Source: Cenococcum geophilum (Eukaryota). Taken from it: a stretch of 64,000 nt of DNA. The stretch covers positions 6,572,001-6,636,000 of the forward strand of contig CP158635.1 of NCBI GenBank assembly GCA_050273025.1, in the 5' to 3' direction. This document shows, in pieces, positions 1 through 64,000 of this stretch. Position 1 is the stretch's first letter, and every line of letters starts with the position of its first letter. Below the pieces are notes generated by a model. The model was not told where the DNA came from. It searched no databases and saw only the letters and a program-made list of their open reading frames with translations. A program made the position numbers and the translations under genes.

Positions 1-424
1 GCGCCTAGTCTATATATAATTAAGAAGTTAAACTAAGATAGGATATCCGCCTAGCGTGCCTGCCGGGCCGTAAGGGCCTTAGTTATTATAAAGTATTTTA
101 GGGCCTTATAATCTAACACTACCTTAATAGGTTTAGGGGTCCCCTCTAGCTGTACACGCCAGTGCTAAAAGCTAGAGATAGTAGCCAGTATTTCTTTGTT
201 ATAGATATAGTAGTTTAGTTTAGCATCTATTATAGTCTTTAAATAGTATATAATAGGGTGCCATTCTCCATCCAGTTGCTTTTAGGAAAAAATACCGGCT
301 ATTGCGCCGTTTAAGGCATTAGTTTCTAGTATTAAGGGCCGTTCTGGGTTAAAGTGGGTAAGTAAGGGGGCTGACACTAGCCGTTTTTTAAGCTTATTAA
401 AGGCCTGTATATATATGGCGTTAA

Positions 425-510
425 GGCCGTCGAAATCGGACTCTGCACCTATATGTAGTGACGGCTACGAACCTAGGTCTTCGAAGTTCAGACTTAGAGC
501 CAACGCAGAG
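425..510 (+). ncRNA. HDV-like self-cleaving ribozyme fold (RIP-damaged)
   Basis: P1 GGCCGTC/GACGGCT with G1-U wobble; P2 CTCTGC/GCAGAG; P3 ACC/AGT (GGT in copy 2); 7-nt L3; P4 TAGGTCT/AGACTTA; J4/2 GCCAAC. Confidence 0.78.
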
Positions 511-1435
511 ACGTTGTACAGCGCGTTCTGGTGGGCCTGGTGGTGGTTATATACGTCGTGGGGCGTAGTAAAAAGTTTTTACATGGGATGGTGAGATCTC
601 GAAAACCACTATAGACGGTACCCCTTTATAATATAGCTATTACTATTCCCCTACTAAGCACCTATACGATCTAACATAGATGTATAGCATTTAATAGCAT
701 CTCCTAACCCCTAATAGAAAGTATTAATAACCTTTTATATTAACGAATAAGCGAATATAAACAAGTAATAAGTAAATATACGGCCCTTCCTAACCCCTAG
801 GGTGATCGCCCGCAGAGCATACGATCACTTACTATTAACTATTAAATACTACCTAGCAGCCTGGATAACACCGTGCGGTTTTCCTATCTCCTCTTAAGGA
901 GTGGTAACCCTTAGCGAGGGCCTAGCAACTAGGGCCTAGGTGTAAAAGATACCTAGGTATATATATATGTCCCGCTCGCCTTTTAGTATAGTAGTAGTTT
1001 ATAGATAAATCCCCCTTACGCCTTTAATAGGCCCTAGGGGGGGGAAGGCATGGCGTATATAGTAATGGTTAAACAAGAGATAGTATATAGGGGATGGCTA
1101 AGATATAGGAAATAACAGTATAGTAATTAATTGGCAAGGCCTAGCTGGGACGTAGTAAACCCTAGCTAGAATAAGCTAGAGAAGGAAGTAGTGGTTCCTA
1201 AGGAGTTCAAATATCTAAGGAGGACAGAATATAGCCGTAGGCTTATAGGGCCGCTGCTATGGACAAACATGGCAAACTGGGGTTTTTTATCCTACTAAGG
1301 TGGCTTATAGGGTTTTTCCTCCCCCAACTATAGGGTTTTTCTTCCTGTAAATTATAAGTTTTTCCCCTATAACGGAGTAGTCTACGTGGGCCGCGTAGGA
1401 TCCGTATTAGATGTTAAGTAATGAAATATTATTAT
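425..1435 (+). mobile_element. ~1.0-kb non-autonomous non-LTR retroelement (SINE/SIDE-like), copy 1, with 5' HDV-like ribozyme and (TAT)n tail
   Basis: 15-bp TSD TATATATGGCGTTAA at 410-424 and 1436-1450. It splits the Gypsy pol frame. It is the reverse complement of 4166-5184. Its 3' end (GGATCCGTATTAGATGTTAAGTAATGAA + TAT tail) matches the LINE 3' end at ~55233-55300. Confidence 0.88.
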
Positions 1436-4165
1436 TATATATGGCGTTAAAGTAGAAGGGCTAGTCTTTCCTAGTAAGGCGGTTAAGAGGCTAGGCGATT
1501 CTGCTATAGTTCTTAATAAAGTGTTAGTAGAAGCTACAGAAACCTAAAAATAATTATACCCCCTTTATAGTCCGTGGGGGCGTCTACTGGTTAATTGCGG
1601 CCGTTTTCTTTGGGTTGGCCTTAATTCTGTTTATGCTAATAATAAAACCTAAGTACTTTATATGCTTAATACTAAATTCTAACTTCTTAATATTGGCCTG
1701 GAGGCTAGCTTCGCGGAGCCGTTATAGGACTTTATAGACGTGCTCCTCGTATTCTAGTTTGTTCTCTAAGTATATTATAATATTATCTAGATAGGCCGTA
1801 TAGAAGTCGTTAAGGTAGTTAAAGAGTATATCGTTTAATTACCGCTAGTACGTAGCTGGTCCGTTAGTTAGTCTAAAAGGAAGTACCTTATATTTATACG
1901 TTCTGTAATAGGTCTAAAATATAGTAAAATCCTTAGACCTGGGGTTTATCCTAATTTGGTAAAAGGCCTGGCGGATATTAAGCTTAGTAAAAACCTTAGC
2001 TCTACTTATTTAGGTAAGAGTCTTATTAAGTAAGGGCAGCGGGTAGCAGTCCTTACGGGTTATATTATTTAGCTTATAGTAGTTAATGCAGAAGCGTAGT
2101 CCTCTATTTAGCTTTTTAATAAAGAGAATAGGTAAGTTAAAAGGGGCTTAGCTAGGCTTGATAAAGCCCTTATTTAGGTTATTAATAAGGTACTACTTTA
2201 TAGCCTATAATTTGGCAATAAACTATGGGTAGAGAGGGCTAAAGCTAAAGGTGCTTCCTTTGTCTTACTTAATCTTAATCTTATAGTCGTACGGTTAGTA
2301 GGGTAGAAGTATATTAGACGCTACCTTAGAGAATACGTCCTTAAATTTCCGGTATTAATTAGGTAGTTTTTATTCTACTAGTTCTTTATCTATAAGCCCG
2401 CTTTTTTATTTACTAAGCTTACTTTCTTTTTCCTTAATTATTTAGTTAATTTTGTATAGGCTAGTTGTAAAGGTAACGGTATTAGGCTGAACTAGGTTCT
2501 GGTAGAATCCTATAGCGCTAATATAGCAGATATTAACTAGTGGGAGGTCTGTAGGTTTCTTTAGCGTCCGTTAGGCCGTGGTTTGCGGTATAGGGTTTAT
2601 AGTCTTCCTTAGCTTACGTTCCATTTTCCGTAAGTTGTTCTTCCTATTTATTAGTTTAATATGGCGTCTAATGTCCCTAGCCTTTCTTTATAGCTGCGTA
2701 GGGCCTAGGTTCTTTATTAGGGACTTAGCTAGGCTACTACTAACTTCCTAAGTCTTTGGTGCGGGTGGTATAATATAGGTAGTTTAGGGGCGGCGTAATA
2801 TACGGATCTGTTACGGATTAAGCTGTATATCCTTCTTAAAAGCCTAGTCCCTACGCGTCGTATTGGCCTAGTAAACGGTGTCTATCTGCGGCCGTATAAG
2901 GTTTTCTATTGTAATACTAATCTCTTTTATAAAGGAAGGCGTTGGGGGTATAGTTTTGGGCTAGATAAGCTGCCTGTTCTATACGTTAAGCTATAAGCCT
3001 TAATAGGCTAGCTATTTTCTCCCTAAGATTATATTATGGCTTTTAAGGTCCGTAATAAGGAAGGGGACGTTATACTACCTTCGTCCGTTAACGCGGAGGT
3101 AGATCTGCAAGATAGTTATAATAGGTAGCCCTATCCGTCCGTTATAACCGCGAATAGGAATTAGTTTAGGTAGTTCTTTAAAGGGTGTATTTAAAAAGTC
3201 AGCTAGTTTTACAGCGCACTTTATATCAATTAAAGTAAAGGCATTTGCTCCTAAGTTAGCTAAAGCAAAGGTTAAAACTTAATATCTATTACGAAATAAA
3301 GTATAAGGGATAGTGCAGCTTTTTCTACTAACTAGCCGACCTAGATTAATATGTGACATATTAATCCCTTTTAACCCTAAAGAGGAGTCTTTCTCTAGGG
3401 TTCCTCTTTTTCCGGCTCTATACTATCCTCCTAAATTAACAGGACCTTATTTATCTTTGCCTTTATTAGGCAGTTCCTTATAGGGTAGCCTATTTAACCG
3501 CATAAGAAGTAAGCTCCTTAATTGCTAAGGGCCTATATATAGGGGTCGCTATATATAGGCTAGGTGTACACCGGGCCCATAGCAGGGGTAGCTATACGGC
3601 TAGCCGCTAGGTTAACTGTAGGGGTTGTCGATTATGCTAGGGCACTATAGGCCGTACTTATAGTACTTGCGGCCTAGTTTGTAAGGTTTTTAGTTTTTAG
3701 CCGATTAGCGCGTGCCTTAATTTAATAGAGGCCTTGGTTAATAGCTAGGCAATAGTCTATAAGTTTCTTTAACGTCTATGCCGTAGTATAAGCTAGTAAT
3801 ACGGCCCGCTATAGGTCTAGGGTAAGCTTATTAAAGAGGTTTGGCAGTAGGTCTTTCTAGGGGATTTAAGCCTATCTGGCTAGGTATAGAAAGTGGGTTT
3901 AAAAGGCTAAAAAGGTCTCCATTATTTTTATATTTAGGCTTTTATAGCTAAGGCGGGCGTTTTATACTTTAAAAGGGTCTTTATAAATAAAAGATAAGTA
4001 TTTAATTATTTCTTCTTTAGCGATAAAGGGGTCTGCTAAGTCTTTAGTATATCGCGGGCATAAATACGTTTAGGCGTCTTCGCTAGTACGGCCGAAAACA
4101 TAGGTCATTCTAGCTTAGGCGTTAGGGAAGTAGTCTATATTAACTTTAAGCTTATCCTATAATTA

Positions 4166-5184
4166 GTAGTAATAGTAGTAATTCTTAATTAACGTCTAAT
4201 ACGGATCCTATCTAGGCCTACGCAGACTACTCCGTTATAGGGGGAAAACTTATAATTTATAGGAAGAAAACCCTGCAGTTTAGGGGAGGAAAAACCCTAT
4301 AAGCCACCTCAGTAGGATAAAAAACCCCGGTTTGCTATGTCCGTCTATAGCGGCGGCCCTATAGGCCTACGGCTACGTCCTGTCCTCCTTAGATGTTTAA
4401 ACTCCTTAGGAACCACTACTTCCTTCTCTAGCTTATTCTAGCTAGGGTTTACTATGTCCTAGCTAGGCCTTGCCGTTTAATTACTATACACTTATAGTTG
4501 TGTTCTGTATTTTAACTACCCCCTATATACTATCTCTTGTTAACTATTACTATATACGCTATGCCTTTCCCCCCCTAAGGCCTATTAAAGGCGTAAGGGG
4601 GATTTATCTATAAACTACTACTATACTAAAAGGCGAGCGGGACGTGTATGCCTAAGTATCTTTTATGCCTAGGCCCTAGTTACTAGGCCCTCGCCAAGGG
4701 TTACTACTCCTTAAAAGAAGACAGGAAAACCGTACGGTATTGTCTAGGCTGCTAGGTAGTATTTAATAGTTAATAGTGAGTAACTGTATGCTCCGCGGGC
4801 GATCGCCCTAGGGGTTAGGAGGGGCCGTATATTTACTCGTTGCTCGTTTGTTCGCAATCGCTCGTTTATTAACGTAAGAGGTTGTTAATGCTCTCTACTG
4901 GGGGTTAGGGGATGTTATTGAATGCCGCGCATCTATGTTGGATCGTATAGGTGCCTTAATAGGAGAATAGTATTGCTGTTGTTCGTAAGGGGCACTTAGT
5001 AGTAGTTTTTAAGATCTTACCATCCTATGTAAAAACTTTTCACTACCGCCTATAATACCCACCACCACTACTAGGTTGTATCGCACGCTATATAACGTCT
5101 TTACGTTGGCTCTGAGTCTGAACTTTAAAGACTTAGGTTTGTAGCCGTCACCACGTATAGGTGCAGAGTCCGTTTTTGACGGCC
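4166..5184 (-). mobile_element. ~1.0-kb non-autonomous non-LTR retroelement (SINE/SIDE-like), copy 2, with 5' HDV-like ribozyme and (TAC/TAT)n tail
   Basis: 14-bp TSD TTATCCTATAATTA (4152-4165) / TTATCCCATAATTA (5185-5198), one RIP-type difference. Homologous over its length to 425-1435. Inserted in Gypsy gag. Confidence 0.88.
5099..5184 (-). ncRNA. HDV-like self-cleaving ribozyme fold (RIP-damaged)
   Basis: Minus strand: GGCCGTC-AAAAACGGA-CTCTGC-ACC-TATACGT-GGT-GACGGCT-AC-AAACC-TAAGTCT...AGACTCA-GA-GCCAAC-GTAAAG. P1 and P3 are intact; the 3' strand of P2 is mutated. Confidence 0.75.
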
Positions 5185-5754
5185 TTATCCCATAATTAAA
5201 GCTTCCAATTATTAAATATAGGGTTGGTTCCGTCTATAAGTAGCGGGGGATCCGCAACCTTTGCTGACCGCTTTAGTGCTATATAGGCCTTAGTGGGTCT
5301 ACTAAGGCGCTAGGATAGGGCCTAAAGGACTATAGTAAGTCTTTAGTTGTTTAATAATGACTTATTATTAGATATAGGGGTATCTCTAGCTTTAAGCAGC
5401 TCTCGCAGTCATTTAATTTCGGTATTAGCAGCCGCAAGCTTCGCCTAGGGGGTTAAAACGTTAATTGTTTCTTTATCTGAAGTATTTAAGGGTCCTATAG
5501 CTACTTTACCTACTGCTGTAGTTCGTGGTATAGTGGTAGGGGTGTTAGGTAATTTTAGGTAATTTCTTTAGGGGTTCTGGTCTGTATGTGTCTTATAGGT
5601 CCTTTCCTTAGGGTTCTATTCTTTTCTTTTAGGTCCTATCCTTATGGTCTTAGTAATGTCCTTAGGGTCCTATTCTGTGTTCTTATAAATATATTTAAGT
5701 TCCTTTTTAGGAAGAAAGAGTAGAGTAAGCTTTAGATAATATTAGCGACTCTAT

Positions 5755-5966
5755 TAATTAAGACATAAGTACGGCAAAAGGGTCGCGCAAGCCTGGACGA
5801 TTGGATTGTCTATAAACGAGAATCTAAAGCTAGGGAAAGGAAAGGAGAAGAAGAGTAGCGCCGTTCGATGTTTTATAAGATCTTCGCGTCATATAACCGC
5901 AATATACGGCAATCTGTGGCAACTTGCCGGTGCGTAGTTCTGCTAAGTTCTGCTAGTGCCGTAACA
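5755..5966 (-). repeat. 5' LTR of the left Gypsy element (left boundary approximate)
   Basis: TG terminus at 5966 on the minus strand, non-coding and upstream of gag. The partner LTR is outside the window. Confidence 0.55.
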
Positions 5967-6047
5967 TATATACTAGATATCCTTCCTTAATAATTCCCTT
6001 TACCTTTTAACCTAGTTAAGCAGCTCTAGGAGCTAAAGCCCTAAGGG

Positions 6048-6197
6048 CCAAAGTCTAGAATAAAATTCACTAAAGAGGAAGACGCGCTGCTTACTAACCT
6101 AAAAGGGAAATAAAATCTTCCATAGGACTAGATTAAAGATAGCTTTCTAATAAGAAGTCTTAGATCACTATAGGGGCATTACTATTTAAAATTAAAG
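6048..6197 (+). pseudogene. Myb/SANT-like domain remnant
   Basis: Translates PKSRIKFTKEEDALLTNLKGK*NLP*D*IKDSFLIRSLRSL*GHYYLKLK. The stops sit at CAA/TGG/CAG-derivable codons; the FTxEED-LL...W..I...F..RS...L..HY pattern is Myb-like. Confidence 0.7.
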
Positions 6198-6299
6198 GCT
6201 TAGCCTATTATGTAGAAAAAATAGAGGCAGCCTACTAGGCGGAAGAATTGGTGGTAATAGTACTGTTCTTTTTAGCCTAAAGTTTTATTTCTAGCTTAA

Positions 6300-7804
6300 G
6301 TTCTATTTATAGCGCATCTCGTAATTTCTAGATTAATAAACTTAGTCCCTATATAACCTAATGGGCCAGTAACCAGAATTTAAAAATTGCTGCTAAAGAA
6401 GCTGTAGTTTAAGGCCGGAGGCGTAATATCTATTTAAAATATCAACCAACTAAGGCCCGTTTTTAGGAGCGTAAACATCATCGTTTTTATTAGGGCCACT
6501 TAAGGTATTCTTTATAAATTTAAGTATTTAGTTATTAAAGAAAGCCCACTACGGGGAAATAAATATGTATTGTATAGCTAGATTAGTACGTATATCCTAT
6601 CTATTAGCATATAATTCTTAATAGCTTTAAAAACTTCTTTACACCACCCATCCTTTTTATAACCAATAAACGCGAAACTATATCTTAGTAACTACCTATT
6701 TCTTTTAGCCTTATCTAACGCACGCGTAATAACTACCTTTGGCAATAGATACTGGACTATCCTTATCTCCTCTTTGCCCTCATTTATTCTAGTCTATACT
6801 ATATATATAGAATAATGCCAGCGCTTTAGAGAATTATTATAAGATCCATCTACCACTCTATTAAGTATAAACACCGGCCTATCTTTATCCTTAGAAATTC
6901 CCGTTAATATCTACTCGCTAGCAGGGCTATAGATTATATTAATGTACTTTAGGAGTTTAGGATCGTCTAATAACTAGTGGATAATCTTTATACCGTGACG
7001 TTTATATCCCAATACCGCTTCAAGCCTAAATGTTTAACAATTATTAAGATGAAGCTTTGCCGTTTTAAGAAACTTGTCGACAAAATCCTTATAGCGGTTA
7101 GTTTTCTTCTATAAGAACGTAAACTAGTTACTTACATAAACTTTTAGATACTTAAATGCTCTAGCTAAACTAAAAACAGTTAGCTAAAGGACGTAGTTCC
7201 TAACTAGTGCTACTAGAGTGAGGCAAGGTAATATCTTAGTCTTATTATCCTTATCCGTTAGGGATTTAAGAGATAATAATTGCGTAGGGGTTAAGAGTGC
7301 GCTTAGTTCCTCCTTAAAGTGGCCTTAAGTAAACCTATCCTCCACTCTAGAGTATATAGAGGGGGTTTTAATATTACTAGGGTAGGTCGGGTCCTTATTA
7401 GCATTCGTAGAAGAGGGAAAGGGCTAGCTCGGCGTGCTAATACTAAAAGGAGTCGCCGTCGCTCTAATACCGCTAGGAGAGTTAAGCTTAGGAGGTATTG
7501 GTCTCTTATTAATACCCACTAAAGGGTAAAAAAGATAGGGCTAAACGCTTATTATTATATCGTCCACACTAAAGTTAGTAGTAATTACTATCTCCCTAAT
7601 ACTATAAGAAGAGTTAAGCCTAATAGGTATTAGTTCCTTATTAATATCCACTAGATAAAAATAGGGCTAAATATTACTCGTTATATTATTAACATAAGAG
7701 TCTATAGTATTTTCGTTAGCCTTATCTAATAATAAGTCTCTAGTGCGTATAATTTGCCTTTAGTTACTTATAGAGCTAGCAGCCTAATAGCTTAGAGTTT
7801 CCAT
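6300..7804 (-). pseudogene. RIP-degenerate ~500-codon gene of unknown function
   Basis: ATG near 7804 followed by a long protein-like frame interrupted by TAA/TAG stops typical of RIP; no family recognised. Confidence 0.4.
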
Positions 7805-10800
7805 AGGAAGTTATTAATAGATTTTTGTTACCGGTTACGGGAGGGAAGTATTTATAGGAAATAGGAGTGGGGTAAACCGAGTAAACATTTATATAAAGGA
7901 AGCATGGTAAAGCTGCTAGCACTAAGCGGCTTCCCATACATAGGGCTGCCTAAATCCTCCGTAAGCTAAAGCGCGTAGCGTATACACCTACGGCTAAATC
8001 AAAACACGGTAACAACTTAGAAATACTACAGATGTTTATATATAAGGTTTATTATTAGTTATACTTATATCTAAATACCTTATTATATCCTAAGGGAACG
8101 GCTTAGCGTTTAAATATAATAAGGCCAAATAGAAGTAAATAGTAAGGCCTACTCCTGTAGTTCTTAGAGCTTAGAGAATTACGCTAAGACAATTAGCCTA
8201 TATAGGACATTCTACTCTTAATTTTATAGTAAAGACTTAGCGACCGGAAGAGCAAATGCCCTGCATTTTTAGGTACTACTTATATAGGCAGTAGCATTAT
8301 AGGGTACAAATTTGCATAAGGTATCGCTGCGTTAATTAGGGTATAATACGCTGTTAATTTTATAAGGCGAGATAGGCACTACTTATATTAGGCTTTAATT
8401 CAAGCGCCTATCTTTAATAATCTATACAGCCACACCCCTACACATACTACCCGCCACTTATTTTTATATATTGTCTTATATAGGATCCTACGGGAGCCCC
8501 TAAATAGGTTTATTAGTTAATTCCCCTTAAGATTCCTTATTCTCTAAAACTAAAACATAGCTTAGTAAAAACGTACTAGTTATAATATTTATATTAAAAC
8601 TAACTAGTAGCACTTCTAATAGCTTTCGGTATACGCTAGCTTATAGCCTTCTAGTTTACTTCATTTAACCTATTATCTCTTAGTCTCTCGTTTACGCGTT
8701 CCAAAATTTTTTCCCTTTTAGGTAAATTTATATCATTCCAGCCGCGCCCTGACCTAATAATATTTCTAGCTTCCTTATTTATAAATTTCTGCTAATCCTT
8801 ATTAAAAAAAGGCGCCTTAGCCCAAGCCTATATACTTGCCAGGAAACGCTACCACTGCTCTAAGTTATACTAAACTGCATCCTATACCTGCTTTATAGTA
8901 GCATTAGCCCTAATATCTATTATACGTAGTGGCGTTTAGAAATGGGTATTAGTAAAATTACTAGGTCCTAATATGTCGTAGTAAAGCGGGGTTTCGCGAA
9001 TAGAGAATTTTAAGTTATTTAAGTGTCTTGGCTAACGCTACTAGAATCACCCCTACTAGTTTAGTTTTATAAGACTAGTCCTCCCGCCTTCCCTAGGATC
9101 GCACTAGTTATTTAGCTAAACGCCACTAGTTCTAACAGCCGCGCCAGATATAGCCCACCTAATACTTTTACTATGTCACGGAATATACAGAAGAACTATA
9201 TAAGGTCACCATTTAGGCAGCCCCCGGCTAATACGTTAGATCTTTCTCACACTAATAGCCTAGTTATTAAAAGGACAATTTATTTCATAGATTTCAAACC
9301 CTCCCTAACGCTCCGCATAAGCTAGAAAAATAATTTGCTTATAGAGTAAAAGATCATCTTTACACTATTTTCCAATACCCAAAATATAACTCTTAATAAT
9401 GCATAATTATAAAAATGGCCAATACAAGGCCTGCGCAACTATATTATATATTAGTAAACTAATAGCTAAAATTAGGGGGGCTTTATACATCAAAGTTAAT
9501 CTTACGACCTTAATTACCGTCTTAGTAGTATACACTTATATCCCAATCATGCCTATATACCTAAAACTTAATAGCTAAATAGAAAATGCGTATTTAGAGC
9601 GATCCTATTAAAGCTATAATCGCAAATTCTAACCAAGAGTAATACTAGCGCAATAAAGCTAGACGCGCTAGACCCCGGAATCTTTAATTAACCCTTTAGA
9701 GAGGCATATTATATAGAAGAAAATAATAAATAAGCAGAAAGCGGCACTATATAACGCTATTTTAATAATAAAAGGGTTCGGATGCTATAAAAACCAAGTA
9801 GTAATAATAAGGAAGAGGGTAGAGTAAGTAAATCTACTAACGGGAGCTATAATCTTAAATATCTAAGAAAATAAAAAAGAGTAAAAATAAAAGTGGGAGC
9901 AGGGTAGCTTATAATAATATTATTCCTTAAAAATAAGGCTGGCTATGCAAACGCTATATTATTACCGCTAAATAACTTAACCAAGCGGCTTCCTAATAAG
10001 TTGTCACCCTAACCTTAGGCGACGAGTAACTAAAGAAGGCACTTAGGGCGTATAGGGGTTAGTTACCTTTTCTATTCTATTACTAGATTAAGTATTTAAT
10101 ACTGTTTATAATTTTGGGTAATGCTAAATAGAAAAAGAGAAGAGTATAAATCTTTTATTTTAGCTAGTAACTTACAAGTTTTCTATACCCTTATACCCCG
10201 TATTAATCTTTATCTCCTAGCTATATACTTATAGTGCGGCGCTATAGTTTATAAGCACTAAAACTATATAGATACTTTACCGGACCTTCTATTAACTTAG
10301 TCTTAATATTAAACCTAAAATATCTTAGAATAGGTTAGCTTGCTAGTATAGCTAACACCTATATCTTCTTTCCCTCTTCGTCCTACTTTTCTACTACTAT
10401 TTTAATAAGTGTTCTACCCAAACTAAACTTCTAATAAAACTCGTATACAATAAGAGTAAAGATTTTTATTTAATAATCTCGGGAGTACCTAGCGTAAAAT
10501 TAGCTACGCCCCTAAGCCTATAACCTAAGAACTATACTAATGCCCCTTAGTATAAGTTTGTTCCTTATAAAACTTAATATTATTTAGGTTTTTATCTTAA
10601 CGCAGATTTTTAATACCCTCTAGGAGGCTATTAAGAATACCTTCGTTCCACTAGCTTACAAACTTATACTAGATAAATAGTGGTACCGTATAAATGCCCT
10701 CCTTAGGTAATAGCTGGGGTTTTAGGCCACTTATAACAAGGACGCTAGAAATTACAGTTCCGCTAATTAACACTGTCGAATCTTGCCTGGCCTATAGCGA

Positions 10801-13267
10801 CTTAACTACCTTAGCTTTGTTTTTATTATACGGGCTTTCTATACTATAAACACTTAAGATAAAACTAAGAAACGCATTAATAAGATTAACTGCGTAAAAG
10901 TCGTATATATTTATTGGGAATTCTTTAAAATATAGTCTCCAAATCTTAAAAGATTGGGAGGTTTTAAAAGCTAAAACAATAACATAGGTTACTCGAAATA
11001 TATCTATATGCGTAAGCGGTCAAATTTAATAAGTAGCCATCGCAGGAGAGAGCGAAGAAAAGCAAAATTAGTAGTAGATGGAGGAACACCCCTAAAAGAT
11101 ATATGGAGAAGTCATAATATTAATTAGACGAGAGCTATTGGGACTATCGCGGGTATAACAACTATAGCCTCTACTCCGACTAACGGAATTAGGTTCTTTA
11201 GTATTACCATTCTACCCTACCTTTAGATAGTATCTAGTAAAGGATTCCATACGGCAGGCATGGCTAAAAATTATTGCCACACGCATTATGCTGATTTATT
11301 ATTATGCATTTTATATCTACTTAGTATTACCTAATACTTGACCTCTAAGAACGTATATATATAAGCCTAACGCTGCCAAATGCCATTAGATGTAAAGATA
11401 AGGTGCTAAGGTAAAAGATTTAGTTTCCTAAGCTAGATATAAATAACTACTATTAAGGGTCCATAATAAATAGACGCGGCCTTTACTTTAAAACATTCTT
11501 TACGCCTTTCTCTTTAATATAGTTCTCCAAGCCTTAGAGATTTCCCTAAATTATAGTCTGTAATTTAATTAGAATAGATACTGCATAAGAGATATTAAAC
11601 ATACTTAAAACGTATACGCGTTAGAGTAGTTATATATTAATTTAAGGAAAGTAGGTAAATAGATAACATCCTATATTTATCGCCCTCTAGTTTTTCTATA
11701 AAGAGCACCAAGGAACTCCCGTTAAGACTTAGAAAAGGAATAAATTAAGGAGTAAAAGAGTTTATCCGCAGTCTTCTCATCTAGGTAGATGCAGAGAATT
11801 TTACTTAATATTAAATTATCAAGTATTTAAGCGACTTGTCAGTATTTTAGGCGGTTAGGATTTCCTAGACCCGCACCTACCGTTTATTAGTCTTTTAGGC
11901 CTATAGTAATTTAATCCCCCAATAGGCTAGTGCTAGGACGCGACTTTAGGGGTTCCGTTTGCTGGCCTTATATATCCTTAAGTTAGTAAGTGCTGGAATA
12001 CGAAGAAGTTTTAAGCCTAGTAGTTAATCTAGGACGACTTTTTAATGTAATTAAAGACCCCTTTTCTAGATCTATATCGGCGTATAATAAGGTACTTACT
12101 CCTAGGCTAGGGTTGGTAATTAATACACTATAGCTCGAATTTTAATTTTAGCTGCTAGTAATAGTTATAAGAGGCTGCCAAATATACCAGTCTAAGACTA
12201 GTAGGGTTTAACGAATTGCGGCTTAAAAGAGCGAGCTAATTATTAAAGAAGTAGCATCTATATTAAAGAATAAAGTAGCCGTAAATGGCTAGCAGAAACA
12301 GGGGAGACTAGGGAATGGTTTAAAAGGAGCGGTAAAAATAGCAAAGTTAAGAAAGTAATAAATAAAAGCTATAGAAGAAGGCGATAAGGCAACCGGTAAA
12401 GTAGACGGTAAAGGCAATTATATATCCCTAGCGTAACGGGGCGAAATCAGCTTTATATATTACTTATCTCTATCCTATACCTTTAAGATTTAAAGCATTC
12501 TTAGGTTTATTAAGGCGTTTTAGCCTTTAATTCTTACGGGACGCATTATTATATTATTAAAAAGAAATTAACTGGAGCTTCTAGACTTTACGGTAGCAGG
12601 TAGGCTACGTCTAATTAACTAGGGAGACGGCTATATATTCTTACTTTAATTAGCTATTTAGTTTTCTATTATAGATCTTTAGAGGAGTATAAGTCGTAGT
12701 GGTGGAGTTTAGTATAGTGTGGCGTGGGGCTAATATACGCCAAGCTAAAATTACAGGGGTATTATCGTTGCGATCGCAACAATAATCCCCTATAACGTTT
12801 TCTGCTTCTCTTACTCTTATACTCTATTACCTTCTTTTCTTAATTTAACTAATCTATAGGATCGTAAATGCCTCTCTACTTTATCAGTGTAGTAAAATAA
12901 ATTTTAGCGCTACAGTAATTCTATTCCATAGCCTTTCCCTTCCTAAGGCTAATTATTATCCGCTATAAAATAGAGAAGTAGTCCTTCCTAGTACACTATT
13001 ACAGCTTACTCGCACCGTCCGTCCTTATTACACTATAGGTTTACCTTTTATTACTCCTCTCCTAAGGGATACTTATAAATAATAGTTATTGTTAAATAAG
13101 ATTAAGCTATTTACGTAATTCCTATACTCTACTAATAAAGGCGAAGTGGTGAAAGCCTATAAAAGAGTAGTAGATAAAATTTTAGAGGCCTTACCCACCG
13201 ACTGTAAAGAGGCGCTTAGCTTAAATAAAACCCTAACAGTCTTAGGCCCCTAGAACACCCTAGCAAT

Positions 13268-13360
13268 CCTAAAAGCCGTAAAAGCCGTAAAAACCCTAAA
13301 AGCCGCGAAAGCCCTAAAAGCCCTAAAAGCCGCGAAAGCCCTAAAAGCCTTAAAGGCCTT
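13268..13360 (+). repeat. 9-bp tandem repeat (AAAGCCCTA/AAAGCCGCG/AAAGCCGTA), ~10 units
   Basis: Seen directly; in frame it reads KAVKAVKTLKAAKALKAL, probably EAL-type before RIP. Confidence 0.8.
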
Positions 13361-13871
13361 AACGACCCCTATAGATCTAGAGACCAGAAAAGCTATAGTT
13401 AAATTTATTTCATTATTTTAGATTCTCAAAAGATAAGGAACCCTACCTCCTAATAAAAGCCTAGACCCACTTTATGGAGAAAACCCCACCCCTAAAAAAC
13501 GCTAGAATTTATTACCGGCAGCTATAAAGCGACTAATTACAGTTTACACAGAAATTCAGTCTCTAGATAATTATAAATTAGAACAGTTCTTTAAGCTTTA
13601 TAATCTGGCTAAGGGCGGATCACTTAAGGCTTTCTAGGAACTATATATTAAACCAGCAGGAGCTAATAATTAGGTAATAATTCATAACTTAGCTAATATC
13701 CTTAACGTAGGCAAAAATGCAGTTGGTTATAGGTTAATAAAGTCTATTCTATCTAAGACGCTAAATAATAAGATAGAGTAATTAAAGAAAAAAGGGTATA
13801 AGCCTAAAAAGGGCTAACAATTTAGAGCTGTAGTACGGGAGATGGCCTATCTATTAGAAGGAAAGCGCCTT

Positions 13872-16800
13872 TGTTAGTTATATAAGGGGATATTACGTAG
13901 CTACGGTTTGTAGATAGTATAATAATTATTCTATATTCTTTTTAAAGAAAGGGGTAAGGAACTTAAGGTTCCTCACCACGCTAGTGCCGCGGCGGCACGT
14001 AATGGCAACTTGCCGTACGTAACGGCAACTTGCTATATATAACGGCAATATACCTTATATGGTGATCATTTGCCGTTATTTCTAATACTAGCAACTTTTC
14101 TTTTAGGGTTGCTATCTATATATATATACCGCTTAACTAGCGGAATAAAAATTAATCCTCTTTACTTACTATTGCTATTATAATATAAGTCTCGCTATCC
14201 TAAAATTTGCCTCTTAATATGTGGTGCTTTCTTATTTATAAGTTATAGATAGGTATCTTGTTAGTAGGGCAGCTAAGGCGCTAGCAGTAAGTAAGCTAAT
14301 AGCGATTTTTTATCCTGGGGATAGAAAATCCTAATTAGCTAGTTTAAGTCAGGGTCTATAGAATCTAACTAATTAAACAACTTTAACCGCCGGTTAAAGT
14401 TCCTAGACATCTTAAGACCTTATATAACTAAGAAATTTCTTAGGACTCCCTTTTAACCCAACCTTTAACTTATATACGTAGAGTATTTATATTAATAAAC
14501 GTCTCTAGTGCCTTATTTAGGTTCGCCTTTATTATTATATCTACTAGGTTATCTTAGCTATTAATTTATTAAATCTTAAAGAGTTTTTAACACTCATAGG
14601 ATTACTAAAGTGCCATAATATTAATTATAAGGCGCTTCTCCTTTATAGTACTAAGCTTAACTAAATACTTATAGAGGGAAAATAAATTGGTGTATATAAT
14701 TATAGGGATAATAGAAAGTTCGAGTCAATCTATAATTATCTTTAGAGTAGTTCCAATTGTAATTGCTATATTAACTCCGCTAATTATTCCATATATCTCT
14801 AACACCAAAACACTTCGGGTAACGCGCTTGCTCTTAGTTAAACTCTAATAAATAAGATTGCCATAAATTATAAAGTCCTTCTCTCTAGTAAATTCGTTTG
14901 TAATAATAATCTTATATCCCAACTAGGAGCTAAAATCTTTATTATTTATAAATAATCTATTAACAAATATAAAGAGCTTAGTGGTAGGAAGATTAATAGG
15001 CACGTAGAGTAGTCCCCGATTAAGATAGTTTATTTACTAAAAAAGACGCTTATTTAGGGCAAGGACATTATCCTTAATTAGTTCCTAGTGTTAAGCCATA
15101 ATAGAGAGATTAAATAAAGCCTTAGGTTAATAGATAGAAGTAATATAAGCTCTATAAGTATATTACTCCATATATCCTTACTTTAGAGAATTAACGTTAA
15201 TAATATTAATCTTCTTACCTTAACCCTTCTGGCGTAAAGCAATAGAATCCTTATTTAGGGAGAGAATGCATCTATTAAAGAGTAATAGTGTTATTAAGTT
15301 AAGCTTTTCCTTTAGCTTTACTATAAAATTTACCTTTACTAGCTTATCCTCTTTAAGAGCTAAGAATTGGTCATCTCCTAAAATAATTATATTATTAATT
15401 TACATACTAACAATTCCAAATAGGGTTCCTATAGTTATAATAAGGAAGCAGGGATTAAATATAGAAGTAGTTATTAAAAGCTTCTCTTTATAGTGCTTGC
15501 TGTAGGTAGCCCACTAATAAGTTCCTACCTCTGTAATTCTATATAATGGCTTAAGCACAACCATAATTATATCTTTAGGATACTAGTAGCAAATTTGCTC
15601 CGGAAGGTATACTAATATTAAGCGCTAAAGGTGCGTCTCTAATTAGGTGTAGGCTTAAGTAATATCTTATAAATAAACTACTATTCTATTCTTTATTAAG
15701 GAGGGAGCTAATATAATAATAACTCGCTAACTAGCTCATTAAATCGTAGGAAATTATATAAGAATTATCTCTTTACTATTATTATTATAACCTTAGATAA
15801 TAAGCCTTAATTTCTTAAATGGGGCGTTAGTAGCTTTACCCTTAATCCCGTTAACCATTCTTAACTTAAAGATACAAACTCCATTAAACTTAGTAGGGTT
15901 ATATTTCTTAAATTTAAAGACTTCTTTTATGATAAGACTGTTAATCTCCTACTTATTAGATGCTTAGAAAGGAGCTCCTAAGGTTATAATATAACCTTCC
16001 TTTTGGAGCTATTTTGCGAGCTTAAAGTTAGCCTTCTCTTTGGCTGTTATAAAGGCCATTAATAACTTAACTTTATTCTTAATGGCGGCAACAAATTATT
16101 CTTTAAAATTAATAAGGTGTTAGCGATTTTATAATCCCTTTAGGCGACCTCTACCGCGTCATAGTTGTAGTATATCTACTATAATTATATTGGGATTATA
16201 GTCGCCTTTTAAAGTATATTAATTATAGTTCTCTTTTAAAGTATCTTCTAGGGCATCCTATAAAGGCTCGGAATTATTATCTTTATAGTAAGGCTTAATA
16301 ATAGTTAAACGGAATTAGGTGGGTCTATAAGGCATCTAAATAGTATAAGTTTAACTATTAATTATAATAAGTTAATATAGGCCTGACTATCCTCCCCTTT
16401 TACGCTATACGCGTACTTTAGACTAGAGTGGCAGATTAAGCGCAGTTAAAGTATTTAGGCCATTTCTTATTCCTAGTGCGTTATTAACCTAGTATATAGC
16501 ATAGAGGCGTTATACCTCCTTTATTACCTTGCGAATCACCTTAGCTTATTATACAACAGAGGAAGATAGTAGAGAATTATTGGTTATTTATAAGTAGGCG
16601 CTAAAGACTAGTGATATAGGTATAAGTCTATCTAGGCTAGCGAAATTATTAATAGCTTTAATAGCTATTTATAAGGTAAGTTCTTTACTAGCATCCTTTA
16701 GTTCTAAAGAGATAATCTTATATACGCGGTATAATAGCGCGTAATATCGCTCTACTTTTCCAATACTATTATATGCCTTAATAGGGACTTCCTTAACCTT

Positions 16801-19800
16801 AATTGCCATTACCTTTATTTATTATCGGAACTTTATAAATAAGAAGTTCTTTCCTATATTATAAACAATTTAATTAGGGGGTCCTAGGTAGATATTAATT
16901 TAGTATAACTAAAGGGTATCCTATGCGTTCCTAGCTAATATATCCTTTAAGAATTATACGGCTTAGAAGAAGGTTAAGAAGTTAATAACTTAGAGTACTA
17001 GCTTGCCGCTAAGATATATAACGTTAACAATAATACAGAAGTTAAAGTTATAGTTATTTTTAAGGGTGAACTTAAATCGGCCAGGGGACCTCTAGTTTAT
17101 TTAGTAGTAGTAGTAATATTTTATAAGATGCTTAATTGCCTTAACCTTAACTTTATAGCCTACTCGCTAAAGAACCCTAAGTAATTAGTAAACTAATAGG
17201 TAACTAAAATAACGGTGTAGTTAGCATAACTTTAACTTAGTTAAATGGCTCTAAGCAATACTCTTTTCTAGTTATTAAAGGAGTAGCTAAAGGTAACCCT
17301 ATTTACGTATAATAGGCACCCAATTATTTCCCTATACAAGTATATTCTTAAGGTTATTAAGCTTAACGCCTAGTTTATTTATATCTTTAATATAAAATAG
17401 AAATAGGGTGTTTATAGGAATAATATAAAAAGTAATATACCCTAAGGGGGTTTAAACCCTAATTATGCTAAAAGAGATTATAATACCTTTGCCAAAATAA
17501 ATTATATATTAGCCTACCGTTAAATAGTTAATCTAAATAGAGCTATTAAGCTGCTAAAGGGCTTGAACTTAAGGTTCTCCTACTATAGATACTCCTACGG
17601 CTCTAGTATCCGGTATAATACCATAGAAGACATTTGCTAAGTATCTATTATTAAAGGAAAACGCGGAGCTCTTCTTTAGCTTATTAAAGATATCTAACTT
17701 CGTAATAAAATAGAGCGTAGATTGGTTATTAAAAACAGCGACAGTTTATATACTATTTACCTCACTATACTTAGTAAAGTATTAATTAGGTAAGTAGTCC
17801 TCAATTTCTATATCTATAAGGAGCTATTTAGTCTTATTAACCTTACCCTTAAGGTCTTCTACGTCTTTATATTAAACCAGGAAGCTTTAGAAGTAGGCTA
17901 TAATAACCTTATAATTTTTAACGTTTCTTATACTCTAACGGAACTTATTATATACCTCTTTTCACTTATTAAAGGAGTATCTAGTTAACTAGCAATTTAG
18001 CTTCTTACAAACATAGCACTTTTTTTAGTAATTACTTTAAAATAAACCTCCACCGGGACCTCTACGGTTGCCTTATAGTCAACGTTAATTATACCCTCTT
18101 TTATATTCCCTACTACGGCCACTATATATTTAATTAGTCTAGTTATAATTATATTAGTTAGAAATACTTAGTTAGGTAGGGTTTTCGGTATAGAACTATT
18201 AAAATTCTTATATTTATATTATAGTACTTACGGCGGAGCGTAGCTTAGTATATACTCCTTTAAACGTATCTATAGGTTTATATAACGCCAAGTTATACTT
18301 AGGAATGCTATAGTATGCTAAGATAACCTAGTCCCTTAGGCTGTTCTTATTTTAGTAAGTTTTGGTAAGGCTATATTAGATTTTTTAGAGTTTATTAAAG
18401 AGTAGTTAAAGGCACTCTAAATAAGTCTTTATTAAGTTAGAAGCGATAACTCTTTAAAACGTAGTCTTCCGCTATTTAAATATATAAAGCTAGCAATTCT
18501 TATTAGTTTTAAAGTAGGCTTTAGTAAACTAAAGCATTATATTAAAGCTATAGTTTTTACCCGTAATATAGTCGTAATAGAATGTTACTGCCTATCCCTT
18601 TAATATAATAGAGAAAGCGTAGTAGTACTAATAGTATTAAATTCTAACCTTATTGCAATAGTTATAAAAGACCTATAGTCTTACTCTAAGCATATTATAT
18701 AGTTCTCCTTTAAACTTCTTCTCTTTATCTAAATATACCTTTATTAGATTCGTAACTTCTTATAATAAAGGCTTACTAGTTAGCTAGAGTAAAGGAGGTA
18801 AAGGCGGAGCAACTCTAAGTAGGAGAGCACCTCTAGGTAGGGGAGTAGCTTTAGGTAGGGGGTTAGCGTTCTAGGGGTTTTAATATAAATTAAAGTTACC
18901 TTCCAAAAAATATAGGTTGTTTTTAGGTTTCCGTAGTTAACGTATAATCTTAGCTTCTGTTTATATTAGTTTATCTATACTAGTAATAACGGCCTAAATA
19001 TTACTAGTAATTAGGTTACTATTCTTAGTAATATATACCCTATTCCTATAGAGGAAGTCTTAAAAATCCTAAACAATATTAACGTTGCTGAGTACCTAGG
19101 TATTAGCAGTCCATCCCATAAAATTCTCCCTAAAATACTCCTATAGTTATAAGTCGGCGTAGTATCTATTTTAATAAAATGTAATATAGTGTAGGAGAAA
19201 GCCGTTAACTTATTTTATAGTATAAGTTATTATATTAAAGGCAAATTCGTTCTAGTCTTTATTAATAAGTTTCGCGTACTTAGCTACCCCTAGTAATAAG
19301 GAGTCTTTCTAGTTATTTAAAGTAGGCGTAGCCATGTTTTCGGAGGGAGGGAAGTATTATTAGTATAGGGATTGTTGTTTGGTACGCGTTCGTGATATAT
19401 ATTTATTATTTAGTACGCGTTTATGACATATATTTGCGATTATAGGGCTTAGGACTAGTTCTAGCCTTAAATTATAAAGACTTATAAAGTATATTATTCT
19501 GCGTAATAAACGCAAGAATTTATAATCTTAGAAAGGCTTAGGACCAGTTCTAGCCTTTAGATCCTTAGATTCGTAGAAGAGTTTTATTTAAGATTTAGGA
19601 CTAGTTCTAACCTTAAAATATAGCTTCCTCTAGCACGAGTAGCACTAGTATAGTAGCTTGTCTCTTCTTAATAAAATACCTTACTATTCTATAGTATAAC
19701 AGTAAAGTTAACCACTAATTAGTATTAGTTATATAAGGGGATATCACGTAGCTATAGTTTGTAGATAGTATAATAATTGTTCTATATTCTTCTTAAAAAA

Positions 19801-19938
19801 AGGGGTAAGGAACCTAAGGTTCCTCACCACGCTAGTGCCGCGGCGGCATATAATGGCAACTTGCCGTACATAACGGCAACTTACTATACGTGACGGCAAT
19901 ATACCTTATATAGTGATCATTTGCCTTTATTCCCAATA
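13872..19938 (-). mobile_element. Full-length RIP-degenerate Ty1/Copia LTR retrotransposon, copy A
   Basis: 216-bp direct LTRs 13872-14087 and 19723-19938; 5-bp TSD GCCTT (13867-13871, 19939-19943); Copia RT motif DIT*AYT*LET (from DITQAYTQS) at ~15635-15670; integrase region precedes RT. Confidence 0.92.
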
Positions 19939-20439
19939 GCCTTAAACTAAATAATATTGCTAGCTAGAAATAGAGTCGTCTTAAACCTAAAGTACTTATT
20001 AGTCTCTATAACCTAGATTCTAGTATAATATTAGTTTTTAATTACCTCTATTAAATTAACAACTAACCTATAATAGTATTAAAAGGCATATAGCACCCAA
20101 AGAATTTAATATATTTATTGCTTAGATGGAAATATAACCACAATGCCAGAAATAAACGGAATTATCTTCTTTAGCGAGGAACCTAAAGAATGCATATCTC
20201 TGTTATACTAATACTAACTCTATAAGTTAGCCCGAAGCTAGCAGCGCTATCTAAAGCCCTAGGGGTATAAAAAGATTAACTATTACTAAGTAGTCTAATA
20301 CCAAACGTACTAGGCGCGAGTTATTTAAAATAAATAGTCCGTAAGCCGTCCCTAATAGGAGTTCCAATTAAATATTTCTAATGTCTTTAAGGGACTAATA
20401 TAGTATAGCCAATCTTTATTTAGACCCTCCTAAAATACT

Positions 20440-20705
20440 ATTACCTTTTAAATCTACCTTAATCCCTAAGATCTACTTATACCCTTTAGAAATCCCTCTT
20501 AACCTAAGCCATTACTTAACCCCTAAAATATCCTTCTCTTTTAAACCTACCTTAATTCCTTAAATCTACTTAGATCTACTATTAATTCCTTTTAATATAA
20601 ACCTAGACTATTACTTAAATTTTAAAGTACCTCCCCTTTTTAAACCTCTATTAATTCCTAAAATCTATTTAAATCCTCTATTAATTCCTCTTAATTTAAA
20701 TTCTA
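20440..20705. repeat. Degenerate tandem repeat (~80-bp period, TTTTAAA(C/T)CT…TTAATTCCT units)
   Basis: Three to four imperfect copies seen directly; probably a coding repeat of a RIPed gene. Confidence 0.5.
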
Positions 20706-21402
20706 ATCTCTAGCTAATTACTCCGCCAGCTACTATAGTAATAAATAACTAGCTCGATTCGTACCCTATATTTCTATATATAGTAAGCCTTGACCTAAAC
20801 CAGAATTTGTAATATAGCACTCCCTATATATTCTAATATTATTCCTACTCTGCTTTTAGGGAACCCGCGGCCTTAGACGGCTCCTATAAGGCTGTGGCCG
20901 TATAGACCTATATAGATATATAAGCATATCTACCCCCCTTCCCTATAAAGTATTAAGGCGTATTATTAAGTGCGCCCATTATATTGCCGCTTTAAAGTTT
21001 AGGGTATTTATATTTTATAGAAATCCTAAACCCTAGCAAACCATTATCTAAACTTAGCGGGCTAAGTGCTAATATTACTATAGCCTTTACCGTGCTATCT
21101 CTAGGGTTTGCCTAGATTTCCTTATTTATATTGTTATAATATACTAGATATTAGTTTTTGACGGAGACCGCGTCTTTAATAGTGTAGAGGATTTTAGTAG
21201 TATACTGCCTAGCGACTTTCTAAATATTTTTTATTAGTATACTGCTAATCTACCTAGCGTTAGTAATACCTTAATATATAGTAAAATATAAAGTAACGTT
21301 ATTTTACTGTTAGGTATTTTATAGAAGGAGAAGTCCTCCTTTTAAAAGGATAAGGATTGGCTTTATACTGATAAAAAAGCGCGTAAGTAATCTAAATATC
21401 TG

Positions 21403-21572
21403 TGTCTGAATAAGGTTCTGTAATATAGTAGACACGGTTGCTTGTAACCAATTGGGTTGATCACATGAGCTAAGCGAGCTCAGGAGGTCTATCAAATTCC
21501 ACCTGTAGAAGTAGAAGAGGAGAACAAGACGAATACAATTGAACCAAAAACCCCCCCACCGTGATCCGAACA
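21403..21572. mobile_element. 170-bp solo LTR, not RIP-mutated
   Basis: TG…CA termini (TGTCTGAAT…ATCCGAACA, imperfect inverted ends); 5-bp TSD ATCTG (21398-21402)/ATCTA (21573-21577); retains CpA/TpG unlike its flanks. Confidence 0.75.
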
Positions 21573-22849
21573 ATCTACTATCTATACTAGAAGCTATCTA
21601 TAGTACGGATATAATAAGTCTAAGAAAGATATAAGTAATAGACGCATTAGTGAATAGATATAAAGACCCTTTAAAGGGGCTGATTTTTCTTTAGTAGGGC
21701 TGATTTTTAGTAGGGCTAATTTCCGGTCAGGTAGGGTTTACGTAATACCGCCCGTTTTTAAGAACCGTTATTATACCAATACGCGCTTAAGCATTAACGC
21801 GCCTTACAGAAGAGGTGCGGGCGACTTATAAAAATTGTCTTAATATTTATAGGTAAAGAGGATGTGCTATATAGCGTATATAAATATATATCCTCTAGTC
21901 CTATATAAAGAGGCCACTAGACCTCCACTCCCGCCGTTATTCTTACCTAGCACTTTTACCTTAAGAATAATATTGTAATAAAGCTGCCGGAAATTATAAA
22001 GGACGATTTAATTTTCAGACTAAATTGTCCTCCTATTTCTCCTTAAGATTTTCTATAGGGCTTTTATAAACCTAGTACAGATTATAACGGTATTAAGGTA
22101 AAAGATACTACTTACCCTTTAGTTATATTAGTCTAATAGTTCTATAGGTCAAAGATATTTTTACCCTCTGCTATATACGGCAGTACTAGCAAGATAGCTT
22201 GTATCTATATTACAGCGAACGTATCTTTTTAGGGATATTTAATTTTAATAATTTAGTAGTTAAACGCACAGTATTCTCGGGTGATCTCGTACTTATAAAA
22301 GGTGGGCTAAAAATGATTAAACAGGTAGAACGTAAGGTAGAGGATAAGAATAATTGGCTTTAGATAAAAAATGCTTTATCTTCTTAAAAATTCTTTAAAT
22401 AGGTCTCCTTTAATGACTAACTTAAGCAAATTAAGGTAAATATTATAAATAATATGGCTTTTTATATGTTAACAGTTTTATAAGTCTTAGACATAATTAG
22501 TTTCCGCCCTACTTTAAGCGCTTCCCCCCTATATAGGAGACGGTTTACCCTACTTAGGATTTTTCTTTTAAATAGGTCGTAGAAGCTAGGCAAAGTGCTA
22601 TTAGATATAGTTAAAAGGATAAAAAACGGAGAGGAAGTTATAGAATGGGTAAAGCGTAAGCTATAGCGTCGTAAGGACAAAGACTTAGCCGGGTAAATAT
22701 CGTCTTTAAGTTTTACTTAGCTAACGCAGGAGCTACCTTTACAAAGAGGATATCTTTCCGTTAATTTTACTTCTATAATAATAAAGCCTATATAGTAGGC
22801 TGAAGCGCGGGCAAATTGCTTATAGATCTAGGAATAGGAGAACAAAAGC

Positions 22850-23200
22850 CGTAAGGCATTAGTTCCTATAGGGAAGAGGAAAACGTAGCTATGGGCTCCT
22901 ATAGGGGACTAAAGGCTATACAGGAATGCAAACCGTAGGGGATTAGTTCCCATAGGGCGGTGAAATACGTAGGCATTAGCACCCGCAGGGGATTTATTAG
23001 CGTAGGGGATTTATTAGTATAGGGGATTTGTTAGAGTAGGGGACTAGCTCCTATAGGGGATTTGTTAGCGTAGGGGATTTATTAAAGTAGGGGACTAGTT
23101 CCTATAGGGCGGCGAAATACGTAGGCATTAGCTCCTGTAGGGGATTTGTTTAAATAGGGGACTTATTTAAGTAGAGGATTGGTTAAAGTAAGGGATTAAT
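22850..23200. repeat. Degenerate ~18-bp tandem repeat (GTAGGGGATTT(G/A)TTAG core)
   Basis: Many imperfect units seen directly; period a multiple of 3 suggests a Pro-rich coding repeat on the minus strand. Confidence 0.65.
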
Positions 23201-23210
23201 TCTCCTATGG

Positions 23211-26200
23211 TGTAATAGAGCCTTATAGTAGGAACTACAGTGGACTCGTTAATGGGCTAGGTATATAGGTATTATAAGTAAGTCAACAACGTAATAATAA
23301 CTGGTAGAGTGGTTGCCTAATAGATTAACTTTAATTGTATTCTAAGAATTACTATAAGGAAGAAACTATCTAGGTAGGGACTAAGGGTCCTTAAATATAC
23401 AATTATACTCCTAAGAAAGTCGTTACTCTATCTACTCTACTTACTCTATTCGCTTTATTATAGATCTCGTAGATTATATAGATTATATAGATTATATTAC
23501 GTGACTTTGCTTACTATTCCTCGTTATATAGTTTTATAGGTTCTATCCTAGACCGTACTTATATTAACTAACTAGCTTCTTCTAACTCCTCTCTAAGTAG
23601 TTATAATATTGTACTTAAAGCGTTTATAACACTATCTCCCTCCTCTTTATCTTTATTCTTAAAGATATCTAGTATTTTTAAGTTGTTTACTAGAGGTATA
23701 ATATCCGTCTAATTAATTTAGTTAATATTATTACTTATAATACCTAAAGCACCTTCTTCTTCTTTAACTCTTTATTATACGCGTATAGTCTCTTTTATAC
23801 TATTACTTAGTAAAGTAATATTATCTTTGTATTCTTATTACGTAAAAGAGGGGTTAGTTTATATTATATTAGCAAGTCCTTTATCTTAATAGCCCTCTTT
23901 TTATATAGAGTATACTAAAGCAAACGTTTGGTTATCCTATAATATTTGCTTAATTTTTAACACTAAGTATACGCGTTTTATAACTCTTAATAGTCTCTAG
24001 GTTCCCTAAGTAATTTATTATAAAGTTTTATATTTAATCTACTGCTATAAAGCTTAATAGTAAGCTGTCCTTAGCGCTGCTTATAGTTTAATATACCTTA
24101 GAAGAGTCCGTATATATCCTTAAAGCTTAGCGTCTAGCTTATACTTATCTTTAGCGTTTAGAATATGTCCATAAGAAGGTCCGTTTAAAAAAGTAAAAAC
24201 TTATTTAATAAGGTTTATAGGAACTTAGTAATAAAAGAATAGATTCTCTTTTAATAGAGAAGGAAATAACTCTAAGTAGTTCGGCAGTTGCTCTTCCTAA
24301 ATCCCCCTTAGGTAACTTATTCTTTAGCAATTCTTCTTTATTAATATTATCTAACCTTTTCTCTTCTAATACTCCTATACCTTTCTTATAGCGTTCTTTA
24401 GGTTCTCTAATAGCTTTTAGGTAGTCTTATTATAGCCTATCTACTTTACTTTATACTATATTTTATTATCTATATCCTTATAACTAACAATCTTTAAAAC
24501 TTGCTATTTATTTTCCTTTTATCCTCTATATATATCTGCTTTATAAACTAGTGACTTAACATTCCTATATACTGGCTTTAGTATTGCGATATGCTATATA
24601 GGGTAGATCTTTATCCTAGCTAGTAGGTTTAACTTAAATATAACCGGTAAAATTTTTTATATAATTTTAAAAGGTCCTAGTCTAACATAGTCTAACTTCT
24701 TACTTAGTTGTTAACTTTTAAAAATTTTATATAGTAGCTATACTTTATTTCCCTCCTTAAGATCTAGTCCCTTAGATCTCTTAATATTGTAGTACTTTTT
24801 TATCCTTTACTATACTACCTTAGCTGTTTCTATAAGGTCTGTATAAAGATTTATTAAACTCTTTATTCTTTATTTAGCTATGCTATTTATCTTCTTTACT
24901 TAATGTGGCGATAATAAGGTCTTTAGCTTATATCCATAATTCGCCTTAAATAGTAACGTACCTATTCCTTCTTATAGTATTATATTATATATAAACTATA
25001 TAACTAGTAATAGCGATACCTAATTATTCTACGCATAATTAATATAATGCCTTAGATATTGTTCTAGTATCTAATTTAATCTTTCTATTTAACTATCTGT
25101 CTATAAATAATATGCGGTAGAAGTTGCTACTTAAACTTCTTACTCTGCTAAGAATACTTCCTAGAATATTGTTATAAATCTTAAATCTCTATCTAATATA
25201 ATTTTGCTTAGTGCTCTATATCTTATAAATACTTCTTTAATATAGATTTTAGTAATATCTTCCGCTAATATTTCTTCTAAATATGCTATAAAGTACCCCT
25301 ACTTTATAAGCTTGTCTATTATTACTAAGATTATATTATAATCTTATCCAGTAATAGGGTCTTTTAACTTTAGTAGCTTAATAATAAAGTCCTATAATAT
25401 AACCTCCTATAGTCTCTCTAGTATTTTAATAGGTTATAGCTCTCTATATAGTTTATACCTTATTAGTTTATTCCTTTAGTAATCTAGATATTCTTTTATA
25501 ACTTACTTAGCTAGTCCTTAGATTCCCTTAATAATATACTCCTCTTAAAGTCTTAATACTAAGCCTATAGCTCCGTTATATCCTTAAGTTAATCCCTTAT
25601 AAAATAACTTAATAAACTCCTTTATAATAGACCTTAGTACGTATATTACTTTTTAATTTTTATACTACTTTAAGTCTAGATCTTCTATTTATATATCTAG
25701 GATCTTTTATATCTAATTACTTTCTAGTAATTTATAGGTTTTCTCTTCTTATGTTACTATAATCTTTAGATAATTATACTTAATTAATCTATCTATATCC
25801 TTTTATAATAAAGCCCCTAATAGCTTTTTATTGTTCTATAGTTTAACTTTTCTACTTAGAGCGTCTACTTATGTATTCTCTATACCCTTAGTATACTAAA
25901 TTTTAAACTAGTATTCTATAAGCATTTCCGTCTATCTAACTTATCTATAATTAAGTTCTTTTATTATTAGGAACCCTATTAGGTTCTTATAATCCGTTTT
26001 AACTATAAATAGTTTTTCTATACCTTATAAGAATAATTTCTATTTTTTTAGTACTATAACTATACCTAATAACTCCTTATTGTAGATGTTATAGTTTAGT
26101 TCCGGTAGTGTTATCTTCTAACTATAGTATACTACTAGGTGCCATCTATCTTTATATTTCTATAGAAAGTATACTCCTAGTATATAGTCTAATATATCTA

Positions 26201-29200
26201 TTTTAACTACTATCTCTAACTATAGTTAATAGATTTTAAGAACTGGCTCCTAGGTAAATAACTACTTAATCTTCTTAAACAGTTCCTCTTATTCCTCTTC
26301 CTATACCTATAGTTCTTCTTTCTTTATTAATTTTATAAGTAGCTTAATATTCTTTAACTATTAAGCTATAAACCTTCTATAGTAGTTGCAAAACCCTAGA
26401 AATAACCTTAACTATATTATATTTTCTAGTTCTTACCAATTTACTATAGCCTTAATCTTCTTTAAATCTATATTAAGTTAGCCTAGTTTAATAATAAATC
26501 TAATAAAATCGGTCTTCCTAGTAAAAAACTTATATTTCTTAATTACTACTAGCATCTATTCCTCCTATAGTCTCTTTAAGACCTATTTAACGTGTTCTCT
26601 ATATTCTTCCTCGCTTATTAAGTAGATAATAATATTATTAAGGTATACTATAACAAATTTATCTAAGTGCTCTTTTAATATATTGTTAATACGCTTCTAA
26701 AACGTTGCTAGTGCGTTTATAAGCCTAAATTATATAACTAGTAGTTTATATAGTTCTTCCTTTAACTTAAAGGCTACCTTTTATTTATTGCCTTCCTTAA
26801 TTCTAATCTAATAGTACGCCTATCTTAGATCTATCTTTATAAAGATTTGCGCGTTGCTAATTCTATCTTAGATTTCACTAATTAAGGGTAAAGGATACCT
26901 ATTCTTTCTAGTAATACTATTTAACTGTCTATAGTTAATATATAGCCTAAGTTTTCTATTCTTCTTTAGTACGAATAGTACTAGATATCCTGTTAATAAC
27001 TATAATAATCTAATATATCCCTTTTAAAGATTTTCTTAGATAAACTCCTTAAGTGCCTATAACTCTTTTTCTATTAACTTATAAGTTAGGTAAAACCTTA
27101 AACTTATTTTTAGTTCTAGTTCTATTTTATAGTCCTATACTATATAATCTAATAGCTTTTTACTTTCTAGTGACTATAACTTCTTGCCGTATTTATAGTA
27201 TTTCTTTAGTATATAGCTTAATCCTTAATTAGTCTCCTTATATATCGCTCCAACTTAGTACTATACCAACTTAGTTTGTTATTGTATCTTATATTATTAT
27301 ATATCTCTAATATTAACCTAACCTATAATCTAATTAATCTTTAGATTATATTCCTATAACTAAGGTATTCCTAATACTGCCTTATTATTCCCTAATAGTA
27401 ATATATTAAAAGACATCTTAACTTATCTCCCTTTAATAGTTATCTAAATTAGTCCTATTTTAAGATTAATAATGCCTCCTCTATAGGCTATTAGATCTCC
27501 TAAAATTATTACTAATAGATAAGGGTGCTCTTTTTGCCTATATAGTAGCCCTATCCTTTTAACTACTATTAGTAAGATATAGTTCTATATCGCTCTACTA
27601 TCTACTAACGCTTTAAACTATTAATCTTACTAATTAACCTTTAGGTTTAGGTATTGTCCTTAAATTTCTTTAAGGGTCTAAGGCTCTACTACTAGCTCCC
27701 TCTAGTTTTATAGGCCTCTACTTTTCCTAACTATTAGCTACTTAATCCTATTATACTTAGCTTACTCTTTAGCTAATACCTAGTTCGCTTTTTATCTTTA
27801 ATATACTATAAATAGGTATTCTCTAGATATTCCCACTATTGTTATCTATTTAAGTATTCTTCTATAAGGAATCTTCCTAGTTAAAGTATTAAGTCTCCTT
27901 TCTCTTAGACTTTTACTAGATGCTAACCGTATATATACTTAGTATTCCTATACTATTATTTATCTATTATCCAGTATATCCTTATAGGGTATTTCCAATT
28001 CTTTTCCTTTAGATTTTTGTGCATTTTATATATATTATCTACGCATATAATCCATAATAGCGTATAGTATGCTAGGTGCTTTAGGTTAACTCTTAGCTTA
28101 TCTTTATCTTTAAGTTTAAACCTCTACCGCACTAATCTAAACGTTATAACTTTATTTATAGGTACTAAGATATATCTCTTGCTTCTCTAGTCCTCTAATT
28201 ATTCCTTTAGATCCTTTAATATTATAATTAAGGCTCCCTTAATATAATTTATCGCTTTTTCCGTAATTAGGTGGTCTTAGATAACTTTTTTTATCTAACT
28301 ATATATAGAAATCTTTTTACTTATTATTGTGTTGTTGCCGATACTACTTTTAGTATAGCTGCTAGAGTATATATGGTTTGTCCGTAAGGAAGTATCTTCT
28401 TATTACTGCATTATAACAGCCCTTTATATATCGTTCTTTAAACCTAGTAGGAATCCCTAGATCCTCTTCGTTTTCTAGTTTAGTAAGCCACTTAGCTCTT
28501 AGTGTGCCTATTCTTAGCCTATTAGTAATTCTTTATATAGGTACTCTATCCCTTATACAACCTTGTGTACTAAATCTTATATCTAGTTTCTTTTCTTACT
28601 ATATAATAATTCTTGCTCTAAACTCTTCTATAGTTTCTTTTAGTTTATATCTTATAATTAGATCCTTAAAGTTCTCTTACTTCTTAATTACTATATTAAC
28701 TTTTTAATCTTTAGGTTGCGTACTATATTTACCTAATAAGTCTTCTAGGTCTATATATCTATCTTCTAATCTAATTACTATTTATATTATAGATTCTCTA
28801 ATCTATAGTAAAGTCTTTTACTTCTTTCTTATAGGTATCCTTATTCGTACTCCAAATTCTTAACCCCTTAGATTCTTTAATCCTAAGCTTGCTTCTTTCT
28901 TAAGCTACGCTCTAGCCTTAGTCTAACTAGGCTTTACTAGTGTCCTCGTCTTATCTTAAGAGTTCTAGATTTTACTTATCTTGTCTTAAAAGTCTTATAC
29001 CTTTAGGAAACTTTATCCTAAGCTTATTTATATATTACTAAACTAAGCTATTACTCTATCCTATTAGTTTTCGTCTATTATAGGTCCTTAAGCATACCTT
29101 ATTTTATCTTAAGAATCTTAGTTATCTTTTATCTCATCTTAAGAATCTTAAGCCTTTAGCCTTTTACCTTTATTAAGTTATAAGCTAGCACTAGCAGTTA

Positions 29201-31216
29201 TCTGCTTACTTAATTATCTTTAAATATTACTTCTTCCGTCTTATAAAGTAATAGATGCCGTATTTAATAGTGTTATAATACCCATTATTAAACCTTACTC
29301 TATAGCGGTCCTAGTCTCTACTTCTATTATATTATTAAGGTTTAAATACCCCTAATTAGTTCCTTTACTATCCTTATTGCTATTAATTAATAAGTACTCT
29401 AACTCTATTATTATTATTACTAATTATTATCCGTATATTATTATAATATCTTAATCTAGCTTATAGAGTTAATCTTATTCTTTATCTAACTCTTTAGTTC
29501 CTTTAAGTCCTTTTAACTCTAGCTTTTATAGCTAATAGCTTATACTATACTTAGCGTCTTTATAAATTCGGCATATATTATTATAATAAAACGCAAAACT
29601 TTTAATTAAACATTCTTTTATTTCTTATAATATACTATTGTCCCTTTATACGTATATATTACATACTACTAGTTTAGTTCCCTTTACTGCGTAATAACTC
29701 TAACTACTTTTATAGTTTTTAGTAAAATAACCCTATTTTCTATAATTTATATAAGCTCCGTTTTTAAACTATTACTTTTATTATAGAGTCCGCTTAAATA
29801 TCTTCTACTATTAAAATCCTTAGTTTAGCCTATACTCCTTAGTCCTATAATTACTTAATCCTTAACCTTTAGGTTTTTATAGTTTCTTACTCCATCTCTT
29901 ATAGGTTTCTTTAGTACTACTTAGGTCTATTAGCTCTACGCTATACTATAGTTTCTAACTTAGCTTTAGTTATTGCGTACTCTATGTTTTATATAACTAT
30001 AGAACTCTATCCTAGCCTCTCTTAGCCTATTCTCTTTAGAAGATCCTATTATTAATCTTAATTACTTAATCTATTAATTCCCTTAGGGTATCTACATCTT
30101 CCATTAAAATAATTACGTCCTAGACTTTAGCCTTAAGTCCCTATTTATACTATACTATAAGCGCCTTATTGTTTTATTTAACCTATATAGCAAGTGTTTA
30201 AAACTGTGTTATATACTTAATTGCTAAAGTTTGCTATATTAGGTTCTAAAGCTTTCTCTTTACTATAGTTATTGCTTCCGGGTCCCTAAATATTTATATT
30301 AATTATTTCACAAATCCTACCTAGCTAGAAAACACAAATCGTACCTCTTAATTAGTAGTAGTTATTCTATTAGTCTATATTTCCGTTAAATAGGGTTTAA
30401 ACTATTTAAGTGCCTATCCTATTAGGAATAGTTCTATGTAGGCTATCTAATCTATTAATATAGCTAACTTAGCCCCTTTTTATATAACCTTAAAATGCAT
30501 TTATATTAGGAATCCTTTAAGCTTTAATCTCTCCCCTAAGAATCGTTTAATTAAAGGTAACTTAACCTTCGCTGCTCTAATCCCATTAAGTCTTTCTTTA
30601 AGTATTTAGTTGTTCTTATTTAACCTATTAATAATTTCCTATAACTGCCTAACCGTAACTAGTTGTAAGTTAGTATCTTATATACTTATATCTTTACTTA
30701 ACCTTAAAATAGTTGCTGCCGTTAATGGCGTCATAGTGGCTGCTTTTGGTGGCATATTATTTAACTTATTAAAACCATAACTATGGTAGTAATTATATAA
30801 CAGAGCCTTATAGTAGGAACTATAGTGGACTTATTAATAGGCTAGGTATATAGGTATTATAAATAAGTTAACAACGTAATAATAACTAGTAGAGTAGTTA
30901 CCCAACAGATTAACTCTAATTGTATTCTAAGAATTACTATAAGGAAGGAACTATCTAGGTAGGGACTAAGGGTCCTTAAATACACAACCGTACTCCTAAG
31001 AAAGTCGTTACTCTATCTACTCTGCCTACTCTATTCACTCTATTATAGATCTCGCAGATTATATAGATTACACAGATTATATCACGTAACTCTACTTACT
31101 ATTCCTCGTTATATAGTTCCACGGGTTCTATCTTAGACCGTGCTTGTATTAACCAACTAGCTTCTTCCAACTCCTCTCTAAGTAGTCGTAACATTGTACT
31201 TAAAGCGTTCGTAATA
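23211..31216 (-). mobile_element. Full-length RIP-degenerate Ty3/Gypsy (chromovirus-type) LTR retrotransposon
   Basis: 421-bp direct LTRs 23211-23631 and 30796-31216; TSD TATGG/TACGG; gag start MPPKAA at 30755; protease ALVDSRA (~27590-27612); RT YLNNIIIY (~26622-26645); integrase; chromodomain-like GYNKTT*KLLENLKNA (~24390-24440). Confidence 0.92.
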
Positions 31217-33063
31217 TACGGCCTCTATTTAGGCGGTATAAGGCAGCTTCTAATAGGCTAGCGAGTAAATTACGTGTTTTGTGGAAAAATAAAGCCTATA
31301 TAGGATGGTAGGGTATAGGGACCTAATAATTTAGCGGAAGATTAGGTTATCCGCTTTCCTAGGTTTATTTAGCCTACCCTACGCTATTTTATATGCGTTT
31401 TAACCAAGGCTATTACCTAGCCTTAGCCGCCCAAATCTTTAGTTGTGCTGTAGAAGAGTATAAGATAATAAAATATTATTTTATCTACTCTGTCAACACC
31501 TTTAAATCCTTCTATACTTACTAGAGTATCTTCTTTATCCTAAAATATAGCTCTAGATTATCCTTCTCCTACCTTTTACTATTTAGAAATACTACTTTTC
31601 GGAGCCTATTAACCTAGGGGACTAATAACTAATAGTACGGCGTAAAGTACTCCTCCGCTATTTTAATAAAATCACCTTTATAAGCTACCTCTCCTTTTTT
31701 TAACTTAGCTAGCTCTTTAGTGTCTATATAATTCTACTTCTCAAACCTTAGAATAGGCTTGCGCTCCTTATTTAGACCCTTGTAATAAATATACATCTAG
31801 AAAAGCACTTAGAAGAACGACTCTAAATTATGCCTAAAGGAGTGTTTCTTGCCTAGAAGCACTCCTATAGCTATAAAAGCTCTTATGCTAGTCTTACCCT
31901 ATGCTCCTAAAGGTCCTTCTCGCTTCTCTTTAATCGCGAGATTAAGATTAATTAAGAATAACTTCTAGGAGGGATTATCGTCTTCCTCGTTTATTAAGAG
32001 GTTGCCTATTAAAATATCACGTTAGAGGATGCCAGCCTACGTATATAAAGACTTATATCCTTTAATGCCACCCTCTAGTGCAGCAAGCATTGCAGCTAGA
32101 GAGCTTGCCTTATAAAGAGCCTTTCTATAGTCGTAAGTAATAACGCGTTAATACACCCAATTCTATATAATAGGGCGCTTAATTAGAGAGCTTAAACACG
32201 GGCGCTTATTGGGCGGTAACAGGGCGTTAGTATAGCTAGACGACCTCTTTTTACTAGTGCTTTAGCCTTTCTTTACACTACCTTGTACTCTAGCTACGCT
32301 TAGAGGTACCATTAAGCTTTTAGGCTTATAGTTTATCGCTTTAGTAATATTTAGCCCCTTATAGATATTAAAGATGTTATTATCTTGTCCACCTATATAA
32401 ATAGTCCTATAGTGATAGTACCTGGCTACGTTAATTACTCCTTTCTCTACTACCTTATGTAGCAGTTCGCCTTCTTCCTTACGCTTTGGGTACTACTACA
32501 AGTCTTTAATAACAAGAAGTATCTTAGAGGTATTACCCTTACAGTGCGCTTTCTAGTAAGTTGTCGCCTAACCGGTAATATAGGGTGCCCGCTTTATAAG
32601 TTTATTAAGGATAAGACGCTCGGTCTAATTGTTGCGCACGACCTTAATATATTGTTTGCCGTCTAATATTAAAATAGTTAAGTTAAACCTAAGCTGCTCT
32701 TTATTTATTAAGAGAAACCCTAATATTACTAAGGTAAATTATAGTCCGTCTTTATTAATATCAAATAGTGATAATATAATGCCTCCTACCCGGTTATATT
32801 CCTATAGCCGCATAATAGATCTATAGAGGGTAAAACCTAGGACAAAGCGACGATTGTCCTAAGCGGCGAAGACTTCCCTTATATATTTCCCTAAAGCAAA
32901 CTATGCCTATAAGGCTATATTAGTATTTAGATTACTCTTTAGCTCTCCTAGCATAAGTATATATAACTAATAGCATTGAAAGCTTTCGCTAGCTATTAGA
33001 TTATCTACAAAACTAATATCTAGCTTTCGCTTCGCCGTAGACCCTTATAAGGGCTGCTTAGTA

Positions 33064-34351
33064 CAGTGCCAAGACATTAGTCTGTGCACACACGAATTCT
33101 CACCAAAATCGACACGACTTTGAACAATCGCACAACGCCGCAGCAATCAAATGCAGCCAAATCAGTATGAGATTATTTAATTACAGTTAATACTTTGTCT
33201 GCCAGCCACGTGCTTTTTTTACTGCTTCCAGCCTTCGGTCCATACTGTCGATTAACCGTCGCATAAGGCCTTGATCGATAGCCAACCACGCCTCTTTACA
33301 CGCCTCAATTAAACGCTCTAAATCCTCCTTACTTTGTCCCATCTGTTCAAGCTCTGGATGAAGCTTAAGAATCTTCCTTTTTAGTGCCAGCCAAAGGTGC
33401 TCAATTGGGTTAAGATCGGGTGAGTATGGAGGGAAATCTAGGGTCCAAACGCCGTGCGTTTCCAACCACTTCTTCACAAGATTCGACATATGGATTGGAG
33501 CATTATCCATTTGGTAGATATCCAAAGGCTCATAGATTGGCATGAGACCTTCTTCTAAGGCCCAAATATAGCTTCGGGCGCTATAGCCTTCCTTCCGCGC
33601 TAAAACGTCCCTTTCCATAGCAATCAACTCCGAACGGCCATCGTACCAAAAAGCTGCGTAGATCATCTGCGTAAGATCCTTTCCGTTGGACACCTCTGTA
33701 ATAAAGTCGTGATTCCACTTTTGTAGAGACGTTCTAAAGACCCAGACGGGCTTCTTTCCTGAGCCTCGTTCGTATGAACATTCATCAGAAAACTTAACAC
33801 GTCTCCAAGGGAAACCCTTGTACTTTCGAGCCCAGAGATACCTCAATCGAGCTACCGCTGGCGTCAGCTTTGGTCTCTTCTTGGCGAGCCACTTCGTAAT
33901 ATGGTGTTTTTTAAATAGACGTTGCAAAGTTCTATGCTCAACGGTAACCCCTGCAGCCTGACATTTAAGAGCTGCATAGTCGATTCGAGGATTCCTGCGT
34001 ACAATTCGAAGAAGTAGACGTTTCTGGCGTCGAGTAAGCTTTTCGGGCTGTCCGGGTCTGGGTAGAGATTTGAGCGTATGGTGGTTATTCCATCGATCGA
34101 TTGTATTGTAAATAACGCGACGACTGACGCGATATTTCGCCGCGATTTTAGTCTTCTCCTCCCCTGCCTCTACTGCACTAAGGATTCCAGCTCTTTGTAC
34201 ATCTGAAAGCTCTGCCCCAGGCCTTCGATTTCCACTAATTTCCGTACCAAACGAGCGTTGCATTGTAATGTTGTAAATGATTGAATTTGGTGACAATATT
34301 GCGATCGTGTGGTGTTGGTTCGCGTGTGCACAGACTAATGTCTTGGCACTG
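33064..34351 (-). mobile_element. Intact Tc1/mariner DNA transposon (1288 bp)
   Basis: 28-bp perfect TIRs CAGTGCCAAGACATTAGTCTGTGCACAC; TA TSD at 33062-33063 and 34352-34353; no RIP signature. Confidence 0.96.
33187..34263 (-). CDS. Tc1-family DD34E transposase (358 aa from the first ATG)
   Basis: Open frame with N-terminal HTH and catalytic motifs FSDE, DNAPIH and SPDLNPIEHLW, with 34 residues between the second D and E. The ORF track starts at a non-ATG codon at 34296. Confidence 0.93.
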   Translation of the reverse strand: MQRSFGTEISGNRRPGAELSDVQRAGILSAVEAGEEKTKIAAKYRVSRRVIYNTIDRWNNHHTLKSLPRPGQPEKLTRRQKRLLLRIVRRNPRIDYAALKCQAAGVTVEHRTLQRLFKKHHITKWLAKKRPKLTPAVARLRYLWARKYKGFPWRRVKFSDECSYERGSGKKPVWVFRTSLQKWNHDFITEVSNGKDLTQMIYAAFWYDGRSELIAMERDVLARKEGYSARSYIWALEEGLMPIYEPLDIYQMDNAPIHMSNLVKKWLETHGVWTLDFPPYSPDLNPIEHLWLALKRKILKLHPELEQMGQSKEDLERLIEACKEAWLAIDQGLMRRLIDSMDRRLEAVKKARGWQTKY

Positions 34352-35619
34352 TATATACGATAAGCTTTTATTATATCTTTAGGGCGGACCCATACTCCTC
34401 TGCAAAGCCTAAAAATAATTTAATTAAGTTATTAAACCACTCTAGGACATTATCTTGCTCTACGCTTTTAGGCCAGTTACGCCAGCCGCCCTTATTAACG
34501 TATAGTGGATTATCCCCTTCCTTACATTTCTTAAAAATAGCGGCGCTTACCTTTTTAAGACCTTCTACTTTCCTAAATAATGCTTTATATAAGCCAGGAA
34601 TCCCCACATAAAGAGGGCCTAGCTCCTCCTTTAAAACATTATCTGCGTATTTTCTATATTCGGACGAGTTAACAAAGCTGCTTATGTTATATAGATATAG
34701 GGTTTAAATATAGAATAGTAGCGGTCGGGGGGGAGGCGTGGACTCTATAATAGTAGCGTATACCTTTTCCCAAATAACTTCGTTAGATTTAATCCGAAGG
34801 ATCACATTTAGAAGAGGCAGGAACCGTTTAATATCGAAGTTATCGGAATTAACTACTAAATTAAGTCTTAATAGATTACTAAGGAGGTTTTTATTGCCGC
34901 TGTTGGATAGTAATAAATAAGAAGTAGGAAGGCTCTATAGAGTAAGTATTAGATTAAGTAAAATATCCTTTAGTCCTATAGGCGTTAGATAAAAACTTAT
35001 AATAGGTCTATTAATAGTTACCTTTATTACCTATCTGGTATAATAAGTCTAAAGAGCTAGGGATGCCTAGATTCTAATAAGTTAAGTTAAATAAATCGCG
35101 AAAGTCATTCAGCCCTTCCCTAATAGGCTTCGTTTTTAATCTAAAGAGATTCGCTATTACGGGCGGGCGCGCTAAGAGCTACGTTAGGAGGGCTAACGTA
35201 GTAGGCAGGTAGGTAGGCGAGAGGGGATTAAAGAGACCAGCATATAAGGATGGTATAATAGCAGAGAAGTAAATAAGTATAGGGAGGTCAAATATATATC
35301 GGGCGCGTCTTAAAATAAGGAAATAGCGAGAGAGAAAAGCGTAAGGGAGGAAGTAAGGTACGAGCGGAACGTGAGGAGGATTTAAAGGTTAGGCGTAGAA
35401 AAGTTAAGCCAATCTAACATGGCTCAGACTAAGGCTTCGCGGGGCTTAGTTAAATACTAAGCCACAATAACCTAAAGTATAGGAACATCGTTTGCAGTCC
35501 TAGTTATATAGGTTAAAAATACAGTGCGTATATAGGGTTCCGGTATTATTAGAAAGTTATAGGCAGCATTTATTAGTAATTATGGTTATTAGCTTTTAGT
35601 TTGTTTTATAACGCGTATA

Positions 35620-38600
35620 TATAACAGAGCCTTATAGCAGGAACTGCGGTGGACTTGTTAATAGGCTAGGTATATAGGTATTATAAGTAAGTTAACAATA
35701 TAATAATAACTGGTAGAGTGGTTACCTAATAGATTAACTCTAATTGTATTCTAAGAATTACTATAAGGAAGGAACTATTTAGGTAGGGACTAAGGGTCCT
35801 TAAATATATAACCGTACTCCTATAAAATCCTCCTTATATATAATATATATGTTATACGTATTATATATAGGCGTATACCGCGTATAATGTATATACTGCG
35901 TATAATATTATATAACTCGCTTACTATTCCTTATTATATAGTTCTATGGGTTTTATCCTAGACCGTGCCTATATTAACTAACTAGCTTCTTCTAACTCTT
36001 CTCTAAATAGTCGTAACATTGTACTTAAAGCGTTTGTAATACTATCTCCCTCCTCTTTATCTTTGTCCTTAAAGATACCTAGCATCTCTAAGTTATTTAC
36101 TAGAGGTATAATATCCGTCTAATTAATTTGGTTAATATCGTTACTTATAATACCTAAAGCCTCTTCTTCCTTATAAGCGCAACATTATGCCCATACTGTT
36201 GCTGCAATACTATCGCTTAGTAAGATTATACTATCTCTATATTCTTATTGTTTAAAGGTAGGGTTAGTATATGTTATAATGGCGAGTCCATTGTCTTAAT
36301 AACCCTCTTTTTACTCGGAGTGCACTAAAGTAAACGTTTAATTGTCCTGCGATATTTGCTTTACTTCTAACGCTAAGTATACACGTCCTATAACTCTTAA
36401 TAGTCTTTAAGTTCCCTAAGTAATTTATTATAGGGTCTTATGTTTAATTTACTACTATAAAGCTTAATAATAAACTGTCTATTGCCTTAGCGGAACTTTA
36501 TCGTTTATATAACGCTAAAAAGGAGGCTGCTAATGCTTAACAACGGGCTCTTAATTCTCGTCTTACTACGTCTACTTAGTTAATTTGTCTTAAGAAAGTT
36601 TATAAAAAGGTTTATTTTAAGAAGTGGAAACTTATAGAATAAGGTTTACAGGAACTTAGTAATAAAAGAACAGATTTTCCTCTAACAGAGAAGGAAACAA
36701 CTTTAAGTAGTTTGGCAGTCGCTCTTCCTAGGTCCCCCTTAGGTAACTTATTCTTTAGCGATTCCCCTTTATTAATATTACCTAACCTTTTTTCTTCTAA
36801 TACTTTTATACCTTTTCTATAGAATTCTTTAGGTTCTCTAGTAGCTCCTAGGTAGTCTTATTATAGCCTATCTACTTTACTTTATACTATATTTTATCAT
36901 CTATATCCTTATAACTAACGATCTTTAAAACTTACTATTTATCCTCTTCTTGTCCTCTATATATGTCTGCTTTATAAACCGGTAGCTTAATATTTCTGTA
37001 TACTAGCTTAAGTATTATAATATACTATATAGGGTAGATCTTTATCCTAGCTAGTAAATTTAACTTAAATATAACCAATAAAATTCTTTATATAATTTTA
37101 AAAGGTCCTAGTCTAATATAGTCTAACTTCTTACTTAGTTATTAACTCTTAAAATTTTTATATAGTAGCTATACTTTATCTCCCTCCTTAAGATCTAGTC
37201 CCTTAGATCTCTTAACATTATAGTACTTTTTTATTCTTTGCTGTATTACCTTAGCTATTTCTATAAGGTTTGCATAAAGATTTATTAAACTCTTTATTCT
37301 TTACTTAGCTATACTACTTATCTTCTTTACTTAACGTAGCGATAATAAGGTCCTTAGCTTATATCCGTAATTCGCCTTAAATAGTAACGTACCTATTCCT
37401 TTCTATAGTGTTATATTATATATAAACTATATAACTAGTAATAGCGATACCTAATTATTCTATATATAATTAATATAATGCCTTAGATACTATTCTAGTA
37501 TCTAATTTAATCTTTCTATTTAACCGTCTGTCTATAGATAATATACAGTAGAAGTTACTACTTAAACTCCTTACTCTGCTAAAAACACTTCCTAGAATAC
37601 TACTATAAATCTTAGATCTCTATCCGATATAATCTTGCGTAGTGCTCTATATCTTATAAATACTTCTTTAATATAGATTCTAGCGATATCTTTTACTAAT
37701 ATTTTTTCTAAATATACTATAAAGTATCCCTACTTTATAAGCTTATCTACTATTACTAAAATTATATTATAATCTTATCTGGTAATAGGATTTCTTAACT
37801 TTAGTAACTTAATAATAAAGTCCTATAATATAACCTCCTATAGTCTCTCTAGTATTTTAATAGGTTATAGCTTTCCGTATAGCTTATACCTTATTAATTT
37901 ATTCCTTTAGCAATCTAAATATTCTTTTATAACTTACCTAGCTAGTCCCTAAATTCTATTAATAATATACTCCTTTTAAAGTCTTAATACTAAGCCTATA
38001 GCTCCGTTATATCCTTAAGTTAGTCCTTTATAAAATAACTTAACAAACTCCTTTATAATAGCTCTTAGTATATACGTTGCTTTTTAATTTTTGTACTACT
38101 CTAAGTCTAAATCCTTTTTTTATATATTTAGGATCTTTTATATCTAATTACTCTCTAGTAATTTATAGATCTTCTCTTCTTATATTACTATAATCTTTAA
38201 ATAATTATACCTAATTAATCTATCTATATCCCTTCGCAATAAAGCCCCTAATGGCTTTTTATTATTTTATAGTTTAGCTTTTCTACTTAGAGTATCTGCT
38301 TGTGTATTCTCTATACCCTTAGTATATTAAATTTTAAAATAGTATTTTATAAGCATCTCTGCCTATCTAACCTGTCTATAATTAAGTTCTTTTATTATTA
38401 GGAACCCCGTTAGGTTTTTATAATCTATCTTAACTATAAATAGTTTCTTTATACCTTATAAGAATAATCTCTATTTTTTTAATGCTATAATTATACCTAA
38501 TAACTCCTTATTATAGATGTTATAGTTTAGTTCTGGTAGTGTTATCTTCTAACTATAGTATACTACTAGGTGCCATCTATCTTTATATTTTTATAAAAAG

Positions 38601-40715
38601 TATACTCCTAGTGTATAGTCTGATGCATTTATTTTAACTATTATCTCTAACTATAGCTAATAGATTTTAAGAACTAGCTCCTAGGTAAACAACTATTTAA
38701 CTTTCTTAAATAGTTCCTTTTATTCCTTTCCCTATACCTATAGTTCTTTCTTCTTTATTAATCTTATAAATGGCTTAATATCCTTTAACTATTAAGCTAT
38801 AAACCTTCTATAGTAGTTATAGAACCCTAGAAATAACCTTAACTATATTATATTTTCTAGTTCTTACTAATTTACTATAGCCTTAATCTTCTTTAAATCT
38901 ATACTAAGTTAGCCTAGTTTAATAATAAATCTAACAAAATCTGTCTTCCTAGTAAAGAATTTGTATTTCTTAATTACTACTAGTATCTATTCTTCTTATA
39001 GTCTCTTTAAGACCTATTTAATATGTTCTCTATATTCTTTCTTATTTATTAAGTAGATAATATTATTATTAAGGTATGCCATAATAAATTTATTTAAGTG
39101 TTCTCTTAATATATTATTAATACACTTCTAAAATATTACTAGTATATTTATAAGCCCAAATTATATAACTAGTAGTTTATATAGTTCTTCCTTTAACCTA
39201 AAGGCTACCTTCTATTTATCGCCTTCCTTAATTCTAATCTAATAGTACGCCTATTTTAGATTTATCTTTATAAAGATTTACGCGTTACTAATCCTATCTT
39301 AGATTTCGCTAATTAAGGGTAAAGGATACCTATTCTTTCTAATAATGCTATTTAACTGTCTATAGTTAATACATAGCCTAAGTTTTCTATTCTTCTTTAG
39401 TATGAATAGTACTAGATATCCCGTTAATAACTGTAATAGTCTAATATATTCCTTTTAAAGATTTTCCTAAACAAACTCCTTAAGTGCCTATAACTCTTTT
39501 TCTATTAACTTATAAGTTGGGTAGAACCTTAGACTTATTCCTAGTTTTAACTCTATCTTATAGTCCTATACTATATAATCTAACAGCTTTTTACTTTTTA
39601 GTAACTATAGCTTCTTACTATACTTATAGTATCTTTTTAGTATATAACTTAATCCTTAATTAGTCTCCTTATATATCGCTCCGACTTAGTACTATACTAA
39701 CTTAGTTTATTATTATATCTTATATTATTATATATTTTTAATATTAACCTAACCTATAACCTAATTAATCTTTGGATTATATTTCTATAATTAAGGCATT
39801 CCTAATACTGCCTTATTATTCCCTAATAGTAATATATTAAAAGATATCTTAACTTATCTCCCTTTAATGGTTATCTAAATTAGTCCTATTTTAAGATTAA
39901 TAATACCTCCTCTATAGGCTATTAGATCTCCTAAAATTATTACTAATAAATAAGGGTGCTCTTTTTGCCTATATAGTAGCCCTATCCTTTTAACTGCTAC
40001 TAGTAAGATATAGTTTTATATCGCTCTACTATCTACTAATACTTTAAACTATTAATCTTACTAATTAACTCTTAAATTTAGGTGTTGTTCTTAAATTTCT
40101 TTAAGGGTCTAAGGCTCTACTACTAGCTCCCTTTAGTTTTATGGGCCTCTACTTTTCCTAACTATTAGCTACTTAATCCTTATACACTTAACTTATTCTT
40201 TAGCTAATGCTTAGTCCACTTTTTGTCTTTAATGTATTATAGATAGGTATTCTCTAAATATTCCCACTATTATTATCTATCTAGGTATTCTTCCGTAAGG
40301 AATCTTTTTAGTTAAAGTATTAAGTCTTCTAACTCCTAAATTTCTACTAGATGCTAGCTATATATATACTTAGCATTCCTATACTATTGCTTATCTAGCG
40401 CCCAATATATCCTTATAGGGTATTTCTAGTTTTTCTCTTTTAGATTTTTGTGTATTTTATATATATCGTCTACGCATGCAATCTATAATAGCGTATAGTA
40501 TGCCGCGTGCTTTAGGTTAACTCTTAACTTATCTTTGTCCTTAAGTTTAAACCTTTATCGCGTTAATCTAAACGTTACGACTTTATTTATAGGTACTAAG
40601 ATGCGTCTCTCGCTTCTCTAGTCCTTTAATTATTTCTTTAAATTCTTTAATGTTATAATTAAGGCTCCCTTAATATAATTTATCGCTTTTTCCGTAATTA
40701 GGTGGTTTTAGATAA
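35620..40715 (-). mobile_element. 5'-truncated second copy of the 23211-31216 Gypsy family (3' LTR, pol, part of pre-protease region)
   Basis: LTR 35620-36041 and internal sequence collinear with 23211-28284; similarity stops abruptly after …GGTGGTTTTAGATAA near 40715; no second LTR. Confidence 0.9.
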
Positions 40716-43700
40716 GATCCTATTTTTAGAGTTATAACTTAGGCTAATATTAAGAGAGATATCCTATATTTATTCTTAACATTCCCACCTTATTAATATA
40801 AAATTTAGAGTTAACCCGCACCCTAGTTACCCATAAAAACGCTAGAGACTTTAACACCTTAACTTTAATTCTTTATAGAGGACTAAGCGAGTTATAGGGC
40901 GGCTAACTTATCGCTGCCAAGTATATAAAGATAGAGGACTTTACTATAAGCAAGTTCTTAACTTTAATTTAATGTACATACAAACGATAATAAGATACTC
41001 TTAATATAAAAGCAACTAGATAGAAAAATAATGCCGAGCTAAAGAAATCCTAATTGGCGCCTTAATTCTTAACGCCAGAAAACAAGAATGTAATTGCGAA
41101 AATCTTTTCTTATAAGAAATTTCTTATTTCTTTAGCTTCTTGGAGGCTCTATCTATGGTGTAATCCACCTTTCTTTTACGTGTCCCTCTTCTTAATAGAT
41201 CTAAATGATTATCTAGCGCCTTTCCTAGTTGGTCTCTTTGCTTATATAGTTTACCCTTCCGAGCTATCTCTATTATAATATCTTTAAGCGGTTTATATAT
41301 CCTAGTATAATAACAAAGGTGATATAGGTTCTTAGTATAGTATAATATAAGTTTCTTATGCGGTATACCCGTGGGTAAAACCTAGGTAGGATACTAGCAT
41401 ACTACTATAATAGGACTATATGTAGATATAACTAATCTATATCTAGGGTTTTGGAGACGCTTTAAGTCCTTTATTATATAGCAAGTTGGTAACCATAATA
41501 AGAGATACTTTAATTGTCCGTCTAAAATTATAGCATCAGAAATTGTTAACACTTTAGTTAGGGGAGATATATCTCTAAGGAAGTTTGTATAATTAGCTAA
41601 ACTATTCTCTACTTAACTATTAGTATTACTAAAAAATATATAGGTGTTTTATAAATATACCTAGAGGTACTAGCAAACCTTTAATATGGTCCTCTTTTAG
41701 TTAAGGTAAGTCTATTTTAGCCTCGCCATAGCTCTCTATTAGCTTAGGTAAGACTATTTTAGTTTTACTACGGCCTTCTAGGCTCTTAAGGTAATTGGCG
41801 TATATTTCCATATCCTCTTATATATCACCCTCTGTATTATTGTTAATTTTATAAGAGTTAACCTTATTAGGTATTTAAGTAGGCATATAAGGTATCTATT
41901 TCTACATAGGGTTAGAAAGCTATAATTATTTCTTCTCCCTACTAGCAGATGCTATGTCTTTATTATTAATACGATTCTAGGATAATTTAAGGTTTTTAGC
42001 AAGTTAATAAACAAGTATATTATCTTCGGGGCGATAGCATATCGTGATGTTTTTATAAGTACTAATTAAGGACCTATAGGTTATATTAGTAACGTGTCTA
42101 AGCTTAGTTAAGGTAACATATATAATGTCTAGTATTCTTATAGGGATATTAAGGGATATATAGTCAAGAGGTCAAATTTAAAGGTAAGTCGAATTAATGG
42201 CATATAAAAACCAGGAGCACGACGTTTATATTCTATTTCTCTCCTAGGGCAGAGTTAGGACAGAAGGCAGAAGGGAAAGGCGGAGCATACTAGCCGCCCT
42301 TTTCCACTTTATATAGTGTCTGTGGTACAATATTTAGTGGCTATAATTACTCTTAGCTTACATATCGTTTGCGCCCGAGACTATAGGTGCCTAAAGTAAT
42401 CTACAAGTAAGGCATTGTTGGGGGTAGCCATTAGCTAAGCTGCTGCTAAACTTAAATGGCTGACGATCCCTAACGGACGCTATATGCCTTAGTAGGGTTT
42501 AGAAGCGTTTGCATAAAGTTATAAACTAGAATCGGAAGTTAATAATGACCCCTAATAACGCCTCTCTTAGCAGGAATAGTATTATATAATCTACTTCTAA
42601 CGCCTATCCTTTCTGGGGCAGGACACTGCCTAAGCAGTAGACTTATTCTAGCTAGTTAATCTTATATATTAACCCCCTATCTATAGTAAAGGAGCTATTA
42701 GTGCCTCTGGGGTAGTTTAATTACTATTCTAGCTAAGCCCTTTATAAGCGCTCCGCCTTATATGGGCGGTAATTAACTCCTATTAACCTGCCTTACGTTA
42801 GGGGAGATCTTTTACTTAAAGCGCTGAGCAGCCGGTACTTAGAGGTCTATAGGCTTATTCTATATCCTAACAACATTAACTACGATTTCTCCTTAAGTGG
42901 TATCCGTAACCCCAAGTACCTATAAGCGCAGCGTCCCTGAATTATTAGCTAGTAAGTAGGCGTTTATAGATAGAGAAACCGACTTCAGAGATAACGGCAA
43001 CGTAGAGGCGTTAGCTGGTTAGGAAAGTAACTTTAGTAATAAGGATTAAGAATGGGACGCAGAGATATTATATAACGGAGAAAATGGTTTTAGCACTAAA
43101 GATTAAGAAATAGGGGCAAATAGTAATAAAGAGATATCGAGCGACGAGGCTATATGGGCGACGGTTGGATACGGTGGCCTTAGCTTTATAGTCTTAAATC
43201 TGTAAGTATAGGATATAAATATAAAGAAGATTTCTAATAAAAGCTAGTAAAAGGGTTAAAACTTTAGCCACTTTTCGTTTAGCCTATCGCGAAACAAAAT
43301 AATATTTTACTATTTTTACTAGAGTCTTTACCCGCTTGACTTATAACGAGCTATAAAGCATTTGCAATAATCTATACTTTTACTTAAATGAATTTATTTA
43401 CTACCTTAAAAGCAATAATAGAAGGAAAATCTATGCTAACGACCTAGGATTTTTTAAATTTCTTATAGACCTAGGACGCATGCTACCTTAGCAACTATTA
43501 GTCGTATTTAAGACTACGGTACTTATAGATTTATATCTTAAGGATATAAACATGTTTTTTATAGTGTTTTCTTTTTGTTTAAATTATTTCTCTACTTATA
43601 GTATATAGCGGTTGTTTATCTATTCCGGTATAGTAGGGAGAGGTAGTTAGGTTACGCAAGAGGAGTTGGACTTATGGCTACGCTTATAGGGCTGTTTATA

Positions 43701-44617
43701 TAGGAACTTCTCCAAGTATATATAAGGGGTCTTTATATAGAAACTTCTTTAATATTTCTAGATCTGGGACTTATATATTTCTTTTTTTTATAGTTCTAGT
43801 ATTTTCCTAACATTTACTTCCTATTCACATGCTAGGCGTTAATAGAGGGCGCTAGGTTAGATTACCCTACTTATATAATTACTTCGTTTAGAGAATATAA
43901 GATCTTATATGACTTATATAATAGTTTAGCGATTTGCTATTATTCTATAACTAAGCCTAAAGCCCTTCCCGCCTTATGCCTTTACGTTCGCCTATACTTA
44001 TAACCCCCTCTCTACGCTCTTTTCTTCTAGCCTTGCTAAAATACCTAGTATAAATATACTTCTTTTATAATAAAGATAGAAAGGCTATATAGAAGTGGTC
44101 TTTTAAAACCTAATACTTAATTTCGTAAACTATATAAGCATAGCTAATCTTATAAGCTAGGTGATCGTACGGGTTGTATTAGCACATAGTTAAGGAAAAA
44201 GTGGAATGGTGTAATTGGTGGGCCGGTACGCAGGAATATAATACTATTTAACTTTGCTTAATATAGCTTAGAGGAGTGCAGAGCCTTAACCTAAGCCATA
44301 GGAACACGTTCTTTAACTAAGCCTCTATTATATAACTACTAACTACTTCTAGGCACTATGGCCGTATACCTTACCACTTACCCTTCTTAAAACTTTAGAA
44401 GTCATACTAGTCCTTAGTTAAGTAACTAATATTTAAAGCTTTAATTGACTAGCTAAATCCGTCGCAGATTAGACGGAGCTAATAATAACTTCTTAATGTA
44501 TATATAGAGGCTCTAGAGCCACGTTTAATAAAGCAGAGTTCTTATTTTTAATTGTTCTGTTTAACACTAAATCACTCCCTTAAACATTGCTTAAGATATA
44601 GTCGAAACTAGAGAAAC

Positions 44618-45620
44618 ATGCCATCTAAGAGTATTCCGTTCGGCTTAGCGCAGCTTATAAATAGTAAGAAATATAACGACTTAAAACTTATATACTAGGG
44701 GCTAGAGTTTAAAGTCTATAGAGCAATTATATATACCCAATCTCCTATACTTATAGCTGCCTATAATGGAGGCTTTTAGGTAAAAGCTAACTAAATATCT
44801 AGTAGAATTGACCCTAACTAACTAACTAACGGGTAGGAGGCGGCGACTAACATTATAAATATCAACGAGTTCAATTCCGGCACCGTTAAGAAAATAATCT
44901 AATTTATATATAAGAGGGATTATAAGAATGGCAAGGAGGAGCAAGGATCTAATATTAATGACGCCGATGCCTTATTGCCATCTAAGCTAGATAATAGCGG
45001 TGGCGATGATAAAGACACAACGATACGGCCGACGACGGCCTATATCACACTTCGTCACGTCTATATTAATATAATTACCGATTACTACAATATACTATAG
45101 CTAAAAGAGCTTATAAATATAAAAATCCAATATATTCTAGGAACTAGCTAGTCCATAGACGGGTTTCCTGATATTATTAAGGATATCTTTAGCCTAATAG
45201 GCAACTTAGCATTATATAATATAACCACCTTAATAGCGGCCGAGCATATTAAAGAGCTTATTAAACTTAAGGACTTCGTAAAGCTAGACGTTATAAGCGA
45301 TTTCGCTATTAGCATTATACAGACAGCGATTACCGCATCTAAGGATATAGAGGAAAATTTTATACTAAAACTTTAAGCTATTTAATCTCAGCTACAACAA
45401 ATAGAATTACTGCTTTAATCCGCTAAGGCAAGGTATACCGCCGCTAAGCGCAAAAGCGAAAACATTAATAACTGTCTTAATACCCTCTATATAACTAGGA
45501 CCTGTTATAATATTAGTTATAAACCCGAGTTTACATGTTATATTAAGGACAGTAGTTATTTATCCGACCCTAATTACCCTTATATACTTTGTTATAAAAG
45601 GTGCGAGTATTATATATAAG
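44618..45620 (+). pseudogene. BTB/POZ-domain protein pseudogene with Cys-rich C-terminus
   Basis: MPSKSIPFGLAQLINSKKYNDLKLIY*G*EFKVYRAIIYTQSPIL (from SDL.L.C.G.EFKVHRAIVC.QSP), a GT…CTAAC…AG intron at ~44779-44836, then EAATNIININEFNSGTVKKII*FIYKRDY and ITDYYNI. Confidence 0.85.
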
Positions 45621-45789
45621 TAAAGATACATAGCTTAGGAGATCGGCTTAGGTAGGAAGTTATTATATAATACTTCTCTTCCTTTCTCCGTTTGGGTTAA
45701 TCTAAGAAATTTAAATATATATCTTATCTATAGTCGGTCCGTTAGATATTATATAGCAACTATATTATCTATCTCCCATCAGCCTCCCC

Positions 45790-45895
45790 TTACCTTACCC
45801 TTTATCTTATCCTTTACCTCACCCTTACCCTTACCCTTACCCTTACCCTCACCCTTACCTTTACCCTTACCCTTACTTATTACCCCTTACCCCCC
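45790..45895. repeat. (CCCTTA/CCCTCA)n hexamer microsatellite
   Basis: Seen directly; CCCTTA is the expected RIP product of CCCTCA. Confidence 0.85.
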
Positions 45896-46130
45896 TAAAC
45901 AAATTACAAAATCTTAGTTATTATATCTATTTTACTAAATACTAAAATAGGATTAGATAATAATAGACTAAAATAAAATAAAAGTGGTAAAGAATAATAA
46001 GATAAGCGCGCAATAACTAGGAAAAGGTCCTATGTATAAGGAATATATAGTTCTAAATTTACTAGTTATGTGCCTTTTTATAGGTACTAGAGGGTTAGTA
46101 TAGGATTCTCGTATAGGCAAGGCGACTTAC

Positions 46131-49100
46131 CTAGCGGTGCCTCTTAATTAGATGCTATACGCCATGTATAAAGGCTGCGTGATTTTTAAAATACTTAAGT
46201 CCTTTAATCTACTTTAAGTAATAAGGATGCTTATAGTGGAACCCCTACCTAAACACTCCTTCTATAACGTGATTATTAAGATGCTTTTATAGTGTATCCT
46301 TCTTTATAAATAGTTAGGTCTGCCTTAGCGTTAAAAGTTAGTTATTACCGATATAGATAAGACAAATAAGATTAGTAAACGTTATAGGATATAATAGCTA
46401 TATTATCTTAACATCCTCTTCCTTAATCGGGACCGCGCTCTGCGTCTTATCTAGGTTTTCTTAAAAAGGCAAGTCTAAGCTAATTTATTCTTTTTACCAC
46501 TTTGCCTATTTATAGGTACTAGTATTAGCGTCACTTACACCTCTTTTTACGCCTATTATACTTTAGTCTACTTTAAACCTAAGTTAAAATCCAATAGCCT
46601 TGCTTAGGATCCCATTCTACCAACTCTCTTATTAATTATAATACTTTATAAGATTGCGGATAAACTTTATACAGAGTTTTATAGCGTGTCCTTCTTTAAG
46701 CTTATTTAGCGGCTAAGATAGTAGTTTAGCAATAGTAGCACGTTCGCGAAATTTATACTATATAGCTAAACGGGTAGGAATTTCCGTCCCAACGCTACCA
46801 CTAAGCTATCTTTTAATATCGTAATTATTAATGGCGTTATAAAAATTAAGAATAACCTAGTCCTCTTTTTATTTGCGTAGGACGTTTATAATACTATAAA
46901 GTTTATATCTGGCTTCGTTATAACGGTTATATAGTTTCGTTCCCTTCGCGGTATTAATAAGGTAATATCCCTAGCTCCTAATCTTTTACTTATATTGCTT
47001 TCGTTTTTCGCAAAGCTATAAAATATTAGGGTATTAATTAAGTTCTAGCTAGAATTTAAGCTTCTGCTTATTAGTTAGACCTATAGGGGCCCGCTTATTC
47101 CTTAAGATCCCTATCTATATAGTATATTAAATAAGGTTATCCTATAATAGAGTCCTAAAGTAAATTAACTGGAAATCGCGCTTAATTAAATTAGGTAAAT
47201 AAAACCGTTAGTAGGTATCGCCGTAATAACCTATTATCTAATTTCGCTCTTCTAGAGTAAGGGCGCCTAGAAAACTTAGTTAATATATGCACTTATATTA
47301 AATTAGATACTTACTATTTAATTTCCTTCCGGACGCTTATCGCAGCTAGTAAAGTTTAAGTAATTATTTAAACCTAGCCACTCGGCCTAACTATACGTAG
47401 TAATCGCGGCATTTCTGGTAAGGGAATGCTTTAGTGTTTAATACTCCCCTATAACTAGCCATTATCTCAATATCTTAAAAGATGGGTCGTTTCTCTATCT
47501 CCTTTTTAAACTTCACTTTAAGACTTTCTTTTTTCGCTAGGATTTTAAGTCTAAAAATCTCTTCTGGTAAAGTATAATGGCGTTAAAATGTATTATCCGC
47601 GATAGTAAGGCTTATAAGATAGAATAGGATATAAAAAGCTAGGATACTTTTAAGACGGAAAATAAACCTCTTACTATAGGTCTATTAGCACTATTCGCGC
47701 TATCTTTAATCGACGTCGCTATATACTATCTGCCTATGCCTTTAGAATTCTTAATATATATAAGACTTATAAGGGCGACAGTTATAGTTTAATTAAAGTT
47801 TTTTATATTGCGAACTTTTAGGATTGTAATATGTTTATATAAAAGCGCTTTATTAGAGCCTCTCGCGCTTAAACTTTTAATAAGAGCTTGGGGTCTTATT
47901 ACCGTAGCACTAAAAAGAAGAAGGATTACTCTTATCTATACTTAAAAATAACTATAGTAAGGCTTTATGTCCATTATCTAATAGGCATTAATAATTATAT
48001 ACAAGTCCTGCATATATATAGCATCCTTTTCTTTCTCTAACATGTCCAGCTTATATATTAGCGTTAAGTAGGTTAGGATCCACTATAACAAATTAGCTAG
48101 GATTTTTTTTTTAAAAATTAAAGATTACCTATATCTTATATATTAAGTTCTGCGCCATTATTTATACTATGGCCTACTATATTTATAAATTTGTATAGTA
48201 TTCGTCTCTAGTATACCTAGATTGTGCTTTCCTTCTTAATTCAAGAATTCTTCACGCGCTATTTAAGGTATATTTTAAATATGTCGGCCACGCACTAATA
48301 AAGGGCCTTGGTTAGGTTAGATTTAACTTTTAGGCAGAACCTAAATACAAATCGTTAGTATTATAAGGTAAATTTTGGTTTAAATACTATTGGTTATACA
48401 AGGTAATATCACGTAACTACGGTTCGTAGATAGTATAATGATTATTATTCTCTCTATCTTAATAAGGGAGGGCGAGGAGCTTAAGGCTCCTCGCCACGCT
48501 AGTGCCGCGGCGACACGTAACGGCAACTTGCCGCATATAACGGCAACTTACCTATATTCCCAACACTGGCAACTCTTCTTTTGTGGTTGCCATCTATATA
48601 TATATATATCGCTCGACTAGCATAACAAATATCAATCCTCCTTACTTACTATTGCCGTTGTAATATAAGTCTCACTATCCTAAAATTTACCTCTTAGCAC
48701 GTGGTGCTTTCTTACTTAGGAGTTATAGGTAGATATCTTATTTAGAGAGCCGTTAAGGCGCTAGTAGTAAGCAAGCTAATAACGATTTTTCATCCTAGGG
48801 ATAGAAAATCCTAATTAGCTAGGTTAAGTTAGGGTCTGTGAAATCTAACCAATTAGATAACTTTAACCGCCGGTTAAAGTTCCTAGATATCTTAAGACCT
48901 TATATAACTAAGAAATTTCTAGGGACTTCCTTTTAACCTAACCTTTAACTCATATATATAGAATATTTATATTAATAAACGTCTCTAGTGCCTTATTTGG
49001 GTTCGCCTTTATCATTACATCTACTAGGTTATCTTAGCTATTAATTTATTAAATCTTAAAGAGTTCTTAACGCTCGTAGAATTGCTAAAGTGCTATAATA

Positions 49101-52100
49101 TTAATTATAAGGCGCTTCTCCTTTATAGTACTAAGCTTAACTAAATACTTATAAAGGGAATATAAGTTAGTGCATATAATTATAGGGATAATAGGAAGTT
49201 TAAGTCAATCTATAATTATCTTTAGGGTAGTTCCAATTGCAATTGCTATATTAACTCCGCTAACTATTCCATATATCTCTAATACTAAAACACTTTAGGT
49301 AACGCGCTTGCTCTTAGTTAAGCTCTAATAGATAAGATTACTATAAATTATAAAGTTATTCTCTCTAGTAAATTTATTCGCGATAATAATCTTATATCCT
49401 AACTAGGAGCTAAAATCTTTATTATTTATAAATAATCTATTAATAAATATAAAGAGCTTAGTGGTAGGAAGATTAATAGGCATATAGAGTAGTCCCTAAT
49501 TAAGATAGTTTATTTGCTAAAAAAGATATTTATTTAGGGTAAGAACGTTATCCTTAGTTAGTTCCTAGTATTAGGTAGTAATAAAGAGATTAAATAAAGC
49601 CTTAGATTAACAGATAGAAGTAATATAAGCTTTATAAGCACGTTGCTCCATATATCCTTACTTTAGAGAATTAATATTAATAACGTTAATCTTCTTGCCT
49701 TAACCCTTCTGGCGTAAAGTAATAGAATCCTTATTTAGGGAGAGGATGCATTTATTAAAAAGTAATAGTGTTATTAAATTAAGCTTTTCCTTTAGCTTTA
49801 CTATAAGATTTGCCTTTACTAGCTTATCCTCTTTAAGAGCTAAGAATTGGTTGTCTCCTAAGATAATTATATTATTAGTTTATATACCAATAATTCTAAA
49901 TAGGGTTCCCGTGGTTATAATAAGGAAGTAGGGATTAAATATAGAAGTAGTTATTAAAAGCTTCTCTTTATAGTGCTTGCTATAAGTAGCCCACCAGTAA
50001 GTTCCTACCTCTATAATTCTATATAATGGCTTAAGCATAACTATAATTGTATCTTTAGGATACTAGTGGCGAATTTGCTCTAGAAGGTATACTAATATTA
50101 AGCGCTAAAGGTGCGTCTTTAATTAGGTGTAGGCCTAAGTAATATCTTATAAATAGACCGCTATTCTATTCTTTATTAAGGAGGGAGCTAATATAATAAT
50201 AACTCGTTAACTAGCTCGTTAAATTATAGAAAATTACGTAAGAATTATCTCCTTACTATTGTCGTTATAACCTTAAATAATAAGCCTTAATTTCTTAAAT
50301 AGGGCGTTAGTAGCCTTACCCTTAATCTTATTAACCATCCTTAACTTAAAGATACAAACTTTATTAAACTTAGTAGGGTTATACTTCTCGAATTTAAAAA
50401 CTCCTCTTATAATAAGACCGTTAATCTCCTGCTTATTAGATGCTTGGAAAGGAGCTCCTAGGGTTATAATACGACCTTCCTTTCAGAGCTATTTTGCGAG
50501 CTTAAAGTCAGCCTTCTCTTTAGCTATTATAAAGGCCATTAATAACTTAACTCTATTCTTAATAGCGGTAATAAATTATTCTTTAAAATTAATAAGATAT
50601 TAGTAATTTCATGATCCCTTTAGGTAACCTCTACCGCGTTATAGTTATGGCGCATCTACTATAATTATATTAGGATTGTAGTCGCCTTCTAAAGCATATT
50701 AATTATGGTTTTCCTTTAGGGCATCTTCTAGGGCATCCTATAAAGGCTCAGAATTATTATCTTTATAATAAGGCTTAATAATAGTTAAATAGAATTAAAT
50801 GGGTCCGTCTAGCATCTAAATAGTATAAGTTTAACTATTAATTATAATAATTTAGTGTAGGCCTAACCATCTTCCCTTTTTACGCTATATATATACTTTA
50901 GACTAGAGTAGCAGATCAATTATAGTTAAGGTATTTAGGCCATTTCTTATTCTTAGTGCGTTATTAACCTAGCGTATAGCGTAGAGACGTCGCACCTCCT
51001 TTATTGCCTTATAAATAGCCTTAGCTTATTATATAATGGAGGGAGATAGTAGAGAATTATTAGTTATTTAAGGGTAGGCGCTAAAGACTAGTAATATAGG
51101 TATAAATCTATCCGGGCTAGCGGAATTATTAATAGCTTTAACAGCTATTTATAAGGTAAGTTCTTCGCTAGCGTTCTTTAGTTCTAAAGAGATAATCTTA
51201 TATACGCGGCGTAATGGCGTATAATATTGTTTTACTTTTCTAATACTATTATATACCTTAACGGGGACTTCCTTAACCTTAATTGCCATTACCTTTATCT
51301 ATTATCGGAACTCTATAGATAAGAAGTTCTTTCCTACGTTATAGACGATTTAATTAGGGGGTCCTAAATAGATATTAATCTAGTATAACTAAAGGGTATC
51401 CTATACGTTTCTAGCTAATATATCTTTTAAAAAACGCGCGGCTTAAAAGGAGGTTAAGAAGTTAATAACTTAAAGTACTGGCTTGCCGCTAAGATATATA
51501 ACGTTAATAATAATATAGAAGTTAAAGTTATAGTTATCCTTAAGAGTAAACTTAAATCGGCCAGGGGACTTCTGGTTTATTTAGTAGTAATAGTAGTACT
51601 TTATAAGATGCTTAATTGCCTTAACCTTAACTTTATGGCCTACTTACTAAAGAACCCTAAGTAATTAATAAACGGATAGGTGGCTAAAATAATAGTATAG
51701 TTGGTGTACTTCCGACTTAGTTAAGTAGCTTTAAGTAATACTCTTTTCTAGTTAATAAAGGAGTAACTAGGGGTAACCCTACTTGTATATAACGGGCACC
51801 CAATTATCTCCCTAAATAAGTATATTTTTAAGGTTATTAAGCCTAACGCCTAACTTATTTATATCTTTAATGTAAAATAGAAACGGAGTGTTTATAGGAA
51901 TAATATAGAAAGTAATATATCCTAGGGGGGTTTAGACCCTAATTATACTAAGAGAGATTGTAGTACCTTTACTAAAGCAAATTATATATTAGCCTGCCGT
52001 TAATTAGTTAATCTAAATAGAGCTATTAAGCTACTAAAGAGCTTAAACTTAAGGTTCTCCTACTATAAATACTTCTGCGGCTTCTATATCCAGTATAATA

Positions 52101-54647
52101 CTATAAAAGACGTACGCCAAGTATCTATTGTTAAAGGAAAATGCGGAACTCTTCTTTAGCTTATTAAAGATATCTAATTTTATAATAGAATGGAGCGTAG
52201 ATTAATTATTAAGAATAGCGACGGTTTATATACCATCTACCTTACCATACTTAGTAAAGTATTAATTAGAAGAGTAGTCTTTAATTTCTATATCTATAAG
52301 GAGCTATTTAACCTTATTAATCTTACCCTTAAGATCTTTTACGCCTTTGTATTAAACTAGGAAGCTTTAAAAGTAGGCTGTAGTAACCTCGCGATTTCTA
52401 ATATTTCTTACACTTTAACGGAACTTGTTATATACCTCTTTTTGCTTATTAAGGGAGTGTCTTATTAACTAGCAATTTAGCTTCTTATAAACATAGCACT
52501 TCTTTTAGCAATTACTTTAAAATAAACCTCTATAAGGACCTCTATAATTACCTTATAGTTAATATTAATTATACCCTCTTCCGTATTCCCTACTACGGCT
52601 ACTATATATTTAATTAGTCTAGTTATAATTATATTAGTCGGGAATACTTAGTTAGGTAGGGTTTTTAGTATAAAACTATTAAGATTCTTATATTTATATT
52701 ATAGTACCTACGGTGGAGCGTAGCTTAGTATATACTCCTTTAAACGTATCTATAGGTTTATATAGCGCTAAGTTACACTTAGGAATACTATAGCATACTA
52801 AGATAACCTAATCCCTTAGGCTGTTCTTATTTTAGTAAGTTTTAGTAAGGCCATATTAGATTTTCTAAAGTTTATTAAAGAGTAGTTAAAGGCACTCTAA
52901 ATAAGTCTTTATTAGGTTAGAAGCAATAACTCTCTAAAATATAGTCTCTCGCCATTCGGACATATAGAGTTAGCGATTCTTATTAGTCTTAAAGTGGGCT
53001 TTAGTAAGCTAAAGCATTATATTAAAGCTATAGTTTTTACCTGTAATATAGTCGTAATAGAATATTACTGCCCGTCCCTTTAACATAATGGAGAAAGTAT
53101 AGTAGTACTAGTGGCATTAAATTCTAACCTTGTTGCAATAGTTATAGAAGACCTATAGTTTTACTCTAAGTATATCGTATAATTCTTCTCTAAACTTTTT
53201 CTCTTTATCCAAATATACCTTTATTAGATTCGTAACTTCTTATAGTAAAGGGTTACTGGTTAGCTAGAGTAAAGAAGCTAAAGGCGGTAGAGGTAAAGGA
53301 CGAGTACCTTTAGGTAGGAAAGTACCTTTAGGTAAGAGAGTAGTGTTCTAGGGGTTTCGTTCTAAATTAAAGTTGCCTTTTAAAGAATATAGGTTAGTTC
53401 TAGGTTTCCGTAGTTAACGTATAATCTTAGCTTCTGTTTATACTAGTTCTTCTATACTAGTAATAACGGCCTAAATATTACTAGTAATTAGGTTACCGTT
53501 TTTAGCAACATATACCCCGTTTCTATAAAGAAAGTCTTAAAAATCCCAAACAATATTAATATTGCTAAGTACCTAGGTATTAGCGGTCTATCCTATAAAA
53601 TCCTCCCTAAAATATTCCCATAGCTATATATTGGTATAGTGTCTACTTTAGTAGAATATAATATGGTATAGGAGAAAGCCATTAACTTATTTTGTAGTAT
53701 AAGTTATTATATTAAAGGTAAATTCATCCTAATTTTTATTAATAAGTTTCGCGTATAAAGCTACCCCTAGTAGTAAGGAGTCTTCCTAGTTGTTTAAAGT
53801 AGGCATAGCCATATTTTTAGAGGGAGGGAAGTATTATTAGCGTAGGGATTGTCGTTTAGTACGCGTTTATAATATATATTTGTTATTTAGTACGCGTTTG
53901 TGACGTATATTTGTAATTATAGGGCTTAGGACTAGTTCTAGCCTTAAATTATAAAGACTTGTAAAGCGTGTTGTTCTATATAATAGACGTAAGAATCTAT
54001 AATCTTAGAAAGGCTTAGGACCAGTTCTAGCCTTTAGATTCTTAGATTTGTAGAAGAGTTCTATTTAAGGTTTAGGACCAGTTCTAACCTTAAAAGACAG
54101 CTTCCTCTAGCACGAGTAGTACTAGTACAGTGGCTCGTCTCTTCTTAGTGGAATACCTAGCTACTCTGTGGTATAACAGTAAAGTTAACTACTAATTAGT
54201 ATTAGTTATATAAGGTAATATTATATAGCTACAGTTCGTAGATAGTATAATAATTATTATTCTCTCTATCTTAATAAGGGAGGGCGAGGAGCTTAAGGCT
54301 CCTCGCCACGCTAGTGCCGCGGTAACACGTAACAGCAACTTGCCGCATATAACGGCAACTTGCCTATATTCCTAATAAATACAAATAAACTTTTCCCAAT
54401 TCCGGAACTTATACTTAACAAGAGAAGTAGACTAGGGCTTCTGTTTTAACTTCGCCCTTTCTTAATCCTTATAATACGCAATCCTCTACCATAAATATTT
54501 CCCCTTAGAATTAGCGTCTTCCCTAGCTCTAGAGTTAGAGCTTAAATTTAAGTCTAAAGCTGGCTTAGAATAAAACGGCTTGCTTAGTTTAGAGTCTAAG
54601 CTAGAGGCTAAATCTATATTTCGCCATTTCTTACTTTAAGAGGGTAT
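46131..54647 (-). pseudogene. DUF3435-type tyrosine recombinase (Starship 'captain') pseudogene, RIP-inactivated, with Copia B in its first intron
   Basis: Acidic/Ser-rich N-terminus; KIYLK*RVKNS*IKKESTI*VY*RR; SATVIRPQALI (catalytic R region, ~47880-47910); Y*LR*ASGRKLN (~47320-47351); ALTLEERN*IIGYYGDTY*RFY (from MGH…Y); RDFQLIYF; RNKRAPIGLTNKQK; C-terminal C2H2-like CL.Y…KHL..H and YFKNHAAFIH. Confidence 0.82.
48388..54377 (-). mobile_element. Full-length RIP-degenerate Ty1/Copia LTR retrotransposon, copy B
   Basis: 178-bp direct LTRs 48388-48565 and 54200-54377; 5-bp TSD AATAC (48383-48387, 54378-54382); internal region collinear with 14088-19722. Confidence 0.92.
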
Positions 54648-57600
54648 AATGGTTAAATACGTAGTGTCTTAGTGCTTTAGTAGCTGCTAGTTGCCTATAC
54701 GCAGAAGCTAGCTTAAAAGCGACTACTGTTAATAGGAACGCTAAAAATAGCTTTATAGGAGATCGGCGTTTTTAAGAGCGGGACAGGGCAAAAAAATCCC
54801 ATAGGTAGAAACCTAGAAATTGAGTATTAGAAGTGAACGATATAATAATAGGGGAAAATGCATACGTAGCTACTGTAGGAAAAGGGTTAAAGGAGTATAG
54901 TGTAGAAGGGAGGTTTTGTTATATAAGGGTAGTGCTTTTAGCAGAGGATAAGGATAAAGGTAGGCGGTAAACGTCTATAGCTTCTTAAATAATATTAGCC
55001 GCTAAGGGATATTTAGGGAGCTTTAAGAGGTACGTTATAGGGTTATATACGCGATTCTAGGTTTAGTGGGTAAGTAAGGGAGACCCTACCGTCCTTGGCA
55101 TACTTAGTATATTATAAAAGCGGTGACAAATATAGGTCTAAGTGAGGAGAAACTGCCTCCTAAAATAGGGGGGAGGAACCTCTAAATCCGGCTGCGTTTT
55201 CCCTAATAATAAGATTCTAGTAGGTATATATAATAATAATAATTCATTGCTTAACGTCCGATTCGGATCCCTATTGGGCCTACGCGGACTACTCCTTATT
55301 TATATATAGGGAGAAAACTTAACTTAAGAAAGACTTAACTTGAGAAAACCCCGTAATCTATCTCCCCGCCTTTTAAGACTCGCCTATAAGGCGCCTGCGA
55401 GGCGCCTGCGAGTCACCTATAGTGCTCCTACTACCTTACTTTTTAACCTCCTTAGGAACCACTGCTGCCGTAACAAGCCTACGGACGCGCTAGTATCGCA
55501 AACTTTACTCTACTACTATAGAGTCATTAGGGGGCGCCCGTTGCTCGCCCCCCTACCCTCTATTACTATTTCCCTTGCAACCTAGAACTGGTTTAGTATA
55601 TTTTAGCTAATAAGCCACTAGATAACCGCCTTAAGGCCTTTTTATATTAAGAGTAGTATATTATAGTTCTCTATACTAGCTACTAAAAGCATTACTTTTT
55701 AGTTAGTGTATAAGGGGCATAACAGTATTACATATTTTAGTGTCTATCTTAGCCAGCTATATTCGTATCTTAGGTTACCTACTAAGACACCTACCCAGTA
55801 GAGCTAGTCTTTTAGTCCTATTATTCCTATTCTTAAAAGTATCACTATTATATTTTCTGCCTTCGTTAGGCCTTCTTAGAGCCCTAGAGTGTTTACCCCC
55901 TATAGCGTTAACTATGCTACGGCTTAGGTTTCTCTTGCCTTAGTTAGCCTCTATACCTTTAACTCCTATACACCTCTTTAGCGTTAGTTTAACTAGTATT
56001 ATATTACAGTAGATAGTTTCCTAGCGTTCTTTCGTACTCTACTTTAGCTCCTTTCTCTCTCTTACTATTATCTTTACTGGCCTCTTATGCGTCTTTCTTC
56101 CTCCTCTATATAGGCCTAGGCCCTAAAGTAGCACTATTCTTCTTCTGCTTTCTTTACCTATTTCTCTAATATATCTTCCCTACTTTAGGGTTGTTAGTTT
56201 ATTCTCCTATAGGGCGCCCTAGGGTCCCTCTATAGTTTATTTAGGCGTGTCTTAATATACTTTATAATATTAGAGTTACGTTTATTTTAGGCCCTTTATA
56301 TTACAGCGGCTTTAATATATAGTTATAGGGGGGGAATATTGGCTTCCTTCTTAAGCAGTGCTGTGGCCGTTCGTTTATATCCGCCTATTATACTCTAAAG
56401 GCAGGCTATTTAGACCTTTTAGAGTAGTTTAAGGAGTGACTTAAGGGGGCCTTTCTTAGATTCTCTAATGGCCTAAATACTAGACCTATACGTCATGGTT
56501 AGCCAGACGGCTGCTATATATAGTAGACGTAACCTCTAGAAGCATGGGCCTTATATAGAGTTAACAATCCTAAATAATATAATATACTATACTTAGCCCT
56601 TATAGGCTGCTTGCGCCGTATATACGCTCTACTAGAGCTTACTATCTACCTATACTCCTAATACTCTTAGGCCCTAAACTAGTTAACCCCTAAAGCCTTA
56701 GATACGAATTATATACTAGAAATCTATAGATTGGTTGCGTTTTCTTATAAAATAGATTAGCTGGTATTTCTTTGGTAAGAATTAAACTCTATATTATCTT
56801 GCCCATTCTATATAGGTATTATATACTTTCTCTAGTGTTTTGCAATTCTCTGCGGCTATTAGCCCGTATATAATTAGGTTTATATTATCGACAAAGCCTA
56901 TCCCTTAGGTTGCCCCTTTTTTAAAGGAGTTAAGCAGGTTGCTTATAAAGAAAAGGAAGAGTATAGGCAAGAGGGGTGATTCTTATAGTATTCCTGTTGC
57001 AACTGCGATAGGGGGGCTTTGGTATCCGCTAAAGACTAGTAATATTTCTTTTTATAGGTAGTTATATATTAGCTAGTAATATAGTAGAGTTTAATATACC
57101 TGCTTATTTAAGCCTCTACCCTAGTTTTCTAGTGCTTTAGTCCTAGTCTGTAAGCAGTTAGCTGCTACCACTACTTATATAGGGAATTTCACCATTCTTT
57201 TGGATATTTTATAACGGGTTATTAGCCTAAGTACTAGTCTACCCCCTAGCAGTCTGTATAAGAGTCTCCTCCCAAAGTTAGTACGCTTTTGTATAGCTTG
57301 GGAGCCTTCCATAGCCTTTAGTTTTACGCCTTTTCTATTATTTCCGCTGGCATAGGTATAAGCTACTATTTCTAGGGGTCGCAACTCCCGTTTTACGCGC
57401 CTACTAGCGTAATCCTATAAAGGCGTTATAGCTATATCCTATAATATAGACTTAGGCGCACTTTCTATAGTTAGGCCTAGCCAAAACCTTCCTGCCTAAG
57501 TAACTCCTATTTACTTCTTAAGTATATCTTACTAGCGTACCGCCCTAGAGACGGATGGTTCTGTCTATTAATATACTAACACGTATATCCGTTCTCTTAA

Positions 57601-57964
57601 GCCACGTAATAGTTTCTTTAGCTAGGACGTAATTCTATCTACCTACTAGGTATACTAAGGGTTAGAGCCTAGCTAAGGGGTAAGGTCCTTAGAGCTAGCA
57701 GTAGCTACTACGCACTACGCCCCACAAGAGGTTCCCGTTTTACGTTACCTATAAGAGTTTCCTTATAATAGGCCGACCGTATTTTATAAGAGAGGGGCCG
57801 TAGAGACACTAAGTCCCGCACTAGATAACCTACTTCCCTCTCTCCTACTAACTAAGCTTATATCCCCCCCTTTTATAAGCTAGCCTATATCTCTAACTAT
57901 TAAGACCTTATCCAACTGGCCTGTGTTTCCCCTATAGCCTCCCCTATATATATATATTAAGTTA

Positions 57965-58400
57965 TATACACTACGCCTATTAAGACCCTTCTATGAGTCG
58001 CCTTATATATATGCGCATTAGGTTGCGTACACCACGCCTATTAAGACCCTCCTATGAGTTACCTATAAGTCGACTAAGTTGTACGCCATAGGGCCGTCGA
58101 AGCTAGCCTGTGTTTCCGCTACCTAGAGCTTTACCCGTATTTCCACCTCGTTAAGCCATCTAGTCGCCGTCACATCGCTATTGTGTTACTATTGCGTCGC
58201 TGTCGTCCAGGTCGCGCGCACTATGCCTATTAAGACCCTCTTTTAAGTCACCTAGGTGTACTAGATACTAGATAGGCCCTTATAGAGGGGCCTTAATAAG
58301 TTCTCTAGGTAGGGCCTTAATAAGTTCTTTGCGGTGGCCTTAGGGCCTTAATAAGTTTTATATAAAGTATCTGCGACGCGTTAACCTTAATAAGTTCTTA
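57965..58400 (-). repeat. Short dispersed repeats in the LINE 5'/ORF1 region
   Basis: (C/T)GCCTATTAAGACCCT occurs three times (~57975, 58035, 58225) and CCTTAATAAGTT four times (~58281-58396); on the minus strand they read like peptide repeats (EGLNRR, ELIKA). Confidence 0.65.
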
Positions 58401-58733
58401 TAAAAAAGGTTCCCTACGCCCTCGCCGTATCCTCTCGGTCTTAGAGCTAGTGTAAGCCTAAGGGTGTCCTATCGTACGCCTAGGGCGCGTCTACGTTAAC
58501 TGGCTAAATAAGGCTAGTTTCGGGCCTGGCTGCGAGCCAGGTAGTTATACGTTAGGCGGTTTTCGTATCCCAGTTTCCCTTAATAGCCCCCCTAGATAGT
58601 ATGGCAGGAGCCCTAAGTAAGGGCAGTAGGACTCCTGGTGTTATTAAGGGCGATATACGCGTTACAGGCTTAACACCACAGAGTCGCAACACCAGCGCGC
58701 TGCGCGCGCTGCGACGGCTCTCCTCCATCGCCT

Positions 58734-58818
58734 CTGCACTTAGCCATCATAGGGAATAATTTCCCGATGATGTTTCCACCCGCGGCGACGTGGACGCGTG
58801 CAGTAGGGCTTCGCGGGC
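58734..58818 (-). ncRNA. HDV-like self-cleaving ribozyme, apparently intact (85 nt)
   Basis: Minus strand: P1 GCCCGCG / J1/2 AAGCCCTA / P2 CTGCAC / P3 GCG / L3 TCCACGT / P3' CGC / P1' CGCGGGT (G1-U wobble) / P1.1 GG (pairs CC of L3) / AAA / P4 CATCATCGGGAA-ATTA-TTCCCTATGATG / J4/2 GCTAA / P2' GTGCAG. Confidence 0.92.
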
Positions 58819-59136
58819 TAGTAGGTATATATATATATACATCTTTATATCTATATCTCTGTATATATACGTAATATATACTCTAAATATTTTAGTTTAT
58901 ATGGTTGCTTAAGTTAAATATAGCTACCGATGCGCGTTCTGTATAGGTAAAGGTTAAGTACCGCCGACCCTTTTCCGGCGTTCCATCGGCAACCACGCTC
59001 AGCTTTCGCCGACCCACATCGGCGACCATGTTCAACTTTTTCCGGACCACGCTCAGCTGTACCCCGTCTCGCTTCCTGGGGTCCCACGTTAAGGCAGACC
59101 TGACCGCCTGCAGAATGGACAGCAGTTGAACCTAAC

Positions 59137-61488
59137 ATGGCACGCAGTCTTACTGCGCACGACTTGGACCTCAAGGCGACTTTTGATACCTACAAATCAC
59201 TTGCTGAACAGAAATGCGATAGATTGGCCGAGCAATACCTCTTGTCCTCCCTCCGTATAATTCTTGGCAGTTACCTGAATTACCACAATGGCAGGCTTGA
59301 GCCGCTTCTCTCGTCAAAGAGGACGCAGTATCTAGCCGGCATGCTTTATACACATTTTGGGCACCTAAAGGAAGACCTTCTTGAGGAACTCTTTCGAAGG
59401 GGAAGCGTATTTGATCCTCTTGCGCTCGCTACGATTGCGGACAGCGATCTGGAGCGATCAGTCGCCAAGAGATGGCTAGCTGTATTGGAGGAAGAAGACT
59501 TCAATGCGCTACTCGTCGACTTCGTCTACGAACTGGAGAGAAGATCCTATTGGACACACCGGGGGCATGTTGGCGAGATTTCTCATCTATCATCAATCAC
59601 AAGCGAACGAATAATGCAGGTTTCGGCTTCTACATCGGCTGGAGGCACCTATAGTATCAGAATGGTCCTCCCAAATCGTCTGCATAGCAAATTTTCAGGG
59701 TCAGCATTTGATACATCTTTGGCAAAAAGGCTCATACGACGAGCACTCTCAACTAGCTTCCGGCCAGCCAAACGTGACATCAATAACGGTGGAACAACAT
59801 TACGTAGGGTGGGGTTGGGGGGAGAGCCTATGCCTAAAAATTACCAACCTGCGGGAATGCTGAGAACAGTACATGAAGATTCCGAAGTCGATCAAAGGAG
59901 CCCTGGGTGTACCCCGACAACACCCAAAGCACAAGATTTCAGCATCATCCATTCGGACACTAAATTTGCTGGGCTTATGAAAGTAGGATCTGATTATGGT
60001 GATGATTTGTCTCAAACAAATACATTAGCACTCGAGTCACACAACTTAAACGGGGCTCAAGATTCGTGTGATCTTTCCTTTATATCCAGTGCCGACTGGG
60101 CCTACGTCAACACACCTACCGGGAACAATAGCACATCTACGCTAAGTAACTCTTCGACATTCCTCACTGCTAGGTCAAGTGTAGCAAGGGGCTCTCTGAC
60201 TCCTTTGGAAGTGGGTTACGGTAACAACACCAACAGAATTAGCACCGCTTCCAGTTATCTTTCTGCGCTATGTGGTACGGAGGAGTCCAATCAGCAAATC
60301 ACGAGCGAGTACCACCGATTATTGGAAGAAAGGAACCTCATTGTTGATCCTCTAATGGAGACCAACTGGTCAGAACGCGGTCAACACGCCGAATACGCAG
60401 CATATGAAAGAGGGGCAATCCCTCTTACTGTCGAGAAGCTACTTGGAAAGACTCAAGGTGCAGTCGTCGAGAGCGTTCGATGTAGACGTATACGCCTTGC
60501 ACGAAAGACAATCAAGTGCTATAAAAGGCCTGGCATGGCACGCAAAGATGCCATTCGAGAGGTGGAGCACCTTCAACGTGTTAAACACGCACACGTTGTA
60601 CGGGTAGTTGGAACCTACGTGATCGAGAACGAATTGGCTATCTTGACGTACCCAGTTGCTGAATGGAACTTGGAAGATTTCATGCAGTCAATATTCGAGG
60701 ACTGCGTGGACTCGATGCTCAAAGCTCCGTACTTGGAGCGATTCATTACCTGCCTGGCTTCAACTCTCAATTATCTACACTCCTTCCCGATCAAGCACAT
60801 GGACATCAAGCCTACGAATTTTCTAGTTAGGAATGTCCAGAACAGTACTGTCAACGAGCACGATCTGTACAAGATTTACATTACGGATTTCGGCATCTCT
60901 CGAGCATACGAATCTCTCGAAGACAGCGAAACTGGGAGCTGGACATCTTACACAAGAGCCTATGCAGCACGGGAGGTGATACTACAAGAATTCAGAGGTC
61001 TAAGCGCAGATGTCTTCTCGCTAGGCTGCGTCTATGCTGAAATATTAGCGGTCATTGCAGACGCTAAAGCACCTGATCTAACCTCGAGAACTTACTGGGA
61101 TAGCCTGCATGCTTGTCGAGAATGTCCGGAGATTGGGTTTCGCGCTTATCAGGCAGCTGTCCCGGATATATGTGAATGGCTGGCAGCACTTCCTCTTGAG
61201 CAACCCGAACTCGACTCGGCAAGAAATTGGAGTGTGAAGATGCTCGATCATGATCCCTCAAAGAGACCCTCTGCCAACGAAGTTGCGAATGACCCATCCC
61301 TCCCTTTTGGGTGTCCTGGATGCAAGAGCGGACCAGAGGCCTTCGAAGTTGCACCACCGTTGAACAATGAAACTAACATCTCCGTAACCACCGGATCTGC
61401 CAAAGATCAGGCCTCATCCGTGTCAGCGCCTTCTATGCCTAAAACACTCAAAGGCTTGATGGCCAATGACATTTTACTACCCGGTTGA
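59137..61488 (+). CDS. Ser/Thr protein kinase-domain protein (783 aa, C-terminal non-RD kinase domain)
   Basis: Uninterrupted ORF with normal dinucleotide composition; motifs LARK, REVEHL, HMDIKPTN, DFG, YAARE, DVFSLG. Confidence 0.9.
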   Translation: MARSLTAHDLDLKATFDTYKSLAEQKCDRLAEQYLLSSLRIILGSYLNYHNGRLEPLLSSKRTQYLAGMLYTHFGHLKEDLLEELFRRGSVFDPLALATIADSDLERSVAKRWLAVLEEEDFNALLVDFVYELERRSYWTHRGHVGEISHLSSITSERIMQVSASTSAGGTYSIRMVLPNRLHSKFSGSAFDTSLAKRLIRRALSTSFRPAKRDINNGGTTLRRVGLGGEPMPKNYQPAGMLRTVHEDSEVDQRSPGCTPTTPKAQDFSIIHSDTKFAGLMKVGSDYGDDLSQTNTLALESHNLNGAQDSCDLSFISSADWAYVNTPTGNNSTSTLSNSSTFLTARSSVARGSLTPLEVGYGNNTNRISTASSYLSALCGTEESNQQITSEYHRLLEERNLIVDPLMETNWSERGQHAEYAAYERGAIPLTVEKLLGKTQGAVVESVRCRRIRLARKTIKCYKRPGMARKDAIREVEHLQRVKHAHVVRVVGTYVIENELAILTYPVAEWNLEDFMQSIFEDCVDSMLKAPYLERFITCLASTLNYLHSFPIKHMDIKPTNFLVRNVQNSTVNEHDLYKIYITDFGISRAYESLEDSETGSWTSYTRAYAAREVILQEFRGLSADVFSLGCVYAEILAVIADAKAPDLTSRTYWDSLHACRECPEIGFRAYQAAVPDICEWLAALPLEQPELDSARNWSVKMLDHDPSKRPSANEVANDPSLPFGCPGCKSGPEAFEVAPPLNNETNISVTTGSAKDQASSVSAPSMPKTLKGLMANDILLPG

Positions 61489-62799
61489 AAGCCTTGTCTA
61501 CACTCTTCAGACCAAGAAATGTTACAGTCCGAAGGACCATAAAGTCACCACTGTCATTGCAAATGAGGTTGCACCTAGTTGAAGGCGAAGCCACAAGCCT
61601 ACAGCATGTGGACGGGTCAAACACCCGCTTTCTAGAACTTAAGAAACGACAGCTTCAAAGCTATCAGCTCGCCTCTCAAGCTCCTAGGCCACCAGAGCCC
61701 CACTTAGTTTAAATTTAGCACCTGCAAATTCAAGTTGTGGAATATCTTCGGCGGCCTGCAATACCGGTATTCTTGAATCGGGCTTGTATATCATGTTAGA
61801 ATCAGAGCACAATTACGCAGGCCTGCTAATGAAGTTAAATACGACGCGTGGCCTTGACATAAGAACCTTAATTAATATAGTCTAAATTCGTTACTATATT
61901 AGGAAAAGGTTCGTCAAGAGATTCTCCAATACTAAAGTAGGCATTGACCTTAACCAAGAATAATTTCGCTCCACCTACTATGAGAAAACGCAGCTCTAAA
62001 GACCTTGCATAAAGCAACACGGCCCCGAATTCCCTTTGCTTCGAGGAACGCAATTAACAATACAAAATACGGATCCCACTCGAACTCTTCTCTCTCCTTG
62101 GAGATGTAGTACGTCCATACAGAACATTCCTCAGGAGTAAAGCCATTGAGCTTCGGTTGCATCCCAAACCTCATTAGCTTAACTCAACACTTTATCAAGC
62201 GATATCAAGTTGAGCAGTAGACTCTTGCCGAAATATCAAATGTGAGAACGCGGTCCGGTCGCCGAGGATGGCAGGCTGGCAAATTTTCGTGCCATTCATG
62301 CTGGACTTGTGACTCAGTAGGGGTAAGCTAAGGTTCCTGAAGAGCATTTACAGTGCTTTCTCACAGGTAATGCCGAAGGGCTGCACGGATGGTTGACTTT
62401 GGCAACGCAGAGCTGCCTGGTAAACTGGTGCGCTGCCTCTTTGGGTTTAGCGGGATCTTTCCTCCCATATCGAGCTGTTGTCACATGAATGGTGCTTTGA
62501 TTAACATTTGGTTGCTGAACTACTCATGGCCCGCGTTCTACATCATGCTCAGCTTATTCCACTCTATTTGGACGCTCGGAATGGAGGACATCGATAAGGC
62601 CGCTGAAATGATGCAGCGGATAGAAGGCTGAAGCGGTCTGGAGTACGCCACTAATTATCTCTATGCGCCACACAGGGAGCTTGGACTCTAGAGAACCTTC
62701 TTGATAACTGTGTATGCTCCCCTTTTCCCAACATCGAGCAACTTCACAAGTTCACATTAACAGAAATTCCGAACCTCGAGCGGCTTTCTTCAAGTACAA

Positions 62800-64000
62800 T
62801 CCGCGGCACCTTTTATCTACTAGGCAGGCGCAACTTTATTTACTTTATCGAGCTATATATTATCTCCTACCCTTCGCCGCTTAAAGACGCAGCACCATAG
62901 CCTACCAAACTTATACTCTTTACTCTCGCGGGTATATTCAAATTTATAGCCATCCATATATATACAGACTTACTTAATAGTGCATAGCGTATCGTACCTA
63001 CAGTTTTTATCAGGTTAATCCATAGTTAGAATACTCCTAATAAATACAGTATTAAGAACGCTCTTATAGGTCCTAATGCTAATAGGGTCTACAACTCTCT
63101 GGTATACCTTCTCTTATTACTATCCTTTATCCTTTAAGCACCATCCTACTTTCGCCGACGCTTTATTAACGGAAAGCACCCTAGTCTCCTTTCTATAATT
63201 ATTTAGCTAAATCCGGCACTCTTCTAGTATATCTTTACAACAACCTTACCATAGATTCTTAAGCCCAATTCGGCTAAAATGCGGTTACTCCCGCTGTTTT
63301 AGTATATAATGTCGCCTAGAATAGCAATCCCTCCCCTAGGTTTGTCTATAATCCTCTAGCCCAGCCGCACTATAAAGGAGATTAAGTAAATAAAGAGTAG
63401 AAGCGGCTAGGAACTTAATCTATTTAATTTATATAACAACTATAGAGCGACTAATCTTAAGAATGCCTAGGATACTTATTCCAATTGCACTCTAGATTTA
63501 GAGTTGGGCGACTTTTTAGTTAGGTCGGAACTCTAAAAGCATCTTACGATAATATTATACGCATTTTTGGTTCCTAGGGAATTATTACCAAAAGCTAGAT
63601 TCGTACCAATCCAGAATTTTTAGCAACTTTTTTGCTATAGGGTTAGCTATTACTACTAGGTTTATTTAAGTTATTACTAGCCAAGAGGTGTTAAAGCACT
63701 CTAGAAATAGCCAGCCACTCTACAACACTAGAGGTTTATTAGTATTAACGGCAGAAGGCATCCGCCTTCTCTATATCCTACCATTATAATTAGAATCGGA
63801 TCTAATATAATACGCATTAAAATAGTATAAATTCACTTTATTGCCTAATTATAAAGCAATCTTATATAACTAGGGCTCTCTAACGCTTTTATACACGATC
63901 TTAGTAAACAATAAACAGCTAGAGGTCCCCTAGAGTACCTATAATATTCTCGTTTAGGCTTAATTATTATAGTTAAGGCAAGTAGTCTAGATAGACGCTA
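62800..64000. other. Start of a second RIP-mutated AT-rich block, identity unresolved
   Basis: Return of TpA excess and stop-rich frames; no motif recognised. Confidence 0.55.

Follow-up and report, generated by a model that had tools for sequence, protein, structure and literature searches.

Several autonomous non-LTR retrotransposons, i.e., R2, RTE, Baggins and L1Tc, begin with an HDV-like ribozyme that cuts the RNA of the element out of a co-transcript and sets its 5' end, many of them being devoid of a promoter of their own; the cases treated in the text of the corresponding review are metazoan and trypanosome ones only (PMC6765202). Among short elements, the R2 SIDEs and the R2/R1 hybrid SIDEs of Drosophila are described as non-autonomous non-LTR elements that combine a 5' HDV-like ribozyme with the 3' end of a longer element, and that move by target-primed reverse transcription with proteins provided in trans, the R1-type hybrids making 14-bp duplications (Eickbush & Eickbush 2012, PMC3414825). 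In trypanosomatids, the elements NARTc, RIME and SIDER share with a LINE their first ~77–96 nt (Pr77/L1TcRz), which correspond to an HDV-like ribozyme, and NARTc cleaves at +1 in vitro (PMC3185411, PMC4035085). Finally, in filamentous ascomycetes, Li & Breaker 2017 report 11 canonical HDV ribozymes and, across 26 species, 230 variants, with cleavage demonstrated for two; these ribozymes are said to have "widely variable gene associations", and neither "transposon" nor "retrotransposon" is used in the main text (PMC5640933).

Here, we describe ribozyme-headed insertions in a stretch of 64,000 nucleotides of Cenococcum geophilum (GCA_050273025.1, CP158635.1:6572001-6636000; hereafter the window). 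Two copies of a ~1-kb non-coding retroposon are found near its start: copy 1 (425–1435, plus strand, 1011 bp, with RIP-like decay) and copy 2 (4166–5184, minus strand, 1019 bp). Copy 1 is flanked by a perfect 15-bp target-site duplication, TATATATGGCGTTAA (410–424 on the 5' side, 1436–1450 on the 3' side), and ends with GTTAAGTAATGAA followed by a (TAT)n tail (1413–1435), which places it in a subfamily with a GYAATGAA(TAT)n 3' end. Copy 2 ends with a (TAC)n/(TAT)n tail, and its 14-bp duplication, TAATTAT[G/A]GGATAA, differs by one transition between the 5' side (5185–5198, TAATTATGGGATAA) and the 3' side (4152–4165, TAATTATAGGATAA). The two copies share 83% identity over 1032 columns with blastn, or 90% mean column identity with MAFFT, and their differences are mostly transitions. 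The host site of copy 1 is the decayed pol gene of an LTR retrotransposon, in which an open reading frame (285–464, minus strand) matches RT_RNaseH_2 at 2.8e-9. Moreover, the corresponding empty site is present in DNA contigs of two runs (X1 and X5), where the joint 409->1436 omits 1026 bases, 15 (X1) or 12 (X5) letters fitting both sides. Since 21 (X1) and 22 (X5) contigs pass from 424 directly into the 3' flank, the 5' edge of copy 1 can be placed exactly at 425. The two copies reported in the initial annotation, each with its own 14–15-bp duplication and TAT/TAC tail and each starting at the first base (G1) of an HDV fold, are thus real insertions, and that observation is confirmed as a whole.

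A pattern scan of metagenome contigs returned at least 121 further copies of the family. Upstream sequence is available for 120 of the listed copies; in all of them, the similarity begins at the same G of GGCCGTC, and their flanks bear no relation to one another. This first position is a G in 113 and an A in five of 119 distinct rows. Completeness was judged on the 52 listed copies with at least 1150 nt after G1: 48 of them reach the 3' motif, with a length of 936–1031 bp (median 1009), while the remaining four are interrupted by nested insertions of unrelated repeats. A duplication of 10–16 bp (mode 14–15) flanks 43 of these 48 whole copies, with tails of the TAC type (32), the TAT type (8) or another type (3). 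Hence, the fixed ~1-kb length and the 5' ends set at G1 that had been foreseen from two copies hold among the copies listed. The duplications of variable sequence, the simple-repeat tail and the lack of terminal repeats, along with the recovered empty site, identify a non-LTR retroposon made by target-primed reverse transcription. The substitution spectrum is RIP-like: 579 of 1253 C>T changes precede an A, and 642 of 1464 G>A changes follow a T.

The first base of both window copies is the G of GGCCGTC, and this heptamer can be modelled as the P1 helix of an HDV-like fold. In copy 1 (425–510, plus strand; 119.7 bits with the covariance model), the predicted elements are P1 (425–431/460–466, with G425·T466), J1/2 (432–440), P2 (441–446/505–510), P3 (447–449/457–459, broken by A457), L3 (450–456), P1.1 (451–452/467–468, broken by A451), P4 (473–480/490–497) and J4/2 (498–504, AGCCAAC). 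In copy 2 (5099–5184, minus strand, with G1 at 5184; 114.4 bits), P2, P4 and P1.1 have one mismatch each. The two copies are damaged partly in different helices, as first noticed, and neither passes a descriptor that demands perfect pairing. At the family level, the fold is a nested double pseudoknot starting at G1, with a 7-bp P1 closed by a G1·U wobble, P2, a 3-bp P3, a 2-bp P1.1 (positions 2–3 of L3 plus the two nucleotides after P1), a P4 hairpin and a C-bearing J4/2; P1.1 consists of a G-C and a U-A pair, not of two G-C pairs. Standard pairs fill 97.4% of 3010 pair cells (27–45% when partners are slid by 1–3 columns), although columns 28–49 of the alignment (A2), because they were fixed by the search pattern, are uninformative. 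At the cleavage site, 113 of the 119 distinct rows of listed copies have a G·U pair and five an A-U pair. The perfect descriptor matches exactly at G1 in 66 of 120 listed copies, with two other matches in 117 kb, compared to 1.23 matches per 128 kb in the shuffled window, i.e., a chance of ~1e-5 per site. Among listed copies, P4 spans 15–30 nt in 64 distinct sequences, folds as a single hairpin of at least 6 bp in 112 of 120 and exchanges G-C for A-U pairs (columns 60/78: GC 64, AU 29, GU 19); covariation within the family is confined to this helix.

Sense-strand RNA of the family is abundant. In a stranded run, the sense depth over 432–607 is 1269–3075, versus 15–57 for the antisense strand, and the flanks are at zero. 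The reads repair both damaged positions of copy 1 (451 A>G in 1331 of 1338, 457 A>G in 1335 of 1338), along with 454 T>C (1306 of 1338). Transcripts retain the ribozyme region and carry the intact L3/P3 letters in at least 97% of reads. TGTACGT, proposed beforehand as the RIP-reverted L3, is the actual reading in most other copies and in the RNA, and both P1.1 and P3 can form, as seen in intact copies. Regarding RNA ends, 502 molecules stop at 437 in one run (adjacent depth 1271; mean depth over 388–431, 17), which could reflect missing terminal bases or clipping during alignment and does not count as positive evidence for G1.

The window also contains a second ribozyme-headed retroposon, E2 (55233–58818, minus strand, 3586 bp, with RIP-like decay), flanked by a perfect 15-bp duplication, TATATATACCTACTA (55218–55232 on the 3' side, 58819–58833 on the 5' side). 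E2 begins at the G1 of an HDV-like fold (58734–58818; descriptor match at 58818 on the minus strand; 22.4 bits and E 1.3e-4 with the covariance model) that is more canonical than that of the 1-kb family. It is made of P1 (58818–58812/58784–58778, with G58818·T58778), J1/2 (AAGCCCTA), P2 (58803–58798/58739–58734), P3 (58797–58795/58787–58785), L3 (TCCACGT), P1.1 (C58793-G58776 and C58792-G58777), P4 (58771–58761/58756–58746, one mismatch) and J4/2 (GGCTAA, with C58743), all the listed pairs having been verified as standard. In the 1-kb family, J4/2 (AGCCAAC) also has a C at the analogous place, with one extra nucleotide before P2, and C500 of copy 1 is, by analogy with the 3.6-kb element, the candidate catalytic cytosine. 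The C-N-R-A rule for this cytosine reportedly goes back to Webb et al. 2009.

Common to E2 and the 1-kb family are the 5' ~150 nt, a 3' module of ~270 nt, the tail type and the duplication length, while the middle ~600 nt of the short elements have no match in E2. The 3' homology lies in two conserved blocks, and blastn aligns ~733–799 of the short element with 55441–55477 of the window. Within the 3' module, a conserved box is common to copy 1 (1188–1205, plus strand, GTAGTGGTTCCTAAGGAG) and E2 (55442–55469, minus strand). A 3'-terminal hairpin follows: its outer stem is GTCTG/CAGAC in intact 1-kb copies, GTCTA/TAGAT, hence still paired, in copy 1 (1380–1412, plus strand), and GTCCG/CGGAC in E2 (55256–55289, minus strand), which is compensatory with respect to the 1-kb family. 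Hairpin columns 68/95 pair as U-A in 53 of 55 sequences (RNAalifold) and as C-G in the other two, which are the copies of the 3.6-kb family. At the 5' end, adding E2 to an alignment of 14 copies of the short family reveals two-sided changes at 14 of the 20 pairs of P1, P3, P1.1 and P4 (a number not attained in any of 500 shuffles; 0–2 in slid controls), a covariation that mostly depends on one E2 sequence and on an alignment fitted to the P1/P3/P4 of the model. Because E2 has the same build and its 3' module is homologous, the 1-kb family looks like a short, SIDE-like derivative of this longer lineage. Searches of E2 returned no Pfam domain (stops read as X), no RT/EN domain and no stop-poor or otherwise preferred frame. 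E2 may thus be an autonomous partner in a decayed state, or else a longer relative that is itself non-autonomous.

In our view, the insertions are likely to represent a family of ribozyme-headed, ~1.0-kb non-coding non-LTR retroposons of the fungus. The modelled nested double pseudoknot, together with the G·U pair at the cleavage site, places the fold in the HDV-like structural class, and self-cleavage would occur just 5' of G1. Because the 1-kb element always begins at what would be an HDV-type cut site, it probably trims the start of its own RNA. Alternatively, the fixed 5' end could correspond to a transcription start at G1 driven by an internal promoter, as with Pr77 in L1Tc, the fold then being non-catalytic or having another role, such as protein binding, 5'-end protection or translation-like functions. 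We regard this as improbable, albeit worth weighing: cleavage is a prediction from the fold, P1.1 with its one G-C and one U-A pair is weak, J4/2 exceeds that of E2 by one nucleotide, a single 77-nt stretch of L1Tc acts as both promoter and ribozyme (PMC3383444, PMC3185411), and some trypanosomatid elements with an adequate HDV-like fold, well-folded SIDER ribozymes among them, are described as inactive in vitro (PMC4035085). Rfam likewise has no match to the element at E<=10, HDV-type or other, in window 1–6000 or in 12 intact loci. The HDV-type families of Rfam include HDV_ribozyme, CPEB3, drz-Agam and HDV-F-prausnitzii. Their models are sequence-narrow and devoid of pseudoknots, so that the miss counts against membership in those families and not against the structural class. 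Against a promoter stands the full descriptor at the exact first base, which has a low chance frequency (~1e-5 per site). The fold also recurs independently at the first base of a diverged second family, with compensatory changes in every helix, and no nested double pseudoknot would be maintained at a bare start site.

As to coding capacity, the 1-kb family is non-autonomous. Pfam searches of the open frames from the loci, many of which overlap intact copies, returned neither an RT nor any other domain in the 1-kb element, in line with the absence of an RT motif noticed at the outset; the frame varies between copies, its length does not exceed that of the reverse strand, and no frame or start codon is conserved. 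Domain searches for a LINE reverse transcriptase/endonuclease in the window and the fetched loci were also negative. The Tad1-like LINE that the initial annotation proposed to act in trans is thereby neither supported nor contradicted.

Classical fungal SINEs, which also include Mg-SINE and Foxy, are typically well under 1 kb and have Pol III heads. Like the 1-kb family, they are short, non-coding and flanked by target-site duplications, and they are presumed to be mobilised by LINEs; those described are tRNA- or 5S-related (e.g., AfuSINE, PMC5063351). Given these precedents, as well as the SINE-like duplications and simple-repeat tail, the family might be an ordinary Pol III SINE with an unrecognised tRNA-, 5S- or 7SL-derived head. 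This is very unlikely, as ARAGORN finds no tRNA-like gene in window 1–6000 and 10 intact loci, 12 intact loci give no Rfam match to tRNA, 5S or 7SL at E<=10, ~1 kb is long for a Pol III unit, and the HDV-like fold fully accounts for the first 86 nt. The lack of a tRNA-like head suspected initially is therefore borne out, and the term SINE in its strict sense does not apply, no Pol III-derived head having been found with either program. A further reading, in which the 1-kb units would be solo LTRs, remnants of DNA transposons or the outcome of random deletions in a longer element, is scarcely credible, even though their 5' ~150 nt and 3' ~270 nt resemble the 3.6-kb element, since 48 of 52 listed copies share one ~1-kb structure and the four exceptions are nested insertions, the duplications are of 10–16 bp and not 4–6 bp, the tail is (TAC)n, a search for terminal repeats in the element found none, and the middle ~600 nt are unmatched in E2.

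Compared to the SIDEs, which are site-specific to the rDNA, cut from a 28S co-transcript and rare, and whose autonomous parents are identified (PMC3414825), the fungal family is abundant, strongly transcribed and scattered over TA-rich sites; its coding parent was not found in the window or the fetched loci, and its middle ~600 nt are unrelated to the longer relative. The likeness to R2 SIDEs drawn in the initial annotation is nonetheless apt, for the ends are common to a longer ribozyme-headed element in the same window. Dispersal, abundance and non-autonomy are shared with NARTc, RIME and SIDER (PMC3185411, PMC4035085), but in the trypanosomatid elements, as described there, the 77 nt double as a proven internal promoter, L1Tc and ingi are the partner LINEs, and the ends are of the poly(A) type, whereas the fungal family has a (TAC)n tail and unrelated ribozyme sequences. 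R2, RTE, Baggins and L1Tc encode RT/EN (PMC6765202), while neither fungal family shows detectable coding capacity. With respect to fungal ribozymes, the variants of Li & Breaker typically show a C-G cleavage-site pair, a loop E that replaces part of P4 and, between P2 and P3, one additional nucleotide that is mostly C (PMC5640933). The present folds differ in having G·U at the site and a plain P4 hairpin (112 of 120 listed copies), a distinction drawn from the published description of the variants; the extra nucleotide is ambiguous here, because the G opening the 3' strand of P2 is a possible partner for the C that precedes P3. The idea that no such fungal family had been described may hold for the ribozyme-headed retroposon, but not for HDV-type ribozymes as such, which were already known in fungi (PMC5640933). 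Consequently, the novelty is narrower than first thought, while the core of the original interpretation (fixed G1, ~1-kb length, P1.1 and P3 able to form, neither an LTR nor a recognisable Pol III SINE, SIDE analogy) is upheld.

Altogether, the life cycle of these ribozyme-headed retroposons may be pictured as follows. Sense-strand transcription, observed for the family, could stem from read-through or from an internal promoter, both being possible. The first 86 nt, which fold in silico, would cut the RNA just 5' of G1 and shed its upstream part. The 3' module (conserved box, terminal hairpin and (TAC)n tail) would then be recognised by the RT/endonuclease of a LINE, and target-primed reverse transcription at TA-rich sites would run to the very 5' end of the RNA; new copies would therefore start at G1 and be flanked by duplications of mostly 14–15 bp, before undergoing the RIP-like CpA>TpA decay seen in both window copies. 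The 1-kb family, in which a ribozyme fold occupies the start where classical fungal SINEs have a Pol III head, looks like a new representative of the SIDE/NARTc kind in a fungus.

Both copies of the ~1-kb non-coding retroposon placed in the window by the initial annotation were confirmed at their positions (copy 1, 425–1435, plus strand; copy 2, 4166–5184, minus strand), each with its own target-site duplication and a tail of the TAT or TAC type. A perfect 15-bp duplication (TATATATGGCGTTAA, 410–424 and 1436–1450) brackets copy 1, which ends in (TAT)n; for copy 2, whose tail is (TAC)n/(TAT)n, the duplication measures 14 bp and its two sides (5185–5198 and 4152–4165) differ by one transition. 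The two copies are 83% identical according to blastn and 90% identical over MAFFT columns, their differences being mostly transitions. Copy 1 interrupts a decayed LTR-retrotransposon pol gene (285–464, minus strand, matches RT_RNaseH_2 at 2.8e-9), of which other copies lack the insertion. Moreover, position 409 is joined to position 1436 in DNA contigs of two sequencing runs (ambiguous letters: 15 in X1, 12 in X5), and contigs pass from position 424 straight to the 3′ flank (21 in X1, 22 in X5). Because these host-repeat copies and contigs are devoid of the insertion, the boundaries of copy 1 are independently supported.

To sample the family more broadly, a 22-nt degenerate motif of the ribozyme core was searched for in metagenome contigs, which yielded at least 121 loci, of which 80 carry flanks of 1.6 kb. 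The initial annotation had proposed to look for a 5′ end fixed at G1 (the first base of both the element and its HDV-like fold, the predicted cleavage site lying just 5′ of it) and for a fixed length of ~1 kb, and both were found. Among the matches listed, similarity starts at GGCCGTC in 120/120 copies with upstream sequence and the flanks upstream of G1 are mutually unrelated in all 120, a count that leaves out L045, a locus cut by the contig end, and that applies to copies reaching at least position 20, the search motif sitting downstream of it. Regarding length, 52 copies continue for 1150 nt or more past G1; 48 of them are whole, with the conserved 3′ motif no more than 1100 nt away, and measure 936–1031 bp (median 1009), the remaining four being broken by repeats without mutual relation (among the matches listed). 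Duplications of 10–16 bp (15 bp in 17, 14 bp in 13) flank 43 of these 48 whole copies, with tails of the TAC (32), TAT (8) or another (3) type, again among the matches listed. Five loci in which homology ends early (L030, L056, L076, L053 and L116) were considered as longer elements with the same head, and this was rejected: their downstream parts are mutually unrelated, which identifies them as nested insertions. No longer common body was found after the head of the 1-kb family in the 121 sampled copies (among the matches listed). Summed depths suggest hundreds of copies or more, depth sums not being copy numbers.

When compared to the column majority, the copies show mainly transitions, biased towards CpA>TpA (C>T before A: 579/1253; G>A after T: 642/1464; CpA being only about one quarter of CpN). 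Such a spectrum is of the type that RIP generates. The host looks fungal, judging by this RIP-like bias, by matches to Pkinase_fungal in the window and to DUF3716 in the locus frames, and by sequencing runs labelled “fungus metagenome”. As for the insertion sites, half or more of the 120 aligned copies have an A at base −1 (column 6 of the alignment of ribozyme-region copies), and a TATA-like stretch is where the duplications usually begin, which suggests that the endonuclease involved prefers TA-rich targets. Two further arrangements were observed: a 1-kb element nested within a copy of the 3.6-kb family described below (L016, 1642–3222), and a second copy in opposite orientation, represented by its 3′ end, ~350 nt away from the first one (L014, 2936–3045).

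In the fold modelled for the 1-kb family, P1 (GGCCGTC/GACGGCT) begins at G1, which forms a G·U wobble, and is followed by a J1/2 of 9–10 nt (with one additional A in 4 of the 120 copies, among the matches listed), P2 (CTCTGC/GCAGAG), P3 (ACC/GGT), an L3 loop (TGTACGT) whose positions 2–3 (GT) form P1.1 with the AC just after P1, and a P4 hairpin preceding J4/2 (AGCCAAC). Pairs were counted on 120 sequences (118 loci and the two window copies), without L012 and L116, in which the ribozyme is deleted or truncated, and without L045. Among the matches listed, standard pairs occupy 97.4% of the 3010 pair cells, versus 27–45% when partners are slid by 1–3 columns. Because the copies are closely related and columns 28–49 are set by the search motif, covariation within the family is confined to P4, the part expected to vary in the HDV-like class. 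There, columns 60/78 are GC in 64 sequences, AU in 29, GU in 19 and other in 7, columns 58/82 are GC in 31, AU in 9, GU in 11 and other in 20, and the P4 segments (64 distinct ones, 15–30 nt) form a single hairpin of at least 6 bp in 112/120 copies (all among the matches listed).

A strict descriptor of our own making (all pairs standard, at most one bulge in P4) matches exactly at G1 in 66/120 copies and elsewhere twice in 117 kb (among the matches listed), while shuffled windows yield 1.23 matches per 128 kb, which puts the probability of meeting a fold of this kind by chance at a given base at ~1e-5. In copies failing the descriptor, the defects are mostly transitions; a standard first P1.1 pair (G34–C51 in intact copies), for instance, is lacking in 29 of 119 distinct rows among the matches listed. 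Both window copies fail the descriptor, each in different helices, as the initial annotation had read them. Two other descriptor matches in the window, at 13487 (minus) and 23815 (plus), were rejected as being at the level of the chance rate, the former being G/T-rich and dependent on wobble pairs. Rfam returned no HDV-type match at E ≤ 10, either in window positions 1–6000 or among 12 intact loci, which speaks for non-membership of those narrow families and was not counted against the structural class.

The family appears to be non-coding: in its least decayed copies, the open frames differ in frame from copy to copy, have no common start, are equally long on the reverse strand and give no Pfam match. 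Likewise, ARAGORN detected 0 tRNA-like genes in window positions 1–6000 and in 10 intact loci, in line with the initial annotation, which had recognised no tRNA-like head.

The family's 3′-terminal ~90 nt match the window at 55233–55321 (minus), and a covariance model built from the family alignment (P1, P3 and P4 only) and run without filters over the whole window gave a third match at 58721–58824 (minus; 22.4 bits, E = 1.3e-4), with base 58818 flagged by this model and, separately, by the descriptor. A 15-base sequence (TATATATACCTACTA) recurs exactly upstream of this base (58819–58833) and past the tail (55218–55232), hence 55233–58818 (minus) is a single 3586-bp insertion starting at G1, hereafter E2. 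Its predicted fold is more canonical than that of the 1-kb family, with P1 (GCCCGCG/CGCGGGT, G1·U), P2 (CTGCAC/GTGCAG), P3 (GCG/CGC), an L3 loop (TCCACGT) forming a CC/GG P1.1, a P4 of 10 bp with one mismatch and J4/2 (GGCTAA); all these pairs were verified, those of P2 outside the covariance-model alignment.

E2 and the 1-kb family have a ~28-nt box in common, as well as the type of tail and the length of the duplication. The terminal hairpin is common to both, too, one of its pairs having changed in a compensatory manner (U-A in 53 sequences, C-G in the two E2 copies). Their first ~150 nt are also common, i.e., the ribozyme plus a CGTCGCA..GCG..CTGGTG stretch. The 3′ end of one 1-kb subfamily, including copy 1, is 85–88% identical to that of E2, compared to 75–83% for most others listed. 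When E2 and 14 family members are aligned with the model, both partners are changed in 14/20 pairs of P1, P3, P1.1 and P4, a value reached by 0/500 shuffles and to be compared with 0–2 in slid controls, in an alignment that favours the model helices and in which most changes are carried by one E2 sequence. A conserved HDV-like fold stands at the 5′ end of both diverged families. Further partial copies of E2 were found at three loci (L016, L051 and L019). E2 itself is RTE-sized and heavily decayed in a RIP-like manner (TpA/ApT 1.3–3.1); it may once have been autonomous and be dead now, or it may be a long element of the non-autonomous type.

No RT or APE domain was detected by Pfam in 167 stop-to-stop frames of the window and 47 frames of the loci, the only matches being an LTR-type RNase H fragment, a Tc1/mariner transposase, kinases and a methyltransferase, plus DUF3716, a fungal family, in the locus frames. 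No LINE was thus found in these sequences, whether Tad1-like, as the initial annotation had proposed for the partner, or other. E2 and the partial copy at L016, translated in three frames with X at stops, matched 0 Pfam families at E ≤ 1, and E2 contains no stop-poor frame. Elsewhere in the window, two ~6-kb units (13874–19938 and 48381–54394) are bounded by ~200-bp direct repeats (13874–14087/19725–19938, 92%; 48381–48582/54193–54394, 88%) and are homologous to one another internally at 86% (14117–14416 with 48597–48896, 18825–19124 with 53302–53601); they are probably decayed copies of one LTR-retrotransposon family, their frames showing no Pfam domain. The transposase is a 410-aa open frame (33190–34419, minus; DDE_3, HTH_Tnp_Tc3_2 and other HTH) that looks undecayed amid RIP-like DNA. 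A 794-aa frame with a protein kinase domain (59104–61485, plus; Pkinase 2.7e-30) lies ~270 bp past the upstream duplication of E2 (58819–58833), on the opposite strand, where GC rises up to 0.47–0.49, and a 76-aa fragment matches Pkinase_fungal (32265–32492, minus). Finally, a short tandem array (22851–23198, 68–84-nt spacing) and a neighbouring ~1.2-kb segment repeated 2–3 times in 13 kb at 69–90% identity (23213–24470, 30798–31216, 35622–36901) lie where the window is richest in AT and strongly GC-skewed.

Expression was examined in one stranded RNA run with the same species label, of which ~12% provided 10045 placed reads. Depth over 432–607 is 1269–3075 on one strand versus 15–57 on the other, with zero in the flanks, and beyond 607 it is 117–2375 versus 12–90; given the usual library chemistry, the family transcripts are sense. 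They retain the ribozyme region with intact letters (G451 in 1331/1338, C454 in 1306/1338, G457 in 1335/1338), G451 accounting for ~71% of the summed depth in X1 DNA contigs. The family is also present in a metatranscriptome assembly (602 pieces). In run X21, 502 fragment or molecule ends pile up sharply at 437, 12 nt within the ribozyme and away from G1. Mean RNA depth over 388–431 is 17, and 9509/10045 reads align only partly to the decayed copy 1; the share of ends at 437 (~40%) is similar, by eye and uncounted, to that of copies in which A replaces T at the equivalent of 436. Clipping at this subfamily difference is thus a plausible explanation of the pile-up, which could also reflect terminal-base loss while the library was made, or else a genuine secondary end.

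Altogether, the insertion anatomy is typical of target-primed reverse transcription, of elements that are transcribed in the sense direction, have a 3′ module in common and have later undergone RIP-like decay. The HDV-like fold would cut RNA 5′ of G1, and any transcript that runs into the element would then yield an RNA whose 5′ end is defined; the reverse transcriptase of a LINE would recognise the 3′ hairpin together with the (TAC)n tail, and cDNA synthesis would proceed to the RNA's 5′ end. The main rival explanation, transcription starting at G1 with a non-catalytic fold, would equally place the 5′ end at this base, but it must account for a full double pseudoknot, with compensatory changes, opening two families. 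One may tentatively envision a fungal non-LTR lineage in which HDV-like ribozymes replace promoter-defined 5′ ends. In it, the 3.6-kb element would be the founder, autonomous, of RTE size and now decayed, and the 1-kb family would be an extremely successful parasite of it that has no promoter and gains the ability to transpose from whatever read-through transcription occurs in repeat-rich DNA; the catalogued “orphan” ascomycete HDV ribozymes would be heads of such elements. As a whole, we regard this joint reading as rather doubtful; if it were true, hundreds of ascomycete HDV ribozymes with “widely variable gene associations” would be retroposon heads.

Retroposons with a ribozyme cap are well documented in trypanosomatids and in metazoans, among them insects with R2 and its SIDEs (PMC3414825, PMC3185411, PMC4035085, PMC6765202), HDV-like ribozymes being used by metazoan LINEs as well as by non-autonomous SINEs (PMC6765202). 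The closest known systems are the R2 SIDEs and R2/R1 hybrid SIDEs (PMC3414825) and NARTc/RIME/SIDER with L1TcRz (PMC3185411, PMC4035085). In fungi, 230 variants of the HDV class from 26 species, plus 11 canonical ones, have been reported, two of which were assayed (PMC5640933); the main text of that report mentions “widely variable gene associations” and no transposons, and its section on these ribozymes assigns them no biological role. Its variant features a C-G cleavage-site pair and a loop E, whereas the folds of both the 1-kb family and E2 are without these two traits. A search confined to the literature found no description of a fungal retroposon with an HDV-like ribozyme head. Hence, the link between fungal HDV ribozymes and retroposons, as read here from sequences, seems not to have been made in the literature examined, and a second, longer family in the same window comes in addition.

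The locus joins fungal HDV-like ribozymes to an abundant, transcribed retroposon family and its longer relative. The sampled DNA copies start at the predicted cleavage site, and the locus suggests a concrete, testable function for these ribozymes. The different P4 lengths and the two P1.1 types offer natural variants for ribozyme biochemistry. For the annotation of repeat-rich fungal genomes, the family may make up a sizeable share of the sequence, and it represents a type of non-autonomous fungal element that annotation keyed to Pol III heads would presumably overlook.

Follow-up and report, generated by a model that had tools for sequence, protein, structure and literature searches.

Stringent LINE/SINE pairs, such as UnaL2 and UnaSINE1 of the eel, have a short conserved 3′ hairpin and a short-repeat tail in common. 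At the opposite end of such elements, HDV-like ribozymes at retrotransposon 5′ ends are already described in animals (including insects) and in trypanosomatids. Specifically, in Drosophila both R2 SIDEs and R2/R1 hybrid SIDEs combine a 5′ HDV-like ribozyme with the 3′ end of the helper LINE; the hybrids have the ribozyme of one lineage, the 3′ end of another, and 14-bp TSDs, and template jumps are reported in the same study (Eickbush and Eickbush 2012, PMC3414825). In trypanosomatids, dispersed LINEs of the L1Tc/NARTc and ingi type have the HDV-like ribozyme Pr77 as their initial ~77 nt; it is reported to release the element RNA out of long co-transcripts, and relatives carry the same hallmark (PMC3185411, PMC4035085). 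RTE, Baggins, and metazoan SINEs, all of them metazoan, are presented in a review (PMC6765202) as promoter-less, co-transcribed elements that are released by a 5′ HDV-like ribozyme. Finally, in the MINE elements of Magnaporthe, a non-coding RNA termed WEIRD is fused to a 5′-truncated MGL LINE or to Mg-SINE (Gogvadze et al. 2007, PMC2104539). In the full-text literature we found no report of an HDV-like ribozyme in fungal retroelements; Ruminski et al. 2011 may list fungal cases.

Here, we analyzed a window of 64,000 nt from Cenococcum geophilum, this being the whole stretch of DNA under study, alongside relatives taken from one metagenome scan (124 related loci). Our main reading, to which we assign a probability of roughly 0.7, is that a short element (S) and a longer module (M) are LINE-dependent non-coding elements with HDV-like predicted ribozyme heads, that the LINE itself has no detectable ribozyme, and that the 3.6-kb element at 55233-58818 is chimeric. 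The arrangement differs from those above, comprising an autonomous LINE without a detectable ribozyme and two non-coding passengers with divergent versions of a predicted ribozyme.

S and M resemble R2 SIDEs in being non-autonomous non-LTR elements with a predicted 5′ HDV-like ribozyme and a LINE 3′ end (PMC3414825). R2 SIDEs, however, have inherited their ribozyme from the autonomous R2 and are site-specific in rDNA, with Pol I co-transcription. In the present fungal host, the partner LINE has no detectable ribozyme, S and M lie scattered through AT-rich DNA, and two divergent versions of the predicted ribozyme are found side by side. L1Tc and ingi differ in that the autonomous LINE and its relatives carry one conserved ribozyme sequence, unlike the fungal LINE without a ribozyme and its parasites with differing helices. 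Like RTE, Baggins, and metazoan SINEs, S and M have no recognizable promoter and a predicted 5′ HDV-like ribozyme, while the host differs.

A chimeric element, a LINE, and a shared 3′ end

The 3.6-kb element runs from 58818 to 55233 on the minus strand (3586 nt) and is bounded by two copies of TATATACCTACTA at 58819-58831 and 55218-55230, forming a TSD of 13-15 bp and bearing out the limits that had been assigned to it in a sequence-only reading. It is heavily RIP-mutated, with 100-133 stop codons per frame, and it is a chimeric non-autonomous non-LTR retrotransposon composed of the 1.76-kb module M and the 3′-terminal 1.8 kb of a LINE, parts that were delimited by blastn against related copies. 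A family HMM built from 37 full-length relatives matched only at its positions 629-1096 of 1105 (273 bits; window 57039-55558), and the endonuclease and N-terminal RT were not found in this search. The matched region is what is left of the C-terminal half of LINE ORF2 (55558..57039, minus strand), with the RT palm/thumb and the C-terminal Cys-His region, and is interrupted by RIP stop codons. Similarly, tblastn alignments with full-length relatives started only around residue 610-670 and extended onward from there. Pfam gave no match to the translation when stops were treated as X, and solely a sub-threshold RVT_1 match when they were read as Q/W (16.2 bits, E 0.0089), while phmmer retrieved fungal APE-RT proteins down to E 1e-83.

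The 3′ part of the element was 86% identical (blastn) to the 3′ 1.8 kb of a 5.55-kb LINE of the metagenome loci, which is the presumed autonomous partner. The latter encodes an ORF1 with Cys-His knuckles and an ORF2 with AP-endonuclease and RT, and hence has both the recognizable endonuclease and the complete RT frame of an autonomous LINE, which the 3.6-kb element does not. In 11 full-length copies this LINE begins with GGAGCTCTTGCTGCACC. At its 5′ end, neither strand gave an Rfam match at E up to 10, and a double-pseudoknot descriptor (see below) gave none on the sense strand.

Module M (57055..58818, minus strand; element nt 1-1764) comprises a predicted ribozyme head and ~1.67 kb without detectable coding capacity. 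Its interior contains a 46-nt repeat in three copies and several AACTTATTAAGGCC repeats, and its 3′ end is always ...AACTACCT(A). M is common to two other loci, L030 and L071, at 78-83% identity, where it is joined to different 3′ parts (blastn); the copies available as DNA number only three. Neither a long ORF nor a match to the LINE profile was found in M, even in a partly de-RIPped consensus of four copies. Because that consensus remained stop-ridden (20-33 stops per frame) and did not match the LINE profile, we no longer regarded M as a candidate 5′ half of a sister LINE. M was covered by RNA reads, most of which have G or C at positions that are A or T in the window; they therefore come from less RIP-mutated copies.

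Family S (~1.0 kb) is a stable SINE-like unit that is present twice in the window. Copy A (425..1435, plus strand; ~1.0 kb, RIP-mutated) is flanked by the TSD TATATATGGCGTTAA (410-424 and 1436-1450), has a predicted S-type HDV-like head at 425-511 and a 3′ stem-loop at 1376-1423, both on the plus strand. Copy B (4167..5184, minus strand) is 83.5% identical to copy A, has the TSD TTAATTATRGGATAA, and has its predicted S-type head at 5098-5184 (minus strand). ARAGORN found no tRNA-like genes in the window, and a scan of the whole window returned no small-RNA families at the Rfam gathering threshold. S does not have the tRNA-, 7SL- or 5S-derived head with internal Pol III promoter of a classical SINE; since its head is an HDV-like fold, SINE-like here means a short LINE-dependent element and nothing more. 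Each window copy, the M chimera and both S elements alike, is a RIP-mutated relic, and the two S copies are probably catalytically dead.

The 3′ ends of the two element types matched as the sequence-only reading had described. Within the window, the last ~90 nt of the 3.6-kb element and of S were 74-77% identical (blastn E 4e-10 to 9e-12), and the local alignment scored 40-41 against a shuffle mean of ~10, with 0/200 shuffles reaching it. The shared end had been put forward as a candidate RT recognition element, and its folding yielded a conserved stem-loop, located at 55249..55297 (minus strand) in the 3.6-kb element, with GCAATGAA and a (TTA)n tail (~55231-55243) coming after it. Sixteen 3′ ends of LINE and S type gave a consensus fold comprising an outer stem GUC(C/U)G/C(G/A)GAC, an inner stem of 6 bp, and a loop that varies in length; a single pair covaries, being U-A in 13 sequences and C-G in three. 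Additionally, the 3′ box already recognized as GYAGTGGTTCCTAAGGAG occurs three times against 0.06 expected; a conserved 18-nt box, GCAGTGGTTCCTAAGGAG, for which the same count holds, lies in the LINE 3′ UTR (55448..55465, minus strand), with S equivalents at 1188-1205 (plus strand) and 4402-4419 (minus strand). S positions 768-790 correspond to LINE 5345-5367.

Thus, a LINE-shared 3′ end, TSDs, and a TPRT-type tail, here microsatellite-like, were all found, supporting the view that the short elements are parasites that would use a LINE-type 3′ end. The likeness of the 3′ ends also suggests that the 5.55-kb LINE may mobilize both S and M. The S 3′ ends form their own subtype with (TAC)n-type tails, and a different, unsampled LINE could therefore be the partner of S. 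This sharing between the LINE and S is akin to that of UnaL2/UnaSINE1, and it is conservation that points to recognition in the fungal case. The LINE/parasite system that had been proposed from the sequence stood as regards the parasites, but the 3.6-kb element is not its LINE, being itself a non-autonomous chimera in which the HMM covers 629-1096 only, and its label as a LINE had to be given up. Both element types do start with one common RNA fold whose helices differ in sequence; the attribution of a ribozyme to the LINE failed on the 11 full-length copies of the real LINE, in which none was detectable.

HDV-like predicted folds of M and S

The M-type predicted ribozyme fold (58731..58818, minus strand) was matched by Rfam RF00094 below its gathering score and by the descriptor, and starts at G1, the first nucleotide of the element. 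P1 pairs 1-7 with 35-41 and includes a G1.U41 wobble, P2 pairs 12-20 with 81-88, P3 pairs 22-24 with 32-34 and encloses L3 (UCCACGU), P1.1 consists of C26-G43 and C27-G42, and P4 pairs 47-58 with 63-74, with GCUAAG as J4/2. All pairs are intact in the window copy, which passed the strict double-pseudoknot descriptor. This descriptor, composed after the sequences had been seen, specified a 7-bp P1 closed by G.U, a 3-bp P3, an L3 of 6-8 nt, a 2-bp P1.1, 5 bp or more in P2, and C-N-R-A ahead of P2′. Across the window and the 124 loci (both strands, ~1.58 Mb) it matched 16 sites, namely nine S heads, three M heads, and four AT-rich sites elsewhere, and dinucleotide shuffles passed it at a rate of 1/20000 for each of the M and S heads. 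While all three M heads passed, seven of the 16 S heads failed, among them the two window copies, which have RIP-type damage; in copy A, G-to-A changes damage L3 and P3′. The G1.U pair closing P1 was present in 16/16 S and 3/3 M copies, and J4/2 in the S and M heads was GCCAA or GCUAA, with the cytosine in the C-N-R-A context.

In four of five short stretches around S and M heads, the top Rfam match was a full-length match to an HDV-family model (RF00094 at 31.1 and 24.3 bits, RF02682 at 16.1, RF01787 at 13.7), while the fifth was unmatched. The highest of these was the window M head against RF00094, the HDV ribozyme (31.1 bits, E 0.0058, full model, 58727-58820; gathering score 50), and no S or M head reached a gathering score, consistent with the null result of the whole-window scan at that threshold. 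For the head of S copy B, the best match was RF02682, the HDV-like ribozyme of F. prausnitzii (16.1 bits, E 0.84, not significant), and for that of copy A there was no match. Based on structure prediction, the S and M heads both conform to the nested double pseudoknot of HDV-like ribozymes and are predicted ribozymes.

The helix sequences that distinguish M from S were confirmed, with P1 being GCCCGCG/CGCGGGT versus GGCCGTC/GACGGCT, P3 being GCG/CGC versus ACC/GGT, and P4 unrelated. Among the 12 comparable pairs of P1, P3, and P1.1, seven were changed on both sides, five were identical, and none was broken; four of the seven double changes are transversions, beyond what RIP mutation can make. 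The six P2 pairs were all identical, and the catalytic core (L3 U--ACGU, J4/2 GCYAA, and P2) is common to M and S. The P1.1 pseudoknot, overlooked in the sequence-only reading, is also compensatorily changed between the two. By sequence, the M and S ribozymes are unalignable (122-137 of 200 shuffles reached the observed score), and the pairs were therefore matched by structure. Such matching partly builds the result in, which weakens the description as covariation inside one window; the original claim of a common fold with compensatory helices stands on the double-changed pairs.

Across the 16 S copies, 94.8% of pair cells were paired, compared with 27-44% when partners were slid by 1-3 columns. 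Covariation within S was weak, with double changes in four pairs (41/500 shuffles reached that), and RIP transitions can mimic covariation. The original S L3 was predicted from the window copies as UGUACGU, giving P1.1 as G-C and U-A, and was confirmed in 11 of the 16 copies, the less mutated ones. A covariance model of the 16 S heads recovered its own training set, including copy A at 109.6 bits (itself a training sequence), and nothing else of note; the M heads were not found by it at E up to 10. Three weak full-length matches (15.7, 12.5, and 11.7 bits; E 0.76-6.8) provided no lead, those in L021 and L062 looking like chance, and a fourth, at the 5′ edge of L027, was a cut-off S head.

Element junctions and alternative origins

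The LINE and its presumed passengers differ at their 5′ junctions. In 10 of the 11 full-length LINE copies the junctions were ragged, the TSD being separated from the conserved 5′ end by 5-198 extra nt, versus TSDs directly adjoining G1 without an extra base in all 13 S copies having both ends and in two of three M copies. TSDs of 12-18 bp were present in the same proportions (13/13 S, 2/3 M), the M copy in L071 having no clear TSD. Overall, of the 16 testable S and M insertions, 15 had the first transposed base as the exact start of the fold. A precise transcription start at G1 would likewise yield exact 5′ junctions.

The M ends at an identical base in 4/4 DNA junctions, while the partner breakpoint differs every time. 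The window chimera joins M(1-1764) to LINE(3760-5558), that in L071 joins M to LINE(5215-5561), and a tripartite chimera in L030, flanked by a 14-bp TSD, comprises M + M(607-1764) + S(247-1018). Hence three chimeras with four junctions show the MINE-type combination of a module with a fixed 3′ end and variable 5′-truncated LINE or SINE within one TSD, and more joints at the M end were seen in the genome and in RNA contigs. The parallels with MINE (PMC2104539) include a complete non-coding 5′ module (~1-2 kb) whose 3′ end is fixed, variable LINE/SINE 3′ pieces, bi- and tripartite forms, TSDs of ~14 bp, transcription, and that no solo 5′ module is seen. The MINE switch-site consensus GCC*A/U is at best approximated at one of four M junctions. 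That paper does not use the word ribozyme, for WEIRD or otherwise, whereas the head of M is a predicted ribozyme.

Most likely, the window chimera was made when the RT jumped from the LINE template to the 3′ end of M RNA, which was then copied to its ribozyme-defined 5′ end. It is unlikely that the M-LINE and M-S chimeras formed instead at the level of DNA, whether through nesting of insertions, deletion, or ectopic recombination. The genome is packed with these repeats and thus offers abundant substrates for recombination, and R2 SIDEs are thought to arise by internal deletion (PMC3414825); yet such events would have to account for an M end that is constant at 4/4 DNA junctions with an ever-different partner breakpoint, and for window and L030 chimeras that are each wholly enclosed by a single perfect TSD of 14-15 bp. 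A single enclosing TSD is the template-jump signature used for Magnaporthe MINE (PMC2104539).

In the picture from which this study departed, the 3.6-kb element would be a LINE headed by an HDV-like ribozyme of its own, and the short element would be its SINE, of sister-LINE descent and having both UTRs in common with it. In its favor are the RT remnant (the RVT_1 and phmmer matches above), the common 3′ end, and the predicted ribozyme folds of both elements. We consider it contradicted for the present copy and very improbable: ORF2 is present only as its C-terminal half, the first 1764 nt form a separate module that is elsewhere joined to other 3′ parts, and full-length LINEs having this 3′ end (11 copies) start otherwise, without a detectable ribozyme. 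The likeness of the 5′ UTRs was at chance level, as in the 358 nt after the ribozymes the best alignment was reached by 28/200 (copy A) and 2/200 (copy B) shuffles, and the motif pair cited for it was not that best local alignment. CAGCGCG..CTGGTG was found only in window copy A, the other S copies lacking it and mostly having CAGCGTGC there, and among the loci fetched no autonomous LINE started with GGCCGTC.

Improbable, too, is that the 5′ folds are non-catalytic, representing structured leaders or internal promoter regions, with the exact 5′ ends reflecting a fixed transcription start. Internal promoters are usual in SINE-like elements, the Rfam threshold was reached by none of the matches, and RNA reads showed no cleavage, their starts having no pile-up at G1 at a depth there of just ~5. 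Against this, two unrelated sequences have all the structural requirements of HDV ribozymes (the cut-site G.U, the 2-bp P1.1, and the J4/2 cytosine), the fold begins at the first transposed base in nearly all testable insertions, and neither a tRNA-like head nor a small-RNA family at the Rfam threshold was found.

A proposed route to mobility and its implications

Under our main reading of LINE-dependent passengers, S and M, having no recognizable promoter, would be transcribed within longer read-through RNAs, and the predicted ribozyme would cut just 5′ of G1, thereby producing the exact 5′ end of the S or M RNA. The 3′ stem-loop and microsatellite tail, copied from the LINE 3′ UTR, may then recruit the LINE reverse transcriptase for target-primed reverse transcription, and insertion would generate the 12-18-bp target duplications. 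It is possible, though doubtful, that in this fungus it is the parasites, rather than the LINE, that have the self-cleaving ribozyme, giving promoter-less RNAs an exact 5′ end and making cleaved M RNA a favored template-jump acceptor.

A LINE without a detectable ribozyme and with ragged 5′ ends, together with passengers with predicted ribozymes and base-perfect 5′ ends, amounts to a natural control for the role of the ribozyme. Likewise, the M/S pair, with the same core and seven swapped base pairs, is a ready-made mutational set for a cleavage assay. The case links ribozymes to MINE-type chimeric retroelements. To our knowledge, the function and origin of the WEIRD RNA of MINE have not been known since 2005-2007. 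If the proposal holds for Magnaporthe WEIRD as well, ribozyme-headed RNAs would be a general ascomycete route to the mobility of non-coding RNAs.

Structure of the flagged element and its surroundings

The flagged element runs on the minus strand from 58818 to ~55233, starts with GCCCGCG, ends in GCAATGAA with a (TTA)n tail, and sits between two copies of TATATACCTACTA, a target-site duplication (TSD); it is therefore a complete target-primed insertion. It carries 100-133 stop codons in each reading frame. The window is AT-rich (GC ~0.25-0.42 as far as ~58 kb) and its dinucleotide composition carries the mark of repeat-induced point mutation (RIP), with TpA/ApT at ~2 in the element. Because GC climbs to 0.46-0.50 directly beyond the 5′ end (window ~58.9-63 kb), where an ordinary-looking plus-strand coding region appears to begin near 59138, the element lies at the edge of the AT-rich compartment.

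Other repeats were also present. Long direct repeats occurred at 14117-19124 and 48597-53601, ~34.5 kb apart, and among 23213-24470, 30798-31216, and 35622-36901, ~5-12 kb apart; at 84-92% identity, both sets probably represent LTR pairs or additional transposon copies mutated by RIP. A tandem array at 45774-45875 had a 12-nt period of CCCTTA/CCTTTA-like units, which resemble the telomere-type repeat CCCTAA and are not identical to it.

The sequence-only reading had called the element a LINE headed by a ribozyme, an identity that did not hold. Translated through its stops, the element matched RVT_1 only below threshold. An exhaustive phmmer search returned 2153 relatives, the long ones being fungal-type proteins that span ~1100-1200 residues and combine an AP-endonuclease with a reverse transcriptase (RT) domain. 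In tblastn with these, alignment to the element began only at ~residue 610-670, and of a profile representing 37 full-length relatives, only positions 629-1096 were covered (window 57039-55558); by profile or tblastn, the endonuclease and N-terminal RT had no match in any frame. Their absence, together with a separate ribozyme-headed module, M, in nt 1-1764 of the element, rules out an autonomous LINE.

Relatives, chimeras, and element ends

Relatives were drawn from 124 loci found in one scan of metagenome contigs with a 19-nt 3′ motif, two of which were obvious GC-rich false positives. Three kinds of element ended in this motif: an autonomous LINE, the SINE-like family S, and M-headed elements. 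The LINE spans 5.55 kb and has a complete ORF2 preceded by an ORF1 region with Cys-His knuckles, and all 11 of 11 full-length copies started with GGAGCTCTTGCTGCACC. Family S, of ~1.0 kb, comprised 16 heads, 11 of them at loci where the head lay 936-960 nt upstream of the motif; its window copies, A (425-1435, plus strand) and B (4167-5184, minus strand), were 83.5% identical. Copies A and B (window 424-5187) are inverted relative to each other ~2.7 kb apart, with another RIP-mutated repeat between them (~1440-4170). At one metagenome locus, L070, a reverse-complement LINE 5′ end lay upstream of a 5′-truncated LINE copy, in a head-to-head arrangement.

Comparison by blastn resolved the flagged element into M + LINE(3760-5558), locus L071 into M + LINE(5215-5561), and locus L030 into M + M(607-1764) + S(247-1018). 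M terminated in ...AACTACCT(A) at 4/4 junctions, while the partner breakpoint varied. Given these modular joints, and that M had no long ORF and no LINE-profile match, also after partial de-RIPping by script, the supposed LINE is therefore a chimeric passenger. Three public gene predictions (P0127, P0125, and P0132) are short ORFs translated from less mutated copies of M, with the ribozyme region included; no Pfam family was found in P0127, the one scanned.

The proposal that LINE and S share both untranslated ends was borne out at the 3′ end, where S and the LINE part resembled each other far beyond chance over their final ~90 nt and an 18-nt box further upstream was also common to both, and failed at the 5′ end, where the cited motifs were at chance level. 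Together, 16 3′ ends of the LINE and S types gave a consensus fold with an outer 5-bp stem, an inner 6-bp stem, and a loop of variable length and sequence, with one outer-stem pair being C-G in the LINE type versus U-A in S. Tails were short repeats, (TAA)n or (TTA)n for the LINE type and often (TAC)n for S.

At the 5′ end, the upstream TSD copy adjoined G1, the first ribozyme nucleotide, with 0 extra bases in 13/13 S insertions having both ends and in 2/3 M insertions, the third being ambiguous. In contrast, the ribozyme-less LINE had a 14-18-bp TSD in 10/11 full-length copies, placed 5-198 nt upstream of its conserved 5′ end. Thus, with presumably one insertion machinery, exact 5′ junctions were found only for elements beginning with the fold, a natural control for 5′-end definition. 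The extra, unrelated sequence at these LINE junctions (L032, L047, L055, L064, L074, L076, L013, L004, L056, L079) often closed with a short stretch of A or T and could reflect 5′ transduction, template jumps, or untemplated addition.

HDV-like folds of the M and S heads

Every structural element of the HDV family was present in the M head, for which the Rfam HDV model, matched along its whole length, ranked first among 4227 families, at 31.1 bits (E 0.0058, 261-nt search), below Rfam's curated 50 bits for this model; the L071 copy scored 24.3 bits. At gathering thresholds, Rfam gave 0 matches across the whole window. Top matches of the S heads were weak and to other HDV-family models (RF02682, 16.1 bits; RF01787, 13.7 bits), and the head of copy A had none. 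Independently of Rfam, a strict double-pseudoknot descriptor, written after the sequences were seen though modelled on the general HDV family definition, gave 16 matches in the window and all loci (nine S heads, three M heads, and four AT-rich sites elsewhere), and was passed by 1/20000 dinucleotide shuffles for each head. In the set of 16 S heads, the six helices had 94.8% of their pair cells paired, versus 27-44% with slid partners. The original S loop L3, predicted from the two mutated window copies as UGUACGU (P1.1 = G-C, U-A), was seen in 11/16 heads, the less mutated copies. Covariation inside family S alone was weak and confounded by RIP.

The M and S heads were unalignable by sequence, the observed score being reached by 122-137 of 200 shuffles, and a model built from S heads failed to find M heads. 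Matched by structural position, P1, P3, and P1.1 had 7/12 pairs changed on both sides, five identical, and none broken; four of the seven doubly changed pairs were transversions, beyond the reach of RIP. Six core P2 pairs, 5/7 L3 bases, and J4/2 GCYAA were the same in both. The earlier claim of differing ribozymes that keep their fold through compensatory change thus stands in part: the differences follow the pattern expected of two versions of one ribozyme selected for fold, a result that structure-based matching partly builds in.

Abundance, precedents, and a proposed route

Two runs each of genome and RNA sequencing were compared against the flagged element. Summed contig depth was very high, and ~10x higher on the LINE part than on M, with a step at ~57050-57160; contigs departing at 57054 ran on as canonical LINE sequence. 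An equivalent of the L071-type joint was present in genome and RNA contigs, and in genome contigs the end of M was also joined to sites within M. Reads mostly had G or C at window A/T positions and therefore derive from copies less mutated than the window's. RNA reads on M were mostly of a single orientation; assuming a library of the common stranded type, this orientation would correspond to sense. No read-start pile-up was reported over the element in these runs. Over the 3′ half of the LINE, reads of the raw-read RNA run pointed the opposite way from those on M (19.6 vs 0.44 at 55229-56131; 102.5 vs 5.8 over M), which suggests that some genomic LINE copies give antisense transcripts across their 3′ regions.

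The closest precedent is R2 and R2/R1 hybrid SIDEs (PMC3414825), followed by the L1Tc/ingi Pr77 ribozyme (PMC3185411, PMC4035085) and then the promoter-less RTE and Baggins elements covered in a review (PMC6765202). The chimeras have their precedent in the MINE elements of Magnaporthe, in which a full-length 1.1-kb non-coding WEIRD RNA is joined, inside one ~14-bp TSD, to pieces of MGL or Mg-SINE that vary (PMC2104539). Full-text literature searching turned up no HDV-like ribozyme described from a fungal retroelement and nothing tying WEIRD to a ribozyme, though an earlier mention is possible in the two original ribozyme surveys, from 2009 and 2011.

The sequence itself displays the precise element ends, the HDV-like fold, the 3′ hairpin common to LINE and S, the TSDs, and the modular chimeras. 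In the route we infer from them, S and M would be co-transcribed with longer RNAs, the predicted ribozyme would cleave itself at G1, and the LINE RT would recognize the 3′ hairpin and may switch template to the 3′ end of an M transcript. The flagged feature is real and richer than at first reading, with a predicted ribozyme and a candidate mobilizing LINE.

What the first reader, a model, noticed from the sequence alone, without database searches (positions are those of the whole stretch)
58734..58818. Intact HDV-like ribozyme whose cleavage site defines the 5' end of a fungal LINE
Seen: all HDV helices (P1, P1.1, P2, P3, P4) can be paired, with the G1-U wobble, L3 UCCACGU and J4/2 GCUAA carrying the catalytic-position C. 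G1 (58818) directly abuts the 15-bp TSD. Known: HDV-like ribozymes process R2 and some other non-LTR retrotransposon RNAs out of longer transcripts, so the class itself is not new. Inference: this element's RNA was cut by its own ribozyme before insertion, and this copy, which escaped visible RIP damage, may still cleave.
Basis: partly seen in the sequence, partly recalled or inferred. Interest (0 to 1): 0.88.

Follow-up and report, generated by a model that had tools for sequence, protein, structure and literature searches.

The report
HDV-like ribozyme heading a fungal LINE
An 85-base RNA fold of the hepatitis-delta self-cutting type sits at the very first base of a dead, mutated jumping-gene copy, and dozens of related copies elsewhere start at that same base, which fits a known way such elements trim their own RNA.

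Summary
On the minus strand, 58818-58734 folds into the full HDV-like nested double pseudoknot, and G1 abuts a 15-bp target-site duplication.

Rfam support is weak. RF00094 scores 31.1 bits against a gathering score of 50, and a consensus-like relative gets no hit.

The strong evidence is comparative. In 78 related copies from metagenome contigs, similarity begins at this G. All 79 upstream flanks differ, and in five relatives a duplication of 11-14 nt also abuts G1.

The host element (55233-58818) is a RIP-riddled, internally deleted copy of an endonuclease plus reverse-transcriptase LINE family. It lacks the endonuclease and the first half of the reverse transcriptase.

The ribozyme core in this copy is fully paired. 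Its two or three RIP-type changes fall in the P4 loop and at a tolerated J4/2 position.

Self-cleavage was not shown. Covariation is weak, and RNA reads could not map the 5' end.

HDV-like ribozymes at LINE 5' ends, and HDV ribozymes in fungi, are both in print. My searches found no paper joining the two for fungi. I rate it a new member of a known kind, of moderate interest.

The parts
58734..58818 (-). HDV-like ribozyme, 85 nt. Elements: P1 58818-58812 / 58784-58778; J1/2 58811-58804; P2 58803-58798 / 58739-58734; P3 58797-58795 / 58787-58785; L3 58794-58788; P1.1 58793-58792 / 58777-58776; P4 58772-58745; J4/2 58744-58740.
   Evidence: In the alignment of 79 copies, 94.2% of pair cells are paired, against 32-54% when partners are slid.
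58818..58818 (-). G1, the predicted first base of the cleaved RNA and the first base of the inserted element.
   Evidence: G in 78 of 79 aligned copies, and G-U with column 51 in 78 of 79. The 10 bases upstream differ in all 79 copies.
58743..58743 (-). C at the catalytic (C75-equivalent) position of J4/2.
   Evidence: J4/2 reads GCCAA in 62, GCUAA in 16 (this copy among them) and GUCAA in 1 of 79 copies. Assignment of this C to the catalytic position is by analogy with HDV, recalled.
58819..58833 (-). 5' copy of the 15-bp target-site duplication.
55218..55232 (-). 3' copy of the 15-bp target-site duplication.
55233..58818 (-). RIP-degraded, internally deleted LINE copy, 3586 bp.
   Evidence: 100 stops in the reverse-transcriptase frame. 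RIP-type dinucleotide indices. Comparison with relatives.
58726..58728 (-). ATG at element position +91, six bases after the ribozyme and in the same frame as the reverse-transcriptase remnant.
   Evidence: GCGATG is kept in 62 of 79 copies (61 at +91, 1 at +94), but the reading frame from it is short in every copy: at most 154 aa, median 70.
57051..57056 (-). Internal deletion junction (element nt 1763/1768). Relatives carry 0.5-3.3 kb more here, including the endonuclease and the first half of the reverse transcriptase.
55534..57066 (-). Remnant of the C-terminal half of the reverse transcriptase and the C-terminal region (frame 1, residues 585-1095).
   Evidence: phmmer best hit E = 1.6e-77; 1963 proteins at E <= 0.001. 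The degraded FVDD-type motif is read directly.
55233..55245 (-). 3' tail GAATTATTATTAT, an (ATT)n-like end of the element.
   Evidence: L071 ends with the same sequence and then a 14-nt duplication.

Best explanation
This is the 5'-terminal HDV-like self-cleaving ribozyme of a fungal LINE family whose ORF2 has an apurinic-type endonuclease and a reverse transcriptase.

In active family members the element is transcribed, at least partly as read-through from upstream DNA. The nested double pseudoknot then folds during transcription and cuts 5' of G1. By analogy with HDV, the J4/2 cytosine and a bound Mg2+ catalyse the cut. The cut leaves a 5'-OH on G1.

The released RNA is the template for target-primed reverse transcription. 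Every full-length insertion therefore begins at G1, directly next to its target-site duplication.

The copy in the window is a dead product of that process. It is internally deleted and RIP-mutated, but its ribozyme core is still fully paired, so the 85-mer may well still cleave in vitro.

Shown here: the fold, the core residues, the shared 5' boundary, the duplications, and membership of a LINE family. Inferred: cleavage itself, co-transcription from upstream, and any role of the ribozyme in translating from the AUG six bases downstream.
For: 1. All five helices pair and the core residues are present: the G1-U wobble, L3 U..CC..G, and J4/2 C-N-A-A.
2. RF00094 aligns over its whole length at 31.1 bits, E = 0.0078, matching UCC-CG, UGG, AACAU and AUGGCUAA.
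3. 427 related stretches exist in metagenome contigs, of which 80 loci were fetched. In the 78 copies aligned, similarity starts at G1. All 79 ten-base upstream flanks are distinct, and only 3 of 2926 flank pairs reach 60% identity.
4. Duplications of 11-14 nt abut G1 in L003, L028, L036, L039 and L071, as does the 15-mer here.
5. Variation shared among copies falls in the P4 loop, the P4 interior and J4/2 position 2. Core bins 1-40 have 0.001 non-RIP changes per site, against up to 0.07 in the next bins. One transversion pair A-U to U-A in P4 is compensated in 2 copies.
6. My descriptor recovers 40 of 80 family sites and only 2 other sites in 426,310 bases of loci, the number expected by chance.
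7. Family members L025 and L066 carry Exo_endo_phos_2 and RVT_1 downstream of the same 5' region. All 7 full-length protein relatives scanned carry both domains.
8. RNA libraries hold the family's 5' region. In raw-read run X21 the first mate lies on the + strand about six times more often than on the minus strand, which fits sense-strand RNA.
Against: - No cleavage assay was done.
- The Rfam score is below gathering, and the consensus-like copy L029 gets no HDV hit at E <= 1.
- Covariation is weak. The copies are close kin, most changes are RIP-type, and 11 to 41 of 500 shuffles reach the observed measures.
- Nested-only RNAalifold prefers P2 plus an extended P1.1 hairpin over P1+P3.
- RNA reads could not test the 5' end, because 58817-58900 was masked as repeat.
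- Three contigs of about 140 nt, one in each of three RNA libraries, run about 44 nt upstream of G1. They could be uncleaved RNA or DNA.
- A transcription start at G1 from an internal promoter would give the same DNA pattern.
- No copy with an intact long ORF was among the 80 loci.
Confidence: 0.8

Rival explanations
1. The shared 5' end is a transcription start from an internal promoter in the first bases of the element, as in several insect LINEs. The HDV-like pairing is a by-product, or serves another purpose such as RNA stability or protein binding, without cleaving.
For: The DNA pattern of a common first base with duplications abutting it does not tell a start from a cut. Covariation is weak. 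The Rfam score is below threshold and absent in L029. In L1Tc the same 77 nt is both promoter and ribozyme (PMC3185411 and PMC3383444, abstracts), so a promoter role is plausible here too.
Against: The predicted scissile bond coincides to the base with the element's end, and every core residue of the HDV fold is in place. A descriptor hit at one given position is expected about 3 times in a million. The core is the least variable stretch for non-RIP changes.
Confidence: 0.12
2. A once-active ribozyme that is inactive in this copy. The J4/2 C-to-U change, the altered P4, or misfolding into the UCCAC/GUGGA hairpin blocks cleavage, so only the family and not this locus has a working ribozyme.
For: This copy differs from the majority at J4/2 (GCUAA against GCCAA in 62 of 79) and in the P4 loop. 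RNAalifold finds a competing hairpin at columns 35-39 with 50-54. The element is otherwise dead.
Against: All core pairs are intact, with 0 broken in this copy. GCUAA is the J4/2 consensus of the Rfam HDV model and occurs in 16 of 79 copies. P4 is paired throughout in this copy except for one C/U mismatch.
Confidence: 0.2
3. Chance resemblance: a GC-rich 5' end that happens to satisfy an HDV descriptor.
For: 0.35 descriptor hits per shuffled window. A second, AT-rich hit lies at 17236. MFE z-score is only -1.83.
Against: Exact position at the element's first base. Conserved across 79 independent insertions. 40 of 80 family sites against 2 others in 426 kb. The Rfam alignment runs over the full model length.
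Confidence: 0.03

Closest known systems
HDV-like ribozymes at the 5' ends of non-LTR retrotransposons (R2, R4/Dong, RTE, baggins, L1Tc/ingi)
   Same: The same fold class sits at the first bases of the element, with cleavage at the 5' junction defining the RNA and hence the insertion end. An open reading frame or AUG follows shortly after, and a role in translation start has been proposed. Sources: PMC3774820 passages; PMC6765202 passages; PMC3185411 abstract and one passage.
   Different: The host is a fungus, judged from the RIP signature and the run labels. The carrier is an endonuclease plus reverse-transcriptase LINE with a long 5' region (about 1.7 kb or more) and, in L025, an ORF1-like stretch with CCHC knuckles. 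It is not R2, RTE or ingi, and its clade was not resolved here. It is dispersed, not site-specific. Cleavage is not demonstrated.
Fungal HDV ribozyme variants of Li and Breaker 2017 (PMC5640933; abstract, section 7, Table S1 row read)
   Same: HDV-class ribozymes in filamentous fungi in many copies per genome: 230 in 26 species, with in vitro cleavage shown for two. They are described as having 'widely variable gene associations', as expected for a mobile element.
   Different: Their variant has a C-G pair at the cleavage site, a loop E in P4 and an extra base between P2 and P3. This one has the canonical G-U, no required extra base, and an ordinary P4 with a small internal loop. That paper does not use the word retrotransposon (0 occurrences). 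Its alignments (.sto files) could not be read, so overlap with this family is untested.
HDV genomic/antigenomic ribozyme (Rfam RF00094) and CPEB3 ribozyme
   Same: Nested double pseudoknot, a 7-bp P1 closed by G-U, a 3-bp P3, a 2-bp P1.1, and J4/2 of the form C-N-A-A. The window's GGCUAA matches the model consensus.
   Different: Sequence similarity is too low for the family's gathering score (31.1 against 50). J1/2 is 8 nt long, with a possible P2 extension. The biological setting is different.

Membership tests
HDV-like self-cleaving ribozyme (fold class) | Nested double pseudoknot with P1, P1.1, P2, P3 and P4 in the canonical order | tested here: met
   In 79 copies, 94.2% of pair cells are paired, against 32-54% for slid partners.
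HDV-like self-cleaving ribozyme (fold class) | Cleavage 5' of a G1 that forms a G-U wobble closing P1 | tested here: met
   G-U in 78 of 79 copies. The cleavage itself was not tested.
HDV-like self-cleaving ribozyme (fold class) | Catalytic C in J4/2 followed by N-A-A; L3 with U, CC (P1.1) and G | tested here: met
   J4/2 is GCCAA or GCUAA in 78 of 79 copies; L3 is UCCACGU in 65 of 79. The residue roles are recalled from the HDV literature, not taken from a call.
HDV-like self-cleaving ribozyme (fold class) | Support for the helices from covariation | tested here: inconclusive
   8 pairs have a change on both sides, but 22 of 500 shuffles do as well. The copies are close kin and most changes are RIP-type.
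HDV-like self-cleaving ribozyme (fold class) | Mg2+-dependent self-cleavage giving a 5'-OH and a 2',3'-cyclic phosphate | not testable with these tools
   Needs an in vitro assay.
Rfam RF00094 HDV_ribozyme | Score at or above the gathering threshold (50 bits) | tested here: not met
   31.1 bits. Nothing at gathering. No hit at E <= 1 for relative L029.
LINE 5'-processing ribozyme (R2 / RTE / L1Tc type) | Scissile bond coincides with the 5' junction of the element | tested here: met
   All 79 aligned copies start at G1 with distinct flanks. Duplications abut G1 in the window and in 5 loci.
LINE 5'-processing ribozyme (R2 / RTE / L1Tc type) | Element RNA in cells begins at G1 with a 5'-OH | tested here: inconclusive
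   The zone 58817-58900 was masked in the read lay. Five contigs end 6-11 nt from G1 and three run on upstream, and contigs cannot show RNA ends.
Non-LTR (LINE) retrotransposon | Reverse transcriptase, endonuclease, target-site duplication, no LTRs | tested here: met
   The reverse-transcriptase remnant gives E = 1.6e-77. APE and RT are found in relatives L025 and L066 and in 7 of 7 full-length protein relatives. A 15-bp duplication flanks the copy. The window copy itself lacks the endonuclease. Pfam on its stop-masked frames found nothing.
Fungal HDV variant of Li and Breaker 2017 | C-G pair at the cleavage site; extra base between P2 and P3; loop E in P4 | tested here: not met
   G-U at the cleavage site. 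P2 can abut P3 without a spare base. No loop E consensus is seen in P4. The loop E consensus is recalled.

The most novel reading that the evidence does not exclude
A canonical HDV-like ribozyme is the obligatory 5' module of an abundant, transcribed fungal LINE family. Beyond trimming read-through RNA, it may protect the uncapped end and start translation at the conserved AUG six bases downstream. The many 'orphan' HDV ribozymes reported in fungal genomes with variable gene neighbours would then likewise be LINE 5' ends, making ribozyme processing a general strategy of fungal LINEs.
Probability: 0.3. Interest if true: 0.6.

Novelty: new member of a known kind. Interest (0 to 1): 0.42.

Why it matters
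- It extends ribozyme-defined 5' ends from animal and trypanosomatid LINEs to a fungal LINE family.
- It gives a base-exact marker for annotating full-length fungal LINE copies in RIP-scrambled, AT-rich regions.
- It offers a likely explanation for HDV-class ribozymes scattered through fungal genomes.
- It does not change what is known about the ribozyme class or about LINE biology.

Tried and rejected
- **Rfam.** At gathering threshold on the whole window: no match.
- **Pfam.** On the three stop-masked frames of the element: no family. Homology came only from phmmer.
- **Own genome.** None is held, so copies in the same genome could not be counted. Self-BLAST found no second copy in the window.
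- **Covariation.** Too little independent variation to prove helices.
- **RNAalifold.** It cannot draw the pseudoknot and returned P2, P4 and a P1.1-based hairpin.
- **Rfam on L029.** No HDV hit, so the window's 31 bits owes something to copy-specific bases.
- **Sequencing runs.** All holders had small word shares (0.13-0.26) and none held half of the words.
- **Read lay.** No place where many molecules begin or end was reported, and the flank 58817-58900 was masked. Contig ends near G1 are also what a repeat boundary gives, so I drew no conclusion on the RNA 5' end.
- **Search for intact ORFs.** In 31 copies with at least 2.5 kb downstream, only one frame of 200 aa or more was found. The ORF from the AUG at +91 is short everywhere, so a coding role for the 5' region is unproven.
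- **Exact-match duplication search.** 9 of 25 testable loci gave a match of 8 nt or more. Those of 8-10 nt may be chance in AT-rich DNA.
- **Cluster look-up for organism or element names.** Only 'hypothetical protein' came back. The LINE clade was not resolved.
- **Papers not held.** Webb 2009, Webb and Luptak 2011 and Ruminski 2011. Whether they list this fungal family is unknown.
- **Earlier findings of this scan.** None.

Full report
**What is at the coordinates.** Read on the minus strand from 58818, the sequence is GCCCGCG AAGCCCUA CUGCAC GCG UCCACGU CGC CGCGGGU GG AAA [P4, 28 nt] GCUAA GUGCAG. This gives:
- a 7-bp P1 closed by G1-U;
- a 6-bp P2;
- a 3-bp P3;
- a 2-bp P1.1 between the CC of L3 and the GG after P1;
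- a P4 hairpin (CAUCAU-C-GGGAA / AUUA / UUCCC-U-AUGAUG);
- a J4/2 with C-U-A-A.

The nested part of this (P1, P3, P4) is the minimum-free-energy structure: -30.2 kcal/mol, z = -1.83, with 8 of 200 shuffles as stable.

**Is it more than chance?**
- *Covariance models.* Rfam finds nothing at curated thresholds in the 64-kb window. In a 351-base search, RF00094 (HDV ribozyme) aligns over its full length at 31.1 bits, E = 0.0078, below its gathering score of 50. A consensus-like relative (L029) gets no HDV hit at E <= 1. The covariance-model evidence is therefore weak and depends on the copy.
- *Descriptor.* A loose structural descriptor of my own finds this site and one AT-rich site (17236) in the window. 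It gives a mean of 0.35 hits per dinucleotide shuffle.
- *Position.* The fold alone is thus only mildly improbable. Its position is what counts, because it begins at the first base inside a target-site duplication. The 15-mer TATATATACCTACTA lies at 58819-58833 and again at 55218-55232. It delimits a 3586-bp insertion at 55233-58818 that ends in GAATTATTATTAT.

**What the insertion is.**
- *Damage.* All three forward frames are full of stops, 100 in frame 1, and the region has strong RIP-type dinucleotide bias. Pfam sees nothing in the stop-masked frames.
- *Homology.* phmmer against 1.84 billion representatives gives 1963 hits at E <= 0.001, the best at 1.6e-77. All align to residues of about 585-1095 of frame 1. 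The seven full-length relatives scanned (1105-1196 aa) each carry Exo_endo_phos_2 and RVT_1.
- *Internal deletion.* BLAST against related loci shows that element nt 1-1763 and 1768-3586 are separated by 0.5 to 3.3 kb in relatives. In L025 and L066 that interval holds the endonuclease and the first half of the reverse transcriptase. L071 shares the window's 3' end and has a 14-nt duplication 4608 bp from its G1.
- *Conclusion.* The window copy is an internally deleted, RIP-mutated remnant of an APE-RT LINE family. I did not resolve the clade.

**The comparative evidence.**
- *Source of the copies.* Short predicted proteins that happen to read through the ribozyme in two frames led to the related DNA. 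There are 427 related stretches in metagenome contigs, of which 80 loci were fetched. Two loci are cut by contig ends and two copies are 5'-damaged. The remaining 78 copies from 77 loci were aligned with the window.
- *Shared boundary.* Similarity begins at G1 in every one. All 79 ten-base upstream flanks differ. Only 3 of 2926 pairs of 40-nt flanks reach 60% identity. G1 is G in 78 of 79 copies.
- *Duplications.* Exact duplications of 11-14 nt abut G1 in L003, L028, L036, L039 and L071. In all, 9 of 25 testable loci gave an exact match of 8 nt or more.
- *Specificity.* The descriptor recovers 40 of the 80 family sites and only 2 other sites in 426,310 bases, which is the chance expectation.

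**Structure support from the alignment.**
- 94.2% of pair cells are paired, against 32-54% when partners are slid by 1 to 3 columns. Covariation is weak: 8 pairs change on both sides, and 11 to 41 of 500 shuffles reach the observed measures.
- The copies are close kin, and most differences are C-to-T or G-to-A.
- 45 of 79 copies keep every core pair and the J4/2 C, and 26 of 79 have a core identical to the majority.
- Shared, non-RIP variation is confined to the P4 loop, the P4 interior and the second base of J4/2. A P4 pair changes from A-U to U-A in two copies.
- Non-RIP changes run at 0.001 per site in positions 1-40, against up to 0.07 in neighbouring bins. A few downstream bins are equally quiet.
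- This pattern fits a constrained core with a tolerant P4. It is not proof.

**This copy's state.**
- Against the family majority, the window's ribozyme has no broken core pair and one core-adjacent change: J4/2 is GCUAA where 62 of 79 copies have GCCAA.
- Its P4 loop ATTA differs from the ATCG of its nearest relatives by two RIP-type transitions.
- RIP-type changes hit 2 of 75 G/C sites in nt 1-120, against 33 of 167 in nt 121-400. The ribozyme is therefore relatively spared rather than untouched. The core has few CpA/TpG sites, which may explain this (inference).

**RNA evidence.**
- RNA libraries labelled fungus or root metagenome, and one raw-read RNA run, contain sequences 80-95% like the element's 5' region.
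- In the raw-read run the first mate lies on the + strand at depth 5-20, against 0-3 on the other. That fits sense-strand RNA if the library is stranded. Only 1 of 54 reads is 99% or more alike, so these RNAs come from other copies.
- The flank 58817-58900 was masked as repeat, so read starts at G1 could not be scored.
- Five contigs end 6-11 nt from G1, and three contigs of about 140 nt run about 44 nt upstream. Contigs cannot show RNA ends. The in vivo 5' end remains open.

**Mechanism.** The best reading is that active family members are transcribed with upstream sequence, and the ribozyme cuts 5' of G1. The trimmed RNA is then copied by target-primed reverse transcription, so that insertions start at G1. 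I put confidence in this at about 0.8. A conserved AUG lies six bases after the ribozyme (62 of 79 copies), and a possible three-pair extension of P2 ends two bases before it. This recalls the translation-start role proposed for LINE ribozymes (PMC6765202, passages), but the frame from that AUG is short in every copy. The main rival is a transcription start at G1 from an internal promoter. The two need not exclude each other, since L1Tc has both (PMC3185411, PMC3383444, abstracts).

**Comparison with what is known.**
- HDV-like ribozymes at the 5' ends of R2, R4/Dong, RTE, baggins and L1Tc are established (PMC3774820 passages; PMC6765202 passages).
- HDV-class ribozymes in fungi are also in print: 230 variant representatives in 26 species, two of them shown to cleave, plus 11 canonical ones found earlier (PMC5640933; abstract, section 7 and one supplement row read).
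- That paper speaks of 'widely variable gene associations' and never uses the word retrotransposon.
- The present ribozyme is of the canonical type (G-U, ordinary P4), not that variant.
- Five full-text searches found no paper tying an HDV-like ribozyme to a fungal LINE. Three key papers (Webb 2009, Webb and Luptak 2011, Ruminski 2011) are not held and may bear on this.

**Verdict.** The copy itself is a relic. I rate it a new member of a known kind and of moderate interest.

Noticed in passing
window 58809-58807 with 58732-58730 (alignment A3 columns 20-22 with 100-102): GCC in J1/2 can pair with GGC just after P2. This would extend P2 past a small internal loop and end two bases before the ATG. 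It is kept in 77-78 of 79 copies but never varies informatively.
   Followed up: partly
window 59104-61488 (+): An intact 794-aa open frame with a protein kinase domain (Pkinase, E = 2.7e-30) starts about 285 bp from the element's 5' end on the opposite strand. The RIP-type, AT-rich block ends about here.
   Followed up: partly
window 1-58000: Almost the whole window is AT-rich (GC 0.25-0.41). TpA/ApT is 1.4-2.1 and (CpA+TpG)/(ApC+GpT) is mostly 0.23-0.58. Only two open frames of 150 aa or more are present, the other at 33187-34419 (-).
   Followed up: no
window 58290-58370 and 58000-58260 (-): The element's 5' region contains short internal repeats. A motif of about 16 nt (AACTTATTAAGGCCC-like) occurs three times, and a 46-nt pair is 80% alike at element nt 565-610 and 754-799.
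   Followed up: no
L009 2060-3066, L045 4458-5937, L077 6539-7332: In three loci a second partial unit, starting near element nt 267-275, follows the first 5' region. This suggests a tandem duplication or a nested 5'-truncated insertion in one subfamily.
   Followed up: no
L025, frame 1, about 2.1-2.3 kb after G1: A stretch with two CCHC-like cysteine/histidine knuckles (CYYCGYC...H..C, CVNCH...H...C) lies upstream of the endonuclease. It looks like an ORF1 remnant that the window copy lacks. Pfam gave no family.
   Followed up: no
protein P0174 (cluster of P0016): A 1150-aa endonuclease plus reverse-transcriptase LINE protein is filed in NCBI as a hypothetical protein of a Verrucomicrobia metagenome-assembled genome. 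It is probably a eukaryotic contig binned with a bacterium.
   Followed up: no
window 17121-17236 (-): A second hit of my loose HDV descriptor. All its helices are AT-rich and it has no element boundary. It fits the 0.35 chance hits expected per window.
   Followed up: partly
alignment A3 column 10 (base -1): The base before G1 is A in 48, T in 18, C in 9 and G in 4 of 79 copies, and TA precedes G1 in 29. This may reflect target preference of the endonuclease or simply the AT-rich flanks.
   Followed up: no
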